From Hamadaea tsunoensis DSM 44101 (GTDB lineage: Bacteria > Actinomycetota > Actinomycetes > Mycobacteriales > Micromonosporaceae), in the NCBI RefSeq assembly GCF_000428945.1, contig NZ_AUAX01000035.1:15368-79367 (forward strand): a stretch of DNA of 64,000 nt. Reading direction: 5' to 3'. Numbering within the stretch: the first letter of the stretch is position 1; the number at the start of each line of letters is the position of its first letter. The notes beneath the pieces were generated by a model that saw only the letters and a list, made by a program, of their open reading frames with translations, made no database searches and was not told where the DNA came from. Shown here piece after piece: positions 1 through 64,000 of the stretch. The translations under genes were made by a program, and so were the position numbers.

Positions 1-320
1 AGCGCGCTGGTGACGAGGTCCTGCAGCTGTACGCGCGCCGCACGACCGCCAGTGTCACGCGCCCGGTACTGGAACTGAAGAACTACGCGCGGGTGACGCT
101 CGCCGGCGGCGAGTCGTGCCGGGTGACGTTCGAGCTGCGCGCCGGGCAGCTGGGCTTTCTCGGCCGGGACATGGCGTTCGCGGTCGAGCCGGGCCCCGTC
201 GAGCTGTTCGTCGGCACCTCGTCGCAGGCGCTGACCCCCGCCGGGACGATCGGGATCGTGCCGGGCAAGAGCCCGGCGGTCCAGGAGTACGACGGCGCGG
301 TGACGGTCTCGGCGGCCTGA
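1..320 (+). CDS. Glycoside hydrolase family 3 (beta-glucosidase) C-terminal Fn3-like domain; 5'-truncated by the window edge, stop at 318-320
   Basis: ORF frame 93..320 translates to ...ELRAGQLGFLGRDMAFAVEPGPVELFVGTSS..., typical of the GH3 C-terminal domain; the frame is open back to position 1. Confidence 0.5.
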   Translation, partial: RAGDEVLQLYARRTTASVTRPVLELKNYARVTLAGGESCRVTFELRAGQLGFLGRDMAFAVEPGPVELFVGTSSQALTPAGTIGIVPGKSPAVQEYDGAVTVSAA

Positions 321-336
321 CCCGGGGCGGCGCGGC

Positions 337-773
337 TCAGCGGGGCAGCGTGACCACGGTGACGAAGAACTGGTCGATCTGCCGGACGACCTCGACGAAC
401 CGGTTGAACGTCACCGGCTTGGTCACGTACGCGTTCGCGTGCAGCTTGTAGCTGCGCACGATGTCCTCGTCGGCGGAGGAGGTCGTCAGCACCACGATCG
501 GGATGTCCATGAGGTTCTCATCCGACTTGATCTCGGCGAGGACCTCGCGGCCGTCCATGCGGGGCAGGTTGAGGTCGAGCAGGATCAGGCCGGGCCGGGG
601 CGCGCCGGCGTACTGGCCCTCCCTGCGCAGGAAGGCCAGCGCCTCGACGCCGTCGTCCACCACGTGCAGGCTGTTGCCCAGCTTGTGGTGCTCGAACGCC
701 TCCCGGGTCATGAGCACGTCGCCCGGGTCGTCCTCCACGAGCAGGACGTCGATGATGTTCAGGGTGGCCTCGG

Positions 774-777
<4 letters not shown>
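337..777 (-). CDS. Single-domain response regulator (REC only, no output domain)
   Basis: MTEATLNIIDVLLVEDDPGDVLMTREAFE...LILLDLNLPRMDG...YVTKP receiver motifs; the ATG overlaps the TGA of the upstream kinase (ATGA). Confidence 0.8.
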
Positions 778-2447
<1,670 letters not shown>

Positions 2448-2484
2448 GCGGCTTCTCCAGGGAGCGTTTCCCGGTACGGCTGGG

Positions 2485-3774
2485 TCATGCGGATCCTCCG
2501 GAGGGGGCGGGCGGGTTCGCGGCGATCAGCAGGAGTGCGAGATCGTCGGTGAGCGGGCCGCCGTTGCGTTCGGTGACCGCGGCCACGAGGGCGTCGAGCG
2601 CCTCGGCGTCGGCCGCGCCGGCCGGCAGCAGCCGCAGCAGGCCGTCGACGCCGAGCCGCTCGCGGTCGCCGGACGCCTCGCTGTCGAGCCCTTCGATCAG
2701 GCCGTCGGTGAACAGCAGCATCCGCCAGCCCGGCGGCAGCGCGACCCGCGTCGGCCGCCACGAGGCGTCGTCGAGCAGCCCGAGCGCGGGCCCGCCCGAC
2801 AGCGTGATCTGCCGCCAGCCGTCCGGGGTCGCGAGCAGCGGCGGGGGATGTCCCGCGGCGAAGATCGAGACCTCGTCCCGGGCCGGCGTGATCGAGGCCG
2901 TGCAGACCGTCGCGAACAGCAGGTCCTCGTGGCGTTCGTGGCTGAGCACCCGGTCCATCGTCGCCAGGATCTCCGCGGCCGGCCGCCCGGCGAGCACCAG
3001 GGCGCGCCAGGCGATGCGCAGGGCCACACCGAGCGCGGCCTGATCGGGCCCGTGCCCGGCGACATCGCCGATGATCATGTGAACCGCGCCGGCGGCGTCC
3101 TCGACCACGTCGTAGAAGTCCCCGCCGAGCAGCATCCGCCCGCCGCCCGGCTGGTAGCGCGGGACGACCACCAGCCGCGGATCGGCGACGATCGGCCGGG
3201 GCAGCAGCCCGCGCTCCAGCCGCGCGTTCTCCGCCGCCCGCAACCGCTCCTCCAGCAGCGCAGACTCCACGTCGTCGACGTGGCTGCGCTGGATCGCGTA
3301 CCGGATCGTGCGGATGAGCAGCCGGCCGGTCACCGTGCCCTTGACGAGATAGTCCTGCGCGCCGGAGCCCATCGCCGCGACACCCTGCGCCTCGTCGTTC
3401 AGCCCGGTCAGCACCACGATGGGTACGCGTACCGCGTGCTCGTGCAGGCGGCGCAGGCCGTCGAGGCCGACGGTGTCGGGCAGCCCGAGATCCAGCAGGA
3501 CGCAGTCGACGCCGTCGAGCAGTTCCCGCGCCTCGGACAGCGACCGCGCCCAGCGCAGGCGTACGCGGTCCGGCACGTCCTTCAGCAGCTCCTCGACGAT
3601 GACGAAGTCGCCCTCGTCGTCCTCGACCAGCAGCACTTCGAGAATGCGCTCGTCCGCCGGGGCCGGCCGCTGGACGGGGATGCCCTGGTGACCCGCGCCC
3701 TGGCTCGGCACAGGCGGAAGCCCGGCACGTCCCGCGGCCGCCGGCGGGAATCCGGCGTCGCGTGATCGCACCAT
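2485..3774 (-). CDS. Response regulator receiver fused to a PP2C/SpoIIE phosphatase (RsbY/RsbU-like)
   Basis: ILEVLLVEDDEGD...LLDLGLPDTVG receiver followed by GGDFYDV...IGDVAGHG...LFTDGL PP2C motifs; start chosen at MVRSRD with a GGAGG SD. Upstream in-frame ATGs exist, so the start is uncertain. Confidence 0.75.
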   Translation of the reverse strand: MVRSRDAGFPPAAAGRAGLPPVPSQGAGHQGIPVQRPAPADERILEVLLVEDDEGDFVIVEELLKDVPDRVRLRWARSLSEARELLDGVDCVLLDLGLPDTVGLDGLRRLHEHAVRVPIVVLTGLNDEAQGVAAMGSGAQDYLVKGTVTGRLLIRTIRYAIQRSHVDDVESALLEERLRAAENARLERGLLPRPIVADPRLVVVPRYQPGGGRMLLGGDFYDVVEDAAGAVHMIIGDVAGHGPDQAALGVALRIAWRALVLAGRPAAEILATMDRVLSHERHEDLLFATVCTASITPARDEVSIFAAGHPPPLLATPDGWRQITLSGGPALGLLDDASWRPTRVALPPGWRMLLFTDGLIEGLDSEASGDRERLGVDGLLRLLPAGAADAEALDALVAAVTERNGGPLTDDLALLLIAANPPAPSGGSA

Positions 3775-3838
3775 CTCCCGCCTCCCCTGTGCACCGCCGG
3801 ATCCGGCGTGCGTGCCGTGGTCGCCCCGGCCGTCCCGG

Positions 3839-3876
3839 GCCTGGATGCCGGGCCGGGACCGCCTGGATGTCGGGCC
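3839..3876. repeat. Tandem 16-bp direct repeat GCCTGGATG(C/T)CGGGCC x2 separated by GGGACC, in the divergent promoter region of the PP2C and STAS genes
   Basis: Seen directly at 3839-3854 and 3861-3876. Confidence 0.35.
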
Positions 3877-3986
3877 AAGACTAGAGCATGGCTCGCGTAC
3901 CGTCATCGGCTCGGCAGGCGGCCCGGGCAGGCGTACCGGCGACATGGACCACGCCGTGGTCCGGTGGCGGTGACGAGTCGGGCACC

Positions 3987-4376
3987 ATGCGCTATAACCA
4001 GACCATGACTGCCGCCGGTTCCGATCTCCGCGTCCAGGACGCGACCACCGAGCACGAGAACGTCGTGGTGCTTGCCGTCGCCGGCGAGCTGGACCTGGCG
4101 ACCGTGAAGGCGTTCCGGGAGGCGGTCACCGAGCGCCTCGACGGCAAGATCGACCTCGTGCTCGACGTCGCCGGCCTGGCCTTCTGCGATTCGACCGGGC
4201 TCGGCGCGATCGTCGGCCTGCACCGCGGGGCCAGGGAGGCGGGCGTACGCCTGGTGCTGGCCGGACCGCGGCAGCGGCTGGCGAGCCTGCTGCAGATCTC
4301 CGGGGTCGACCGGGTGGTGGGCGTCTACAAGTCGGTGGACGCGGCCGCGCGGGGCCTGGCCGAGCCGGCCGTCTGA
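3987..4376 (+). CDS. STAS-domain anti-sigma factor antagonist (RsbV/SpoIIAA-like)
   Basis: VVVLAVAGELDLATVKAFREAV...LDVAGLAFCDSTGLGAIVGL is a typical STAS fold; divergent from the REC-PP2C gene; alternative start at 4005. Confidence 0.75.
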   Translation: MRYNQTMTAAGSDLRVQDATTEHENVVVLAVAGELDLATVKAFREAVTERLDGKIDLVLDVAGLAFCDSTGLGAIVGLHRGAREAGVRLVLAGPRQRLASLLQISGVDRVVGVYKSVDAAARGLAEPAV

Positions 4377-4392
4377 ACGGCCGGCCCGGCGC

Positions 4393-4638
4393 TCACTGCA
4401 CCCAGAGGTTGTAGTTGCCCGGGTAGCCCAGGGCCATGTTGGCCGGGGTGACCGTCTGGCAGTACCACTGCGTCCAGTTGTGGTTGGCGACTCCGGCCTG
4501 ACCGTAGTAGGAGCACTGGTCCGGCCAGCCGTAGTTGCCGGCCAGCCGGTACGCGGCCTGTGCCGCGGTGGCGTGCGCCGTGAGCAGCGTCCCGGCGAGC
4601 ACCGCGACCGCGGCCGCGCGCACGATCTTCTTCATCAT
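4393..4638 (-). CDS. Small secreted Tyr/Trp/Asn/Gly-rich two-cysteine protein (signal peptide plus ~53-aa mature part), function unknown
   Basis: MMKKIVRAAAVAVLAGTLLTAHATAAQA signal peptide then AYRLAGNYGWPDQCSYYGQAGVANHNWTQWYCQTVTPANMALGYPGNYNLWVQ; AT-rich palindromic upstream region 4640-4700. Confidence 0.5.
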   Translation of the reverse strand: MMKKIVRAAAVAVLAGTLLTAHATAAQAAYRLAGNYGWPDQCSYYGQAGVANHNWTQWYCQTVTPANMALGYPGNYNLWVQ

Positions 4639-4718
4639 GAGATGACGTTATATCGATCTGTTAACAACCAAAACAGTTGGCTGTCGATCGATGTCCGGCC
4701 GATCAACCGATGGTGACC

Positions 4719-5141
4719 TTATTCGGCCGGCTCCAGCCGCAGGCTGATGCTGTTGATGCAGTAGCGCTGGTCCGTCGGGGTCGGGTAGCCCTCGCCCTCG
4801 AACACGTGCCCCAGGTGCGAGCCGCAGTTCGCGCACAGCACCTCGACCCGCGTCATGCCGAAGCTGCGGTCGGTGTGCAAGGTCACCGCGGCGTCCTTCG
4901 GGTCGTAGAACGACGGCCAGCCGCAGTGCGAGTCGAACTTCGTGTCGCTCTCGAACAGCGCCGCGCCGCACGCCCGGCACCGGTAGACGCCCTTGGTCTT
5001 CGTGTCGGTGTACTCGCCGGTGAACGCGGGTTCCGTGCCGGCCTCGCGCAGGACCCGGAACTCCGCCGGCGTGAGGCGTACCCGCCACTCGTCCTCGGTC
5101 AGCTCCACCGGCGGCGTGGTGTCTGAGGAGATCTTGTCCAT
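4719..5141 (-). CDS. msrB: Peptide-methionine (R)-S-oxide reductase MsrB
   Basis: CxxC...CxxC zinc site and catalytic RYCINS motif (CRACGAALF...HCGWPSF...[12 protein letters not shown]...RYCINSISL); start at the MDKISS methionine. Confidence 0.9.
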
Positions 5142-5170
5142 ACCTGAACGGTACGCGGTAGCGTCGGGGC

Positions 5171-6178
5171 ATGCCCAAGGCCGAGGCACAGACGTTCGAG
5201 ATCGGTAATAGATCCGTCAAACTCTCCAGCCCCGACAAGGTGATGTTCCCGGACCGCGGTTTCACCAAGCGGGACGTGTTCGACTACTACGTGACGGTCG
5301 GCGAGTCGATGCTGCGGGCGGTCGGCAACCGGCCGACGACCCTGCAGCGCTTCCCCGAGGGGATCGGCGGCGAGGTGTTCTACCAGAAACGCGTACCCGA
5401 GCGGGGGACGCCGGACTGGCTGACGACAGCCGAGATCACCTTCCCGAGTGGACGCAAGGCGACCGAGCTGTGCCCGACCGAGGTGGCGCACCTCGCCTGG
5501 GCGGCCCAGATGGGCACCATCGTCTTCCACCCCTGGCCCGTACGCCAGGCGGACACCGACCGCCCCGACGAACTGCGGATCGACCTGGACCCCCAGCCGG
5601 GCACCGATTTCGGCGACGCGGTGGCGGTCGCGCTCCAGGCCCGCGAGGTGCTCGCCGAGGCCGGGCTGACCGCGTGGCCGAAGACGTCCGGCGGCCGCGG
5701 CGTACACCTCTATGTGCGCATCCGCCCGGAATGGGACTTCATCGCCGCCCGGCATGCGGTGATCGCCTTCGGCCGGGAGCTGGAACGGCGCAACCCGGAG
5801 AAGGTCACGATGGCCTGGTGGAAGGAGGAGCGCGGCGAGCGGATCTTCATCGACTTCAACCAGATGTGCCGGGACCGCACGATCGCGGCACCCTACTCCC
5901 TGCGAGCCAACCCCCGCGCCACCGTCAGTACGCCGGTCACCTGGGACGAACTGCCCGACGTCGGCCCGGACGACTTCGATCTGCGCACGGTGCCGGAACT
6001 GCTGGCCCGCCGCGGCGACGCCTGGGCCGGCCTCGACGACGCGCCCGCGGGGCTGGAAACGCTGCTGGACTGGTGGGAGAAGGACCCGGTCGAGCAGCCC
6101 TACCCGCCGGACTATCCCAAGATGCCCGGTGAGCCCATGCGCGTCCAGCCCTCGCGGGCGCGCAACGTCGAGGAGTGA
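5171..6178 (+). CDS. Stand-alone NHEJ primase-polymerase (LigD polymerase domain / PolDom)
   Basis: N-terminal [23 protein letters not shown] and internal [12 protein letters not shown] motifs typical of LigD Pol domains; ~335 aa with no ligase or nuclease domain. Confidence 0.8.
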
Positions 6179-6191
6179 CGTCGAGGAGTGA

Positions 6192-7697
6192 TCAGGCCGG
6201 GCAGGTCTTCCCCTCGGCCGGCACCTTGAGGTCGATCAGGTAGCTGTTGACCGCGTCGGAGATGCATCGCGTCGCCGGGTACGCCGTGTGCCCCTCACCC
6301 TCCCAGGTCAGCACGTGTCCGACGCCGAGCATGTTCGCGAGGACGGCCGTCTGCTCGTAGGGCGTGGCGGGGTCGCCCTTGGTGCCGACGACCACGATCG
6401 GCGGGGCGCCCACGGCCTTGCCGGTCGGCACCGGATCGTGGCCGCCCTGCCACAGCGAGCACGTCAGCGAGCCGACCGCGAGCGGGGCCCCGAACATCGG
6501 GTACTTGCCGCGCCACTGGGACTGCAGGTCGCGTACCTGGTCGACGGTCGGCGGGTGCGGGTCGTCGGTGCAGTTGACGGCGGCGTTGGCGTCGAACAGG
6601 TTGCTGTACGTGCCGTCGGGGGAGCGTTCGGCGTACTCGTCGGCGAGGTCGAAGACCCGGCTGGCGTCACCGTCGCGCAGGGCGTCGATGGCGTCGGCCA
6701 GGTCGGACCAGCGCTCCTTCGTGTAAAGCGCCGAGATCACGGAGTAGAAGACCCAGCCGGACGTCGCCAGCCGCCCCTTCTCGTCCACCGGATTCGTCCG
6801 CGCCTTGTCGATCTGCTGCGTGATGACGGAGCGGGCGTCGGGCGCGATCGGGCACGAGGAGGTGTGCCCCTTGCACCAGTCGGTGAAGTTGGTGAACGCC
6901 CGCTCGAAGCCCTTGGCCTGCGACTCGCCGGACTCGACCGAGGTCTGCGTCGGGTCGACCGCCCCGTCCAGGACCATCGCGCGGATCTTGGTCGGGAACA
7001 GCTGCGCGTACGTGGCGCCGAGCAGGGTGCCGTAGGAGTAGCCGAGGTAGTTGAGCTTGTCGTCGCCGACGGCCTGGCGGATCGCGTCCATGTCCTTCGC
7101 GGCCTGCACGGTGCCGAAGTTCTTGAGCTTGTCCCCGTACTTGGCGTGGCAGCCGTCGTCGATCTTCCTGGTCAGCGACACGAGGCCGTCGAACAGCTCC
7201 TGGCTCACCGGGTCCGGGTCGTAGCCGAACTGCTTGTCCAGGTCGCTGTCGGACATGCACTTGATCGGCGTCGAGCGGCCCACGCCGCGCGGGTCGAACC
7301 CGATCAGATCGAACCGGCGCAGCACGTCCAGCGGCAGCGCGTTGGTCAGGTACACCGCGGTGTCCACACCGGACCCGCCGGGGCCGCCCGGGTTGACCAG
7401 CAAGGAGCCGATGCGGTCCTTCTGGCTGCCGACCCGGGCCCGGATCAGCGAGATCTGGATCTTCTCGCCGTCCGGCTTCGACCAGTCGGCCGGCACGTCG
7501 ATCTTCGCGCAGTGGAACTGGAAGCTCTTGGAGACGTGCGGGTAGACCTCCTGCGCCACATCGGAACAGGGGGTCCACATGCCGTCCTGGGTGGCCGCCG
7601 GGGCCGCGCCCTCGCCGCCGCCGAGGCCGCGCGGCAGGAAGCACGCGGCCGACAGCAATGCCGCCATGGCCAGGATCAGCATCCGGCGTACTCGCAT
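6192..7697 (-). CDS. Secreted S33-family tripeptidyl aminopeptidase (alpha/beta hydrolase lipoprotein)
   Basis: Lipoprotein signal (LLSAAC); GYSYGT nucleophile elbow; overall similarity to Streptomyces Tap/SlpD-type peptidases. Confidence 0.8.
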   Translation of the reverse strand: MRVRRMLILAMAALLSAACFLPRGLGGGEGAAPAATQDGMWTPCSDVAQEVYPHVSKSFQFHCAKIDVPADWSKPDGEKIQISLIRARVGSQKDRIGSLLVNPGGPGGSGVDTAVYLTNALPLDVLRRFDLIGFDPRGVGRSTPIKCMSDSDLDKQFGYDPDPVSQELFDGLVSLTRKIDDGCHAKYGDKLKNFGTVQAAKDMDAIRQAVGDDKLNYLGYSYGTLLGATYAQLFPTKIRAMVLDGAVDPTQTSVESGESQAKGFERAFTNFTDWCKGHTSSCPIAPDARSVITQQIDKARTNPVDEKGRLATSGWVFYSVISALYTKERWSDLADAIDALRDGDASRVFDLADEYAERSPDGTYSNLFDANAAVNCTDDPHPPTVDQVRDLQSQWRGKYPMFGAPLAVGSLTCSLWQGGHDPVPTGKAVGAPPIVVVGTKGDPATPYEQTAVLANMLGVGHVLTWEGEGHTAYPATRCISDAVNSYLIDLKVPAEGKTCPA

Positions 7698-7736
7698 GGT
7701 CTTCCCTCCGGCAGACGGCTGTGATCGGGTTCGAGC

Positions 7737-8813
7737 CTACTTGCCCGGTTCACCCCCGGCGGCGAGGACCTCGGCGACGTCGAGCCGGATCGGGCGCTCG
7801 AGCTGCTCATAGGTGCACGACGCCGGGTCGCGGTCGGGCCGCCAGCGCAGGAACTGACCGGGATGGCGCAGCCGGTCGCCCTCCATCGCGTCGAACCCGA
7901 CCTCGACGACCAGCTTGGGCTCCAGGCGCTCGAACGAGGTGTCCTTGCCGGAGTTCCAGCGGTTCGGGGCGGCGGGGATGCGCTGGCCGGCCACCGGCTC
8001 GTTCCACGGATGCTCCGCCGGATCCCGGTACGCGGCGATCTCGTCGAGCAGTTCCGACCGGCGCGCGACGCTGAACGCCGAGGTGACCCCGATCGAGTGC
8101 AGTACGCCGTCGTCGTAGAGGCCGAGCAGCAGCGAGCCGACCACCGGACCGGACTTGTGCCAGCGGAAACCGGCCACGACCGCGTCGAGCGTACGCGCGT
8201 GCTTGATCTTTTTCATGAGCCGCTTGCCCGGCACGTAGAGCAGGTCGGCGGGCTTGGCGATGAGGCCGTCGAGCCCGGCGCCCTCGAACTCCTCGAACCA
8301 CCGGTGCGCGGTGGCCGCGTCCGTCGTGACCGGGGTGAGGTGCACGGGGGGCTTCACCTGCGCGAGGGCCTCGGCGAGGCGGGCGCGGCGCTGTGGGAAG
8401 GGGAGCCCGGTCAGGTCCTCGTCGCCGAGCGCGAGCAGGTCGAACGCGACGATCTCGGCGGGCGTCTCGACGGCGAGCTTCTGTACGCGGCTGGCGGCCG
8501 GATGGATGCGCTGTGCGAGCAGCTCGAAGTCGAGCTTGGGCAGGACGCCCGGGTCGCGCCGGACCACGATCAGCTCGCAGTCGATGACGCTGCGCTCGGG
8601 CAGCTGCGCGAGCGCCTGGTCGACGACCTCGGGGAAGTAGCGCGTCAGGGTCTTGCCGCCGCGGCTGGCCAGCTCGACCTCGTCCCCGTCGCGGAAGACG
8701 ATGCAGCGGAAGCCGTCCCACTTGGGCTCGTAGCTCATCCCCGGGTCCTCCGGGATCGCCGGCACGGCCGTGGCCAGCATGGGTTCCAGTGAGATGTCGA
8801 GCGGAAGCTTCAT
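7737..8813 (-). CDS. ligC: ATP-dependent DNA ligase, LigC-like (~358 aa, ligase domain only)
   Basis: Motif I EPKWDGFR (KxDG adenylation lysine); length matches LigC-type ligases; 39 bp upstream of the peptidase gene on the same strand. Confidence 0.8.
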   Translation of the reverse strand: MKLPLDISLEPMLATAVPAIPEDPGMSYEPKWDGFRCIVFRDGDEVELASRGGKTLTRYFPEVVDQALAQLPERSVIDCELIVVRRDPGVLPKLDFELLAQRIHPAASRVQKLAVETPAEIVAFDLLALGDEDLTGLPFPQRRARLAEALAQVKPPVHLTPVTTDAATAHRWFEEFEGAGLDGLIAKPADLLYVPGKRLMKKIKHARTLDAVVAGFRWHKSGPVVGSLLLGLYDDGVLHSIGVTSAFSVARRSELLDEIAAYRDPAEHPWNEPVAGQRIPAAPNRWNSGKDTSFERLEPKLVVEVGFDAMEGDRLRHPGQFLRWRPDRDPASCTYEQLERPIRLDVAEVLAAGGEPGK

Positions 8814-9101
8814 GCGGCAAGTCTTCCACCGCCCCCTGACATCCCGCTCGCCCCACGCGGATCACCTGCTCACGGGGCGCGTGAGAGAACGACGAATGTG
8901 CCTTCATGGTCCCGAAATGATCGAGACTCTTGTGCTTTTAGGAAAGTTTACTTATAACTTCATCCATGGGTGAGCCAGCTCACCGTCCTGCCGGTCGGCG
9001 TGGACGGCGGGCGGGCGAACCGCGGGGGGACAGCGCAAGACGCGCCGGACGCCACAGCGTACGGCCGCGGACAGGGATCAGCGACGCGCAGGAGAGTGCA
9101 A

Positions 9102-11084
<1,983 letters not shown>

Positions 11085-11110
11085 TTCTCTGAAACAAACT
11101 CTCTGAGACG

Positions 11111-11145
11111 AAGGCCGGCGCTCTCTCCCATGGGGCGCCGGCCTT
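11111..11145 (+). terminator. GC-rich hairpin AAGGCCGGCGC-loop-GCGCCGGCCTT downstream of the chitinase gene
   Basis: 11-bp perfect inverted repeat 27 nt after the stop; no T-tract, as is common in high-GC actinomycetes. Confidence 0.45.
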
Positions 11146-11164
11146 TCCGCACCTCAAGATCAAA

Positions 11165-11979
11165 TTCAAGATCTTTTTAAAGATTTTGTCCCGGGTTCGT
11201 CGATCTCACTTCCGCTCCTCCCGCGGGAGACCGTTGCGCCCCTATCGCTGCGCTCCGGGGACTCCACTGCCAGCACAGTGGGGCGAAGCATCGTTCACCG
11301 TCGTCCGGTCACCGTTTACCCCGAACCCCGCCCCGGCCTTTGTCGCGACTGTCCGAAATGGTGGTTGGGTGGGTCGGCTTGCTGGTGACCGTTCGCGGCG
11401 GGGATGTAGTTTTCGGGGCTGTTCTCTCGATCCATTGCGGCTGGGATGTCGATTCGGGCTGGTTTTCTACATCCGCCCGCTGTGGATCTTGGGTGCGGGT
11501 GCGTTTTTACATCTCGGCCGCTGTGGATCATGCCCAAGCCGTCAGGCCGTCCCGGGTGGTCCGGGATGCGGGAACGGTCTTCCGTCATGTGGGCGCCGGG
11601 CCTGGGTTTCTTGATCGTTTGCGGCTGGGGTGTAATTCTGGCCCGATCTGCATGATCGTTTGCGGGTCAGGTGTAGCAATAGCCGGTCAGTGCGCTCCGG
11701 AACCGTAAACGATCATGCGGGAGGCGGCTGTTCTGCACCTCAGCCGTAATCGATCACCCGCCCGACCGGGCGGGCGGCCGCACAAGTTGGACAGTCGGGA
11801 CAAAGTCCGGTGGGGGTTGGGGTGAGAGGGTGACCGGGCCGCGGTGGATGATGCTTCGCCCCACAAACCTGGCAGTGGAGGTCCCGCCCGGGTTTGGCGG
11901 GGCCGGAGCGGTCTCCCGCGCGAGGAGCGGAGGTGAGATCGACGAACCCGGGACAAAATGCTCTCACGGATCTTTATTA
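11165..11979. mobile_element. MITE-like non-autonomous element copy A (~815 bp) with long terminal inverted repeats, no credible ORF
   Basis: Left end TTCAAGATCTTTTTAAAGATTTTGTCCCGGGTTCGTCGATCTCACTTCCGCTCCTCCCGCGGGAGACCGTT is the reverse complement of the right end AACGGTCTCCCGCGCGAGGAGCGGAGGTGAGATCGACGAACCCGGGACAAAA...GATCTTT; in this copy the TIR extends to ~130 bp; second copy at 41008-41831. Confidence 0.6.
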
Positions 11980-12867
11980 GAACGACTTGAACGACCGGAT
12001 CGGCATGCGGGGGCCGAACCGTGGCGCGCCGATGCCCTCGCGGAGCAGGAGTTGGCAGACGCGGCCGCGGTGACCTCGGAAGGGCTCCAGGAGTTCGAGC
12101 ATCCGCTCGTCGGTGGCGCGTGGTTCGCCCGCGAGCGCCCAAGCGACCTGGTTCTTGAGGTGGTAGTCCCCGACGCTGACCGCGTCCGGATCGCCGTACG
12201 CGTTGCGCAGCACCTCGGCCGTCGTCCACACCCCGATGCCGTGCACGGCGAGGAGGCGTTGCTCGGTCTGTACGCGTTCGCGCAGCGGCCAGGGCTGCCG
12301 GGCGACGCGCAGGACGGTGTCGGCGCGCTTCTGTTCGAGGCCGAGCGGGTGGAAGTCGTAGTACCGCAACGCCGCCACCTGCTCCTGATGCGGCGGCAGG
12401 AGGAGGGACGCGTGCGGACCGGGCGCGGACTCCCGGAACTTGCGGACGATCGCCGAGTACGCCTGGTACGCCTCCTTCCCGGTGACCTTCTGCTCGCATA
12501 TGGCCCGCAGGACGTGCGGGAAGACGAGGCCCGTGGCGGGCAGCCGGAGCCCGGCGTGCCGGCGGGCGAGGTCGGCGACGAGCGGATGGGCGGCGGCCAG
12601 CTCGGCGAAGGCGGTGAGGTCGTCGCGGAGCCCGTAGACGGCGTCCGCCCGGTCGAGGAACCACTCCGCCCCGTCCCCGTACGCTTCCGCGGTCCCGTCC
12701 GGGTGCAGGCCGAGCGATCCGGGCCCGGACGGCGTACGCCCGGCGAGCCAGAAGACGCCGTCGATGAACCGGACGGACGGGTCATGCCGGCCGAGGGACA
12801 GCTGGCCGAGCGAGCCGGCGAAGTCGTACCTCGCCGGCAGCTCGATGGTCCTGGTCAGCCGGTGCAT
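11977..12867 (-). CDS. alkA: HhH-GPD DNA glycosylase, AlkA-like (DNA-3-methyladenine glycosylase II)
   Basis: HhH-GPD region ...LLAVHGIGVWTAEVL...GDPDAV...D; AlkA-like N-terminal domain; its stop codon TAA lies inside the conserved right end of the MITE-like element. Confidence 0.7.
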   Translation of the reverse strand: MHRLTRTIELPARYDFAGSLGQLSLGRHDPSVRFIDGVFWLAGRTPSGPGSLGLHPDGTAEAYGDGAEWFLDRADAVYGLRDDLTAFAELAAAHPLVADLARRHAGLRLPATGLVFPHVLRAICEQKVTGKEAYQAYSAIVRKFRESAPGPHASLLLPPHQEQVAALRYYDFHPLGLEQKRADTVLRVARQPWPLRERVQTEQRLLAVHGIGVWTTAEVLRNAYGDPDAVSVGDYHLKNQVAWALAGEPRATDERMLELLEPFRGHRGRVCQLLLREGIGAPRFGPRMPIRSFKSF

Positions 12868-12938
12868 GCCGACCATTGTGCCTGGGCGGCTCCCCTGGGC
12901 CCGTCTTCCGGATCATCCGTGGTCCAGGAGACGGGACT

Positions 12939-13886
12939 CTAGCGGGCCGAGGCGCTCACCAGTGCCCGCTGGAGGAGCTTGGTGTCGCCGAGCATCCGGC
13001 GCAGCCGCTGTTCCAGGCCGCCGATCGGGATGAGCTGCTGAGGTGCCCGCGGATCCTTGACGACGCTCGACGCGTACCGGGGGAGGGTCGCGCAGGACAG
13101 GTGGGCCAGGTCGATCGCGGCCTGCGGGGACAGCTCGGCCGAGCATTCGACCCGCACGACGCCCGACCAGGGGATCGCCATCCCGCCGGGCTGGCGCAGG
13201 TACCAGGTGTAGCGCGTCCAGCGGCCGCCGATCCGGAACACCGGCGTACGCTGCCCGGGCGCGAGCTCGCTGACGACCGGGAGCAGGTGGTCGGGCAGGT
13301 ACTGCTTCTGCTGCGTCTTGGCGTAACCGAGGACGCGTGGGGGTGCGCCCGGTCCCCGGAGCGGGCCGTCGACCACGATCAGCTCGTCGCCGCCGTCGGC
13401 CAGCGTGGTGAGGACGTCCGCGGTGGTCTGCTGCTCCAGGTGCATCAGCGCGGACTGCGCCGCGGCCATCAGATCGGCGTCCTGGGCGCCCTCGATGAGC
13501 CTGGCCGTGTAGCGGATCGAGCCGCCGGCGGCCGCCACATCGGACTGGTCCCGGGCGGCGGTGAAGATGGTCCGCTCGACCTGTGCCGCCGCGACCTGGG
13601 CCCCGGTGGCGGTGCAGCGGACCACGCCGGCCGCGTACGAACAGGCCAGTCCGGGGTAGGGCGGCAGGCCGCCGGAGCCGGCCGTCCAGATACGTGCGTC
13701 GATCCGGCGTACGCCGTCGACCATGAGGACGGTGGCCGGCGGGGTGAGGCCGGCCGGCGCGCTGAGCGGGCGCCACTCGCTCGCGGGCAGCTCCACGTCG
13801 ACGTCGAGTCCGTCGGCGGGGCTGCCCGGGGCCGCGTCGAGGCTCGCGCCGTACGACGGGTCCCAGGCATCGACGTGGAAGCTCAT
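12939..13886 (-). CDS. Putative NurA-like 5'-3' nuclease (RNase H-like), last gene of the herA-sbcD-sbcC operon
   Basis: Archaeal herA-mre11-rad50-nurA operon order; hhhhDG-type motifs (FHVDAWD, ELIVVDGPL); ~315 aa; start overlaps the sbcC stop. Confidence 0.5.
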   Translation of the reverse strand: MSFHVDAWDPSYGASLDAAPGSPADGLDVDVELPASEWRPLSAPAGLTPPATVLMVDGVRRIDARIWTAGSGGLPPYPGLACSYAAGVVRCTATGAQVAAAQVERTIFTAARDQSDVAAAGGSIRYTARLIEGAQDADLMAAAQSALMHLEQQTTADVLTTLADGGDELIVVDGPLRGPGAPPRVLGYAKTQQKQYLPDHLLPVVSELAPGQRTPVFRIGGRWTRYTWYLRQPGGMAIPWSGVVRVECSAELSPQAAIDLAHLSCATLPRYASSVVKDPRAPQQLIPIGGLEQRLRRMLGDTKLLQRALVSASAR

Positions 13887-13896
13887 GGCCAGATTT

Positions 13897-16377
13897 CTAC
13901 CCGATCCTGTCAACTCGGGCGGACCGGCCGTCTTTGCGTACCTCGAAGCGGACAGGTATGCGTTCGGCCAGCGCCGCGACGTGGGTGACGACGCCGACCA
14001 TCCGGTCGCCGCGGGCCGCGAGGTTCTCCAGGGTGGCCGCCACCGTGTCCAGCGTGGCGGAGTCGAGCGTGCCGAACCCCTCGTCCAGGAGGATGGATTC
14101 GAGGCTGGCCGTGTGCGCCAGGCCGGCCAGCTGGTCGGCGAGGGCGAGCGCGAGCGCCAGGGAGGCCTGGAACGTCTCGCCGCCGGAGAGCGTACGCACG
14201 GCGCGGGTCAGCCCGGCGTCGTGGTGGTCGACGACGTAGAACTCCCGCGCCCGGTGCACGAGGTCGTACTGGCCGCCGGACAGCTCCTGCAGGATCGTCG
14301 AGGCGCCGAGGACCAGCGCGTCGAGGGCCTCCTCCAGCAGCCAGGCCTCGAAGTTGTTGGCCTTGAGGTGCTGGGCGAGCATGGCCGCGACGACCTTGTC
14401 GGCCTCCACGGCGGCGCGCTGCTGACGGAGATCGTCGGCCCGCCGCCGCGCGTCCAGTACGCGTTCCCGCCCCGCCGCCGCCCGCTCGACCGCGATGGTG
14501 ACCGCCTTCTCCAGGCCGGCGATCTCCTTCGGCATCATGACCTCGGCGATCCGGAACCATTCGGCGACCTTGGCCAGCAGTTCCTGTTCGGTGCGGCTGG
14601 CCTCGGCCACAGCCTGCTCGGCGGCGGCCCGGTCGGCGCCGACCTTCCCGGCGGTCGTGGCCGCCCAGTCGGCCAGCACCTGCCACGCGACCCGCAGATC
14701 GTCGCGCTCGACCGGCGGCGGAGTGCCGATCGGGGCGACCGTGTCGCGGGCGGCGTCGAACACCCGCCAGGCCGAGCGCAGCTGATCCTCGGCGCGCTGC
14801 AGCTGCGTCTGGGCCGCCCGCTGCCGCTCGGCAGCCTGCTTGCGTTCCACTGTGGATCGTTCGAGATCGGTTTCGGCTTCGCGTCGTACCGCCAGGCGCG
14901 CGGCCAGCTCCTCGTCGCTGGGCGCGGTCGCGAGCGCCTCCTGGATCCGGGCCACCTGCTGGGCCAGTTCCTCGACCTTGGCGCGCACGGAGGCGAGCCG
15001 GCGGTCGGTCTCGCGGGCGGCCTGGTCGCGTTCGCCGCGCGCCGCCTCCGCCTTCTCCGCCGCCGCCCGAGCCTGCTTCAGGCGGTCCTGGGCGGCGACG
15101 GTGGCGCCGACCGACCGCTGCTGCGGCAGGGTCGTGACGATCTGCTCGCAGACCATGCACGCCTCGCCGGCATGCAGCAGCGGGCGCAGGACGGCGACCC
15201 GGTCGGTGTTGCGGGCGTCCTCGAGCACCTGCTGAGCGTGGCCGAGGGCGGTGGCCGCGCTGTCCGCCACACCCCGGACCCGGTCCAGGTCGCGGACGGC
15301 GGTGTCGTGCTCCTCCTGTGCCTTCGCGAGCGCGGCGGCGCCCTGCTTCTGCCGGGCCAGACCGGCGGCGAGATCCTGCCGCGACTTCACGAAAGCCTGG
15401 GTCTCGGCCGGGTCCGCGGTGGTCGCCAGCCGCGCCCTCGCCTTCTCCTCGGCCTCCTCGGCGGCGGTCAGCACCTCGGCCGCGGCCGACACCCGTTGCC
15501 GGGCCTCGTCGGCGGCCCCCGCGAGGTTGACCGCTCCGGCGTCCGGCCGGATCCGGCCGAGCGCGGCCAGCTGGCCGTCCAGGGTGGCGAGCTTCTCCAC
15601 GGCGGCCTGCCGGCGCGCGTCCAGCGCCGTGAGCCGCGGCGCCTCGGCCGCCAGCCGGTCGGCGAGGTCGCGGACGGCGGTGACCCGGTCCTCCGCGTCG
15701 GCCAGCCGCTCGTCCGAGGACTCCTCGGTCGCCTCGGCCAGGACGCGCTCCGTCGCCGCCAGCTGGTTGACGGCGGCCTTCTCGCGCTCGGCGGCCTTCT
15801 CCCGGATCTTGTCGTAGACCTCCAGCCCGAGCAGCTTGACCAGGATCTCCTGGCGCTCGGCCGGCTTGGCGTGCAGGAACGCCGCGAACTCGCCCTGCGG
15901 CAGCAGGATGCACTTGATGAACTGGTCGTAGGGCAGGCCGACCACGTCCACCACGGCGCCGTCGAGCTCGTTCGGCGTACCGGCGAGGATCTGGCCCAGC
16001 TCGTCGATCGGCTCGCCGCCGTCGAGGGAGGCCGGATTGAAGTTGTTCGGCAGCAGCTGCAGACCCGCGTGCTTGGTCGCGACCCGGCCCTTGCCGTCGC
16101 GGCGCACGACCCGGCTCACCGCGTACCGGCGGCCGCCGGACTCGAAGATCATTCGAACGGCCGCCTCCACACTGGACGGAGCCAGCGCGTTCGCCACCGT
16201 CTTGCCGCTCCACCGCGGCACCTGGCCGTAGAGCGCGAAGCAGATCGCGTCGAGCAGCGTCGACTTGCCGGCGCCGGTCGGCCCGACGAGCGCGAAGAAG
16301 TCCGCGTCGGTCAGGTCGACGACCGTCGGCTCCCGGAAGACCGTGAACCCCCGCAGGTCCAGCCGGAGCGGGCGCAC
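13897..16377 (-). CDS. sbcC: SbcC/Rad50-type SMC-like ATPase (short, 826-aa form)
   Basis: N-terminal Walker A LVGPTGAGKSTLLDAICFALYG; long coiled coil with a CMVC zinc hook (CxxC); C-terminal signature LSGGETFQASLALALAL and Walker B/D-loop ILLDEGFGTLD. Confidence 0.85.
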   Translation of the reverse strand: MRPLRLDLRGFTVFREPTVVDLTDADFFALVGPTGAGKSTLLDAICFALYGQVPRWSGKTVANALAPSSVEAAVRMIFESGGRRYAVSRVVRRDGKGRVATKHAGLQLLPNNFNPASLDGGEPIDELGQILAGTPNELDGAVVDVVGLPYDQFIKCILLPQGEFAAFLHAKPAERQEILVKLLGLEVYDKIREKAAEREKAAVNQLAATERVLAEATEESSDERLADAEDRVTAVRDLADRLAAEAPRLTALDARRQAAVEKLATLDGQLAALGRIRPDAGAVNLAGAADEARQRVSAAAEVLTAAEEAEEKARARLATTADPAETQAFVKSRQDLAAGLARQKQGAAALAKAQEEHDTAVRDLDRVRGVADSAATALGHAQQVLEDARNTDRVAVLRPLLHAGEACMVCEQIVTTLPQQRSVGATVAAQDRLKQARAAAEKAEAARGERDQAARETDRRLASVRAKVEELAQQVARIQEALATAPSDEELAARLAVRREAETDLERSTVERKQAAERQRAAQTQLQRAEDQLRSAWRVFDAARDTVAPIGTPPPVERDDLRVAWQVLADWAATTAGKVGADRAAAEQAVAEASRTEQELLAKVAEWFRIAEVMMPKEIAGLEKAVTIAVERAAAGRERVLDARRRADDLRQQRAAVEADKVVAAMLAQHLKANNFEAWLLEEALDALVLGASTILQELSGGQYDLVHRAREFYVVDHHDAGLTRAVRTLSGGETFQASLALALALADQLAGLAHTASLESILLDEGFGTLDSATLDTVAATLENLAARGDRMVGVVTHVAALAERIPVRFEVRKDGRSARVDRIG

Positions 16378-17517
16378 TCAGCTCACCTCCTGGTACAGCT
16401 GCTCGAACAGGCGCTGCGTCGCGGGATCGTCGTGGCCCCGGTCGCGCAGGTAGTCGGCGAAGAGATCGGTGGGAGAGCGCTCGGCGCGCGTCGTCCGGCT
16501 CGGCTTGTCCCCGTCCAGCAGGGCGGGGTCGACCCGGATCTCCAGCGCGCGCGGCAGCATCTCCTGCACCTTCTCCCGCAGCCCGGCGTGCGGCTTCTCC
16601 TGCACGATCACGCGCAGCCAGTCCTCGCCCGGCTCCAGCGAGGCCAGCTCCTCCAGCGTCCCCCGGACGGTACGCAGACGCGTCGTCACCGGCAGCGGCA
16701 CGGCCCGGACGAGGGCCGTCGTGTCGGCGGTCGCCTCGACGACCGTCACCGACGGCTCGTTCTCGCCCTCGCCGAAGTCGATCGCGATCGGGCTGCCGCT
16801 GTAGCGCACCGGGCACGCGCCGGGCATCGTCTGCGCCCGGTGCAGGTGGCCCAGCGCCACGTAATGCGTGTTCGACGGGAAGACGGTGGTGGGGACGGCG
16901 TACCCGAGGATGGTGTGGGCCTCCCGCTCGCCGCCGCCCATCGCCGCGCCGACGACCGTCAGGTGCGCGGTCACGAGGTTCACCGCGGCCGGGTCGGAGA
17001 AGCCCTCGGCCGCGATCGCCGACAGCAGCCGGGCGAGGTGGTCGGCGTAGGTGCTGTGGGCCTCGGCCTGGGTCAGCTCGAACATGTCCAGCGCGCGGAC
17101 CGCGTACCGCTGGGAGAGGAAGGGCAGGGCGATGCACCGCCACGGCTCGCCGCCCGGCGTGACCCCGGTGATGAGGTGGTCGTCCGGCTTGTCCGAGACC
17201 CGGCCGCGCAGGTGCAGGTTCTCGGTCTCGGCGAAGACCCGCAGCGCGTCGAGGGCCGGGCCGTTGTCGTGGTTGCCGGCGATCACGATCACCTCGGCGA
17301 CCTGCCGCAGCGCCGCCAGCGCCCGGTAGACGACCTTCTGCGCCTCGGGCGTCGGTGCGGCGGTGTCGAAGAGGTCGCCGGCCACGATGATCAGGTCGGG
17401 CCGCTCCTCGCGGGCCACGCCGATCACCGCGAACAGCGCGGCCAGCTGCTCGTCCGACCGGGACTGTCCCTTGAGGACCTTCCCGACGTGCCAGTCGGAG
17501 GTGTGCAGGATCTTCAC
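16378..17517 (-). CDS. sbcD: SbcD/Mre11-type calcineurin-fold nuclease
   Basis: MKILHTSDWHVG...IIVAGDLFD...GNHD...GHLH phosphoesterase motifs; its start abuts the sbcC gene. Confidence 0.9.
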   Translation of the reverse strand: MKILHTSDWHVGKVLKGQSRSDEQLAALFAVIGVAREERPDLIIVAGDLFDTAAPTPEAQKVVYRALAALRQVAEVIVIAGNHDNGPALDALRVFAETENLHLRGRVSDKPDDHLITGVTPGGEPWRCIALPFLSQRYAVRALDMFELTQAEAHSTYADHLARLLSAIAAEGFSDPAAVNLVTAHLTVVGAAMGGGEREAHTILGYAVPTTVFPSNTHYVALGHLHRAQTMPGACPVRYSGSPIAIDFGEGENEPSVTVVEATADTTALVRAVPLPVTTRLRTVRGTLEELASLEPGEDWLRVIVQEKPHAGLREKVQEMLPRALEIRVDPALLDGDKPSRTTRAERSPTDLFADYLRDRGHDDPATQRLFEQLYQEVS

Positions 17518-17545
17518 GCCGGAAGCCTCCCGGGGTCGCTGTGGA

Positions 17546-19348
17546 TCAGAACGGGATGTCGTCGTCGGAGATGCCGCCGTCGCGGGCCGCGCCGACCACG
17601 GTGAACGGGTCGGTCGCGCTGACCATGCTGGCCAGCGTCGCCCGCGGGGCCGCGCCCGCCTCGGACGGTCGCGTCGCCCACGCCGGGAACGGGAACTCGA
17701 CCGCCAGCGGCACCGGGATCTCCGGCTGCGCCACGAACATCGTGCCCGGCTTGGCCAGCAGCGCCCGCTGCCGTTGGGTCGGCGGGAGGAACCCGTATTC
17801 GGGGCGGGACGCCTCGGCGGGGTCGAGCCGGCCGACGACGCGGACCGCGGAGTTGGAGACGATGCGGCGCTCCACTTCGGACGCGGTCTGCTGGGCGCCG
17901 ATCAGGATCACGCCGAGGGACCGGCCCCGCTCGGCGATGTCGAGCAGCACTTCCTTGATCGGGCTGGAGCCGTCGCGCGGCGCGTACTTGTTGAGCTCGT
18001 CGAGGACGACGAAGAGCAGCGGCTTGGCGGTGCCCGCCTTCTCCTTGCGCTCGAACTCGGTCTTCAGCGTGACGCCGACGACGAACCGCTGCGCGCGGTC
18101 CGGCAGGTTGTGCAGGTCGACGACGGTGACCTGGCCCGCCTCGGCGGTGCTGATCTGGTGCGCACGCCCGCCCGGCAGGTCGCCCCGGATGAGCCGGCCG
18201 AGGTCGCGCTTGCTGGCGATCAGCCGCCGCGCGAAGGCGTTGACCGTGCCCAGGCCGACCGCGCTGCCGGTCCAGCCGGACCGCGTCTCGTCGTCGTTGA
18301 GCTGCTCGACCACGTAGTCCACGAAATCGTCGTAGCTGCCGAGCCGGCGGCCGCCGATGCTCAGCGCGCCGCCCGCGGGCAGCGCCTCGCGGGCGAGGTG
18401 CGCGGTGACCGCGTGCACGACCATCGTGTACTGCTGGCGCTCGTCGTCGGCGTCGGCGAAGACGTAGGGCAGCAGGCGCTGCTCGGCGAACTCGGCCAGG
18501 GTCCAGTAGAAGGGGTCCACGCCGGTCAGCCGGCTCGCCACGTCCGGGCTGCCGGAGGGGTCGCCGGCCCGCGCCGGCGCGAACACCGTGACCTGCTTGA
18601 AGGCGCCGGCGTCCAGGCCGAGCTTGTGGTACGCCTCCCGCGTCGGCGCGTCCAGCCGGTTGTTCTCGTGGTCGAGGAAGAGGAGGTCCTCACCTTTGAC
18701 GTTGAAGATCAGCGCCTTGGTGTTGGCCGATTCCGCCTTCGAGCCGAGCACACCCGAATTGAAGATCGAATAGAGCAGGAAGGTGGCGAAGCTCGTCTTC
18801 GTCGCGACGCCCGAGATGCCGGAGATGCTGACGTGCGCGCCCCGGCTGCCGTCCAGGAAGTCGGCGTTCAGGTAGAGCGGCGCGCCGTCGCGACCGGTGC
18901 CGATGGGCAGGCGGCGGCGCATCCGGTCGAAGCTGAGCGCCGCGTCGCGGGTCTCGCCCTCGGCCCGGTACGCGACCGCGCCCGGCGCCGGCGGCACGTA
19001 GACCTCGGGTTCGACCCGGGTGACCGTGATCTCGGCGGCCTCCTGGACCATCGCGGGCAGCATGCCGTCGGCGATGGCGAAGACGTCGGACTCGAACGCG
19101 GCGCCCTCGTGCCGGGCACGCACGGAGGTCACGACGCCGGAGATGGTGACCGTGCCGCGGTCGGGCAGCTCGCGCTGGGTGACCACGACGTCGTCGAGCT
19201 GCAGGTACGCGTCGGAGCCCACGGCGACCCAGAAGGTCAGCGGGCTCGCGTCCTGCGTTCCGAGCACGCGCCCGACCGGCGTGCCCGGAGATGCGTCGTT
19301 GCTGGGGGTGCGCGCGGGGAAGCTCACGAGACAAGACCCTAGTGCCAA
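17546..19348 (-). CDS. HerA/FtsK-like (DUF87) ATPase, first gene of the herA-sbcD-sbcC-nurA operon
   Basis: N-terminal HAS-barrel-like region; degenerate P-loop GISGVATKTS; Walker B LLFVVLDELNKYAP; 600 aa. Confidence 0.65.
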   Translation of the reverse strand: MALGSCLVSFPARTPSNDASPGTPVGRVLGTQDASPLTFWVAVGSDAYLQLDDVVVTQRELPDRGTVTISGVVTSVRARHEGAAFESDVFAIADGMLPAMVQEAAEITVTRVEPEVYVPPAPGAVAYRAEGETRDAALSFDRMRRRLPIGTGRDGAPLYLNADFLDGSRGAHVSISGISGVATKTSFATFLLYSIFNSGVLGSKAESANTKALIFNVKGEDLLFLDHENNRLDAPTREAYHKLGLDAGAFKQVTVFAPARAGDPSGSPDVASRLTGVDPFYWTLAEFAEQRLLPYVFADADDERQQYTMVVHAVTAHLAREALPAGGALSIGGRRLGSYDDFVDYVVEQLNDDETRSGWTGSAVGLGTVNAFARRLIASKRDLGRLIRGDLPGGRAHQISTAEAGQVTVVDLHNLPDRAQRFVVGVTLKTEFERKEKAGTAKPLLFVVLDELNKYAPRDGSSPIKEVLLDIAERGRSLGVILIGAQQTASEVERRIVSNSAVRVVGRLDPAEASRPEYGFLPPTQRQRALLAKPGTMFVAQPEIPVPLAVEFPFPAWATRPSEAGAAPRATLASMVSATDPFTVVGAARDGGISDDDIPF

Positions 19349-19443
19349 CCTGCGACAAGACCGGGCCGGCGGGGCGTGCCGAGTCGTTTTGGCGACACCG
19401 GACCACCCCGCCGGGCAGCGGAAACTCTCAATAGAGGTTCATC

Positions 19444-20496
19444 TCAGAACGGCGTCACGCGTACGCCCCACGGGCCGGTGACGTGCTCGGGGGTGATCGT
19501 CAGGGTGACGACCTGCCCCGCCTTCTCCCGCAGTCCGGGGAAGGTCGTGCCGCCCACGTCCGGTCCGGCGGCGGTCAGCGTGATCCCGCAGCTCTGCTGG
19601 CTGTAGAGCCAGAACGAGCAGGTGTCCACCTCGACGCCGTCGACCGTCGCCCGCAGGATGCCGGGGGTGGCCGAGCCCATCGTCAGATCGAACGATCCGG
19701 TCCAGATGATCTGCCGGGTGATCGGCGCGGTGACGTCGTCGGCGCTGGTGAACAGATCGTCGTCCAGGTTGCGGAGGTCGTCGCCGTGATGGGTGCCCAC
19801 CGGGATCTCCAGCGAGGGCAGTACGCTCGGCCGTGGCGGCAGCGGGTACTCGTCGAAGGCCACCGACTCGCCCACCGCCACGCCGATCACGGCGTCGTCC
19901 GGTACGGCGATGGGCGAGCTGCCGGGTGTCGGTCCGTTCCGGAACGTCGCGGCCTTGTCGGCGGTGACGGTCAGCGTGGCCGGCGTGCCGAGCACCACCC
20001 CGTACTTCGACCATTCGTCGACCTTCCACCGCCCGGTGCTGCCGTCGCCGCCGTCGCTGCAGCTGAATCCGGCGAACCCCCGGCCGTTGAGCTTGACCTT
20101 CAGGAAGAGCTGGGTGCCCTCCGGCGCGTGGAACGAGCAGGAATGGAAGATCGTGATCTCGTTCGATGTCGAAGTCGGCGTCCACGTCAGCGTCAGCGGC
20201 CCCGCCGAGTACGCCTGCCGGCCCGACGCGATCACGCGCGCTCCGCTCGCGTACTCGGGGAAGCCGTTGATCGTCCTGGGGGACGGTGTGGCCGCCGGCG
20301 TGGGCGCGGACCGGTGGGCCGGCGTGCCGATGATCAGGCCGGTGACCAGGACGGCGACCGCGGCGACGGCGGCGACCGCGCTGGCGGCGAGGCGGCGCCG
20401 GCGCCGCACGATCCGCGCGCGTACCGAGATCATCCGCAGCCCGTCGAGCGACGGCGCGCCGGCGGAGCGCTGCTCCATGAGCTCCTTGAGGTCCAT
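19444..20496 (-). CDS. Membrane-anchored anti-sigma factor partner of the ECF sigma (N-in, single TM, extracytoplasmic domain)
   Basis: Its ATG overlaps the sigma-gene TGA (TGATG); ~45-aa cytoplasmic part, then TM LAASAVAAVAAVAVLVTGLIIG, then a Pro/Thr-rich linker and beta-rich domain. Confidence 0.6.
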   Translation of the reverse strand: MDLKELMEQRSAGAPSLDGLRMISVRARIVRRRRRLAASAVAAVAAVAVLVTGLIIGTPAHRSAPTPAATPSPRTINGFPEYASGARVIASGRQAYSAGPLTLTWTPTSTSNEITIFHSCSFHAPEGTQLFLKVKLNGRGFAGFSCSDGGDGSTGRWKVDEWSKYGVVLGTPATLTVTADKAATFRNGPTPGSSPIAVPDDAVIGVAVGESVAFDEYPLPPRPSVLPSLEIPVGTHHGDDLRNLDDDLFTSADDVTAPITRQIIWTGSFDLTMGSATPGILRATVDGVEVDTCSFWLYSQQSCGITLTAAGPDVGGTTFPGLREKAGQVVTLTITPEHVTGPWGVRVTPF

Positions 20497-20993
20497 CACT
20501 TCAGCACTCCTTCCAGCGCGAACGCGTCGTCGACCCGCAGCTTGGCCAGGGCGCGGGCGGCCTGGCTCTTGACCGTGCCGAGCGAGACGCCGAGCGTCTC
20601 GGCGATCTCGGCCTCGGACAGTTCCTCGAAGTAGCGCAGCACCAGCACCGCGCGCTGCCGCCGCGGCAGCCGGCCCAGCGCCTGCCACACCTGGTCACGG
20701 GTGTCGACCTGGGCGGTCCGGTCGGCGACGGCGGCCTCCGGCAGGGTCTCGGTCGGCCGTTCGTTGCGCCATCGGCGCCGCCACCAGGTCGCATAGGTGT
20801 TGACCAGGATCGCCCGCACGTAGGGCTCGGGATCGGCGTCGATGCGCTTCCAGGCGCCCCAGGCCCGGACCAGGGCGGTCTGCAGGAGGTCCTCGGCGAG
20901 GGCCCAGTCATGAGTCAGCAGGAAGGCTGTTCGCAGAAGGCGCGGCGAGCGAGTCGCCACGAAGTCCTCGAAAGTCGAGTCGGACACCGGCAT
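20496..20993 (-). CDS. ECF-type RNA polymerase sigma-70 factor (regions 2 and 4)
   Basis: Region 2 LLTHDWALAEDLLQTALVRAW and region 4 LPRRQRAVLVLRYFEELSEAEIAETLGVSLGTVKSQ. Confidence 0.85.
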   Translation of the reverse strand: MPVSDSTFEDFVATRSPRLLRTAFLLTHDWALAEDLLQTALVRAWGAWKRIDADPEPYVRAILVNTYATWWRRRWRNERPTETLPEAAVADRTAQVDTRDQVWQALGRLPRRQRAVLVLRYFEELSEAEIAETLGVSLGTVKSQAARALAKLRVDDAFALEGVLK

Positions 20994-21013
20994 CTCTCCT
21001 CAGGGGTCGCCGA

Positions 21014-21045
21014 TATTACGACCCGGCCCGGAGATAGGTTGCCCG
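21014..21045 (-). promoter_or_regulatory. Candidate ECF-type promoter (GGCAAC-N16-TCGT) upstream of the sigma gene; possibly autoregulatory
   Basis: Minus-strand GGCAACctatctccgggccgggTCGTaat about 20 nt upstream of the GAGGAGA SD and start codon. Confidence 0.25.
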
Positions 21046-21086
21046 GCGCCGACCCGATTTTCCGCGGGCCCGCGACCGGCGGGACC

Positions 21087-21749
21087 TCAGCGCGAACGCC
21101 GGTACCGCAGGAGCAGCGCCCCCTCGGCCGGCAGCGCGTGTACCAGCCGCAATCCCCGGGCGGCATGCTGCTGCCCGGTGACCAGCCGGGGCGCGCCCGG
21201 CCCCGCGAGCAGCGGCGCGAGCGTCAGGCACACCTCGTCCACCTCGTCCCGCGCGGTCAGCCACCCGGTCAGCCCGGGTCCGCCCTCGCACAGCAGATGG
21301 GTCAGCCCCAGTTGCCGCAGCGCCGCGACCGGCTCCTCGGTGCCGACCAGATCGGCCACGCCCGCCAGCGGATGGCCGGCCGGCGCCGCCCGCGTCACGA
21401 TCAAGGGCCGCACCGGCGCGGACGCCAGCGCCGGATGTCCCGGATCCAGGTCCAGGCGGTTCGAGAAGACCACCAGCCTCGGGTACGCCGAGAGCCCCGC
21501 GCCGACGCGCCACTCCCGTCGCGCCGCGTCCAGGGTCAACGGCCGGTACGCCTCCTGCCGGAACGTCCCGGCCCCGACGAGCAGCGCGTCGCAGGTCATC
21601 CGCAGCAGCCGGAAGACCTCCTTGTCGGCCGGGCTGGACAGGGCGGTGGACAGCCCGTCCACGGCGGCCGCCCCGTCGACGCTGGTCACAAAGTTGATCC
21701 GCACCCCCGGCGTACGCGGATACCGGGCCAGCAGCCACTCGTCGATCAC
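21087..21749 (-). CDS. RibD C-terminal domain / dihydrofolate reductase-like reductase
   Basis: VIDEWLLARYP...FVTSVDGAAA...LLVGAGTF...LRLV matches the bacterial deaminase-reductase C-terminal fold; GTG start 8 nt after the Kch stop. Confidence 0.6.
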   Translation of the reverse strand: MIDEWLLARYPRTPGVRINFVTSVDGAAAVDGLSTALSSPADKEVFRLLRMTCDALLVGAGTFRQEAYRPLTLDAARREWRVGAGLSAYPRLVVFSNRLDLDPGHPALASAPVRPLIVTRAAPAGHPLAGVADLVGTEEPVAALRQLGLTHLLCEGGPGLTGWLTARDEVDEVCLTLAPLLAGPGAPRLVTGQQHAARGLRLVHALPAEGALLLRYRRSR

Positions 21750-21757
21750 GGACGGAA

Positions 21758-22789
21758 TTATCGCGGGCTGGTGACGAGGACGAGCCGGTCGCCCTCCCGA
21801 AGGCTCTGGACCCGGCCGTACGGCAGGGCGTGCCCGTCGCGCAGGACCGCGATCACGGGTTCGGGGCAGTCGCGTACGGAGCGGCCGACCTCGGTCGCGG
21901 CGACGGGACGTTCGATGAGGTCGAGTCCCTCGCCGTGGATGAGCAGGTCGTTGAAGACCTCGCTGATCGCGGGGGAGCGGGCGGCCACGCCCAGCAGCCG
22001 GCCGGCGGCCTCGGACGACGTGATCACCGCGTCCACCCCGGAGCGCAGCAGGAGCGGCTCGTTCTCGGCCTGCCGGATGGCGGCCACGACCGTGCACCTG
22101 GTGTTCAGCTGGCGGACGGTCAGGGCGACGAGGACGGCCGTGTCGTCCCGGTCGGTCGCGACGATGACCTTGTCGGCCGTCTCGACCGCCGCCTTCCGCA
22201 GCACCGCACCTCTCGTCGCGTCCCCGAGTACGCCGGCGAACCCGTCGTGGTTGGCCTCGTCGACCCTGGCCGTGTGGGTGTCGACGACGACGAACTCGGC
22301 CGGCGTGTGCCCGTGCTCCAGCAGCGTCTTGATCGCCGTGAAGCCCTTGGTGCCGTAGCCGACCACGATCGTGTGCCCGCTCAATTGCTGCCTCCAGCGG
22401 TTGCGCCGCAGTTGGTCGCGCGTACGCCGGGTGAGCACCTCGAACGTGGTGCCGACCAGGACGGCCAGGAAGGCCACCCGCAGCGGCGTGATCAGCACGA
22501 TGTTGGTGATCCGGGCGGCGTCGCTGACCGGGACGATGTCGCCGTAGCCGGTCGTCGACAGGGTCACGGTCGCGTAGTACAGGGCGCCCAGCCAGGTCAG
22601 CCGGTCGTGGTTGGCGTCCTTGTAGCCATTGCGGTCGAGCATGACGACGAAGACGACCAGGATGAGGATCGCGATCGCGTACCCGACCCGGCGGCCGATC
22701 TGCTTCAGCGGCTGGGTGACAGCCCGCTCGGGCAGCCGGATCGCACCCCGGTCGGTGTCCTCGGGCGTACCCTCCTCCGCCATGTCCAC
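21758..22789 (-). CDS. Kch-type potassium channel with cytoplasmic RCK/TrkA-N domain
   Basis: Selectivity filter TVTLSTTGYGD; Rossmann GYGTKG of the RCK domain. Confidence 0.8.
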   Translation of the reverse strand: MDMAEEGTPEDTDRGAIRLPERAVTQPLKQIGRRVGYAIAILILVVFVVMLDRNGYKDANHDRLTWLGALYYATVTLSTTGYGDIVPVSDAARITNIVLITPLRVAFLAVLVGTTFEVLTRRTRDQLRRNRWRQQLSGHTIVVGYGTKGFTAIKTLLEHGHTPAEFVVVDTHTARVDEANHDGFAGVLGDATRGAVLRKAAVETADKVIVATDRDDTAVLVALTVRQLNTRCTVVAAIRQAENEPLLLRSGVDAVITSSEAAGRLLGVAARSPAISEVFNDLLIHGEGLDLIERPVAATEVGRSVRDCPEPVIAVLRDGHALPYGRVQSLREGDRLVLVTSPR

Positions 22790-22926
22790 ACTGTATGCGG
22801 CCTATAGGCGATTCATGCCGAGTTCACAGGCGCGTCGCCGCCGTTCGGCCGGTACGCGATTGGACCGGTCGGCGGAGGCGTCACTGGTCGGAAGGCGTGA
22901 CCTCGGTATCGACCCGGGTAACAACT

Positions 22927-22940
22927 TGGGAACGCTCCCA
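22927..22940. promoter_or_regulatory. CebR operator box 1 (TGGGAACGCTCCCA)
   Basis: 14-bp palindrome matching the actinomycete CebR consensus TGGGAGCGCTCCCA in 13 of 14 positions; 134 bp upstream of cebE. Confidence 0.6.
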
Positions 22941-22948
22941 TCCGCCGC

Positions 22949-22977
22949 TTGACACCGATGTAACCTCACGGCAATCT
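22949..22977 (+). promoter_or_regulatory. Putative cebE promoter: TTGACA - 17 bp - CAATCT, lying between the two CebR boxes
   Basis: Perfect -35 hexamer seen directly; weak -10; the position between operators fits repression by occlusion. Confidence 0.3.
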
Positions 22978-22979
22978 CA

Positions 22980-22993
22980 TGGGAGCGCTCCCG
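22980..22993. promoter_or_regulatory. CebR operator box 2 (TGGGAGCGCTCCCG)
   Basis: Matches the consensus in 13 of 14 positions; 81 bp upstream of the cebE ATG. Confidence 0.6.
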
Positions 22994-23073
22994 GCTGTGT
23001 GGTCCACGCCACTCCGAGCAGCGAGCGGATCCACCCCCACCTGCACTGACATCGACCTGAGAGGGGTCTTTCG

Positions 23074-24381
23074 ATGGGCGTAACCCCGCGCCGCCGTGCC
23101 CTCGCGGCGGCCGCTGTTCTCGCCGTGGCCGCCCTGGGCCTTACGGCTTGCGGCGACAGCAAGGACAAGTCGTCCTCCGGCTCGGAGCAGATCACGTTGA
23201 ACGTCGACGTGTTCGGTAACTTCGGTTACGAGGAGCTCTACAAGCAGTACATGCAGGAGCACCCGAACATCAAGATCGTTGAGCGCGGTACGGGCTCCCA
23301 GCTGGGTGACTACACCCAGCAGGTGACGCAGCGCCTCGCGGCCGGCAGCGGCCTTGGGGACGTCATCGCGATCGAGGAGGGCATGAGCATCGACATCATG
23401 GCCAAGTCCTCGAACTTCGCGGACCTGGGCCAGTACGGTGCCAAGGACCTCGCGGGCAACTTCCTCGACTGGAAGCAGAAGGCTGTCACGACCTCTGATG
23501 GCAAGATCATTGGTCTCGGCACCGACGTCGGCGGCATGGCCATGTGCTACCGCACCGACCTGTTCGCCAAGGCGGGCCTGCCCACCAACCGTGATGACGT
23601 CTCCAAGCTGTGGCCCACGTGGGACGACTACATCAACGTCGGCAAGACCTTCAAGTCGAAGGTCCCGGACGCGGGCTTCATCGACGCCGTCACCAACACG
23701 TACAACTCCATCCTGATGCAGGAGGCCGGCAACACCACCGGCTACACCTACTTCGACCCGCAGGGCAACTACGTCGCGGACAGCAACCCGGCCGTCCAGA
23801 AGGCCTGGAACACCTCGGTCGCGATCCTGAACGCCGGCCTGTCGGCGAAGCTGCAGGCGTGGACCGACCAGTGGAACGCGGGCTTCAAGAACGCCAAGTT
23901 CGCGACCATCGCCTGCCCCGCCTGGATGACCGGCTACATCACCACCCAGAACGGCGACGCCGGCAAGGGCAAGTGGGACATCGCCAAGGTCCCGGGCAAC
24001 GGTGGCAACTGGGGCGGCTCCTGGCTCGGCGTGCCGAAGCAGAGCAAGCACCAGAAGGAGGCCGCTGAGCTGGCCAAGTTCCTGACCAGCCCGGCCGGTC
24101 AGATCGCCGCCTTCAAGTCGAAGGGCAACCTGCCCTCCTCGCCGCAGGCGCTGGACGACCCGGCCGTCAAGGCCGCTGTGAACGAGTACTTCAGCAACGC
24201 CCCCACCGGCCAGATCTTCGGTGACGGCGCGAAGCAGCTGAAGCCCGTCTACCTGGGTGCCAAGAACGTTCCGGTCCGCACTGCGGTCGAGAACGCGCTG
24301 CGCACCGTCGAGCAGGGTACGCGCCAGGCGGACGCCGCCTGGGCCGCGGCTGTCGCGGACGGCAAGAAGGCCGCCGCGTAA
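23074..24381 (+). CDS. cebE: Cellobiose/cello-oligosaccharide ABC transporter substrate-binding lipoprotein (solute-binding protein family 1)
   Basis: Lipobox LTACGDS; family-1 sugar-binding protein fold; operon with two permeases and a GH1 beta-glucosidase, preceded by CebR boxes. Confidence 0.75.
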   Translation: MGVTPRRRALAAAAVLAVAALGLTACGDSKDKSSSGSEQITLNVDVFGNFGYEELYKQYMQEHPNIKIVERGTGSQLGDYTQQVTQRLAAGSGLGDVIAIEEGMSIDIMAKSSNFADLGQYGAKDLAGNFLDWKQKAVTTSDGKIIGLGTDVGGMAMCYRTDLFAKAGLPTNRDDVSKLWPTWDDYINVGKTFKSKVPDAGFIDAVTNTYNSILMQEAGNTTGYTYFDPQGNYVADSNPAVQKAWNTSVAILNAGLSAKLQAWTDQWNAGFKNAKFATIACPAWMTGYITTQNGDAGKGKWDIAKVPGNGGNWGGSWLGVPKQSKHQKEAAELAKFLTSPAGQIAAFKSKGNLPSSPQALDDPAVKAAVNEYFSNAPTGQIFGDGAKQLKPVYLGAKNVPVRTAVENALRTVEQGTRQADAAWAAAVADGKKAAA

Positions 24382-24455
24382 CCAGGTTTCACGCAGGGCG
24401 CCGGTACGCGGGGCAAGCCGCGTACCGGCGCACAGCTACCTTGGGAGTAGTTCCA

Positions 24456-25469
24456 ATGACCCTGCCGACCACGGCACCCCGGCCGACGCGTTCGGACCGG
24501 CGCCCGGCGGACCGCGAGCTTCCGCGGCCGGGCTGGGGGCGGTTCAGCAAGCTGGACACGAAGGCTTCGCCGTACCTCTACATCGCCCCGTTCTTCATCC
24601 TCTTCGGGATCTTCGGCGCGTACCCGCTCGTTTACACGGCCTGGGTCGCGCTGCACCACTGGGAGGTCGGCGCCGACACCCACACGTTCGTCGGGCTCGA
24701 CAACTTCACGAAGATCCTGTCCGACTCGGACTTCTGGAACGCCGTCTACAACACGGTCGGCATCTTCGTGCTGTCGACGATCCCCCAGCTGCTGCTCGCG
24801 CTCGTCCTGGCGAACGCGCTCAACAAGCGGATGCGGGGCCGCACGTTCTGGCGGATGGGTGTGCTCATCCCGAACATCACGTCGGTCGCGGCCGTCTCCA
24901 TCGTCTTCAGCCAGCTGTTCGGCCGGGACTTCGGCTTCATAAACTGGATCCTGCACTTCTTCGGCGTGCAGCCGTTCGAGTGGCAGGCGTACAAGTGGTC
25001 GTCCTGGATCGCGGTGTCCACGATGGTCGACTGGCGCTGGATCGGCTACAACGCGTTGATCTACCTGGCCGCCATGCAGTCCATCCCGAAGGACATCTAC
25101 GAGTCGGCCTCGCTCGACGGCGCCTCGTCGCGGCGGCAGTTCTGGACCCTGACGGTTCCCATGCTGCGGCCCACGATCATCTTCACGGTGATCATCTCGA
25201 CCATCGGCGGCCTCCAGCTGTACGCCGAGCCGCTGCTGTTCAACGGCGGCACGAACCCGTTCCTCGGTGGAACGCTGCGCCAGTCGCAGACGGTGACGAT
25301 GTACCTGATGGAGCAGTTCTTCGGACGGTTCCAGTTCGGTGACATGGCCGCCGTGGCCTGGCTGCTGTTCCTGCTCATCATGATCTTCGCCGGGATCAAC
25401 TACCTGATCACCTCCCGGCTGGAGCGCTCCGACAAGAAGTCGAGCAAGAAGCGCGGAGGTACGCGATGA
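24456..25469 (+). CDS. cebF: Sugar ABC transporter permease (MalF/CebF-like)
   Basis: Six TM segments; EAA-like loop [16 protein letters not shown]; start at MTLPT with a GGGAG SD. Confidence 0.8.
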
Positions 25470-26362
25470 CCACGACCGCCGTGCGTACGCCCAGGTCGAC
25501 GCCGACCCCGCCGGCGCCCAAGCGTCGCGGACGGGACATGTTCGCCGCGACGCCGCTCACCTACGTCATGATCATCGCGACCGTGGCCATGTCGGTGTTC
25601 CCGCTGTACTACATGATCGTGGTCGCGACGCGGACGAACGACACCGTCGCCAGCATCCCGCCGCCGCTCACGCCGGGCGGCAACCTCGGGTCGAACATGT
25701 CGCGCCTGCTCAACAACGAGAACGCGCAGTTCCTCACCGGCATGATGAACTCGGCGCTGTCGTCGCTGATGGTGACCGTGTCCGTGGTGTTCTTCTCGAC
25801 CCTGGCCGGGTTCGCCTTCGGCAAGCTGCGCTTCCGCGGCCGCAACAAGTTCATGCTGGCCATCCTCATCACGATGATGGTCCCGGCGCAGCTCGGCGTC
25901 GTGCCGCTGTACATGCTCATGAACGACCTGGGCTGGACCGGCCGGCTGCCGGCCGTCACGGTGCCGTTCCTGGTCAACGGCTTCGGCGTGTTCATGATGC
26001 GGCAGTACGTCACGCAGTCGGTGCCGGACGAGCTGATCGAGGCGGCCCGCGTCGACGGCTGCAACACGTTCCGCATCTACTGGAGCGTGGTCCTGCCGGC
26101 CCTGCGGCCGGCCATCGCGGTGCTCGCGCTGTTCACTTTCATGGCGCAGTGGAACGAGTTCTTCTGGGCGTCCCTGGCCATGAACGACCCGTCCAACCCG
26201 ACAGTCCAGATTTCGCTCAAATTGCTGTCGACCGGCTACTACAACGACTATGCGCAGGTGTTCGCGGGTACGCTGCTGTCCATCCTGCCGATGTTCATCG
26301 TGTTCATCGTTTTCGGCCGCCAGATCATCGGCGGCATCATGGAAGGTGCACTCAAGGCGTGA
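25466..26362 (+). CDS. cebG: Sugar ABC transporter permease (MalG/CebG-like)
   Basis: ATGA overlap with cebF; EAA loop [17 protein letters not shown]. Confidence 0.8.
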
Positions 26363-27765
26363 CCAGCGACAACCGGACCTTCCCGGCCGACTTCCTGTGG
26401 GGTGCGGCCACCGCGTCCTACCAGATCGAGGGGGCCGTCGCCGAAGACGGCCGCGGCCCGTCGATCTGGGACACGTTCAGCCACACTCCCGGCCGGACGG
26501 TCAACGGTGACACCGGAGACGTGGCCGACGATCACTACCACCGAGTCGCCGAGGACGTCGCCCTCATGGCCAAGCTCGGGCTCAAGGCGTACCGGTTCAG
26601 CACGGCGTGGCCGCGCATCCAGCCGGACGGCCGGGGCCCGGCCAACCAGGCCGGCCTCGACTTCTACTCCCGCCTCGTGGACGAGCTGCTCGCCAACGGC
26701 ATCCAGCCGTGGGTGACGCTCTACCACTGGGACCTGCCGCAGGCCCTGGAGGACCTCGGCGGCTGGCCGTCGCGGGAGGTCGCCGAGCGCTTCGCCGAGT
26801 ACGCCGAGATCACGCACGCCGCCCTGGGCGACCGGGTCCGGCACTGGATCACGCTCAACGAGCCGTGGTGCACCGCGTACCTCGGCTATGGCAACGGCCA
26901 CCACGCGCCGGGCCGCACGAACGGCGCGGACGCCCTCGCGGCGGTGCACCACCTGAACCTCGCGCACGGCCTCGCGGTGCGGGCGATCCGCGCGGCCGAT
27001 CCGGGCGCGCAGGTGGGTGTCACGCTGAACCTGCACTCGCTGCTGGCCAAGACGGACTCGGCCGCCGACCAGGACGCGGTACGCCGCATCGACGGCATCG
27101 GCAACCGGGTGTTCCTCGACCCGATCTTCAAGGGCGAGTTCCCGGCCGACGTGGCGCGGGACGTGGCCGGGCTGACCGACCTGTCCTTCATCCAGGACGG
27201 TGACCTGGCGACCATCGCCGCTCCGCTCGACTTCCTCGGCGTGAACTACTACAGCCGCAGCGTCGTCAGCGGACCCGAGGACGACGAGGGCTTCCACGAC
27301 TCGCACAGCGGGGCGTGGCCGGGCAGCGACAAGGTCCAGTTCCACACCCGAGGCCTGCCGGTGACGCAGATGGGCTGGGAGATCGACGCGCCCGGCCTGA
27401 CCGCGCTGCTGGAGCGGGTGCACGCCGAGTACGGCCCGATCCCGCTCTACATCACCGAGAACGGGGCCGCGTACGCGGACGAGGTGGGCGCCGACGGCCA
27501 GGTCGCCGACCCCGACCGGATCGCGTACTACGACCTGCACCTGCGCGAATGCGCCCAGATGGCGGCGGACGGCGTACCTCTGCGGGGGTACTTCGCCTGG
27601 TCGCTCATGGACAATTTCGAATGGGCGTGGGGCTACGAGAAGCGGTTCGGACTGGTCCACGTCGACTACGCCACCCAGGTACGCACGCCGAAGGCGAGCT
27701 TCTCCTGGTACGCCGACGTGATCAGGAACAACGCCTTGATCACAGCACCGGATACCGGGAAGTAG
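26359..27765 (+). CDS. bglC: GH1 beta-glucosidase
   Basis: [15 protein letters not shown]; acid/base ITLNEPW; nucleophile YITENGAAY; GTG start overlaps the cebG stop (GTGA). Confidence 0.9.
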
Positions 27766-27776
27766 AGTTCACAGGT

Positions 27777-28805
27777 ATGGCAGCCACCCCGCGCGCCCGG
27801 TCGGCCGGGCGACCCACGCTGGACCAGGTCGCCGCCCATGCGGGCGTCGGCCGTGGAACGGTGTCCCGCGTCGTCAACGGTTCCCCACAGGTCAGCCCGG
27901 AAGCCCGGGCTGTCGTGGAGAAGGCGATCGAGGAACTGGGTTACGTGCCGAACCGGGCCGCGCGGGCCCTGGTCACACAGCGTACGGATTCGGTCGCGCT
28001 GGTGGTCTCCGAGTCCGGTGAGCGGCTGTTCGCCGAGCCGTTCTTCGCGGCCATCCTGCGCGGCATCTCCAACGCCCTGTCCGACACCCAGCTGCAGCTC
28101 TGGCTGGCCATGGCGCAGTCGCCGGCCGAGCGGCACCGGGTCGAGCAGCACCTGACCGACCAGCACGTGGACGGCGTACTGCTGCTGTCGCTGCACTACG
28201 CCGATCCGCTGCCGAACATGCTCGAATCGCGCGGCCTGCCGACCGTGATCTCGCCGCGGCCGGCCGACGGCGAGGGCTACTTCGTCGACGTCGACAACGT
28301 CGGCGGCGGCCGGATCGCCACCGAGCACCTGATCTCCTCGGGCCGCCGCACGATCGCCACCATCGCCGGTCCGCCCGACCTCGCCCCCGGCGTCGACCGC
28401 CTCGCCGGCTACGAGCAGGCCCTGCACAACGCGAAACTCCCGGTCCGCGACGAGCTCATCGCCCGCGGTGACTTCTCCGAGGCCTCCGGGTACGCGGAGA
28501 TGCAGGCGCTGCTGGAACGCGTACCGGGGATCGACGCGGTCTTCGCCGCCTCGGACGTCATGGCCGCCGGTGCCCTGCGGGCGCTGCGCGAGGCCGGCCG
28601 GGTGGTGCCCCGGGACGTGGCCATCGTCGGCTTCGAGGACTCCGTCGTGGCCCGCCAGACGGATCCGCAGCTGACCAGCGTCTTCCAGCCGGTGGAGGAG
28701 ATGGGCCGGCAGATGGCCCGGATGCTGGTCGACCTCATCCGGGGCGAGCAGCCGCCGAAGACGGTGCTGCTCGACACCCACCTCGTCCACCGCGCCAGCG
28801 CCTGA
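27777..28805 (+). CDS. cebR: LacI-family transcriptional repressor (CebR-like)
   Basis: HTH PTLDQVAAHAGVGRGTVSRVVNG plus periplasmic-binding-fold sugar sensor; follows bglC after an 11-bp gap. Confidence 0.75.
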   Translation: MAATPRARSAGRPTLDQVAAHAGVGRGTVSRVVNGSPQVSPEARAVVEKAIEELGYVPNRAARALVTQRTDSVALVVSESGERLFAEPFFAAILRGISNALSDTQLQLWLAMAQSPAERHRVEQHLTDQHVDGVLLLSLHYADPLPNMLESRGLPTVISPRPADGEGYFVDVDNVGGGRIATEHLISSGRRTIATIAGPPDLAPGVDRLAGYEQALHNAKLPVRDELIARGDFSEASGYAEMQALLERVPGIDAVFAASDVMAAGALRALREAGRVVPRDVAIVGFEDSVVARQTDPQLTSVFQPVEEMGRQMARMLVDLIRGEQPPKTVLLDTHLVHRASA

Positions 28806-28837
28806 CCCGCGCCCTCACTCTCGCCCCGACCCTCGCC

Positions 28838-28948
28838 CAAGATCCGCCCCAAGATCCCGTTTGGATCAGGGATCCGCACGTAATCTTGGTCCAAGATTCG
28901 GGTGATTTCCCTGACCCAAACGGGATCCTGGGGGGCGGATCTTGGGTG
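28838..28948. repeat. ~100-bp palindromic intergenic repeat, copy 1 (arms GATCCCGTTTGGATCAGGG...CCAAGATTCGGGTGATTTCCCTGA(T/C)CCAAACGGGATC)
   Basis: Near-perfect inverted repeat seen directly; further copies at 34391, 50623 and 58011. Confidence 0.6.
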
Positions 28949-29047
28949 GATTTGTCGCCGTGATGGGCAGGCAATCGGCGCGTAACGCCAATGGGGCATT
29001 CTGGACGTCATTCTTCTGCGGAACACTTCGCACATGGGGAGGCGTCC

Positions 29048-29833
29048 ATGCTGTTGCGCATCAGGGTCGCGCTGCCTGATCGACCGGGGTCGCTCGGTCA
29101 GGTCGCGCGTACCCTCGGCGTCGCCGGGGCCGACATCGTCCAGGTCGTCGTGCTCGAACGGGCCGTCGGCCGGGCCGTGGACGACTTCACCGTCGTGTGG
29201 CCGAGCGGGGCGAGCGTACGCCGCCTGATGTCCGGTCTCGGTGCGATGCCCGGGGTCCGCGTCGACGGGGTCTGGCAGGCGATCGGCGCTCCCGTGCACG
29301 GCGGCAACGACGCCGAGCTGCTGGCCCAGGTCGCCGTGCACCCGAACGACGGCCTCGCCACCCTGGTCGACGCCGTTCCCGGGCTGCTGGCCGCCGAGTG
29401 GGCCGCCGTCCTGGTCGTGCCGGCCGACTGGGCGCTGCGCAGCGCCGGCGGACGCCGGATCGAGGCGGCCGAGCCCGCCGTCGTCCACGCGAGCTGGCGG
29501 GCGCCGGAGTCCCCGAAACTGCCGGCCGTGACCCCGTTGCGGGCGCGGGCGCTCAGCGGCCCCGACGGCACCCGGTACGCGGTCGCGCCCTTCGGCCGGG
29601 CCGGACTGGTGCTCGTCACGGCCCGGGGCGGGGAGATCAACACGTTGCCGGCCGAGCCGGAGCCGTTCTTCGGCGTACCGGTCGACGACCTGCCGCACCC
29701 GCCGGCCGCCGCCTTCCACACCTCCGAGGTGGACCGCCTGGCCCAGCTCGTCCGCGCGGCCGCTCTGGTGCTGGGCGACCGCCTGGACCTGGTGAGCGCG
29801 CCGCCGGTCCGGACGCCGGCTCCGCTGAGCTGA
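29048..29833 (+). CDS. ACT-domain protein of unknown function
   Basis: N-terminal ACT fold MLLRIRVALPDRPGSLGQVARTLGVAGADIVQVVVLE; SD atggggagg; paralogous to the N-terminus of the next gene. Confidence 0.55.
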   Translation: MLLRIRVALPDRPGSLGQVARTLGVAGADIVQVVVLERAVGRAVDDFTVVWPSGASVRRLMSGLGAMPGVRVDGVWQAIGAPVHGGNDAELLAQVAVHPNDGLATLVDAVPGLLAAEWAAVLVVPADWALRSAGGRRIEAAEPAVVHASWRAPESPKLPAVTPLRARALSGPDGTRYAVAPFGRAGLVLVTARGGEINTLPAEPEPFFGVPVDDLPHPPAAAFHTSEVDRLAQLVRAAALVLGDRLDLVSAPPVRTPAPLS

Positions 29834-29959
29834 CCTTGATCGTGATCCCGACCACAGAATCCGGACGATTTCCCCTGGTAACCGCCGTGTAATGGCGGAG
29901 GATCAGGCTCAGGAGGAGGCAGCGGAGCCGATATCCCGATCGTTCGGCAGGGGGCAGAC

Positions 29960-30982
29960 ATGTCGTTGTGGCGCGTACGGGCGACGGTGGACGACCGGCC
30001 CGGCTATCTGGCGGTGCTGGCGGCGAGCCTCGCACTGCGCTCGGTGAACATCCTCTCCGTCCAGGTGCACACCACCGAGGCGGGCGCGGTCGACGACTTC
30101 CTGGTCGACGCGCCGGCCGGGCTCAGCGAGGCCGACCTGATGGCCGCCGTCGAGAAGGGCCGGGGCCGCGACGCCTGGATCGGCCGCGCCGACGCGCACG
30201 GGCTGGTGGATCCGCCGACGCAGGCCCTCGGGCACGCGCTGCGGCTGGTGTCCAACCCGGAAGGGCTTGGCGACGTGCTCAAGGCCCTGCTCGACTGCGA
30301 GGTCTCCTGGCGGCCGGCCCGCGGCGCCGTGCACTTCCTGCCCGACGAGCTGGCGGTCACCGACCCCGCCGGCGGGATGCTGGTCCTCAACCGGCGCCAC
30401 CCCGCGTTCACCCCCGCCGAGTACGCCCGGGCGCAGGCCCTGGCCGAGATCGCGGCCCAGGCCACGGCGGCCCAGCTCGTGCAGGCCAGCCTGCTCCTGC
30501 CGGACGGATCGGAGCTCAGCGTACGCGTGGCGCATTCGTCCGATGTGGAGGAGATCGTCGCCATGCACGGCCGGTGCTCGGCGGAGAGCCTCTACCGGCG
30601 GTACCTGACCGGGACCCGTGGTCCGACGGCGGAGCAGGTCGCCCGGCTCGTCGAGCCCCGCCGCGGCTGCTCCCTCGTCGCCGGTACGCCCGACGGCCGC
30701 GTGGTCGCGTTCGCGAACCTGCTCGGCGAGGGCGACCTGGCCGAGGCGGCCCTGCTCGTGCAGGACGGCTGGCAGGGGCGCGGTCTCGGAACGGCCCTGC
30801 TGCGCCGGCTCGTGGCGCTCGCCCGCCCGGCCGACATCGTGGCGATCGAGCTGCACACCCATGCCGACAACGCGGCGATGCTGCGTACCGTGCGGCGGTT
30901 GGGGGAGCCGGTCGCGTACGACCGGGACGGTTCGATCGTCACCGCGACGCTCGCGCTGGCCGGGGCGCGGCAACCTGCCTGA
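29960..30982 (+). CDS. ACT-domain protein fused to a C-terminal GNAT acetyltransferase domain
   Basis: N-terminal ACT (MSLWRVRATVDDRPGYLAVLAASL...) and C-terminal GNAT motif A QDGWQGRGLGTALLRRLVALAR. Confidence 0.65.
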   Translation: MSLWRVRATVDDRPGYLAVLAASLALRSVNILSVQVHTTEAGAVDDFLVDAPAGLSEADLMAAVEKGRGRDAWIGRADAHGLVDPPTQALGHALRLVSNPEGLGDVLKALLDCEVSWRPARGAVHFLPDELAVTDPAGGMLVLNRRHPAFTPAEYARAQALAEIAAQATAAQLVQASLLLPDGSELSVRVAHSSDVEEIVAMHGRCSAESLYRRYLTGTRGPTAEQVARLVEPRRGCSLVAGTPDGRVVAFANLLGEGDLAEAALLVQDGWQGRGLGTALLRRLVALARPADIVAIELHTHADNAAMLRTVRRLGEPVAYDRDGSIVTATLALAGARQPA

Positions 30983-31000
30983 CGCCCCGGCCGTCACGCG

Positions 31001-33001
31001 TTACCGGGCGGGCTCGTCCTCGGAGGACTTCGCCTGCGACGGCAGGGAGAGCTTGCCCTCGCCGAGGGCCCGCATGATCACCGCGGCCAGCCCGTCGAGG
31101 CTGGATCCGCCGGTGACGAGGACCTCCGGCACGATGTTGATGTTGCCTTCGGCGATCGCACCGGCCACCGCCACGAGGGCCGTCGGCATCTCGCCGATCG
31201 CGCTGGTCTGGGCCTCGAAGCCGGTCGCCCGGGCGACCCCCATGGCCTCGACCGCCTTCGCCTCGGCGAGACCGATCGCCTGGATCTTGTCCGCGTCGGC
31301 CTGACCGGTGAGCCGCGTGTACGCCGCGTCACCGCCGGCCTGCGCCTCGCGGGCCTTCGCCCGGTTGCCGTTGATCTCGACGGAGACCTGGGCGGCCGCG
31401 AGTTCCGCCTGCATGTCGGCGGTACCGCGGGCCTTCTCCATCTCGACGCGGGCGGTCTGGGCGAGCTGCTGCTCCTTGTACGTGGCGCGTTCCTGGTTGG
31501 CGATCTCGCGCCGGGTCAGCACCTCGACCAGCTCCGGCGGGAAGGTGACGTCCTGGATGTAGACGCCCTTCGTCTCGATCTCGTACCCGGCCAGGTAGCG
31601 GGTGACCACGCCGTGCGCGCTCTGCTGCACCTCCATGCGGGTCTCGATGAACTTGACCGCTTCGAGCTGCTGCAGGGTGTTGCGGAAGTGGTTGCCGACG
31701 GCGGACTGGAGCACCTCGTTCACGAGGTTCTTCATCGTGCCGACCATCGAGATCACCTTCGGCGCCCGCTGATCGGGGACGTGGATCTGCACCTGGAGGT
31801 CGATCGTGAAGACGAAGCCCTCCCGGCTCTTGCCCACGATCGGCTCCAGCCGGGCGTCCAGGTCGTGCGCCTGCGAACTGGCGTTGGCCCAGTTCAACGT
31901 CAGGATGAAGGTCGGGACCAACTCCGCTGAATAGATCCGGGGGTTGATCGCGTACTTGCCGGTGCGCAGGGGCTCCTGCCAGATGCCCCGGTGTCCCGGC
32001 CGGACGATGCTGCCGAATTTGAACTCCACGCCGGACGTGTCCAGCGTCGGCAGGCCCACGAAGGACTTGATCACCGCCACCTCGCCCTGGTTCACCACGA
32101 GCATCGCGACGAGCTCTACGCGTACCAGGAAAGGGTTGAGCAGGTAGGCCCCGTAGAGCAGGGGGTCGTGCTGCAGGCCGATGCGGCCGCCCTTGTCCAG
32201 GAAGGCCTGGAAGTCCTGGTAGTTGTTGTGCAGCTCGTTCTTGGAGCCGAGCAGGAGATCGATGATCTCGGCGTCCTGGGTCGCGGGCAGGGTCTCCAGC
32301 TGGGTGACGTCGTCGAAGCCGCCGAGGCGGCTGGCCAGGTCGCCGGAGTCGAGCGGCTCGCCCTCCAGGGCGGTCACGAGGCCGACCATGTCGACGTTGC
32401 CCTGCGGCGCGATGACGGTGACCTCGAGGTGCTCCGGGCGCAGCTTGAAGGCCGCGGGCGTGAGCTTGTTGTCGTGCGCGAGGGTGGCGAACTCGGGCGC
32501 CACGGGCAGGCCGAACACGCGGCGCGCGGTGAGCACGAGGAAGCCGACCGGGTGGATCGGCATCAGCGTGCCGGGCGGCAGCACGGGCCGCTGTACGCCC
32601 TTCTCGCCCGCGTTGCCGATGAAGCCCCGCAGGTCCGAGAAGTTCCCGAAGGACGGGTGGTAGAAGGCGCTCTTGGCGCCGATCGGCAGCGGGCGGCCCA
32701 CCTGGGAGATGACCACGCCGATCTCGCCGGCCTGGATCTGCACCCACGGGTACTTCGTGACCGAGTAGACCGGCCACAGCTTGAACCGCGCGCCGGGCAT
32801 CAGCAGGTCGGCCTGGTGGCCGGCCTCGCCGCGGAACGCGATCGGGTTGTCGTCGGGCAGCTTGCGCCCGAACTTCTTCGTCACCAGTCCGACCTGGGTC
32901 GGGCCGATCCGGTGCCAGGACTTGGCGACGAGAAGCAGGAAGATCAGGAGTACGCCTAGCGCCACGATGACGGCGACGCCCCCGAAAGCGATGTTCTCCA
33001 A
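31001..33001 (-). CDS. Flotillin-like SPFH/band-7 protein (YqiK family) with N-terminal TM and long coiled-coil C-terminus
   Basis: N-terminal TM (VAVIVALGVLLIFLLLVA); SPFH core; Ala/Glu/Gln-rich coiled coil. Confidence 0.75.
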   Translation of the reverse strand: MENIAFGGVAVIVALGVLLIFLLLVAKSWHRIGPTQVGLVTKKFGRKLPDDNPIAFRGEAGHQADLLMPGARFKLWPVYSVTKYPWVQIQAGEIGVVISQVGRPLPIGAKSAFYHPSFGNFSDLRGFIGNAGEKGVQRPVLPPGTLMPIHPVGFLVLTARRVFGLPVAPEFATLAHDNKLTPAAFKLRPEHLEVTVIAPQGNVDMVGLVTALEGEPLDSGDLASRLGGFDDVTQLETLPATQDAEIIDLLLGSKNELHNNYQDFQAFLDKGGRIGLQHDPLLYGAYLLNPFLVRVELVAMLVVNQGEVAVIKSFVGLPTLDTSGVEFKFGSIVRPGHRGIWQEPLRTGKYAINPRIYSAELVPTFILTLNWANASSQAHDLDARLEPIVGKSREGFVFTIDLQVQIHVPDQRAPKVISMVGTMKNLVNEVLQSAVGNHFRNTLQQLEAVKFIETRMEVQQSAHGVVTRYLAGYEIETKGVYIQDVTFPPELVEVLTRREIANQERATYKEQQLAQTARVEMEKARGTADMQAELAAAQVSVEINGNRAKAREAQAGGDAAYTRLTGQADADKIQAIGLAEAKAVEAMGVARATGFEAQTSAIGEMPTALVAVAGAIAEGNINIVPEVLVTGGSSLDGLAAVIMRALGEGKLSLPSQAKSSEDEPAR

Positions 33002-33122
33002 TGTGGCCTCCAGCCACGAGAAGGGTCGATCAAGACGCTAGACCCTGTCCGCAAGCGGATGTTCGCCGCCAGCACATCTGACCGCCATCGATGTGTCCGC
33101 CGGGTGCCGTACCAACAGCGCC

Positions 33123-34376
33123 ATGACGCAGGCGATCAGCCCACCGACCCGCGCCGAGCAGCGCGTACAGCGTGTCGCGCATTTCACCGACACCTATCTG
33201 CCGCGGCGCGACGGGGTGGTGACGTCGCTGCGGACGTTGTGCCGGGAACTGGACGCCGACGGGTGCGCCACGGTCACCGTCGCCCCGCGCCACCGGGAGC
33301 AGCCGCCGTCCACCGACCTGCTCACGCTCCGCTCGGTGCCGTGCGGCGTGGCCGATCTGCGGCTCGGCGGCTGGCCCACCGCCGCCGCCCTCGAACGTGT
33401 CGCCCACCGGCGACCCGACCTCATCCACGTCCACACGCCCGGGCCCATGGGCCTGCTCGGCACGATCGTCGCGCGCCGGCTCGGCGTACCGCTGGTGCAC
33501 AGCTATCACACCGACCTGTACGCGTACGCCGAGGCGTACCGGGTGCCGGCCAGGGCTCTGGAACTCGGCCTGCAGTACTACGCCCGGCATCTCGGCGCGC
33601 CGGGCCGGTGCGGCCAGGCGGGCGAGATCAGCCGCCGGCACCGGGCGCTGGACGGTCTGCACAAGCTGCTGCTGGGCCGGGCGGATGCCGTGATCGTCCC
33701 GACGCCGGCGGTGCTCGAACGGGCCCACCTGCCCGTCCCCGCCGAACGGATCTTCCTCGTCCCCGCCGGGGTCGCCGCGCGTCCGGTCACCCCCGCGGAG
33801 GTCGCCGCCTTCCGTACGCGCTGGGGCCTGCGCGAGGACGACGCCGTGGCCCTGTTCGTCGGCCGGGTCAACCGGGAGAAGGGCGTCGACCTGCTGATCT
33901 CCGCGTTCGCCCGGGTCGCCGCACGGGTGCCGGCGGCCCGGCTGCTCCTGATCGGAGCGGTCTACGAACCCCGCTGGGTACGCCGCCTGCTCGCCGCGGC
34001 CGGAGTGGAGTCCCGCGTGGTGATCACCGGTCAGCTGCCGCCGGAGGAGGTCGCGGCCGCGTACGCCTGCGCGCGCGTGTTCGCCTTCCCGTCCCTCACC
34101 GACACCCAGGGACTCGTGCTGCAGGAGGCGGCGCTGGCCGGCGTACCGTCGCTGCTCTGCGATCCACAGCTGCACCGGACCGGAGTGCTCGGCGAGACGG
34201 CTCTGCTGGCCCCGCCGCTCCCCGACGCGTACGCGGAGATGCTGACCGCGCTGCTCACGAGCCCGGGGACGGCCAAGGCGGCCGGGGCGCGGGCCCGGGA
34301 GCGCGCGATGCACCACACCCCCGCCCGGTACGCCGCCACGATGCGTGACGTCTACGCCTTCGCAGCGTCACGATGA
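33123..34376 (+). CDS. GT4-family glycosyltransferase
   Basis: N-terminal RVAHFTDTYLP motif; C-terminal GT4 E-x7-E region (PSLTDTQGLVLQEAALAGVPSL). Confidence 0.75.
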   Translation: MTQAISPPTRAEQRVQRVAHFTDTYLPRRDGVVTSLRTLCRELDADGCATVTVAPRHREQPPSTDLLTLRSVPCGVADLRLGGWPTAAALERVAHRRPDLIHVHTPGPMGLLGTIVARRLGVPLVHSYHTDLYAYAEAYRVPARALELGLQYYARHLGAPGRCGQAGEISRRHRALDGLHKLLLGRADAVIVPTPAVLERAHLPVPAERIFLVPAGVAARPVTPAEVAAFRTRWGLREDDAVALFVGRVNREKGVDLLISAFARVAARVPAARLLLIGAVYEPRWVRRLLAAAGVESRVVITGQLPPEEVAAAYACARVFAFPSLTDTQGLVLQEAALAGVPSLLCDPQLHRTGVLGETALLAPPLPDAYAEMLTALLTSPGTAKAAGARARERAMHHTPARYAATMRDVYAFAASR

Positions 34377-34390
34377 GTGTCTATCATGGC

Positions 34391-34487
34391 CGCCAAGATC
34401 CGGTTTGGATCAGGTTTTCGCACGTAATCTTGGCCCAAGATTCGGGTGATTTCCCTGATCCAAACGGGATCTTGGGGGCGGGACCCG
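34391..34487. repeat. Palindromic intergenic repeat, copy 2, between convergent gene ends
   Basis: GATCCGGTTTGGATCAGGTTTTCGCACGTAATCTTGGCCCAAGATTCGGGTGATTTCCCTGATCCAAACGGGATC. Confidence 0.6.
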
Positions 34488-34498
34488 CGGGGTAGCGG

Positions 34499-35401
34499 TC
34501 AGGCGGTGACGAGGGAGAGGTGGGTGGGGGCGACCTCGATCGCGACGCGCTGGCCGAAGGCCAGGGTCAGCCGGTCGTCCTCGATGCCGTCCGCGAAGCA
34601 GACCAGCTGCTCGCCCTCGCTCGTCAGTTCCAGCCGCCGGCCGCTCTCGACCAGCCCGGCGGTCAGCGTGACGCCGGTCGCGGGGGAGGGCCAGGCCTCG
34701 CGGACGAACCAGGCGAGCTCGGCCTGCTCGGGCGCGGGCAGCGCGGGCGAACTGGCCCGCTCGCGGGCGATGGACGCGCACCAGCCGGTCGCGCCCGTAC
34801 CCGTCCCGGCGATCACCCCGGACGACGACTGCCGCTCCCGGCGTCCGTCCGGTGTGGACAGGGCGTACCGGGCGGACTGGTGGCTGGTGTGGCCGAAGAA
34901 GATCTCGTTGAGCCCGGTGATCCGCTGGCCGTCGTCGAGGGTCGCCATCGCCATCGTCCGCCGCTGCACCGCCGCCCGCCCCGCCTGCACCGCCGGCAGC
35001 AGCCCCGCGACCTGCCCGGCCCGCAACGGCACGAGTACGCCGGCGTTGCGCCCCGGCTCCGGATCTACCCCGAGGACCGGCTGGCCGGACAGGTACTTGG
35101 CGACGTTGGCGACCAGCCCGTCGGGGCCGACGGCGACCACGATGTCCTCGGGCCCGAACAGGAACCGGGACAGGTCCGCCCGGCTGACCGAACCCCGCCG
35201 CCACGAGGCCGGAATGGCGGCGCTGACCGAGATCAGCGCCGCCTCCAGCGCGTCGTGCCGCACCTGCACCTCGTCGAGGCTGCGCTTGCGCTGCTTGAGG
35301 AAGTAGCCGGCGGCGGCGCGCGTACCGTGGCGGTCGAGGAGCTCCTCCAGCTCGCTGTGGCGCGACACGATCACCACCCGCGGCGCGAGCGAGCTGCTCA
35401 T
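34499..35401 (-). CDS. ATP-NAD kinase-family protein with a variant GGDG motif (GPDG)
   Basis: VVAVGPDGLVANVAKYL in place of GGDGT; NEIFF (NE/D short motif); conserved glycine-rich C-terminal region; ATGA overlap with the upstream SPFH gene. Confidence 0.55.
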   Translation of the reverse strand: MSSSLAPRVVIVSRHSELEELLDRHGTRAAAGYFLKQRKRSLDEVQVRHDALEAALISVSAAIPASWRRGSVSRADLSRFLFGPEDIVVAVGPDGLVANVAKYLSGQPVLGVDPEPGRNAGVLVPLRAGQVAGLLPAVQAGRAAVQRRTMAMATLDDGQRITGLNEIFFGHTSHQSARYALSTPDGRRERQSSSGVIAGTGTGATGWCASIARERASSPALPAPEQAELAWFVREAWPSPATGVTLTAGLVESGRRLELTSEGEQLVCFADGIEDDRLTLAFGQRVAIEVAPTHLSLVTA

Positions 35402-36465
35402 GTGTTCTTCGTACGCCGTTGCGCGGGCACCTCGCCACCGCCCGGGGCCAGCCGCTGCAGGAGATCGGTGACGACGTCCGGGGTGATCGTGAGGGCCTTG
35501 ATGTCGGGCAGCTTCCCGGCGAACTCGCGCACGGTCACGGACTGCAGGACGGCATCCGGCAGGTCCCGGTACGCCGCGAGCCGCGCCGCCTCCTTCTCGG
35601 CTTCGGCGAGGCCGAGCGCGCGGACGGCGGCGGCCCGGGCGTCGGCGAGCACCTTCTCGCGTTCGGCCTGCCCGGCCGTGGCCAGCTTCTCCCGTTCGGA
35701 CTGGCCCTGCGCCTCGGCGAGCTGCGCGGCCGCGTCCAGTTCGGCCTGCCGCCGGGCGTTGGCGCCGTGCTGCTCGACCAGCTGCTGCTCTCGCCGGGCG
35801 AGCTCGATCTTGTTCTGCAGCTCGTTCTCGGCGATCGCCCGCTCCTGCTCGACCGCCTGGGCGCGGCGGGCGTACGTGGCCCGGTCGGCGTCCGCCTGGA
35901 CCGTCTCCCGGGTCGGCGTCTGCAGGGCCCGCTCCAGCTCCGGCTCGGGCCGGATGGCGACCACGCGCGCGCTGACGACGCGTACGCCGAGATCGGAGAG
36001 CCGGGCGTCCTCGGCGAGCGCGGCGGAGACGGCCTCGCGCACCGGCGAGATCCCCGCGGTGAGGGCCTCGGCGAGCGGGAGGCGGGCCAGCAGGTCGAGT
36101 GCGGGCTGCTGGGCGAGCTCCGCGAGCAGCGTGGCCACCTGGTCGAGCGGGCGGGCGGCCGCGGCGCCGGTGGCCGGGTTGATGGAGAAGTCGAGGCGCG
36201 AAGCGGCGGCCGCGGGGTCGGCGACGCGATAAGTGACCGTCGCCTGGACGGTGATGTCGCTGAAGTCGGCCGACCGCGCGTGGAACAGCAGCGGCAGCTC
36301 GCGGTCGTCGACGGGGACCTCGCTGAGCACGGCGGTCAGCGGCCGGTACCAGAAGGACAGGCCGACGCCCTCGCGCTTGACCCGGCCCTTGGCGTGGTGC
36401 CTGATCCAGGTGGTGGGGGTGCTGCGCAGGTGCCGAAGGAAGAACCGACGGGAGATGTCGGCCAT
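35398..36465 (-). CDS. SPFH/band-7 domain protein with Ala/Glu-rich coiled-coil C-terminus
   Basis: SPFH core (TVQATVTYRVADP...); coiled coil; middle gene of a three-gene operon. Confidence 0.7.
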   Translation of the reverse strand: MADISRRFFLRHLRSTPTTWIRHHAKGRVKREGVGLSFWYRPLTAVLSEVPVDDRELPLLFHARSADFSDITVQATVTYRVADPAAAASRLDFSINPATGAAAARPLDQVATLLAELAQQPALDLLARLPLAEALTAGISPVREAVSAALAEDARLSDLGVRVVSARVVAIRPEPELERALQTPTRETVQADADRATYARRAQAVEQERAIAENELQNKIELARREQQLVEQHGANARRQAELDAAAQLAEAQGQSEREKLATAGQAEREKVLADARAAAVRALGLAEAEKEAARLAAYRDLPDAVLQSVTVREFAGKLPDIKALTITPDVVTDLLQRLAPGGGEVPAQRRTKNT

Positions 36466-36480
36466 GGGGGGAGTCCTTTC

Positions 36481-37170
36481 CTACGCTCTATGGGGGGTCT
36501 TCGCGTCCCCGGGAGTCTTCGCGGTACGGCGGGACAGCATTCCGGCGAGCCGGGAGAACACGATGATGAGCAGCCAGGAGAACTCGGCGTAGTCCGGCTT
36601 CGCGAAGGCGATCGGGATGGACAGCGCGAAGACGAACGCGGCCACCCCGGCGCCGACGATCATGTTGTGGCTGACGTGCGCCGGCGTACCCTTGCGCCAC
36701 AGCTTCTGCCGGTTGGCGGTGATCACCATGAGGATGAGGGCCAGCGACCAGAGGATCATCGCGCTCGCGTAGAAGACCGGGCCGAGCGGGCCGCCGTTGT
36801 CGACGCTGAGCAGCCGCGTTCCGAACGGCACGACCACGATCGCGAACAGGCTCACCATGTTGAGGAAGACGAGCCGGCCGCTGAGCACGTTGATGCGCTG
36901 GAAGAACCGGTGGTGCTCCCACCAGAAGAACGAGATCACGGCGAAGCTGATGGCGAAGGACCGGTACTCGTCTCCTCCCGCCAGGAACTCCACCCACACC
37001 TCATGGGTGCTCTTGCCGAGGCCCTCGGGCACCGGCAGCTCCAGCGCCAGCAGCGTCAGCGCGATCGCGATCACGGCGTCGGAGAAGTAGATGGTCCGTT
37101 CGAGGCTGTGGCCCGGCTCGTCGAGGTCGGCGGTCGTTTCGGCGGTCGTCGTCACGGCGTCATTCTGCAA
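36481..37170 (-). CDS. DUF1211 / TMEM175-like membrane protein (putative K+ channel homologue)
   Basis: Signature RTIYFSDAVIAIALTLLALEL in TM1 (TMEM175 family FSD..AIA.TLL); six predicted TM segments. Confidence 0.65.
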   Translation of the reverse strand: MQNDAVTTTAETTADLDEPGHSLERTIYFSDAVIAIALTLLALELPVPEGLGKSTHEVWVEFLAGGDEYRSFAISFAVISFFWWEHHRFFQRINVLSGRLVFLNMVSLFAIVVVPFGTRLLSVDNGGPLGPVFYASAMILWSLALILMVITANRQKLWRKGTPAHVSHNMIVGAGVAAFVFALSIPIAFAKPDYAEFSWLLIIVFSRLAGMLSRRTAKTPGDAKTPHRA

Positions 37171-37262
37171 TACGCCCGACAGTTGTGGGACTCGCCGGTC
37201 GCCCGCCGTCTACGCTCGCCCCCGGTTCCGCCCGGCCGGGCGGTCAGGCTCAGGGAGACTCC

Positions 37263-37895
37263 ATGGCGGTCGTCAGGCGTACGGGCAACGTCGTACCACA
37301 TCAGACAGCAGCGGCAGCACCCGCGACACCGGCGGCGTCGGACACCGCGGCGGCGCCGACCAAGCCCGCCCACCTGTGGGCCGTGGCGATCGGCGTCGGC
37401 TTCGTCGCGGCCGGCCTGCTCGGGGGGTACCTGATCTGGAACGGCATGCACGCCAACACCTTCCGCGCGACCAGCGAAGGATCCATCTTCGCCGCCCTGG
37501 TCGTCTTCACCGCCGCGGTCGAGCGGGTCATGGAGCCCTTCACCCGCTGGCTGCCCGGCAAGACCGCGCAGCAGAAACTGGACTGGGCGATCGCCGCGAT
37601 GGAGAACGGCGTCGGCAGCGTCGTCAGCGCCGCGGACGCCAAGGCCGGGGCCGAGCAGGCCAAGGCGGACAAGGGCGTCATCGCCTGGGGCATCGCGACC
37701 GCGCTGGCCACGCTGTTCTCGGCGGGCAGCGGGTTCTACATGCTCCACATGATCGCGTCGAATCCGGACTGGAACGTGATCCCGCAGTGGCTGGACGCGC
37801 TGATCACCGGCCTGATCGTCGGCAGTGGAACCAAGCCCGTGCACGACCTGATCAGCCGCGTACAGCAGGCGAAGGACAAGGTCGCGGGCCTGTAG
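37263..37895 (+). CDS. Hypothetical membrane protein (3-4 TM segments)
   Basis: ORF with SD GGGAGAC 6 nt before the ATG; hydrophobic segments; no recognisable family. Confidence 0.45.
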   Translation: MAVVRRTGNVVPHQTAAAAPATPAASDTAAAPTKPAHLWAVAIGVGFVAAGLLGGYLIWNGMHANTFRATSEGSIFAALVVFTAAVERVMEPFTRWLPGKTAQQKLDWAIAAMENGVGSVVSAADAKAGAEQAKADKGVIAWGIATALATLFSAGSGFYMLHMIASNPDWNVIPQWLDALITGLIVGSGTKPVHDLISRVQQAKDKVAGL

Positions 37896-38004
37896 CTCCT
37901 TCTCTCCTCTCCCCCTCTTCCGGCGATCTTGCGCGAATGTTCGGGCCTGTCGGGCATTCCGGACGAATTTTGAGACATTCGTGCAAGATCGTCGGGAGCG
38001 GAGA

Positions 38005-39405
38005 TCAGTTCTTGCGGGACCCCAGGAGCCAGCCCTTGCGGACGGGGCCGGATTCCGGGCCGCCGAGTTGCAGCCGTTCGGGGGTGATCACCGGCAGTTC
38101 TCCGGTCGGCTCGGACAGGCCGGGGACCGGCGGCCGGACGATCGGTGCTGCCCGGCGCTGGGCGGGGATGGCCGGCGTCGGGACCGGTGCCGTCGCCGAC
38201 GCGTGGAACGGACAACGGCCCAGGTCGCGGGCTGTCTCGTCGAGGTAGAAGTTGGGGCGCTGGTCCGCTTCGGGGTAGTACCGGTGGAAGACCGGCGAGA
38301 TCGAGCCCGACATCGGCGGCACGAGCCAGGTCCAGTCCCCGGGGACGGTACGCCCCGACCGTTCCTCGCGTTCGATGTGCGTCAGGAAGTGCCGGGACTC
38401 GGTGTGGTGGTCGGCGATCTTCACGCCGGCCTGCTCGAACGACCAGAGGACCGCGCGGTTGAGCTCGACCAGCGCCCGGTCCCGCCAGAGGGTCGTCTCG
38501 CGGCCGGTGTCGAGGCCGAGCCGGGCGGCGATGACCGGCAGCTGGTCGTAGCGGTCGGCGTCGGCGAGGTTGCGCGCGCCGATCTCGGTACCCATGTACC
38601 AGCCCGAGAACGGGGCGAGCGGATAGTGCACGCCGCCGATGGTCAGCCGCATGTTGGAGATCGCCGGTACGCCGTGCCACCGCAGCCCCAGCTCGGCGAA
38701 CCACGGCAGGTCGGGGTGGCTGAGCGGCACTTCGAGGACGGCGTCCTCGGGCAGGTCGACGAGGTGGGGTTCCTGCCCGGGTTCCTGCAGGACGAGCGGC
38801 AGGATGTCGAACGAGCTGTGCTTGCCCCGCCAGCCGAGCTCCGACACCGCCTCGGTGAACTCCACGTACGCCTGGTCGCCGAGCCCGTCGCGGTAGCCGG
38901 CGTACCGGATGAGCTGCTCGTTCCACAGCACGGTACGCGGCCGCCCCGGCACGGCCTGCGGGAAGATCGAGATGACCGGCCGCAGGCGGCCCCGGTTCAC
39001 GCCCCGGCCGGAAGCCATCAGCAGGTGCTCGACGAGGTGCTCGGCGGTGGCCTCGACGGTGGTGACCCCGCGCAGGTCGCGGACGACCAGACTGTTCCAG
39101 TAGAGCCGGCCGATGCACCGGCTCGCGTTGCGCCACGCCATCCGGGCACCGTGCGCCAGTTCCGCGCGGGTGTGCGCGTACGTGCCGAGGGCGGCGATCT
39201 GCTCGCGTACCTGCTCGATCCGGTGTGCCGCCTGGGCGTCCCCGCCGAGCTTGGGGTTCTCGGCGTACACCCGTTGCAGGAAGTCCGCTGCCTCGTCGGG
39301 ATCGGTGGGCTCGTTGTGGAACTGGCTGAGGGGCGCATCACGATAGCCGGGGGGCGGGTTCATTCCGTCAGTTATTGGTGTGGCTTGATGCGGCGTGTCG
39401 GACAT
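38005..39405 (-). CDS. nos: Bacterial nitric oxide synthase oxygenase domain with a ~70-aa Pro-rich C-terminal extension
   Basis: GARMAWRNASRCIGRLYWNSL (heme Cys loop); RYAGY; WYMGTEIGARNLAD; end-to-end alignment to bsNOS; start codon uncertain (39405 or 39363). Confidence 0.85.
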   Translation of the reverse strand: MSDTPHQATPITDGMNPPPGYRDAPLSQFHNEPTDPDEAADFLQRVYAENPKLGGDAQAAHRIEQVREQIAALGTYAHTRAELAHGARMAWRNASRCIGRLYWNSLVVRDLRGVTTVEATAEHLVEHLLMASGRGVNRGRLRPVISIFPQAVPGRPRTVLWNEQLIRYAGYRDGLGDQAYVEFTEAVSELGWRGKHSSFDILPLVLQEPGQEPHLVDLPEDAVLEVPLSHPDLPWFAELGLRWHGVPAISNMRLTIGGVHYPLAPFSGWYMGTEIGARNLADADRYDQLPVIAARLGLDTGRETTLWRDRALVELNRAVLWSFEQAGVKIADHHTESRHFLTHIEREERSGRTVPGDWTWLVPPMSGSISPVFHRYYPEADQRPNFYLDETARDLGRCPFHASATAPVPTPAIPAQRRAAPIVRPPVPGLSEPTGELPVITPERLQLGGPESGPVRKGWLLGSRKN

Positions 39406-39485
39406 AATGTGCGACACGCGTGGGCCACACATGACCGAATGTCGATGCCGCTCGGACGGGGGAGCCCTTCCCGGTGACCGTCCGT

Positions 39486-40115
39486 CTAGGCGACGGCCTC
39501 CCGCACCGCCGGGCGCAGCGCGTACACGACACCGGTCGCGAGCAGGAACTGGGCCAGGATGTAGGTGGTCATCACCCAGATGTCCGACGGCCACAGCTGC
39601 GGCCGGTCGGCCAGTCCCATCGCGAGGATCGCGTCGGACACGACGAACAGCAGCCCGCCGAGGCCCGTACGCAGGCCGTAGCCGGCCGACGTCGCGCCGG
39701 TGGCGATCAGCAGCAGAGAGTAGGCCGCCACCGGGACGCGCAGACCCGCGTCCAGCCCCGGCCACAGCCACACGATCAGCAGCAGCCACACGACCAGGTA
39801 GGCCGCCGGGATCCACGGCCGCCTGCGCAGGCCCGCGAAGGCGCCGTTGCGCACGAAGTACGTCACGTAGCAGGCGTGCCCGACCGCGAAGCACCCCATG
39901 CCGACGATGAACCAGCCGTCGAAGCCCAGCGTGATGTCGCCCGCCGCGCCGAACAGCAGCGCCGCGACGATCGGCTTCGGCCCCCGCCGCGTCGCCACCC
40001 ACAGCGCCAGCGTGGGCACCAGCACCCACTTCGTCAGCTGCTCCAGCCAGTGCGGCCCCGTTTCGAGCGAGACCAGATGAGCCAGACCCACCATGGCGTA
40101 CGCGACGAGGATCAT
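39486..40115 (-). CDS. YhhN-family membrane protein (TMEM86/lysoplasmalogenase-like)
   Basis: Eight TM segments with YhhN motifs (FGAAGDITL...FVVSDAILA); ATGA overlap with the upstream hydroxylase gene. Confidence 0.65.
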   Translation of the reverse strand: MILVAYAMVGLAHLVSLETGPHWLEQLTKWVLVPTLALWVATRRGPKPIVAALLFGAAGDITLGFDGWFIVGMGCFAVGHACYVTYFVRNGAFAGLRRRPWIPAAYLVVWLLLIVWLWPGLDAGLRVPVAAYSLLLIATGATSAGYGLRTGLGGLLFVVSDAILAMGLADRPQLWPSDIWVMTTYILAQFLLATGVVYALRPAVREAVA

Positions 40116-40960
40116 GCGTCTCCCTCCGAGCGGGACGGCTGCCAGCCCGGGCCGCCGAAGACACGGCCGAGGCGCTCACGCCAGGTCGTGGCGGCCTTCA
40201 GGTCACGGCCGATGGACGCGTACTCGTGCAGGGCCACGCGCAGCGGGTTGAAGGTGTCGATGTTCTTGGTCAGGCCGTAGACGGGCCGCTCGGTCTCCGG
40301 GGCGAACGAGCCGAAGAGCCGGTCCCAGACGATCAGGATGCCGCCGAAGTTGCGGTCCAGGTACCCGCCCTGCGAAGCATGGTGTACGCGGTGGTGCGAC
40401 GGCGTGTTCAGCATGAACTCGAACGGCCGGGGCAGCCTGTCGATGCGCTCGGTGTGGATCCAGAACTGGTACACCAGGTTCACCGAACTGCAGAACGCCA
40501 GCACCGCCGGGTGTACGCCGAGCGCGATCATCGGCAGGTAGAACAGCCAGCTCGTGAAGCCGGTCCACGGCTGCCGGAGGGCGGTCGACAGGTTGAACCG
40601 CCGGCTGGAGTGGTGCACGACGTGCGACGCCCACAGCAGCCGGATGTTGTGGTGGCCCCGGTGCGACCAGTAGTAGAAGAAGTCCTGGGCCAGCAGGCAC
40701 AGCAGGATCCACTGCCACTCGATCGGTACGCGTACCGGCGTGACCGTGTAGATCGCCGAGTACACGAGGGCCGGGATGATGCCCCAGAGCGTGTCGAAGA
40801 AGAGGCTGCCCAGGCCCATGGACAGGCTCGTGGCGGTGTCCTTGGCGCCGTAGCCGACCTCGTCCTCGTCCGGATGGAGCCGGTAGGAGATCGCCTCCAG
40901 CAGGGTGAGCAGGATGAACGCCGGGACGGACCACAGCACGACGTTGGGCAGCGCGGGCAT
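40112..40960 (-). CDS. Fatty acid hydroxylase superfamily membrane di-iron oxygenase (sterol desaturase / alkylglycerol monooxygenase-like)
   Basis: Histidine boxes HRGHH, HVVHH and HHRVHH; four TM segments. Confidence 0.7.
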   Translation of the reverse strand: MPALPNVVLWSVPAFILLTLLEAISYRLHPDEDEVGYGAKDTATSLSMGLGSLFFDTLWGIIPALVYSAIYTVTPVRVPIEWQWILLCLLAQDFFYYWSHRGHHNIRLLWASHVVHHSSRRFNLSTALRQPWTGFTSWLFYLPMIALGVHPAVLAFCSSVNLVYQFWIHTERIDRLPRPFEFMLNTPSHHRVHHASQGGYLDRNFGGILIVWDRLFGSFAPETERPVYGLTKNIDTFNPLRVALHEYASIGRDLKAATTWRERLGRVFGGPGWQPSRSEGDA

Positions 40961-41007
40961 GCGCGGGATACTAGCGAGTACTTTTCGCGTTAGGAAGAGG
41001 CTTCAAG

Positions 41008-41831
41008 TTCAAGATCTTTTATAAGATTTTGTCCCGGGTTTGTCGATCTCACGTCCGCTCCTCGCGCGGGAGACCGTTTACCCCCAACCCCTGCCCGGCC
41101 TTTGTCGCGACTGTCTGATGTGGCGGCTGGGTGGATCGGCTGGTCGGTGATCGTTCGCGGTGGGGATGTAGTTTCCGGGTCCATCCTCTCGATCCATTGC
41201 GGTTGGGATGTGGGTAGAGGCTGTTTTCCTGCATCCCGACCGCCGTGGATCTTGGAGATGGGGTGCGTTTTGACGTCTCAGCCGTTGTGGATCACGTCCA
41301 CGCCGTCCCGCTGAGAGCCATAGTCCGTGATGCGGGAACGATCTTCCGCCAGGCGGGCACGGCGCACTGGCTCCTTGATCGTTTGCGGCTGGGGTGTAAA
41401 TCCGGCCCGATCTGCATGATCAATTACGCGTCAGGTGTAGCAGGACCCGGTCAGCGCGCTCCAGAACCGTAAACGATCATGCATCGGGTGGCCGTTTCCA
41501 CACCACAGCCGTAAACGATCACCCCACCGACCGCCGCCCCGCACCCATATCGGACAGTCGCGACAAAGCCAGAACCGGCCAGGGCGGATGGTGACCCCGA
41601 TCCTCAAGATCGTCGACCGCGACCGCCGCAAGCCGGACAGTCAGGACAAGGGCTGGGCGGGGGTGGCGTTGGACGGTGACCGGACGACGGTGGACGATGC
41701 GTCGCCCCAGAAAGCTGGCAGTGGAGTCCCCGGAGCGCAGCGACAGGGGCGCAACGGTCTCCCGCGGGAGGGGCGGAAGTGAGATCGACGAACCCGGGAC
41801 AAAAGAGCTTAAAAGATCTTGAATTTATTTA
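41008..41831. mobile_element. MITE-like non-autonomous element copy B (~824 bp), same orientation as copy A
   Basis: Same ~50-bp TIRs (TTTTGTCCCGGGTTTGTCGATCTCACGTCCGCTCCTCGCGCGGGAGACCGTT / reverse complement at the right end); same internal sub-repeats; a left-arm deletion relative to copy A. Confidence 0.6.
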
Positions 41832-42029
41832 GGAGGTCTGAATTCCGTGTTCGACGCAGGTGGCGGTCCAGCCGGTCGGGACGACCTGGACTTTCATCCG
41901 GCGGCCGCAGTCGCCGCAGAACCGGGGCGGCTCCAGTTCCAGCGCCGCGCGGCACGCGTCGTGGGCGGCCGGCCCGTCGAGGGGCCGACCGCAGCGGGGG
42001 CAGACCGCGAGGCTCACCGGGTCGGTCAC
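41829..42029 (-). CDS. Small (66-aa) zinc-ribbon-like protein translationally coupled to bioB (BsaP-like biotin synthase auxiliary protein candidate)
   Basis: CPRCG...C...CGDCG...C cysteine pattern; GTG start overlaps the bioB TGA (GTGA); its TAA stop lies within the MITE right end. Confidence 0.45.
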
Positions 42030-43033
42030 AGCGTCGCCGAGAGCGCCTTGACCGGCATCTTCAGCTCCTGCAGCAGCTGAAGATCGGCCGACGCCGGCCG
42101 GCCGAGGGTCGTCAGGTAGTTGCCGACGATGACCGCGTTGACGCCGCCGAGCAGGCCGTCCCGCGTACCCAGGTCGCCGAGGGTGATCTCGCGGCCGCCC
42201 GCGTACCGCAGGATGGTCTTGGGGAGGGCCAGGCGGAAGGCGGCGATGGCGCGCAGGGCGTCCTTGGGGTCCATGGTGGGCTGGTCGCCGAAGGGCGTGC
42301 CGGGGCGCGGGTTGAGGAAGTTGAGCGGGACCTCGTGCGGGTCGAGCTCGGCGAGCTGGACGGCGAACTCCGCGCGCTGCTCCAGGGTCTCGCCCATGCC
42401 GATGATGCCGCCGCAGCAGACCTCCATGCCGGAGTCGCGGACCATCTTCAGCGTGCCCCAGCGCTCCTCCCACGAGTGGGTGGTGACCACGTTGGGGAAG
42501 TAGGTGCGGCAGGTCTCGAGGTTGTGGTTGTAGCGGTGGACGCCCATCTCCACCAGCTCGTCGACCTGCTCCTGGCTGAGCATGCCGAGGCTCGCGGCGA
42601 CGTTGATGTCGACCGCTTCCTTGATCGCCTTGACGCCCTCGCGCATCTGCGACATCAGCTTGGCGTCGGGGCCGCGGACGGCGGCGACGATGCAGAACTC
42701 GGATGCTCCGGTCGCGGCCGTCTGCTTCGCCGCCTCGACCAGCGAGGGGATGTCCAGCCAGACCGAGCGTACGGGGGAGGAGAAGAGGCCGGACTGCGAG
42801 CAGAAGTGGCAGTCCTCGGGGCAGCCGCCGGTCTTCAGCGAGACGATGCCCTCGACCTCGACCTCCGGGCCGCACCAGCGCATGCGCACCTCGTGGGCCA
42901 GCTCCAGCGCTTCCGTGACGCGCTCGTCGGGCAGTCGCAGGATCTCCAGTACGCCCGCCTCGTCGAGGCCGATGCCGCGCTCGAGCACCTGTTCACGGGC
43001 ACGGTCGAGGACGTCGGTGTTCTCCGTAGCCAT
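42026..43033 (-). CDS. bioB: Biotin synthase (radical SAM)
   Basis: CPEDCHFC radical-SAM cluster motif; full-length similarity to BioB; start at MATENT. Confidence 0.9.
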
Positions 43034-43093
43034 GATGCGTACCCTACAAGGTCGGTGGGACACCATCGTTGATCATGAGCTGGGGGTGGCGGG

Positions 43094-44215
43094 ATGGGCT
43101 GGCTGGACACCCTCGCCCGGAAGGCGGAGCTGCGCGAGCGGGCCGGGCTGCGGCGGCGGCTGCGGACGCGTACGCGGGCCGATGACCTGGTCGACCTGGC
43201 CGGTAACGACTACCTCGGACTGGCCCGGCATCCGGAGGTCGTGGCGGCGGCCGCTGCCGCGCTGTCGGCGTACGGGCTGGGGGCCACGGGATCGCGGCTG
43301 GTACGCGGAACCACCGATCTGCACGCCGCGCTCGAAGCCGAGCTGGCCGACTGGACGGGTACGCCGACGGCCCTCGTCTACTCGTCCGGCTACCTGGCCA
43401 ACCTGGGCGCGGTGAAGGCGCTGACCGGTCCGAACTCGGTGATCGTCGCGGACGCGTACGTGCACGCGAGCCTGATCGACGGCTGCCGCCTGGCCGGCGT
43501 CGAGACGGTCATGTTCCGGCACGGTGACGCCGCGGACGCGCGACGGCTGCTGGCCGGGCAGGCAGGCAAGAGAGCCCTCGTGCTGACCGAGTCGATCTTC
43601 TCGGTGGACGGCGATCTGGCGCCGCTGGCCGACCTGCACGCCGCTACGCGGGAACACGGCGGGATCATGCTGGTCGACGACGCGCACGGGCTCGGTGTCG
43701 TCGACGCCGTACGCCCTTTCGCCGCCGAGCCCGACGTGGTGGTCACGGCCACCCTGTCGAAGTCGCTGGGCGGGGCCGGCGGTGTCGTCGGCGGGCCGCC
43801 GGAGCTGGTCCGGCACCTGATCGACACCGGGCGCACGTTCATCTTCGACACCGCCCTGCCCCCGGCCCTCGCCGCCGGTACGCTCACCGCCGCACGGATC
43901 GCGCGTACGTCGCCCGGACTCGCGGCGGAGGTGCGGGAGCGGGCCGGACTCGGGTATGCGAGGCTCAGCGCGGCCGGGCTGACGGCTCGCCGGCCCGACG
44001 GCGGGGTGCTGTCGGTCGCGGCGCCGTCGGCCGAGCTGGCCGTCGAGTGGGCCGAGGCCTGCTTCGAGCGCGGGGTGGCGGTAGGGTGCTTCCGGCCACC
44101 GTCCACTCCGGACCACGTGTCGCGGCTGCGGCTGACGGTCAACGCCGGCGTACCGCGGGCGGTCTTCGAGGAAGCGCTGGAGAAAGTGGTAGAGGCAGCA
44201 CCATGGACGCCCTGA
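43094..44215 (+). CDS. bioF: 8-amino-7-oxononanoate synthase
   Basis: Class-II aminotransferase fold; PLP lysine in TLSKSLGGAGG; divergent from bioB. Confidence 0.85.
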   Translation: MGWLDTLARKAELRERAGLRRRLRTRTRADDLVDLAGNDYLGLARHPEVVAAAAAALSAYGLGATGSRLVRGTTDLHAALEAELADWTGTPTALVYSSGYLANLGAVKALTGPNSVIVADAYVHASLIDGCRLAGVETVMFRHGDAADARRLLAGQAGKRALVLTESIFSVDGDLAPLADLHAATREHGGIMLVDDAHGLGVVDAVRPFAAEPDVVVTATLSKSLGGAGGVVGGPPELVRHLIDTGRTFIFDTALPPALAAGTLTAARIARTSPGLAAEVRERAGLGYARLSAAGLTARRPDGGVLSVAAPSAELAVEWAEACFERGVAVGCFRPPSTPDHVSRLRLTVNAGVPRAVFEEALEKVVEAAPWTP

Positions 44216-44946
44216 CGGGACCCGTTCTCATCACCGGCACGGACACCGGCGTCGGCAAGACCATCGTGACGGCGGCCATCGCGGCTTCCGCCACCGCCGC
44301 CGGCCTGCGGGTGGCCGTCGTCAAACCGGGGCAGACCGGCGTCGACCCCGCGTACGGCGAGGTCACCGACGAAGAGGTCATCGCCCGGCTGGCCGCGCCG
44401 GCGTCGACGCGTACGCTGGCCGCCTATCCGGATCCGCTGGCGCCGATCGCGGCCGCCCGGGTCGCCGGGATGGCGGCGCTCGACCTCTACACGGTCGTCG
44501 ACACCGTCAAGCACGTCGCGACCGAGTACGACCTGGTGCTCGTGGAGGGAGCCGGCGGCCTGCTGGTCCCGATGGGCCCGCGCATCGCGGCGATGCCGGG
44601 CGGCGGGGCGTGGAACGTCGGCGACCTGGCCGTGAGCCTGGGCGCCCCGGCCGTGGTGGTCACCCGCGCCGGCCTCGGCACGCTCAACCACACCGCGCTC
44701 ACCCTCGAAGCGCTGGAGCGCCGGGGGATCACCGGGCTGGTGGTGCTGGGCGCGTGGCCGGCCGACCTGGAACTGGTGCACCTGACCAATCTCGACGATC
44801 TGCCGGGGGACCTGCACGGGCTGCTGCCCGAGGGGGCGGGCACGATGGAACCGGGAGTGTTCCGGCGCAGCGCCCCGGGCTGGCTCACCGAGACCCTCTA
44901 CGGCAGCTGCGACGACCCCCGCCTGCTGGCCGAACCCGAGGAGTAA
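44203..44946 (+). CDS. bioD: Dethiobiotin synthetase
   Basis: P-loop ITGTDTGVGKT; 13-nt overlap with bioF. Confidence 0.85.
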   Translation: MDALTGPVLITGTDTGVGKTIVTAAIAASATAAGLRVAVVKPGQTGVDPAYGEVTDEEVIARLAAPASTRTLAAYPDPLAPIAAARVAGMAALDLYTVVDTVKHVATEYDLVLVEGAGGLLVPMGPRIAAMPGGGAWNVGDLAVSLGAPAVVVTRAGLGTLNHTALTLEALERRGITGLVVLGAWPADLELVHLTNLDDLPGDLHGLLPEGAGTMEPGVFRRSAPGWLTETLYGSCDDPRLLAEPEE

Positions 44947-45004
44947 GCCGCGGTTCTTGGCGAAAACGCCGGTTCAGGGCGTGAATTGCCATAATCTGCC
45001 TGAT

Positions 45005-46702
45005 ATGTGGCATTGGTTCAAGAGTTCGCTTCAGGCCCACCCTGAGCTGGCGATCTTCCTGACCCTGGCCCTGGGCTTCTTCATCGGCAAGCTGCGGATC
45101 AAGAGCGTCACCCTCGGATCGGTCACCGGTACGCTGCTCGCCGGCGTCCTCGTCGGGCAGCTGGAGATCCAGATTCCGGACCTGGTGAAGACGGTCGCCT
45201 TCATCGGCTTCCTGTTCGCCCTGGGCTACCGGGTCGGGCCGCAGTTCTTCGCGGCACTGCGCAAGGACGGCGTACCGCAGCTGGTGGTGGCGGTCATCGG
45301 AGCCGTGTTCGGGCTGCTGGTCGCGTACGTGATGGCGAAGATCATGGGCTACGGACCGGGCTGGGGAGCCGGGCTGCTCGCGGGCGGCCTGACCCAGTCG
45401 GCGGTCATCGGCGTGGCCACGGACGCGATCAACGGGTCGACCAGCATCCCCGACGACCAGAAGAAGACCTTCATCGACCAGATCCCGGTCGGGTACGCGG
45501 TCTGCTACCTGTTCGGCACGGCCGCCGCGGCGTACTTCCTGTCCCAGCTCGCACCCCGGATGCTGGGCACGAAGGATCTGGCGGGCGAGTGCGCCGAGAT
45601 GGAGAAGAAGCTCGGCACCTTCCACGACCCGGACAGCCAGCCCGCGTACCGGCAGGTGGTCCGGCGGACGTACCAGGTGACGGCGGGCTCGGAGCTGGAC
45701 GGCACGAGCGTGCGGGCCGAGGAGGCGCTGGCCGCCTCCCGGGGCCGGCGCATCTACCTGCAGCGCTACCGGCGCGGCGACGAGCTGGAGTTCACGACGC
45801 CGGACACGGTGCTGCGGGCCGGGGACGTCGTCACGGTGACCGCCAACCACAGCGACTTCATCCACGGCGAGATGACCGCGGTCGGTACGGAGATCGACGA
45901 CGCGGAACTGCTCGGCTACGACGTCGAGACGATGGCGATCGTGCTGACCCGCAAGGAGCTCGTCGGCCGGAAGCTGGGCGACCTCGCGGAGGACGCGCTG
46001 GCCCGCAACCTCTTCGTGAAGCGGATCGTACGCGCCGGCGTGGAGATCCCCTTCGGGCTCACGACCGTGCTGCACCGGGGCGACGAGCTGACCGTCGAGG
46101 GCCCGAAGGAGCTGGTGGAGAAGGCGATCCCGGCGCTGGGCAAGCCGAACCGCAGCAGCGACGAGACGGACTACTCCTACATCGGCGCGGGCATCGTGCT
46201 CGGCGGGCTGATCGGCATACCGACGGTCGCCATCGCGGGTGCCCAGATCGGGCTCACCACCAGCGGCGGCGCCCTCATCATGGGGCTCGTCTTCGGCTGG
46301 CTGCGCGCGAAGTACCCGACCTTCGGGCGGTTCCCGCCGGCGGCGGAGTGGCTGATGGACACCGGCGGCCTGTGCATGTTCGTGGGCATCGTCGGCATCC
46401 AGTCCGGCCCGAACTTCATCTCCGGCGTCAAGTCCCAGGGCGTCGGCCTGCTCTTCGCCGGCCTCGTCGTCACCCTGCTGCCGATGTTCCTGACGCTGTT
46501 CCTCGGCAAGCTCGTCTACAAGTGGCCGACCGCGACCAACCTGGGCTCGACGGCCGGCGCGTTCACCACCACCGCGTCGATCGGCGCGATCTGCGACACC
46601 GCCAAGAGCCGCGTACCGGTGCTGGGCTACACGGTCCCGTACGCGATCGGCAACACGCTGCTCACCATCTGGGGCACGGTCATCGTCGCCCTTTTGTCCT
46701 GA
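45005..46702 (+). CDS. aspT: AspT/YidE/YbjL-family transporter (aspartate:alanine antiporter-like), two membrane domains around TrkA-C modules
   Basis: Two repeated TM domains (GKLRIKSVTLGSVTGTLLAG... / GGLCMFVGIVGIQSG...) flanking a cytoplasmic TrkA-C pair; located upstream of asdA. Confidence 0.75.
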   Translation: MWHWFKSSLQAHPELAIFLTLALGFFIGKLRIKSVTLGSVTGTLLAGVLVGQLEIQIPDLVKTVAFIGFLFALGYRVGPQFFAALRKDGVPQLVVAVIGAVFGLLVAYVMAKIMGYGPGWGAGLLAGGLTQSAVIGVATDAINGSTSIPDDQKKTFIDQIPVGYAVCYLFGTAAAAYFLSQLAPRMLGTKDLAGECAEMEKKLGTFHDPDSQPAYRQVVRRTYQVTAGSELDGTSVRAEEALAASRGRRIYLQRYRRGDELEFTTPDTVLRAGDVVTVTANHSDFIHGEMTAVGTEIDDAELLGYDVETMAIVLTRKELVGRKLGDLAEDALARNLFVKRIVRAGVEIPFGLTTVLHRGDELTVEGPKELVEKAIPALGKPNRSSDETDYSYIGAGIVLGGLIGIPTVAIAGAQIGLTTSGGALIMGLVFGWLRAKYPTFGRFPPAAEWLMDTGGLCMFVGIVGIQSGPNFISGVKSQGVGLLFAGLVVTLLPMFLTLFLGKLVYKWPTATNLGSTAGAFTTTASIGAICDTAKSRVPVLGYTVPYAIGNTLLTIWGTVIVALLS

Positions 46703-46743
46703 TCGGATCTTCACGCACCACATAGCCACGGGGGGAAAGCACC

Positions 46744-48915
46744 ATGACCACGAGAGCCGAGCAGAAGCGACTGGAGGGTCTGAGCCCCTTCGAGCTGAAG
46801 AACTCGCTCATCGAGCTGGCCGACGAGAACGTCAAGCTCAACGCCATCACCATGCTCAACGCCGGCCGGGGCAACCCGAACTGGATCGCGACCGAGCCGC
46901 GGGAGGCGTTCTTCCTGCTCGGCCGGTTCGGCATCGCCGAGTCCCGGCTGGACTGGGACGAGTGGGACGGCGTCGGCGGCATGCCCCAGAAGAAGGGCAT
47001 CGGGGGCCGGTTCGACGAGTTCATCCGGGCCAACGCCGGCCAGCCCGGCGCGGACATGCTGGGCCGCGCGATCGAGTACGGCGTCAAGAAGCTCGGCTTC
47101 GACAAGGACGCGTGGGTCTGGGAGCTGACCGACTCGGTCATCGGCGACCACTACCCCGAACCCGACCGGATGCTCTCGCACGTCGAGCGGGTCGTGCACG
47201 CGTACCTGGTGAAGGAGATGTGCGGCGGGCGGCAGCCGGACCAGCCCTTCGACCTGTACGCCGTCGAGGGCGGCACGGCCGCGATGTGCTACCTGTTCGA
47301 CTCCGCCGTGATCAACGGCATCCTGAACAAGGGCGACACGATCGCGATCATGACGCCGATCTTCACGCCCTACCTGGAGATCCCGCATCTGGAGCGGTAC
47401 CGGTTCGACGTGGTGGAGTTGCAGGCCTCCCGCTACGGCGAGGAGGGCTTCCACACGTGGCAGTACGACGAGGCCGAGATCGAGAAGCTGGCCGATCCGA
47501 AGATCAAGGCGGTGTTCCTGGTCAACCCGTCGAACCCGCCCTCGGTGGCGCTCGCGCAGAAGACCCGCGACCAGATCAAGCGGATCACCGAGACCAGCAA
47601 CCCGGGCCTGACGATCATCACGGACGACGTCTACGGCACCTTCGTGGACGGCTTCGAGTCGCTCATGTCGGCGGTGCCGCGCAACACGATCGGCGTCTAC
47701 TCGTTCAGCAAGTACTTCGGCTGCACCGGCTGGCGGCTCGGCGTGATCGCGGTCAACCGGGACAACATCTTCGAGGGCAAGCTGGCCAAGCTGCCGGCCC
47801 GGCGCAAGGCCGAGCTGAACGAGCGCTACAGCACGCTCTCGCTGGCGCCCGAGAAGATCAAGTTCATCGACCGGATCGTGGCCGACTCCCGGCAGGTGGC
47901 GCTCAACCACACGGCCGGCCTCTCCCTGCCGCAGCAGGTGCAGATGGCCATGTTCAGCCTGTTCGCCCTGCTCGACGAGCAGGACGACTACAAGCAGGTC
48001 TGCCAGACGATCATCATGCGGCGGATGCACGCCCTGACCAAGGGCATGGGCGTCACCCTGCCCCGCGATCCGGCCGCCGCGCACTACTACGTCGAGCTGG
48101 ACCTGCTGAACTACGCGCGCCGCTGGATCAGCGCGGACTTCGCCGAGTGGCTCGAAGGCAGCTTCGAACCCGTGGACCCCGTGTTCCGGCTCGCCGAGAA
48201 GGGATCGGTCGTCCTGCTCAACGGCGGCGGCTTCGACGGTCCCGAGTGGAGCGTCCGGGTCAGCCTGGCCAATCTGCGCTATGAGGCGTACGAGCAGATC
48301 GGTTCGTGGCTGCGCGAGGTCATGGAGGGCTACTTCGCCGAGTTCCAGAAGTCCGGCAAGACGAAGCGCCCGCGGGCGGCGGCCAAGACGCCCGCGGGCG
48401 GCAAGGCGATGATGGCGGGCGGGATGGCCACGATGATCCAGCCGGCCAAGACGGTCGCCGGCAAGCCGCCGCGGAAGGCGGCCGCGAAGACCGCCGCGAC
48501 CCGGCCGGCCACGAAGGGGGCCGCGAAGTCGGCCCCGGCGCGGAAGGCACCCACGACCAAGACCGCGACCACGGCCGGTGCCAAGACCGGGGCCAGGACG
48601 GCGGCCAAGACCCCGACCAAGACCGCGGCCAGGGCTGGGGCGACGGCCACGAAGAGCGCGGCGAAGGCCACCAAGGCCGCGGCGAAGGTGCCCGCGAAGA
48701 AGGTGCTCGCGGCCAAGGCTCCCGCGAAGAAGACCATGGTGACCGCGTCTCCCGCCAAGAAGACGGCCGCCGCCAGGAAGGCTGCACCGGCCAAGAAGAC
48801 GGCACCGGCCAACAAGACGGCACCGGCCAAGAAGGCCGCCCCGATGAAGAAGGCCGTGGCCAAGACGACGGCGAAGAAGACCGCGGCGAAGAAGGCGGTG
48901 GCCAAGAAGCGATGA
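46744..48915 (+). CDS. asdA: L-aspartate 4-(beta-)decarboxylase AsdA with an ~190-aa Lys/Ala/Pro/Thr-rich histone-H1-like C-terminal tail
   Basis: Motifs shared with Pseudomonas AsdA: LSPFELK, NAGRGNPN, AVEGGTAAM, VNPSNPPSV, YSFSKYFGCTGWRLGV, LNHTAGLS.PQQVQMA; the tail is made of AKK/AKT/PAKK repeats from about residue 530. Confidence 0.85.
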   Translation: MTTRAEQKRLEGLSPFELKNSLIELADENVKLNAITMLNAGRGNPNWIATEPREAFFLLGRFGIAESRLDWDEWDGVGGMPQKKGIGGRFDEFIRANAGQPGADMLGRAIEYGVKKLGFDKDAWVWELTDSVIGDHYPEPDRMLSHVERVVHAYLVKEMCGGRQPDQPFDLYAVEGGTAAMCYLFDSAVINGILNKGDTIAIMTPIFTPYLEIPHLERYRFDVVELQASRYGEEGFHTWQYDEAEIEKLADPKIKAVFLVNPSNPPSVALAQKTRDQIKRITETSNPGLTIITDDVYGTFVDGFESLMSAVPRNTIGVYSFSKYFGCTGWRLGVIAVNRDNIFEGKLAKLPARRKAELNERYSTLSLAPEKIKFIDRIVADSRQVALNHTAGLSLPQQVQMAMFSLFALLDEQDDYKQVCQTIIMRRMHALTKGMGVTLPRDPAAAHYYVELDLLNYARRWISADFAEWLEGSFEPVDPVFRLAEKGSVVLLNGGGFDGPEWSVRVSLANLRYEAYEQIGSWLREVMEGYFAEFQKSGKTKRPRAAAKTPAGGKAMMAGGMATMIQPAKTVAGKPPRKAAAKTAATRPATKGAAKSAPARKAPTTKTATTAGAKTGARTAAKTPTKTAARAGATATKSAAKATKAAAKVPAKKVLAAKAPAKKTMVTASPAKKTAAARKAAPAKKTAPANKTAPAKKAAPMKKAVAKTTAKKTAAKKAVAKKR

Positions 48916-50606
48916 AGGACTGGCTGACTGACCTCCTGAACTCGGTCGAGGGCCTGGTCCTCTTCGTCTGCCTGGCCCTCGGCTTCGCCCTGGGCAAGGT
49001 CAGGTTCTGGAAGATCTCCCTCGGCGGCGTCGCCGGTACGCTGATCGTCGCGATCTTCGTCGGCATGCTCGGCGTGACCCTCAACAGCCAGGTGAAGAAC
49101 ATCGCGTTCGCCATGTTCATCTTCACGCTGGGGTACATGTCGGGGCCTTCGTTCTTCGCGAGCCTCAACAGGGCGAGCCTGCGCTACGGCATCTTCACGG
49201 CGATCGAGGTGGTGACGATCCTCGTGGTCGTCGCCATCGCGACCGTGGTCCTCAACCTCGACCAGGGCACCGCGGCGGGTCTGCTCGCCGGTGGTGCGAC
49301 CGAATCGGCGGTGGTGGGTACCGCGACCGATGCGATCGGCAAGCTCGACCTGCCACCCGATCAGATCAAGCTGTTGCAGGCCAACGTCGGTACGGCGTAC
49401 TCGATCTCCTACATCATGGGCCTGATCACGATCGTGCTGCTGACGAGCCAGTTCGCGCCGGCCATCATGAAGATCAATCTGCGCGAGGAGGCCGACAAGC
49501 TGTGGAAGAAGCTCGGCGGCGGATCGGGGGACGAGGAGGGCGCCGCCCAGGCGCTGCCGGAGATCGTCGGCCGGGCGCACGAGGTGACCGTCGCGGCCGG
49601 CCGGACCGTCGGGCAGGTCGAGTCCTCGCTCGGCGACGTCGTCGCGGTGGAACAGGTGCGGCGCGGCGGCGAGACGGTCGAGTTCACCGAGACGACACCG
49701 CTGGAGGCGGGCGACGTCATCCTGCTCAACGGCCGCCGCGAGTACCTGCTCGACGGCGACACGATCGTGGGACCGGAGCGGGCCGAGATCGCCGGGATGG
49801 ACATCGACCTCGACGTGCAGGACGTGATCCTGACGACCAAGGGCTACGGCGGGCAGACGCTCGGCGACATCCGGGAGGCCATTCCCCGCGACGAGCGGCA
49901 CGGCGTCTTCCTGACGAAGATCACCCGGCTCGACCACGTGCTCCCGATCCAGAACGGTACGCAGATCAACGAGGGGGACACGCTCACGTTCAGCGGCCGC
50001 AAGCGGGACCTGAACAAGTTCGTGCCGCGGGTGGGCTTCAAGATCGATCCGACCGTGAAGATGGACGTCATCTTCATCTCGATCGGCATCATCGTCGGCA
50101 TGCTCATCGGCAAGATCGAGGTGCCGCTCGGCTCGATCCCGCTCTCGCTGGGCACCGGCGGCGGCTGCCTGCTGTCCGGCCTGGCGTTCGGCTGGCTGCG
50201 GGCCCGCAACCCGCGTTACGGCCAGTACCACCCGGCGGCGGCCCAGGTCGTCAAGGACCTCGGCCTGGCCACGTTCATCTGCGCGGTCGGGCTCTCGTCC
50301 GGCCCGGAGGCGGTCGACCTGATCAAGAAGTACGGCATCTCGCTGCCGATCGCCGGCATCCTGGTCACGCTGATCCCGGCGACGATCTCGCTCTTCGTGG
50401 CCTGGAAGCTGATGAAGCTGCCCGCGCCGCTCACCCTGGGCGCCGTCGCCGGCCAGCAGTGCTCGACCCCGGCCGCCACGGCGGTCCAGCAGGCGGCGGG
50501 CAACGCCACGCCGCTCATGAGCTACACCATCGTGTACGCGTTGTCCAATGTGGTGCTCCCGTTGCTCGGCCCGATCGTCGTGGCCATGACGGGCGCCCTC
50601 AACTGA
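48912..50606 (+). CDS. Second AspT/YidE/YbjL-family transporter (paralog), start overlapping the asdA stop (ATGA)
   Basis: MKDWLTDLLNSVEGLVLFVCLALGFALGKVRFW...; same duplicated-domain architecture as the upstream transporter. Confidence 0.75.
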   Translation: MKDWLTDLLNSVEGLVLFVCLALGFALGKVRFWKISLGGVAGTLIVAIFVGMLGVTLNSQVKNIAFAMFIFTLGYMSGPSFFASLNRASLRYGIFTAIEVVTILVVVAIATVVLNLDQGTAAGLLAGGATESAVVGTATDAIGKLDLPPDQIKLLQANVGTAYSISYIMGLITIVLLTSQFAPAIMKINLREEADKLWKKLGGGSGDEEGAAQALPEIVGRAHEVTVAAGRTVGQVESSLGDVVAVEQVRRGGETVEFTETTPLEAGDVILLNGRREYLLDGDTIVGPERAEIAGMDIDLDVQDVILTTKGYGGQTLGDIREAIPRDERHGVFLTKITRLDHVLPIQNGTQINEGDTLTFSGRKRDLNKFVPRVGFKIDPTVKMDVIFISIGIIVGMLIGKIEVPLGSIPLSLGTGGGCLLSGLAFGWLRARNPRYGQYHPAAAQVVKDLGLATFICAVGLSSGPEAVDLIKKYGISLPIAGILVTLIPATISLFVAWKLMKLPAPLTLGAVAGQQCSTPAATAVQQAAGNATPLMSYTIVYALSNVVLPLLGPIVVAMTGALN

Positions 50607-50622
50607 CCGACCCGCACCGACC

Positions 50623-50708
50623 GATGATCCCGTTTGGATCAGGGAAATCACCCGAATCATGGGCCAAGATTCGGGTGAGAACCCTGATCCAAACGGGATC
50701 TTGGGGTC
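50623..50708. repeat. Palindromic intergenic repeat, copy 3
   Basis: GATCCCGTTTGGATCAGGGAAATCACCCGAATCATGGGCCAAGATTCGGGTGAGAACCCTGATCCAAACGGGATC. Confidence 0.6.
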
Positions 50709-50744
50709 GCGGGCGACGGGCCGACCGGCCGACGGGCGGGTGGG

Positions 50745-50993
50745 TCAGGACGCGCGGATCTTGTCGAAGTCGCCGCGTACCTCCTCGGGGAGGCGGCCCT
50801 CGGTCGGCAGCCCGGCGGTGTCGCCGATCTTGTCGACGTCCACCTCCACGTCGATCTCCGCGCTGAACTCGGTGTCGTCGAGGATCTCGGTCCGGCCGTG
50901 CCGGCGCCTGCGGTGGATCGCGTACCCGGTTCCGGCGGCCACGGCGAGCACCCCGGCCGCCAGGGCCACCGTGCGTTTCGTGGATGTGCGCAT
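50745..50993 (-). CDS. Small membrane-anchored acidic protein (82 aa), hypothetical
   Basis: GAAGGAG SD 7 nt before the ATG; N-terminal TM (VALAAGVLAVAAGTGYAI) then an Asp/Glu-rich tail. Confidence 0.4.
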   Translation of the reverse strand: MRTSTKRTVALAAGVLAVAAGTGYAIHRRRRHGRTEILDDTEFSAEIDVEVDVDKIGDTAGLPTEGRLPEEVRGDFDKIRAS

Positions 50994-51037
50994 GGCAAGG
51001 CTCCTTCGTATAGACGGAACCCCAGGTCAAGCCAACG

Positions 51038-52225
51038 CTAGCGCTTCGCGATGACGAAAGCGTCGGGCATGCGGAAACTGAGGTTGTCCGGGCACCACGG
51101 CTCGTGCAGCACGGTCACGTTCCGCAGCAGGGCCGCGGCCTCCGCGACCACCACGGCGGATTCCATGCGGGACAACTGCGCGCCGACGCAGCGGTGGGCG
51201 CCCGCGCCGAACGCGAGGTGCCGCCGGGAGCCCCGCTGGCCGGGCTCGAAGGCGTGGGGATGGTCGGTGACCGCCGGATCGCGGCCGGCCTCGGACAGCC
51301 AGAGCACGATCGAGGTGCCGCGGGCGACGGGGACGTCCCCGATCGTCGTGTCGGCGGCGGCCACCCGGCGCCAGGTCGTGATCGGCGGGACCAGCCGCAG
51401 GCCCTCCTCAACCACGTCGTCTACATCAATCGAACCCCGCGCCAGTCCGGCCAGGATCGCGGGTTCGCGGGTCAGCCGGTGCAGCAGCAGCGTCAGGAAC
51501 TGCGACGTGGTCTCCTGCCCGGCGACCAGCAGGAAGAACAGTGCGCCGACGACGAGGTCCGGGTCGCCGAGCTCGCGCAGCTCCGCGATCATCCCGCCGG
51601 CCGTGGCCGCGTGCTTGCGCAGCACCTCGTGGTACGCGCCGACCACCCCGGCCAGGTCCAGCTGCCGCTCCCGGGAGACGGGCGCCCAGAACAGCTCCAG
51701 GGCCGCCCGGGAGAACTCCTTGACGACGGCCATGTCGGTGTCGGGCAGGTCGACCAGCCGGGCCAGCACGAGCAGGGGGAGGTCGGCGGTCAGATCGGCG
51801 TAGAGGTCGACCGGTTCCCCGGCCCGCAGGCGGGCGGCGAGTACGCCGATCCGGCGCCGGACCACGCCGGTGAGCCAATCCCGCTGCGCCGCGACGCGTA
51901 CGGGATGAAGTGCCTGGGCGGTGATCCGCCGGATCCCGGGATGCGACGGCGTGCCGTTGTTGGCGAGGGTCGGCGGGAGCCGGAAGCCGTGCCGGGCCAG
52001 GACGCGCAGCGCGGCGACCGGGATCGGCGTGACCGCGTCGAGGGCGTTGTCCGGTGCGAAGGTGACCGGGTCGGCGAGGACTGCCTTGACCAGGGCGTGC
52101 TCCGCGACCACCACGTGGGTGTGCCCGGTGTGGTCGACCTGGGCCGAGACGCCGGTCCCGGACTCCTCCCACGGACGAAACAGCACGTCGCCGAGCGTAT
52201 CCGGGCGACGCGTTGACAGCCGCAC
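51038..52225 (-). CDS. Cytochrome P450 monooxygenase
   Basis: Heme loop FGAGAHRCVG; I-helix AGQETT; ExxR; 395 aa. Confidence 0.85.
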   Translation of the reverse strand: MRLSTRRPDTLGDVLFRPWEESGTGVSAQVDHTGHTHVVVAEHALVKAVLADPVTFAPDNALDAVTPIPVAALRVLARHGFRLPPTLANNGTPSHPGIRRITAQALHPVRVAAQRDWLTGVVRRRIGVLAARLRAGEPVDLYADLTADLPLLVLARLVDLPDTDMAVVKEFSRAALELFWAPVSRERQLDLAGVVGAYHEVLRKHAATAGGMIAELRELGDPDLVVGALFFLLVAGQETTSQFLTLLLHRLTREPAILAGLARGSIDVDDVVEEGLRLVPPITTWRRVAAADTTIGDVPVARGTSIVLWLSEAGRDPAVTDHPHAFEPGQRGSRRHLAFGAGAHRCVGAQLSRMESAVVVAEAAALLRNVTVLHEPWCPDNLSFRMPDAFVIAKR

Positions 52226-52270
52226 CGACCACCGGGTGTACTGACTCGCCGATCAGGAAAGGGGTGCCGG

Positions 52271-53422
52271 ATGAGCCTGCCCACCGAGCTGGTTCCACTG
52301 ACCGACACCCAGCGTGACCTGCTGGATCTGTGCAGTGACTTCGGTACGCGCGAGATCCGTCCCCGCGCGAGGGCCGTCGACGAGGCGGACACCGAGACGC
52401 CGTGGGATCTCTGGCGGGCGGCGGCCGTGGCCGGGATCACGGACTTCATGCTCCCGGCGGAGCTGGGCGGGGGCGGTTGCACCGACGTGTTCACCCAGTG
52501 CCTCGTGCAGGAGGAACTGGGCTTCGCCGACGCCGCCATCGGCAACCTGCTCACCGCCAACGGCTTCTTCGCCGACCCCGTCCTCGAACTCGGTACGCCG
52601 GACCAGCGGGAGCGCTGGCTGCGCCCGTTGACGGGGGCGGACCCGCCGATGACCGCGCTGGCCGTGACCGAGCCCGGCACCGGCTCGGACGCCGCCGCGA
52701 TCACGACGCGGGCGGACCGCGTACCGGGCGGGTATCGGCTCACCGGGCAGAAGGCGTGGATCTCCAACGGCGGCGTGGCCGAGTTCTACGTGATCTTCGC
52801 GACGGTCGCGCCCGGCACCCGGTCGAAGGGCGTCACGGCCTTCCTGGCCCGCAAGGACGCGCTGGAGTTCGGGGCGCCGATGCGCAAGATGGGCCAGCGG
52901 GCGATCGTCAACACCGAGATCTTCCTCGACGGCGTCTACGTCCCCGACGAGGACCGGCTCGGCGCCGAGGGCCAGGGCTTCGCCGGGCTGATGCGGACGT
53001 TCGACATCTCCCGCACGGTCCTCGCGGCCTCGGCCACCGGGCTCGCCCGCGCCTGCCTCGACCTCGCCACGGGCTACGCCCGCGAGCGCGCCGCGTTCGG
53101 CAAGCCGATCATCGAGCACCAGGCCGTCGCCTTCCGGCTCGCCGACATGGCCACCCGGATCGAGGCCGCCCGGCTGCTGGTCTGGCGGGCCGCCCGGCGC
53201 CTCGACGCGGGCCTGCCGAGCACCACCGAGGCGGCCATGGCCAAGCTCACCGCCAGCGAGACCGCGATGTTCTGCTCGTGGGCGGCCGTGCAGACGCTCG
53301 GCGGCTGGGGCTACTCCCGCGAGTTCCTCGCCGAGAAGTGGATGCGCGACGCGAAGCTGGAGGAGATCGAGGAGGGCACCTCCGACATCCAGCGCCTCGT
53401 GATCGCCCGCGGCCTGCGATGA
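52271..53422 (+). CDS. Acyl-CoA dehydrogenase
   Basis: ACAD N-terminal, middle and C-terminal domains; catalytic Glu in the C-terminal EEIEEGTSDIQRLVIAR; 45-bp divergent gap from the P450 gene. Confidence 0.85.
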   Translation: MSLPTELVPLTDTQRDLLDLCSDFGTREIRPRARAVDEADTETPWDLWRAAAVAGITDFMLPAELGGGGCTDVFTQCLVQEELGFADAAIGNLLTANGFFADPVLELGTPDQRERWLRPLTGADPPMTALAVTEPGTGSDAAAITTRADRVPGGYRLTGQKAWISNGGVAEFYVIFATVAPGTRSKGVTAFLARKDALEFGAPMRKMGQRAIVNTEIFLDGVYVPDEDRLGAEGQGFAGLMRTFDISRTVLAASATGLARACLDLATGYARERAAFGKPIIEHQAVAFRLADMATRIEAARLLVWRAARRLDAGLPSTTEAAMAKLTASETAMFCSWAAVQTLGGWGYSREFLAEKWMRDAKLEEIEEGTSDIQRLVIARGLR

Positions 53423-55287
53423 GGTCGCTCTTCGCGCCCGCGTCGATCGCCGTCTTCGGCGCTTCCTCCCGCGTGGGAAGCTGGGGTCGCCAGCTCGCCC
53501 AGGGCGCCCTGGGATCCGGCCGTCCGGTTCAGCTCGTCGGCCGCTCACTGTCGCTGTCGGACGCCGTCGAACTCGCGGTGATCGCGGTGCCGGCACCCTC
53601 CTTCGAGGCCGCCGTCGACTGCGCCCTGGCCGCCGGTGCGAAGGCTCTCATCGGCATCACCGCCGGCGCCGTCGTGTCTCCTTCTCTCCTTGCCCGGGTA
53701 CGCGAGGCGGGGGCGGTCCTGCTCGGTCCCAACTGTCTCGGTGTCTTCGATTCCGTCGAGCGGCTGAGTCTGGTGTGGGGATCGCTGCCAGCCGGGGACA
53801 TCGCATTGTTCTCCCAGAGCGGCAATCTCGCCTTGGAGATCGGCGCGTTGGCCGGTCGCGGCGGGCTGGGCTTCCGCCGGTTCGCCTCGCTGGGGGACTG
53901 CGTCGATCTGCGGGCGGCCGACCTGCTGGGGCACCACGGCGACGCGCGCGTGGTCGCCCTCTATCTTGAGGACTTCTCCGACGGCCGGGCGCTCATGGCG
54001 GGCTGCGCGTCGCTAGTGGACAGCGGGATTCCCGTGGTGCTGCTGGCGGGCGGGCGTTCGCGGGCCGGGGCGGCGGCCGCCGGGTCGCACACCGGCGCGC
54101 TGTCGTCGGACCACGCCGTGCTCGCGTCGGTGTGCCGCGACGCCGGGGTCCGCCTCGTGCGTACGCCGACCGAGCTGGTCGAGGCCTGCCGGGCCCGGTC
54201 GCTGCCCGGCCCGGTACGCCGGCTCGGGATCGTCGCGGACGGCGGCGGCCACGGGATCGTGGCGGCGGACCTCGCCGAGGAAGCCGGCCTGGAGGTCCCC
54301 GTGCCGCCGGTGGACCTGGCCGGGTCCGGCGAGAAGGACCTGCACAACTACGCCCGGGCGGTGTCGGACCTGGCCGCCTCCGGTGCCGTGGACGGCGTCC
54401 TGCTGACCGGATACTTCGGCGGGTACGCGACCGACGAGCCCACCCTCGCCGCGACCGAGGCCGCCGTGGCCGACGAGCTGGCGGCGGTACGCGTACCGCT
54501 GTTCGTGCACAGCTTCGCCGGCCGTTCCGCCACCGTGGAGCGTCTCGAACGGGCGGGCGTACCGGTGTGGCCGGCCGCCGAGCACGCCCTGGCCGCCGTC
54601 TCCTGCGCCGGTACGCGTTCCCGGCGCGTACCCGGGCCGTTGCCGCGTCCGTCCGCTGTGGACGATCTGCCGCCGGGTGACGCGTACCTGTCGGGCCGGG
54701 CGCTGCTGCCCGACGTCGAGTTCCCGCGCGCCGCGGAGGTACGCGACGTCACCGGGGCGCTGGCCGCGGCCGGGCGGATCGGCTATCCCGTGGTCCTCAA
54801 GGCGCTGGGCCGGGCGCACAAGTCCGACGACGGCGGCGTGGCGCTCGACGTCCGGTCGTCGGCCGCGCTCATCGCCGCCTTCGCGAACCTCCCGGCGGCC
54901 CCCTCGTACGCCGTCGAGCAGCAGATCGACCGGTCCACCGGGATCGAGATGATCGTCGGCGGCCGCCGCGACCCGTCGTTCGGCCCCGTCGTGCTGGCCG
55001 GCCCCGGCGGCGTACGCGCGGAGCTGACCGGCGGCGCGGCCGTCGCGTGGGCGCCCGTCGATGAACCGGCGGCGCTGGCACTGGTCAGGGCATCGGGTGT
55101 TGGGCCACTCTTGGACGGATATCGCGGTCTGCCGGCCCTCGCCGCGGAAGGGCTGGCGGCGCTGATCGTCGCGGTCGGCCGGGCGTTCGTCGACCGGCCG
55201 CGGCTGGGCGTACTGGAGCTCAATCCGGTTCTGGTGACCGAGCGGGGGGTTACCGCGCTCGATTGCCACTGGGAGAATTTCTCATGA
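53419..55287 (+). CDS. ADP-forming (NDP-forming) acyl-CoA synthetase, fused CoA-binding/ligase-CoA and ATP-grasp domains
   Basis: CoA-binding Rossmann IAVFGAS; phosphohistidine-loop region GAAAAGSHTGALSS; C-terminal ATP-grasp (GYPVVLKA); ATGA overlap with the dehydrogenase. Confidence 0.7.
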   Translation: MRSLFAPASIAVFGASSRVGSWGRQLAQGALGSGRPVQLVGRSLSLSDAVELAVIAVPAPSFEAAVDCALAAGAKALIGITAGAVVSPSLLARVREAGAVLLGPNCLGVFDSVERLSLVWGSLPAGDIALFSQSGNLALEIGALAGRGGLGFRRFASLGDCVDLRAADLLGHHGDARVVALYLEDFSDGRALMAGCASLVDSGIPVVLLAGGRSRAGAAAAGSHTGALSSDHAVLASVCRDAGVRLVRTPTELVEACRARSLPGPVRRLGIVADGGGHGIVAADLAEEAGLEVPVPPVDLAGSGEKDLHNYARAVSDLAASGAVDGVLLTGYFGGYATDEPTLAATEAAVADELAAVRVPLFVHSFAGRSATVERLERAGVPVWPAAEHALAAVSCAGTRSRRVPGPLPRPSAVDDLPPGDAYLSGRALLPDVEFPRAAEVRDVTGALAAAGRIGYPVVLKALGRAHKSDDGGVALDVRSSAALIAAFANLPAAPSYAVEQQIDRSTGIEMIVGGRRDPSFGPVVLAGPGGVRAELTGGAAVAWAPVDEPAALALVRASGVGPLLDGYRGLPALAAEGLAALIVAVGRAFVDRPRLGVLELNPVLVTERGVTALDCHWENFS

Positions 55288-56873
55288 TCAGAACCATGAC
55301 GGGGGGCGCGACGCTGGTGGCGAGCCTCGCGGCGCACAAGGTCGACACCGTGTTCGGCATCCCCGGGACCCACAACCTGGAGATCTACCGGCACCTGGCG
55401 TCGTCCAAGATCCGCCATGTCACGCCCCGGCACGAGCAGGGCGCCGGGTACGCCGCCGACGGCTACGCGCGTACGTCGGGCCGGCCCGGGGTCGCCGTCG
55501 TCACCAGCGGGCCGGGGCTGCTCAACATCGCGACCGCGGTGGCGCAGGCGTACTCGGACTCGGTGCCCGTGCTCGTCGTGTCGCCCGGAGCGCCGCTGCG
55601 CCATCCCCATCGCGGCAACGGGGCGCTGCACGAGATGATCGACGCCCAGCGCGCGCTGTCCGGGGTCGTCCGCGACGCGTACCGGGTGACGAGCCACGCC
55701 GAGCTGACCGTCACGATCGCCCAGATCTTCGCCGGCTTCCTGGCCGAGCGGCCGCGCCCGGTCCACGTCGAGATCCCGCTCGACCTGCTCGACGAGCCGG
55801 CCGAGGTGACGATCGCGGGACCGCTGCGCGTACGCCGCCGCTCGGCCGAGGACTGGCAGATCCTGCAGGCGGCGGCCGCCCTGAACCAGGCCAAGCGGCC
55901 CGGCCTGCTGATCGGCGGCGGTGCCCGGGGCGCGGCCGCCCAGGTGCTCGCGGTCGCCGAGCGGTTGCAGGCCGGCGTGCTCACCACGGCCAACGGCAAG
56001 GGCGTCATCTCCGAGACGCACCCGCTGAGCGTCGGGGCCGCCGTCCACCTGCCGGCCGCGATGGACTGGCTGGCCGAGCGGGACTGCGTTCTCGCCGTGG
56101 GCACCGAGATCGCGCCGAGCGACTTCTGGGCCGGACCGCCGCAGCTGCGCGGCGAGCTGATCCGCATCGACCTCGACCCGGCGCAGCTGCTCGTCAACGC
56201 CCGCCCCACGCTGCCGATCTGCGCCGACGCCGCCTCCACACTGGACGATCTGCTGCCGGTGCTCAAGGAGGCGGCCGCCGCGGGGAAACCGAGCGCCGGG
56301 GCAGGCGTACCCCTGGAGGTGAAGGCGGAGGCCAGGGCCGAGGGCGAGCGGTGGACGGGCTGGCTCGACGCGCTGGCCGGGGCCTTGCCCAAGCGCGCGC
56401 TGGTGCTCGCGGACAATGCGATGGCCTGCTACTACGGGGCGCTCGGCAACCTGCCGGTGCACGAGCCCGGCGCCTTCGGCTTCCCCACGGGCTTCGGCAC
56501 CCTCGGGTACGCGCTGCCGGCGGCGATCGGCGCGAAGACGGCCCGGCCGCGGCGGCCGGTCGTGGCGCTGTGCGGCGACGGCGGCTTCATGTTCACCTGC
56601 CAGGAGCTCGCGACGGCGGCGGCCGAAGGGCTCTCGCTGCCGGTGGTGGTCTTCACCAACGGCGGCTACGGGCAGATCCGCGCGGAGATGAAGGCGGCCG
56701 GCTTCGAGCCGATCGGCGTCGACCTGCCGGTGCCGGACCTGATCGGCCTGGCGACCGCCCTGGGCGGGGCCGCGTACGCCGTCAGCGATCCGGCCGACCT
56801 GACCCGCCTGGTGAAGGCGAGCCTGGAGCATCCGGGGCCGACCGTGCTGGTGATCGAGGAGAGCAGTCCGTGA
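55284..56873 (+). CDS. Thiamine-diphosphate-dependent enzyme (acetolactate synthase / 2-ketoacid decarboxylase superfamily)
   Basis: PYR domain GIPG...HEQGAGYAADGYAR; PP domain GDGGFMF...N (GDG-X24-N ThDP motif); ATGA overlap with the upstream gene. Confidence 0.8.
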   Translation: MIRTMTGGATLVASLAAHKVDTVFGIPGTHNLEIYRHLASSKIRHVTPRHEQGAGYAADGYARTSGRPGVAVVTSGPGLLNIATAVAQAYSDSVPVLVVSPGAPLRHPHRGNGALHEMIDAQRALSGVVRDAYRVTSHAELTVTIAQIFAGFLAERPRPVHVEIPLDLLDEPAEVTIAGPLRVRRRSAEDWQILQAAAALNQAKRPGLLIGGGARGAAAQVLAVAERLQAGVLTTANGKGVISETHPLSVGAAVHLPAAMDWLAERDCVLAVGTEIAPSDFWAGPPQLRGELIRIDLDPAQLLVNARPTLPICADAASTLDDLLPVLKEAAAAGKPSAGAGVPLEVKAEARAEGERWTGWLDALAGALPKRALVLADNAMACYYGALGNLPVHEPGAFGFPTGFGTLGYALPAAIGAKTARPRRPVVALCGDGGFMFTCQELATAAAEGLSLPVVVFTNGGYGQIRAEMKAAGFEPIGVDLPVPDLIGLATALGGAAYAVSDPADLTRLVKASLEHPGPTVLVIEESSP

Positions 56874-57994
56874 GCTACCTGGAAGTCGTCTGGACCGACG
56901 AGGTGACTGGGCGCAAGGGCTTCCTCGTCATCGACCGGCTCCGGCAGGGGGCGTCCAGCGGCGGTCTGCGCATGCGGGACGGCTGCACCCTCGACGAGGT
57001 ACGCGATCTCGCCCGCGGCATGACGCTCAAGGAGGCGGTGGTACGCGTACCCGGCGACCGCTATCAGCCCTTCGGCGGCGGCAAGGGCGGCATCGACTGC
57101 TCGCCGCACGATCCCGAGGCGCGGGGCGTGCTGCACCGGTACCTGATCGCGATGCGGCCGCTGCTGGAGACGGTCTGGTCCACCGGCGAGGACCTCGGCG
57201 TACGCCAGGACGTCCTGGACGAGCTGGCCGGCGAGATCGGGCTGCGGTCCACGATCGACGCGGCCCTGCGCCTGCTGCCCGATCCCGAGGAGGGGCTGGG
57301 CCGGGTCAAGGCGGGGTTCGCGGTCGACGTGGACGGGATCAGCCTGGCCGATCTCGTCGGCGGTTACGGCGTGGCCGTGTGCGCGCTCGCCGCTCTGCGC
57401 GGCCGTGCTGGGGTGCGGGCCGTGATCCAGGGGTTCGGGTCGATGGGCGGGGCGACAGCGCGCTATCTCGCCCGGTCCGGCGTCGCCGTCGTCGGGATCG
57501 CGGACGATCTCGGTCTGGTCGTGAACCCGGCCGGCCTCGACGTCGAGCGGCTGCTGGCCGCGCGGGACTCCTTCGGCCGGATCGACCGCTCGTCACTGCG
57601 GGCGTCCGACACGGTCTCGGACGGCCACTGGCTGGACGTCGACTGCGAACTCCTCGTCCCGGCGGCCATCTCCTATGCGATCACCGAACCGGACGCCGGC
57701 CGCGTACGGGCACGGCTGGTGGTGGAGGCGGCCAACTGCGCCACGACGCCCGAGGCCGAGGCGGCGCTGGCCGCGCGTGGTGTGACTGTTTTGCCGGATT
57801 TCGTGGCCAATGTCGCAACCAACGCCTGGTGGTGGTGGACCTTGTTCGGCGACATCGAGCCGACCGAGGCGGCCGCGTTCGCCAAGATCGCGGCTGTGCT
57901 GGGCGGTCTGACCGACGCCGTCCTGCAGCGCTCGGCCGCCGCCGGGGGCACGCCCCGGGCCGCCGCGCTGGAGATCGCTTCCGCCCTCGGCTGA
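56870..57994 (+). CDS. Glu/Leu/Phe/Val-family amino acid dehydrogenase
   Basis: Catalytic Lys-Gly box FGGGKGG; Rossmann GFGSMGG; GTGA overlap with the upstream gene. Confidence 0.8.
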   Translation: MSYLEVVWTDEVTGRKGFLVIDRLRQGASSGGLRMRDGCTLDEVRDLARGMTLKEAVVRVPGDRYQPFGGGKGGIDCSPHDPEARGVLHRYLIAMRPLLETVWSTGEDLGVRQDVLDELAGEIGLRSTIDAALRLLPDPEEGLGRVKAGFAVDVDGISLADLVGGYGVAVCALAALRGRAGVRAVIQGFGSMGGATARYLARSGVAVVGIADDLGLVVNPAGLDVERLLAARDSFGRIDRSSLRASDTVSDGHWLDVDCELLVPAAISYAITEPDAGRVRARLVVEAANCATTPEAEAALAARGVTVLPDFVANVATNAWWWWTLFGDIEPTEAAAFAKIAAVLGGLTDAVLQRSAAAGGTPRAAALEIASALG

Positions 57995-58010
57995 ACTCCC
58001 CGCCCCTCAC

Positions 58011-58102
58011 CCCCTCCAAGATCCCGCTTGGATCAGGGAAATCACCCGAATCTTGGCCCATGATTACGTGCGCAAACCTGATCCAAGCGCGATCTTGGGA
58101 GG
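58011..58102. repeat. Palindromic intergenic repeat, copy 4
   Basis: CCAAGATCCCGCTTGGATCAGGGAAATCACCCGAATCTTGGCCCATGATTACGTGCGCAAACCTGATCCAAGCGCGATCTTGG. Confidence 0.6.
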
Positions 58103-58221
58103 AGCGTGCGCGAGCGCTGGGACGAGTCTGGGAGAAGGCGGGCCGCGCGAGGCAGAATTGCGGGGAATGGATCACCTGGCGTACATGTTGTGTGCCGTAT
58201 AGCGATTGTCCGTGAAAGGCT

Positions 58222-59157
58222 GTGACCGTGCGAGACCCGCAGGAACTGTTCGAGCTGACGCCCACGGCGAAGGACTTCGACTTCGGCCGGCCCGTGCTGC
58301 TGCACGCCCTCAGCGGTTTCATCGACGCCGGCGGCGCCGGCCGGCTGGCGCGCGAGCACCTGCTGGAGGTCCTCGAACCCGCGCTGCCCGGCGAGTCGGC
58401 GGTCGCCACCTTCGACGTCGACCAGCTCCTCGACTACCGCGCGCGGCGGCCGCTCATGGACTTCGCGGCCGACCACTGGGAGTCCTACGACGACCCCAAG
58501 CTCCAGCTGCACGCGCTGCGCGATCACGACGGCACGCCGTTCCTCCTGCTCACCGGCCCCGAGCCGGACATGCAGTGGGAACGCTTCATCGCCGCGCTGG
58601 TCTCCCTGATCAAGACTCTCGGCGTACGCGCGACGGTCGGCATCCACGCCATCCCGATGTCGGTGCCGCACACGCGGCCCGCCGGGGTGACCGCGCACGG
58701 GACGCGCCCCGAGCTGATCGCCGGCCACGAGCCCTGGATCGACCACGTACGCGTACCGGCGAGCGTGACGAACCTGCTCGAATTCCGGCTCGGCCAGCAG
58801 AACCTCGACGCGCTCGGCTATGCCGCCCACGTGCCGCACTACCTGGCCGAGGGCGAGTACCCGCCGGCCGCCGAACTGCTGCTGAACTCGGTGTCTCGGG
58901 CGACCGGGCTGCTGCTGCCGACCGACCAGCTGCGCGAGGCGTCCGAACGCGTACGCGCGGAGATCGAGCGCCAGCTCGTCGACAACCAGCAGGCCGCGGC
59001 GGTGGTGAAGGCGCTGGAGGAGCAGTACGACGCGTTCACCCGGGGCCGGTCGGCCAACCTGCTGACCGAGTCGACGCCGCTGCCGTCGGCCGATGAGCTG
59101 GGTGCCGAGCTGGAACGCTTCCTCGCCGAGCACTCGAAGCGCGACCAGGGCGAATAA
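58222..59157 (+). CDS. PAC2 (proteasome assembly chaperone 2)-family protein
   Basis: Length and the HAL.GFIDAGGAG N-terminal motif are typical of actinobacterial PAC2-family proteins; GTG start. Confidence 0.65.
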   Translation: MTVRDPQELFELTPTAKDFDFGRPVLLHALSGFIDAGGAGRLAREHLLEVLEPALPGESAVATFDVDQLLDYRARRPLMDFAADHWESYDDPKLQLHALRDHDGTPFLLLTGPEPDMQWERFIAALVSLIKTLGVRATVGIHAIPMSVPHTRPAGVTAHGTRPELIAGHEPWIDHVRVPASVTNLLEFRLGQQNLDALGYAAHVPHYLAEGEYPPAAELLLNSVSRATGLLLPTDQLREASERVRAEIERQLVDNQQAAAVVKALEEQYDAFTRGRSANLLTESTPLPSADELGAELERFLAEHSKRDQGE

Positions 59158-59275
59158 ACACCTATCGTTCACCTGATTGCGATCGAAAACACTTTCATTC
59201 GTCCGTAGCCGGGCGTATCGTTCTCCTCCCGCCTCTGAACAGGACTTCTGTCCCAGAAGCAGGAAAGGAGGACCC

Positions 59276-59908
59276 ATGAGCCGGCTTCATCTGTTCGACA
59301 TGGACGGCACCCTGATCCGCGGCTCCTCCGCCAACATCGAGATCGCCAAGGTTCTCGGCAAGGTGGAGGAGTTCCGGTCCCTCGACCGCGAATTCGCCGC
59401 CGGGACGATCGACTCCCGCGAGTACGCGAACCGCGCGTACGAGATGTGGTCGACCCTCACCGACGAGGTCGTGGCGATGGCGTTCGCCGGCGCCCCCTGG
59501 CTCGCCGGCATCCGCGACGTCTGGCAGGAGATCACCGATCGCGGCGAGCACTGCGCCGTCATCTCGCTGTCGCCGAGTTTCTTCGTGAGCCGCCTGCGCG
59601 TCTGGGGCGTCCACGAGACCCACGCGGCGCGCTTCCCCGAGGTGCCCTTCCCCGTCGGCACCACCATCGACACCTGCGGCGTACTCACCCCGGCCGCCAA
59701 GGTCACCATCGCCGACGAGCTGTGCGCCCGGTACGGCGTCGACCGGTCCGACTGCGTCGCGTACGGGGATTCGATGTCGGACGCGGTGCTGTTCACCGCG
59801 GTCGGCACGTCCGTCGCCGTCAACGGGGACCATCACGTCAGCGGGATCGCCACCCACCGGTACGCCGGCGGAGATCTCCGCGAGGCGTACCGGCTGGTGG
59901 CGGGCTGA
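59276..59908 (+). CDS. HAD-superfamily hydrolase (subfamily IB, phosphoserine-phosphatase-like)
   Basis: Motif I LFDMDGTL; motif IV GDSMSD; SD AGGAAAGGAGG. Confidence 0.7.
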   Translation: MSRLHLFDMDGTLIRGSSANIEIAKVLGKVEEFRSLDREFAAGTIDSREYANRAYEMWSTLTDEVVAMAFAGAPWLAGIRDVWQEITDRGEHCAVISLSPSFFVSRLRVWGVHETHAARFPEVPFPVGTTIDTCGVLTPAAKVTIADELCARYGVDRSDCVAYGDSMSDAVLFTAVGTSVAVNGDHHVSGIATHRYAGGDLREAYRLVAG

Positions 59909-59909
59909 T

Positions 59910-61949
59910 CTAGCTGAGGGTCCGGCAGAGCTGGCCGTTGAGGGTGAACCTCGGCGGCAGCACGTTCGGGCCGGAGTAGCCGGCGACGAAACCGATGTTG
60001 GTGGCGGCGCCGGGGGCGAGCGCGCCGTTGTAGTCCACGTTGGACACGGTCACGGTACGCCCGCTCGCGCTCCAGTTGCCGCTCCAGCCGCCGTTGAACG
60101 ACTGCCAGGCGGTCGGCCAGGTGAACGAGAGGTTCCAGCTCGCGATCGGCGACGTCCCCGTGTTGGTGATGTCGACACTCGCGACGTAGCCGTTGCCCCA
60201 GTCGTTGACGTCGGCGAACTTCACCGCACAGGGCGCGGCGGCCGGCGTACCCGTCTGGAAGTTCAGCGGTGCCGAGGACCAGGACACCTGCCCGGCGTTG
60301 TTCCGGTTGACCACGTTCAGGGTGTAACGCGTACCCGGGACGAGGTTGTGCACGGTGAACGACGTGCCGGTGGTCTCGCCCCACTGCTCGCTGGTGGTGC
60401 CGTTCTGGCGGTAGATCTCGTACTTCGTGCCGCCGGTGGCCGCGGGCCAGGTGATGGTCGCGGCGGTGTCGGTCACGTTGCTCGCGACCGGCTGGCCGGG
60501 CGCGTTCGGCGGCCCGACGGGGAGCGCGGCCGGGTGCACGATGACCGTGGTCAGCGAGTACTTCGGCAGCGTCTGGGTGATCGCGGTGCCGGTGCTCGAC
60601 GTCGTCGCCGACGCGGCGCCGTTGGTGTACGTCAGGACGGTCGGCGCCCCGGCGGCCGGCGTGAAGCCGTCGTAGTGCAGGGTGACCGTCCGGTCGTTGT
60701 CCGGATCCCGGTTGAGCAGCAGGAACGCGAGGTCCCCATTGGCCTTCCGGGCCGCGTGTACGCCGATCAGCGGATCGCTCGACGAGGCGCGCACGAGCTG
60801 GTCACCGGGCGCGGCCGCCTTGCTGAGCAGCTGCAGCGCGTAGTACGGGGCGAACGGTGTGTTCACCGCCGGCTCGCACACGTTGTCGGCGGTGCACGTG
60901 CCGCTGGACAGGATGCCGAAGTCCTCGAAGTCCTGCTGGCCGGCGATCGTCCGGGCGGTCGTCGGTCCGTTGTGGACGTCCCAGAAGTCCACCGTGAACA
61001 CGCCGTTCTCCAGCAGCTGCGCGTACGCGTCCGCGGCGAAGAGCGCACCCGGCTGCGTGTTCTGGCCCCAGCCGGTGTTCATCTCGGTGATGGCGATGCC
61101 GAGCGGCTTGCCGGCGTACTGGTTGATCTGCTGGCGGGCCAGCCACGAGATGTCGGTGATCTGGTCGGTCTTGCTCAGGGCCTCGGTCGCCGAGCTGCCG
61201 CCGGGATACCAGTGCAGGATCGCGAAGTCGACGTGCGGCCCGGCGATCGAGAGCACGACCTGGTTCCACGTTCCGGCGTCGCCGCCGGCCACCAGCCCGT
61301 CCGGCCAGTTGCCCGGAGTCGTCAGCACGACGCCGATCTTGACCGTCGGGTCGACCGCCTTCATCGCGTCCGCGTACGCGACCACTTCGTTCGCGTACCC
61401 GGCCGGGCTCTTGTCGGCGTGGTCGTCCGCCTCCCAGTTCGAGCCGTAGTGGCCGTTGCCGTAGTTCTCGTTGCCGATCTCCCAGTACTTCACGCCGTAG
61501 TTCTTGGTGACGTTCGCGTACCGGACCCAGCCGGCGGCCTCCTGCGCGGAGCCGGTGCCGTAGTTGGCGATGACGATCGCCTGGGCCCCGGCCCGGTTGA
61601 CGCCGCTCATGAAGTGGTCGAAATCGGTGTTGGGGGCGACGTAGCCGCCGGGCGCGGTGTTGTCGGCCCAGTGGTAGATGTCCGAATAGGACCCGCCAGG
61701 GTAGCGCATCATCCTGACGCCGGCGTTGTGCAGCGTGTCGGCAACTTCATTGGTGCCGAGATAGGAGTCCCACACGGCGTGGTTCACGCCCACGGCGGTG
61801 CTCGGGACGGTCGCGAGCGCGGCCCGGGTGTTGACGGTGACGTCCGTGGAGGTGGCGTCCGCCGAGGCCGGCTGCGCGGTGGTGAAGAGTGGTGCGGTGA
61901 GGAGCGTGGCCGTGACGGCGAAGGTCACGGCGATTCTGCTTGATCGCAT
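59910..61949 (-). CDS. Secreted multi-domain glycoside hydrolase (clan GH-A TIM-barrel, GH30/39/51-like) with FN3 and C-terminal CBM2
   Basis: Signal peptide; RYPGGSYSDIYHW and EIGNE catalytic-region motifs; FN3 (ITWPAATGGTKYEIY); CBM2 (CAVKF...WNLSFTW...GYSGPN...C). Confidence 0.75.
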   Translation of the reverse strand: MRSSRIAVTFAVTATLLTAPLFTTAQPASADATSTDVTVNTRAALATVPSTAVGVNHAVWDSYLGTNEVADTLHNAGVRMMRYPGGSYSDIYHWADNTAPGGYVAPNTDFDHFMSGVNRAGAQAIVIANYGTGSAQEAAGWVRYANVTKNYGVKYWEIGNENYGNGHYGSNWEADDHADKSPAGYANEVVAYADAMKAVDPTVKIGVVLTTPGNWPDGLVAGGDAGTWNQVVLSIAGPHVDFAILHWYPGGSSATEALSKTDQITDISWLARQQINQYAGKPLGIAITEMNTGWGQNTQPGALFAADAYAQLLENGVFTVDFWDVHNGPTTARTIAGQQDFEDFGILSSGTCTADNVCEPAVNTPFAPYYALQLLSKAAAPGDQLVRASSSDPLIGVHAARKANGDLAFLLLNRDPDNDRTVTLHYDGFTPAAGAPTVLTYTNGAASATTSSTGTAITQTLPKYSLTTVIVHPAALPVGPPNAPGQPVASNVTDTAATITWPAATGGTKYEIYRQNGTTSEQWGETTGTSFTVHNLVPGTRYTLNVVNRNNAGQVSWSSAPLNFQTGTPAAAPCAVKFADVNDWGNGYVASVDITNTGTSPIASWNLSFTWPTAWQSFNGGWSGNWSASGRTVTVSNVDYNGALAPGAATNIGFVAGYSGPNVLPPRFTLNGQLCRTLS

Positions 61950-62101
61950 CGTCGGGCGTTCCTTATCGGGATCGATGGATGGAAGCGCTCCCAAGGCTCG
62001 CCGTGTTTCCGTTCCGTGTCAAGAGCGCCTCGTCGACAAGCGTCCACGCGATCGCGTATCGCTGGGTAGCATGGGCGTCCACTGTCGTGAAAGGACTGTC
62101 C

Positions 62102-63637
62102 ATGACCCCGCCCGCACTGTCCCGACGTGCTCTCCTCTACGGATCCCCGATGGTCGCCGGAGCCGCCCTGACCGCCGGGGTCACCGGTGGCACCCCCGCC
62201 GCGGCAGCCGTGGCCGCGACGACGGCGGCCTCCCCGAAGGACGCCCCCTACAACGCCGTGGGGGACGGCGTCGCCGACGACACCGCGGCGATCAACCAGT
62301 GCATCGCGGACAACCGGGTCGTCGACTTCGGCGGCCCGCAGAACGTCTACCGCATCACGGACACCGTCTACGTCAACCAGTCCGCGCCGCGGCACCTGAT
62401 CGCCGACGGCGCCACCCTCCTGGCCGGTGGCCCCGTCACGATGATGCGCTTCCTGAACGCCGCCCATCGCGTACGCGGCCTGACGTTCGACGGCGGTGCG
62501 GGCCGGTCCGGCGTGGGCCTGATCGTCGAGTCGAGCAGCCCCCGGTCGCGGGTCGAGAGCTGCACGTTCGCGAACACGGGCTGGTCCGGCGTCATCATGA
62601 ACGCCGCCTACGGCCGGGTGGCCGGATGCTCGTTCGACGGCTGCGGCCATCGCGCGCCGAATCCCGGTGACGGCAACCAGCGGGTCACCCTGCGAGTGGA
62701 GGACGCCGACAACTGCGCCGTCGTGGACAACGTCATCACGGCATGCGACTGGGGCATCCTCTTCCGGGGATCCACGGCCACGCCGGGCATCAGCGGCTTC
62801 GACTGCCGCGGCAACACCGTCGTGCACGCCAGTCCCGCGATCGCCACGTCGCAGGGCGTCTCCAGCCGATTCGGCCGCCGGGGCCGGATCGAGGGCAACT
62901 CGATCGCGGGTTTCGACGACAACAGCATCGACTGCAACGGCTGCAACAACATGATCATCGCTGGGAACAGCACGAGCGGCGGCAAGGACGGCGTCTTCCT
63001 CGGCGACGAGAACACCAGCAGCGTGACCGTCTCCGGCAACGTGTTCACGGGGCCGCAGCGCGGCGTACGCATCCAGACGAGCTTCGACCCGGCGCTGAAC
63101 AACCGGCTCGTGGCGAGCGTGACCGTGGTCGGCAACGTCGTCTCGGCGCCGACCGACGGCGGGATCCTGGTGTTCCGCGCGCAGGGCGACGATCCGGGAA
63201 CGCCCGCGGTCGAGGCCGCCGCGACGCAGATCAGCGGCATCACGATCAGCGGCAACAGCGTGCACGGGCCGGCGATCGGCAACTACGGGATCAAGCTCGT
63301 CGGTGCCGACTCGTCGAAGGTGATCGGCAACCAGATCTACCGCATCGGCGGTCCCGGTGTGGCGCTGGAGAAGACGGATCTCGTCGAGGTCGCCGGGAAC
63401 ATCATCCAGGACGCCGGGCATACGCGGCCGGCGAACAGCGTCGACGCGATCAGCGTCCTCAACGCCAACCGTGCCTTCGTCCGGGACAACACGGCCTACG
63501 GCACCGCCCGGTACGCCGTCGCCGTCACGGGAGGCGTCGGCATGACGGTCACCGGCAACCGCTGGCGTTCCCTGGCCACCGGTGGAGTGAACAACGGCGC
63601 GACCGGTACGACGCTCGCCGACAACCTAGGGCTGTGA
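62102..63637 (+). CDS. Tat-secreted right-handed parallel beta-helix protein (pectate-lyase-fold superfamily; polysaccharide-active)
   Basis: Twin-arginine signal SRRALLYGSPMVAGAALTAG; repeated beta-helix coils (GNxIxG, NNxI); SD AAAGGA. Confidence 0.7.
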   Translation: MTPPALSRRALLYGSPMVAGAALTAGVTGGTPAAAAVAATTAASPKDAPYNAVGDGVADDTAAINQCIADNRVVDFGGPQNVYRITDTVYVNQSAPRHLIADGATLLAGGPVTMMRFLNAAHRVRGLTFDGGAGRSGVGLIVESSSPRSRVESCTFANTGWSGVIMNAAYGRVAGCSFDGCGHRAPNPGDGNQRVTLRVEDADNCAVVDNVITACDWGILFRGSTATPGISGFDCRGNTVVHASPAIATSQGVSSRFGRRGRIEGNSIAGFDDNSIDCNGCNNMIIAGNSTSGGKDGVFLGDENTSSVTVSGNVFTGPQRGVRIQTSFDPALNNRLVASVTVVGNVVSAPTDGGILVFRAQGDDPGTPAVEAAATQISGITISGNSVHGPAIGNYGIKLVGADSSKVIGNQIYRIGGPGVALEKTDLVEVAGNIIQDAGHTRPANSVDAISVLNANRAFVRDNTAYGTARYAVAVTGGVGMTVTGNRWRSLATGGVNNGATGTTLADNLGL

Positions 63638-63679
63638 TGCTCGGCGGGGTCGGGACCCAGCCCGGCCCGCCGGTCGCGG

Positions 63680-64000
63680 TCATTCGACGCAGAACTCGTT
63701 GCCCTCAGGGTCGGCCAAGACGGTGAGCTCCTGGCCGACCTTGACGACCGAGGCACCGAGATCGACGAGCCGCGCGACCTCGTCGGAGATCGAGCCGGGC
63801 GCGCGTAGATCCAGATGCAGCCGGTTCTTCGCGGTCTTCGGCTCCGGTACGCGGTTGAACCACATGTTCGGGCCGCCCCAACCGGCCGCCTCGACGAACG
63901 CCTTGTCCGAGGTGGACTCCTCGTCCAGGTCGGTACCCAGCGCGGCCGCCCAGAAGTTGGCGACCACGAGCGCGTCCTCGCAGTCGAACGTGACGTTCTT
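63680..64000 (-). CDS. VOC/glyoxalase-family protein; 5' part lies beyond the window end
   Basis: ...TFDCEDALVVANFWAAALG...LHLDL... is the VOC fold typical of Streptomyces glyoxalase-like proteins; the frame is open to the window end. Confidence 0.55.
   Translation of the reverse strand, partial: KNVTFDCEDALVVANFWAAALGTDLDEESTSDKAFVEAAGWGGPNMWFNRVPEPKTAKNRLHLDLRAPGSISDEVARLVDLGASVVKVGQELTVLADPEGNEFCVE

Follow-up and report, generated by a model that had tools for sequence, protein, structure and literature searches.

A divergent amino-acid dehydrogenase cassette in Hamadaea tsunoensis as a probable version of a conserved, repressor-controlled module of Actinomycetota

Results

The window, i.e., the whole stretch of 64,000 nucleotides that was analysed, carries four consecutive genes on the forward strand of H. 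tsunoensis. These encode an acyl-CoA dehydrogenase of short/medium-chain type (ACAD; 52271..53422, 383 aa; all three Pfam domains N, M and C), a fused NDP(ADP)-forming acyl-CoA synthetase (ACS; 53419..55287, 622 aa; CoA_binding_2, Succ_CoA_lig and ATP-grasp_5), a ThDP-dependent enzyme of the AruI-like (2-ketoarginine decarboxylase) subfamily (55284..56873, 529 aa; TPP_enzyme_N/M/C) and a divergent Glu/Leu/Phe/Val-family (ELFV) dehydrogenase (AADH; 56870..57994, 374 aa; ELFV_dehydrog_N and ELFV_dehydrog). A cytochrome P450 gene (51038..52225, PF00067) is transcribed divergently from the reverse strand. The Pfam domains found at each ORF confirm both the placement of the five genes and the enzyme families assigned in an earlier note on this DNA. 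The note's view of the cassette as a single translational unit also holds, since all three internal junctions are overlaps (ATGA, ATGA and GTGA). Equivalent junctions of 4, 1 or 0 nt occur in three further Micromonosporaceae genomes (L002, L003, L034), which supports the start-codon choices, and gene calling on a Logan contig, carried out independently, gave identical boundaries. The overlaps indicate a single operon but, as actinomycetes of high GC content frequently show such four-base stop/start overlaps, they are nothing unusual on their own.

Between the cassette and a PAC2 gene lies a long inverted repeat (58016..58098, forward strand; 22-nt arms with 95% complementarity, 39-nt loop), whose RNA is predicted to fold at -49 kcal/mol (z = -6.3). 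Other Hamadaea show different long palindromes at the equivalent position. The hairpin probably separates the cassette from the PAC2 gene, as a terminator or an insulator; as it has no U-tract, the terminator role is a putative one.

With regard to the individual enzymes, the ThDP enzyme scores 523 bits against NCBIfam NF005712 (2-ketoarginine decarboxylase, cut-off 500), which is a 'subfamily' model named after one Pseudomonas enzyme. For orthologues from five other loci this model is likewise the best match each time (448-548 bits). The enzyme has the cofactor-activating Glu (in RHEQG) and the ThDP motif GDG...NGG, and is AruI-like rather than KdcA/IPDC-like. The ACAD, with its catalytic Glu in EEGTSDIQ, finds its best PDB matches in the T. 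thermophilus ACAD 1ukw (1.7e-85) and in SCAD/BCAD; among the NCBIfam equivalogs it reaches no cut-off, the best being AcrC with 284 bits against 640. The ACS is the fastest-evolving protein of the cassette (40-60% identity to orthologues). In its phosphohistidine loop, GSHTGAL, the His lines up with that of 8wzu, an ADP-forming 4-hydroxybutyrate-CoA ligase, as well as with His292 of the DMSP lyase DddX (7cm9).

The AADH, the best-conserved marker of the regulon, matches a Hamadaea tsunoensis protein at 100% identity. It shares fold, dinucleotide-binding motif and catalytic residues with glutamate dehydrogenase (GDH) and the Leu/Val/Phe dehydrogenases; K72, K54 and D108 are invariant across 81 sequences. 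In contrast to GDH, it lacks both ligands of the glutamate γ-carboxylate, i.e., the K89 equivalent is S or G and the S380 equivalent A or S, and A163 is changed to G. Compared with ELFV dehydrogenases in general, six residues are inserted between the catalytic lysines (spacing 18 rather than 12 residues), the GG of GGVxxS is deleted, and a TNAWWWW motif is near-invariant, its four Trp being identical in 81/81 sequences. Given these sequence features, the AADH is best classed as a separate ELFV subfamily. It lies on the GDH lineage, and no LeuDH or PheDH structure matches it at E<=1e-5. At the substrate residues, which the earlier note had proposed to check, a hydrophobic LeuDH-type pocket is absent. 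The substrate is probably neither glutamate nor a branched-chain substrate of the LeuDH type; as read from sequence, the pocket residues are a weak guide to the substrate class.

Next, we surveyed 80 related loci across Actinomycetota, centred on the dehydrogenase. Beside it we find the ThDP enzyme in 45, the ACAD in 42 and the ACS in 36 loci; all three are present in 31/80, in several gene orders. This co-localisation spans Micromonosporales, Streptomyces, Streptosporangiales, Pseudonocardiales, Kribbella, Arthrobacter, Geodermatophilus, Nanopelagicales, Acidimicrobiia and Solirubrobacteraceae. A 2,4-dienoyl-CoA-reductase-like SDR (match to human DECR1 at 1e-54) is found in 18/80 loci, and an aldehyde dehydrogenase lies within the examined region in only six; the 64-kb Hamadaea window contains neither. 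Neighbours in other genomes include amino-acid permeases, polar-amino-acid ABC binding proteins (LAO/Gln-type), peptidases, N-methyl-amino-acid oxidases and a mycothiol-dependent formaldehyde dehydrogenase. Extended versions add HDAC-like deacetylases, a flavin amine-oxidase-like protein, MSOX-like oxidases, a GbcA-like Rieske oxygenase and prolyl-type peptidases. Neither a ureohydrolase (guanidinobutyrase) signature near any of the 80 loci nor a PKS, NRPS or other biosynthetic enzyme among their recurrent gene families was found.

The P450 shows the expected FGAGAHRCVG haem-Cys loop, AGQETT in the I-helix and EEGLR (EXXR); the closest structures, haem domains of CYP116B type, match it at only ~1e-31. 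The divergence and the short common control region described in the earlier note hold, but the 45-bp gap to the ACAD gene depends on the start at GTG 52225 (395 aa), which overlaps the cassette's -35 box. GTG 52186 (382 aa), the only start codon common to the three Hamadaea orthologues, leaves 84 bp. A role as integral partner, also suggested by that note, is not borne out: the P450 occurs in 6/80 loci, all Micromonosporaceae and four of them without the cassette, and 29 of the 31 complete modules lack it. It is a local, lineage-specific neighbour rather than a core partner, and possibly an extra member of the regulon.

Within the P450/ACAD gap, conservation leads us to predict the cassette promoter (52213..52242, forward strand), with a -35 box TTGACA (52213-52218), an 18-nt spacer and a -10-like TGTACT (52237-52242). 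This block is kept in three Hamadaea species while its flanks have diverged. The G at position 2 of the -10 box kept a generic consensus promoter scan from calling it. The palindrome TACTGACTCGCCGATCAGGA (52239..52258) overlaps the -10 box and lies 13 bp before the ATG of the ACAD. Its core (ACTGA-N8-TCAGG, one mismatch; 52240-57) is conserved together with the TTGACA box in the three species. It is the sole match to the palindrome in the window at <=1 mismatch, which alone is not significant given 0.65 such matches expected by chance.

Exact copies are found, however, at the equivalent position in L002 and L003, and ACTGA-N8-TCAGT occurs exactly in 38/80 loci. In 1.53 Mb there are 44 exact sites, compared to about one predicted from base composition. 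Allowing one mismatch, 54/80 loci have the palindrome within 250 bp upstream of regulon genes, namely of TetR (35), AADH (24), ACAD (21), ACS (15), APC permease (9) and ThDP enzyme (7) genes. A TetR regulator gene, whose best named relative is (weakly) BetI, is present in 46/80 loci and has no counterpart in the 64-kb window. The check for co-regulation from the gap, which the earlier note had called for, thus reveals a conserved predicted promoter and operator. The cassette would be transcribed from the gap promoter, the -10 region of which would be covered by the operator of a TetR-family repressor; the latter is encoded beside the module in most other genomes and would lie outside the window in Hamadaea.

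Discussion

With moderate confidence, our best reading of the cassette is as the form that a conserved catabolic module of Actinomycetota, controlled by a repressor, takes in Hamadaea. Its occurrence in at least 31 genomes together with TetR repressors, amino-acid permeases and peptidases is a catabolic signature, and the module most likely degrades an amino acid to an acyl-CoA. We found no published description of it in the literature.

In the proposed route, the ELFV-type dehydrogenase would use NAD(P)+ for the oxidative deamination of an L-amino acid to the 2-oxo acid, which the AruI-like ThDP enzyme would decarboxylate to an aldehyde one carbon shorter. An aldehyde dehydrogenase would then yield the acid, the ADP-forming synthetase the acyl-CoA (spending one ATP, converted to ADP) and the ACAD the enoyl-CoA with its 2,3-double bond; in many other genomes the 2,4-dienoyl-CoA-reductase-like SDR would follow. 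As aldehyde dehydrogenase, TetR and SDR genes are missing from the window, the route needs unlinked genes in Hamadaea. The P450, sharing the operator region in Micromonosporaceae only, might serve as an accessory enzyme that readies the substrate by demethylation or hydroxylation. The pathway logic of the earlier note (deamination, ThDP step, CoA ester, desaturation) is supported, while the order of steps, the flux direction and the substrate class are what we infer. As to the substrate, our guess favours a long amino acid with polar or cationic character, i.e., a lysine-like compound or an N-methylated derivative.

The module resembles several known systems in part. With the arginine transaminase pathway of P. 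aeruginosa (AruH, AruI, KauB, GbuA) it has in common the logic from amino acid via 2-oxo acid and aldehyde to acid, as well as a ThDP enzyme from the subfamily named after AruI, a 5-guanidino-2-oxopentanoate decarboxylase. In contrast, an ELFV dehydrogenase that depends on NAD(P) takes the place of the transaminase in the first step, and the acid proceeds to a CoA ester and desaturation, steps missing from that pathway. Since no guanidinobutyrase-type ureohydrolase is found in any of the 80 neighbourhoods, the classical pathway is not reproduced. Archaeal peptide fermentation combines 2-oxoacid:ferredoxin oxidoreductases with ADP-forming acyl-CoA synthetases. The ACS belongs to the same ACD family as these synthetases and the 3-hydroxypropionate/4-hydroxybutyrate-CoA ligases of Thaumarchaeota, with the same phosphohistidine loop and 8wzu as its best structural relative. 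However, its partner is a ThDP decarboxylase of non-oxidative type in place of a ferredoxin oxidoreductase, and it most likely consumes ATP to form the CoA ester, in aerobic actinomycetes.

Betaine/N-methyl-amine regulons of BetI/GbdR type comprise GbcAB, dimethylglycine (DMG) demethylase, sarcosine oxidase and formaldehyde detoxification. Besides the weak relation of its TetR to BetI, the module in other lineages joins operator and TetR family with a GbcA-like Rieske oxygenase (170 bits, far under the GbcA cut-off of 670), MSOX/MTOX-like oxidases, the flavin amine-oxidase-like protein and S-(hydroxymethyl)mycothiol dehydrogenase. The Hamadaea window has none of those genes, and the end product would enter the dehydrogenase, decarboxylase and CoA route instead of glycine/serine metabolism. 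Mycobacterial BkaR, an autoregulated TetR-type regulator of branched-chain keto-acid metabolism, likewise acts via palindromic operators on acyl-CoA-metabolising genes of actinobacteria, but its operator (GTTA-N-T-N4-A-N-TAAC) differs from ACTGA-N8-TCAGT and its regulon holds acc, fadE and bkd genes instead of ELFV, ThDP and ACD ones (PMC3920632).

A specific version of our reading, which we regard as possible though doubtful, takes lysine, trimmed Nε-methyl- or Nε-acetyl-lysine, or homoarginine as substrate. Here, α-deamination and decarboxylation would give 5-aminopentanal, followed by 5-aminovalerate, 5-aminovaleryl-CoA and desaturation; elimination of the ω-ammonium would produce 2,4-pentadienoyl-CoA for reduction by the DECR-like SDR. 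This would provide a necessary role for each of ACS, ACAD and SDR, and its chemistry resembles the clostridial conversion of 5-hydroxyvaleryl-CoA to pentadienoyl-CoA. The ThDP subfamily takes its name from a cationic 2-oxo acid that is about as long, the AADH pocket is widened by substitutions (K89 to S/G, A163 to G, S380 to A), its four invariant Trp could suit cation-pi binding, and the genes of the extended versions, from LAO/Gln-type binding proteins and deacetylases to the amine-oxidizing enzymes, Rieske oxygenase and formaldehyde dehydrogenase, fit as well. Yet this support is wholly inferential, 2-oxo-6-aminohexanoate cyclises readily, we know of no ELFV enzyme for a basic amino acid, and the SDR is absent from the Hamadaea window. 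In the literature searched, '5-hydroxyvaleryl-CoA' concerns other routes and the remaining pathway terms are absent. It is unlikely that the module instead processes aliphatic amino acids (Leu, Ile, Val, norleucine or N-methyl forms from peptides) and bypasses the BCKDH complex via dehydrogenase, keto-acid decarboxylase, acid, ACS and an isovaleryl-/isobutyryl-CoA-type ACAD. The generic ACAD type agrees with this Ehrlich-like logic, which the earlier note had raised, and the N-methyl-amino-acid oxidases and prolyl-type peptidases would suit N-methylated peptides rich in N-Me-Val and N-Me-Leu. However, the GDH lineage, pocket and lysine spacing of the AADH and the AruI-like ThDP enzyme argue against it, the dienoyl-CoA reductase would have no role, and neither bkd genes nor BkdR/BkaR-type control were found. 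Orthologous cassettes without P450, which the earlier note had listed as contrary evidence if placed in a known branched-chain regulon, do exist; the regulon does not match, with its TetR-type control and an operator other than that of BkaR.

Very improbable, in our view, is a route from S-methylmethionine or methionine to DMSP or 3-methylthiopropionate, with the ACS acting like DddX or DmdB and the ACAD like DmdC or acryloyl-CoA reductase. The ACS matches DddX at 7e-41 (PMC8163506), but no better than 4-hydroxybutyrate-CoA ligase and more weakly in the N-terminal half, and W391, E432 and F435 of DddX fall in a region that does not align. The acryloyl-CoA reductase AcrC is the best NCBIfam match of the ACAD, though far under its cut-off. 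APC permeases belong to the regulon, and in five acI-type MAG loci a homocysteine S-methyltransferase gene points towards the operon in convergent orientation; this linkage is limited to a single clade, with no operator close by. Least probable is that cassette and P450 make an unusual acyl-CoA starter unit or small metabolite, as the earlier note had leaned towards. The ThDP enzyme might then be a carboligase, for which the ELFV/ThDP pair ScyB/ScyA of scytonemin biosynthesis offers a precedent by analogy, and the divergent P450 does share a control region with the cassette. However, Pfam reveals no PKS, NRPS or other core gene among the larger ORFs of the 64-kb window, the recurrent families of the 80 loci are equally free of biosynthetic enzymes, almost all complete modules lack the P450, and the module is widespread, rearranged and linked to repressors, permeases and peptidases. 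We thus favour a catabolic module that Actinomycetota would keep under TetR-type repression and that, in Hamadaea as elsewhere, most likely turns an amino acid into an acyl-CoA.

Gene content and structure of the operon

Genes were located by third-position GC analysis and ORF listing (the G+C content of the window is about 70%) and confirmed with Pfam, which resulted in five genes. A cytochrome P450 gene (51038-52225, - strand, typed by Pfam) diverges from the four genes of the cassette, i.e., an acyl-CoA dehydrogenase (ACAD; 52271-53422, + strand, Pfam), a fused NDP-forming acyl-CoA synthetase (ACS; 53419-55287, with CoA_binding_2, Succ_CoA_lig and ATP-grasp_5 domains), a ThDP enzyme (55284-56873, TPP_enzyme_N/M/C) and a Glu/Leu/Phe/Val-type amino-acid dehydrogenase (AADH; 56870-57994, Pfam). 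The three cassette junctions are ATGA, ATGA and GTGA. Logan contig calls give identical boundaries and the equivalent junctions in three other Micromonosporaceae genomes are 4-nt, 1-nt or 0-nt, such that the starts are well supported. The four genes are thus one tightly coupled operon, and the single translational unit proposed by the earlier note is borne out. Since stop/start overlaps are common in high-GC actinomycetes, the ATGA/GTGA junctions reflect operon structure and nothing unusual.

Between the cassette and the following PAC2-family gene, an inverted repeat with 22-nt arms (58016-58098) is predicted to fold into a hairpin of -49 kcal/mol (z = -6.3). Other Hamadaea carry different long palindromes at the same position (CATGATCA...TGATCATG), i.e., the structure is conserved while the sequence is not. 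No riboswitch or other known RNA was detected in 50000-59500, where the sole match is a spurious miRNA far below its gathering score.

A distinct dehydrogenase subfamily

The AADH can be assigned by sequence to the Glu/Leu/Phe/Val dehydrogenase (ELFV) superfamily, with PF00208 (113.7 bits) and PF02812 (45.4 bits) both above the gathering score and the catalytic residues K72, K54 and D108 invariant in 81 sequences. Database names met for it are generic, i.e., only 'glutamate dehydrogenase' or Glu/Leu/Phe/Val-family labels. An NCBI protein of Hamadaea tsunoensis is 100% identical to the window AADH, which places the window in this species. It aligns with hexameric glutamate dehydrogenases (GDHs) at about 1e-36. 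In the GDH of C. symbiosum, K89 and S380 bind the side-chain carboxylate. Where GDH has GPTKGG around K89, the window AADH reads GASSGG (S in 67/81 sequences, G in 14/81), and the S380 position holds A in 68/81 and S in 12/81. In addition, A163 is changed to G, and the GGVxxSYFEW segment of GDH is replaced by TNAWWWW, whose four Trp are invariant in 81/81. NCBIfam GDH equivalogs score at most 116 bits compared to cut-offs of at least 536. We thus reject a glutamate dehydrogenase, given the replaced γ-carboxylate ligands and scores far under the cut-offs.

The earlier note had suggested telling Leu, Phe and Val types apart by substrate-specificity residues, and the AADH fits none of the three. 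No LeuDH or PheDH chain is among its PDB matches at E<=1e-5. Six residues are inserted between the lysines, which are 18 residues apart compared to 12 in Leu/Val/Phe dehydrogenases, and its pocket has S/G, G and A where those enzymes have hydrophobic residues. Judged from these sequence features, the AADH constitutes a new, distinct ELFV subfamily marked by TNAWWWW.

Family assignment of the partner enzymes

The best match of the ThDP enzyme is NF005712, '5-guanidino-2-oxopentanoate decarboxylase', with 523 bits for a curated cut-off of 500. This profile is also always the best match of five orthologues from distant taxa (521, 448, 544, 503 and 548 bits), and we assign the enzyme on profile scores to this AruI subfamily. 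In the arginine transaminase (ATA) system, AruI acts with an AruH-type transaminase, the KauB aldehyde dehydrogenase and the GbuA guanidinobutyrase. The ureohydrolase signature GGDH[STA]...D[AS]HxD is absent from all 80 related loci described below, and neither a transaminase of the pathway nor an aldehyde dehydrogenase is among the genes next to the cassette that were annotated with Pfam. The full arginine/ATA pathway was rejected, as no ureohydrolase is near the module.

For the ACS, Pfam finds all three NDP-forming domains, and the His of its phosphohistidine loop GSHTGAL matches that of 8wzu and His292 of DddX in the alignment, in line with a predicted member of the NDP-forming acyl-CoA synthetase (ACD) superfamily. 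Its similarity to ADP-forming 4-hydroxybutyrate-CoA ligase is about the same as that to the DMSP lyase DddX. The latter, an ATP-dependent enzyme, uses Trp391 and Phe435 for cation-pi contacts and Glu432 as catalytic base (PMC8163506). HMMER aligns only residues 141-364 and 527-722, i.e., the segment holding 391-435 is outside the alignment. The key DddX residues are thus not alignable, and the alignment lends a DddX-type lyase no specific support. The Hamadaea ACS is also short (622 aa vs about 660-700 aa in most orthologues), far more diverged than its operon neighbours (40-60% identity to orthologues), and has a partly trimmed CoA-binding domain with a Pfam score of only 35 bits. This step could be under relaxed or shifted selection.

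The ACAD shows the Pfam N, M and C domains, a catalytic Glu within EEGTSDIQ and structure matches to SCAD, MCAD and BCAD between 1e-69 and 1e-85. It reaches no substrate-specific NCBIfam equivalog cut-off and is classified here by sequence as a canonical short/medium-chain type acyl-CoA dehydrogenase.

Conservation of the module across Actinomycetota

A species-level genome scan with the AADH as query provided 80 loci with 54-80% identity. They derive from Micromonosporaceae, Streptomyces, Streptosporangiales, Pseudonocardiales and Kribbella as well as from Arthrobacter and other Micrococcales, one Mycobacterium, Geodermatophilus, Nanopelagicales, Acidimicrobiia and Solirubrobacteraceae. Partner genes were mapped with tblastn within 10 kb of the AADH. 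The ThDP enzyme is found in 45/80 loci, ACAD in 42/80 and ACS in 36/80, while 31/80 contain all three. Gene orders vary and include ACAD-ACS-ThDP-AADH, ACAD-ThDP-AADH-ACS, AADH-ACS-SDR-ThDP-ACAD and split divergent units. The neighbourhood comparison called for by the earlier note hence reveals a module that is both conserved and rearranged. As linkage is retained despite repeated rearrangement, this is strong evidence for a shared function of the module genes.

Two further genes recur. A TetR-family regulator, with uncharacterised structural-genomics entries as closest structures, is present in 46/80 loci. The SDR (18/80 loci) has 2,4-dienoyl-CoA reductase as its best named match (NCBIfam 290 bits vs a cut-off of 318; human DECR1 1e-54, PECR 3e-48). 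An aldehyde dehydrogenase lies inside the fetched region of only 6/80 loci.

A shared, putative palindromic operator

In three Hamadaea species, the aligned P450/ACAD gaps share a conserved block of TTGACA, 17-18 nt and T(G/C)TACTGACTC-N-CC-NN-TCAG(T/G)AA. Its exact core, ACTGA-N8-TCAGT, has 44 sites in 1.53 Mb of related loci, compared to about 1 expected from base composition. The symmetrised consensus of the palindrome is TTACTGACTSRYSAGTCAGTAA, and TACTGACTCGCGAGTCAGTA is the palindromic sequence that is the putative target of the module-linked TetR.

Allowing at most one mismatch, 54/80 loci have sites within 250 bp upstream of regulon genes. Most precede TetR (35), AADH (24), ACAD (21) and ACS (15), followed by an APC permease (9), the ThDP enzyme (7), the methyltransferase preceding the P450 (4), an N-methyl-amino-acid oxidase (4) and the P450 itself (2). 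Given the shared palindrome upstream of its members and the TetR gene, the module appears as a TetR-controlled regulon, and we infer that the co-conserved TetR binds the palindrome. The sole window match at this stringency (52240-52257) overlaps a -10-like TGTACT, with 13 bp between its end and the ACAD start codon, which is, from sequence, the classic position of a repressor site. No TetR gene is among the annotated ORFs of the 64-kb window. Mycobacterial BkaR was ruled out as module regulator, since its operator sequence (PMC3920632) differs from the module palindrome.

The P450 as a lineage-specific neighbour

The translated P450 has intact haem-binding motifs, i.e., the haem-thiolate loop FGAGAHRCVG, EEGLR (EXXR) and the I-helix AGQETT, and a PF00067 score of 73 bits, in agreement with a predicted cytochrome P450. 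Its nearest structures are CYP116B-type domains of low identity, i.e., its relatives are distant. BioI, suggested by the bioB-bioF-bioD synteny, is absent from the top 60 structure matches, and a BioI-like P450 is thus unsupported. No ferredoxin gene adjoins it; an 82-aa ORF (50745-50993) considered for this role rather resembles, by its sequence, a small membrane-anchored protein.

Orthologues with 69-76% identity occur in only 6/80 loci, all Micromonosporaceae. Two Hamadaea loci combine the P450 with the cassette, while four (three Phytohabitans, one Micromonospora) lack ACAD, ACS and ThDP enzyme and have the order bioB, bioF-bioD, P450, methyltransferase, operator, AADH. Given this distribution, the adjacency of P450 and cassette is family-level synteny, and the P450 was rejected as a core module partner. 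In both arrangements, its transcription unit diverges from the operator-bearing region, such that it may be a lineage-specific regulon member. Speculatively, and by analogy to the Rieske and flavin demethylases found elsewhere, it may act as demethylase or hydroxylase on the incoming compound.

As annotated in the database, the P450 starts at GTG 52225, within a stretch shared with the -35 box of the cassette promoter. GTG 52186 is the only start common to the three Hamadaea P450 genes, and in one of the other Hamadaea (L002) no in-frame start exists upstream of its equivalent. The protein is thus probably 13 residues shorter than annotated. That is, the divergent arrangement described by the earlier note holds, while its 45-bp gap probably measures 84 bp. 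The co-regulation from this gap that it considered finds an operator and a promoter-like block in place, with the P450 as only a possible regulon member.

Genes bioB (-), bioF (+) and bioD (+) are located at 42026-44934, about 6 kb upstream of the P450, and a bioF-like gene (aminotransferase class I/II) is 7-8 kb from the AADH in four Streptomyces loci. In the Phytohabitans and Micromonospora loci, the bio genes are immediately next to the P450-methyltransferase unit and the AADH. This proximity looks like conserved chromosomal synteny, with glutaryl- or pimeloyl-CoA supply as a candidate functional link. At 44786-50606, an aspartate 4-decarboxylase gene is flanked by two paralogous Asp-Al_Ex/TrkA_C transporter genes. 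The downstream copy passes the NCBIfam aspartate:alanine antiporter cut-off (621 vs 547 bits) and the upstream copy is typed by Pfam only. These genes are an AspD-AspT proton-motive module with a duplicated antiporter, and at least the aspD-aspT-P450 part recurs in two other Hamadaea loci.

Extended context in other genomes and metagenomes

In Streptomyces loci, two MSOX/MTOX-like oxidases flank the AADH, one of them above the N-methyl-L-tryptophan oxidase cut-off. These loci also encode two TetRs, an EamA exporter, a prolidase-like amidohydrolase, a flavin amine-oxidase-like protein, a peptide ABC transporter and an S-(hydroxymethyl)mycothiol dehydrogenase (690 bits vs a cut-off of 513). Micromonosporaceae and Streptosporangiales loci add HDAC-like, DmpA and S15 hydrolases, and two Micromonosporaceae loci (L034, L056) have a one-mismatch operator-like site just upstream of the S15 gene. 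The transporters belong to families too broad to point to a particular substrate.

Scanning metagenomes with the 20-bp palindrome gave many low-GC chance matches, and we considered high-GC contigs. Two of them (L183, L197) contain the core module and one (L153) the Hamadaea-like arrangement of ACAD, operator and P450. Recurrent is also an operator followed by a Rieske oxygenase and an MSOX-like oxidase, with TetR, S15, DmpA, S9 and HDAC-like genes nearby. The Rieske gene directly follows the operator in contigs L110 (5455-6594) and L147 (6509-7603) and in about 20 other metagenome loci. Its best named relative is the glycine-betaine monooxygenase GbcA (170 bits, far below cut-off), and no GbcA-like Rieske oxygenase is found in the 80 AADH-centred genome loci. 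The Rieske/MSOX unit may be a second, unlinked operon of the regulon or belong to a sister regulon. From these genome and metagenome contexts, the wider regulon, or a closely related set, looks like one that breaks down peptide-linked and N-methylated or betaine-type amines, a process that would release formaldehyde and feed a free amino acid to the AADH.

Proposed pathway and candidate substrates

Our pathway proposal is based on enzyme families with intact catalytic motifs, conserved linkage, the conserved operator and the catabolic context. We consider a general catabolic route from an amino acid via acyl-CoA to enoyl-CoA rather probable, with the sequence of steps deduced from the enzyme set. 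The AADH would deaminate the amino acid and the ThDP enzyme, by its predicted activity, would decarboxylate the product to an aldehyde. The latter would be oxidised by a usually unlinked enzyme, the acid would be activated by the ADP-forming ACS, and the ACAD would then desaturate it. Where the SDR is present, the dienoyl- or enoyl-CoA would be reduced subsequently. All parts belong to known enzyme families, and as a whole they are reminiscent of Ehrlich- or ATA-type catabolism that feeds into β-oxidation.

As substrate, we tentatively favour a long cationic, lysine-type amino acid, an assignment that is itself rather unlikely to be exact. It would jointly explain why the decarboxylase is AruI-like, why the pocket is enlarged and rich in Trp, why ACAD is paired with a dienoyl-CoA reductase, and why deacetylase/demethylase accessories occur. 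Here, an ω-leaving group would be eliminated from the 2-enoyl-CoA to give 2,4-pentadienoyl-CoA, which would rationalise the ACAD-reductase pairing; the 5-hydroxyvaleryl-CoA chemistry of clostridia is analogous. Still more doubtful is the fully specified version, i.e., an undescribed pathway for cationic C6 amino acids (lysine, trimmed Nε-methylated or Nε-acetylated lysine, homoarginine) in which the TNAWWWW ELFV enzyme would α-deaminate, the ω-ammonium or ω-guanidinium group would be expelled to yield 2,4-pentadienoyl-CoA, and, in Micromonosporaceae, the P450 would take over from the Rieske and flavin demethylases of other lineages.

Aliphatic or branched-chain amino acids are an alternative substrate class, and a branched-chain regulon under BkdR-type control was the competing setting named by the earlier note. 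We searched for E1αβ, E2 and E3 genes together with an Lrp-type BkdR or a TetR-type BkaR with its operator. No bkd, BkdR or BkaR genes are among the Pfam-annotated window ORFs and the operator is unlike that of BkaR, such that this regulon was rejected. Methionine or S-methylmethionine is a further candidate, as is 2-aminoadipate. A possible hint of the methionine tie comes from five acI/Nanopelagicales-type MAGs (L025, L037, L048, L065, L066) with the operon order ACAD-SDR-ThDP-AADH-ACS-ACAD2, where a homocysteine S-methyltransferase gene (PF02574; in L048 at 14967-16043, - strand) is convergent to the operon end; this linkage is seen in a single clade only, with no operator close by.

A biosynthetic role was one reading of the earlier note, for which the arrangement resembled starter-unit or small-metabolite supply or an Ehrlich-type route, and the cassette may resemble the scytonemin-type pair of ELFV enzyme and ThDP carboligase (ScyB/ScyA). 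Against this, no core biosynthetic enzymes (PKS, NRPS, terpene synthase etc.) are among the larger, coding-like ORFs of the 64 kb, to which Pfam assigns only housekeeping, transport, DNA-repair, biotin and glycoside-hydrolase classes. The P450 side continues upstream with bioB, bioF, bioD, a first AspT-like antiporter gene, aspartate 4-decarboxylase and a second aspartate:alanine antiporter gene, the cassette side downstream with the PAC2-family gene, a HAD hydrolase and a CBM2 protein, and elsewhere there are sbcCD, LigD, a chitinase, an ECF sigma factor and ABC sugar-transport genes. With no PKS/NRPS among these annotated ORFs and the P450 in 6/80 loci, the P450-centred biosynthetic reading is to be dropped. 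The annotation also shows a YhhN-family gene adjoining a fatty-acid-hydroxylase-family gene (39486-41002, - strand) and two ORFs with strong coding signal and no Pfam match at E<=1e-4 to 1e-5 (17546-19438, 630 aa; 28964-29833, 289 aa).

Implications

What is new, as read from sequence, is the enzyme combination, the distinct ELFV subfamily and a putative TetR operator uniting these genes across the phylum; a limited literature search found no published description of the module. We take the finding as real and, being an orphan pathway, of moderate interest. The AADH with its partners is present in at least 80 species-level genomes, which come from soil, plant-associated and freshwater Actinomycetota, and cassette plus P450 should not be taken for a biosynthetic gene cluster. 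The regulon, with its single operator, single repressor family and four to five enzymes, provides a testable handle on this pathway. Its definition would correct the widespread mis-annotation of the AADH and may reveal a new amino-acid dehydrogenase specificity for biocatalysis as well as a new use of amino acids or N-methylated amines by abundant actinomycetes.
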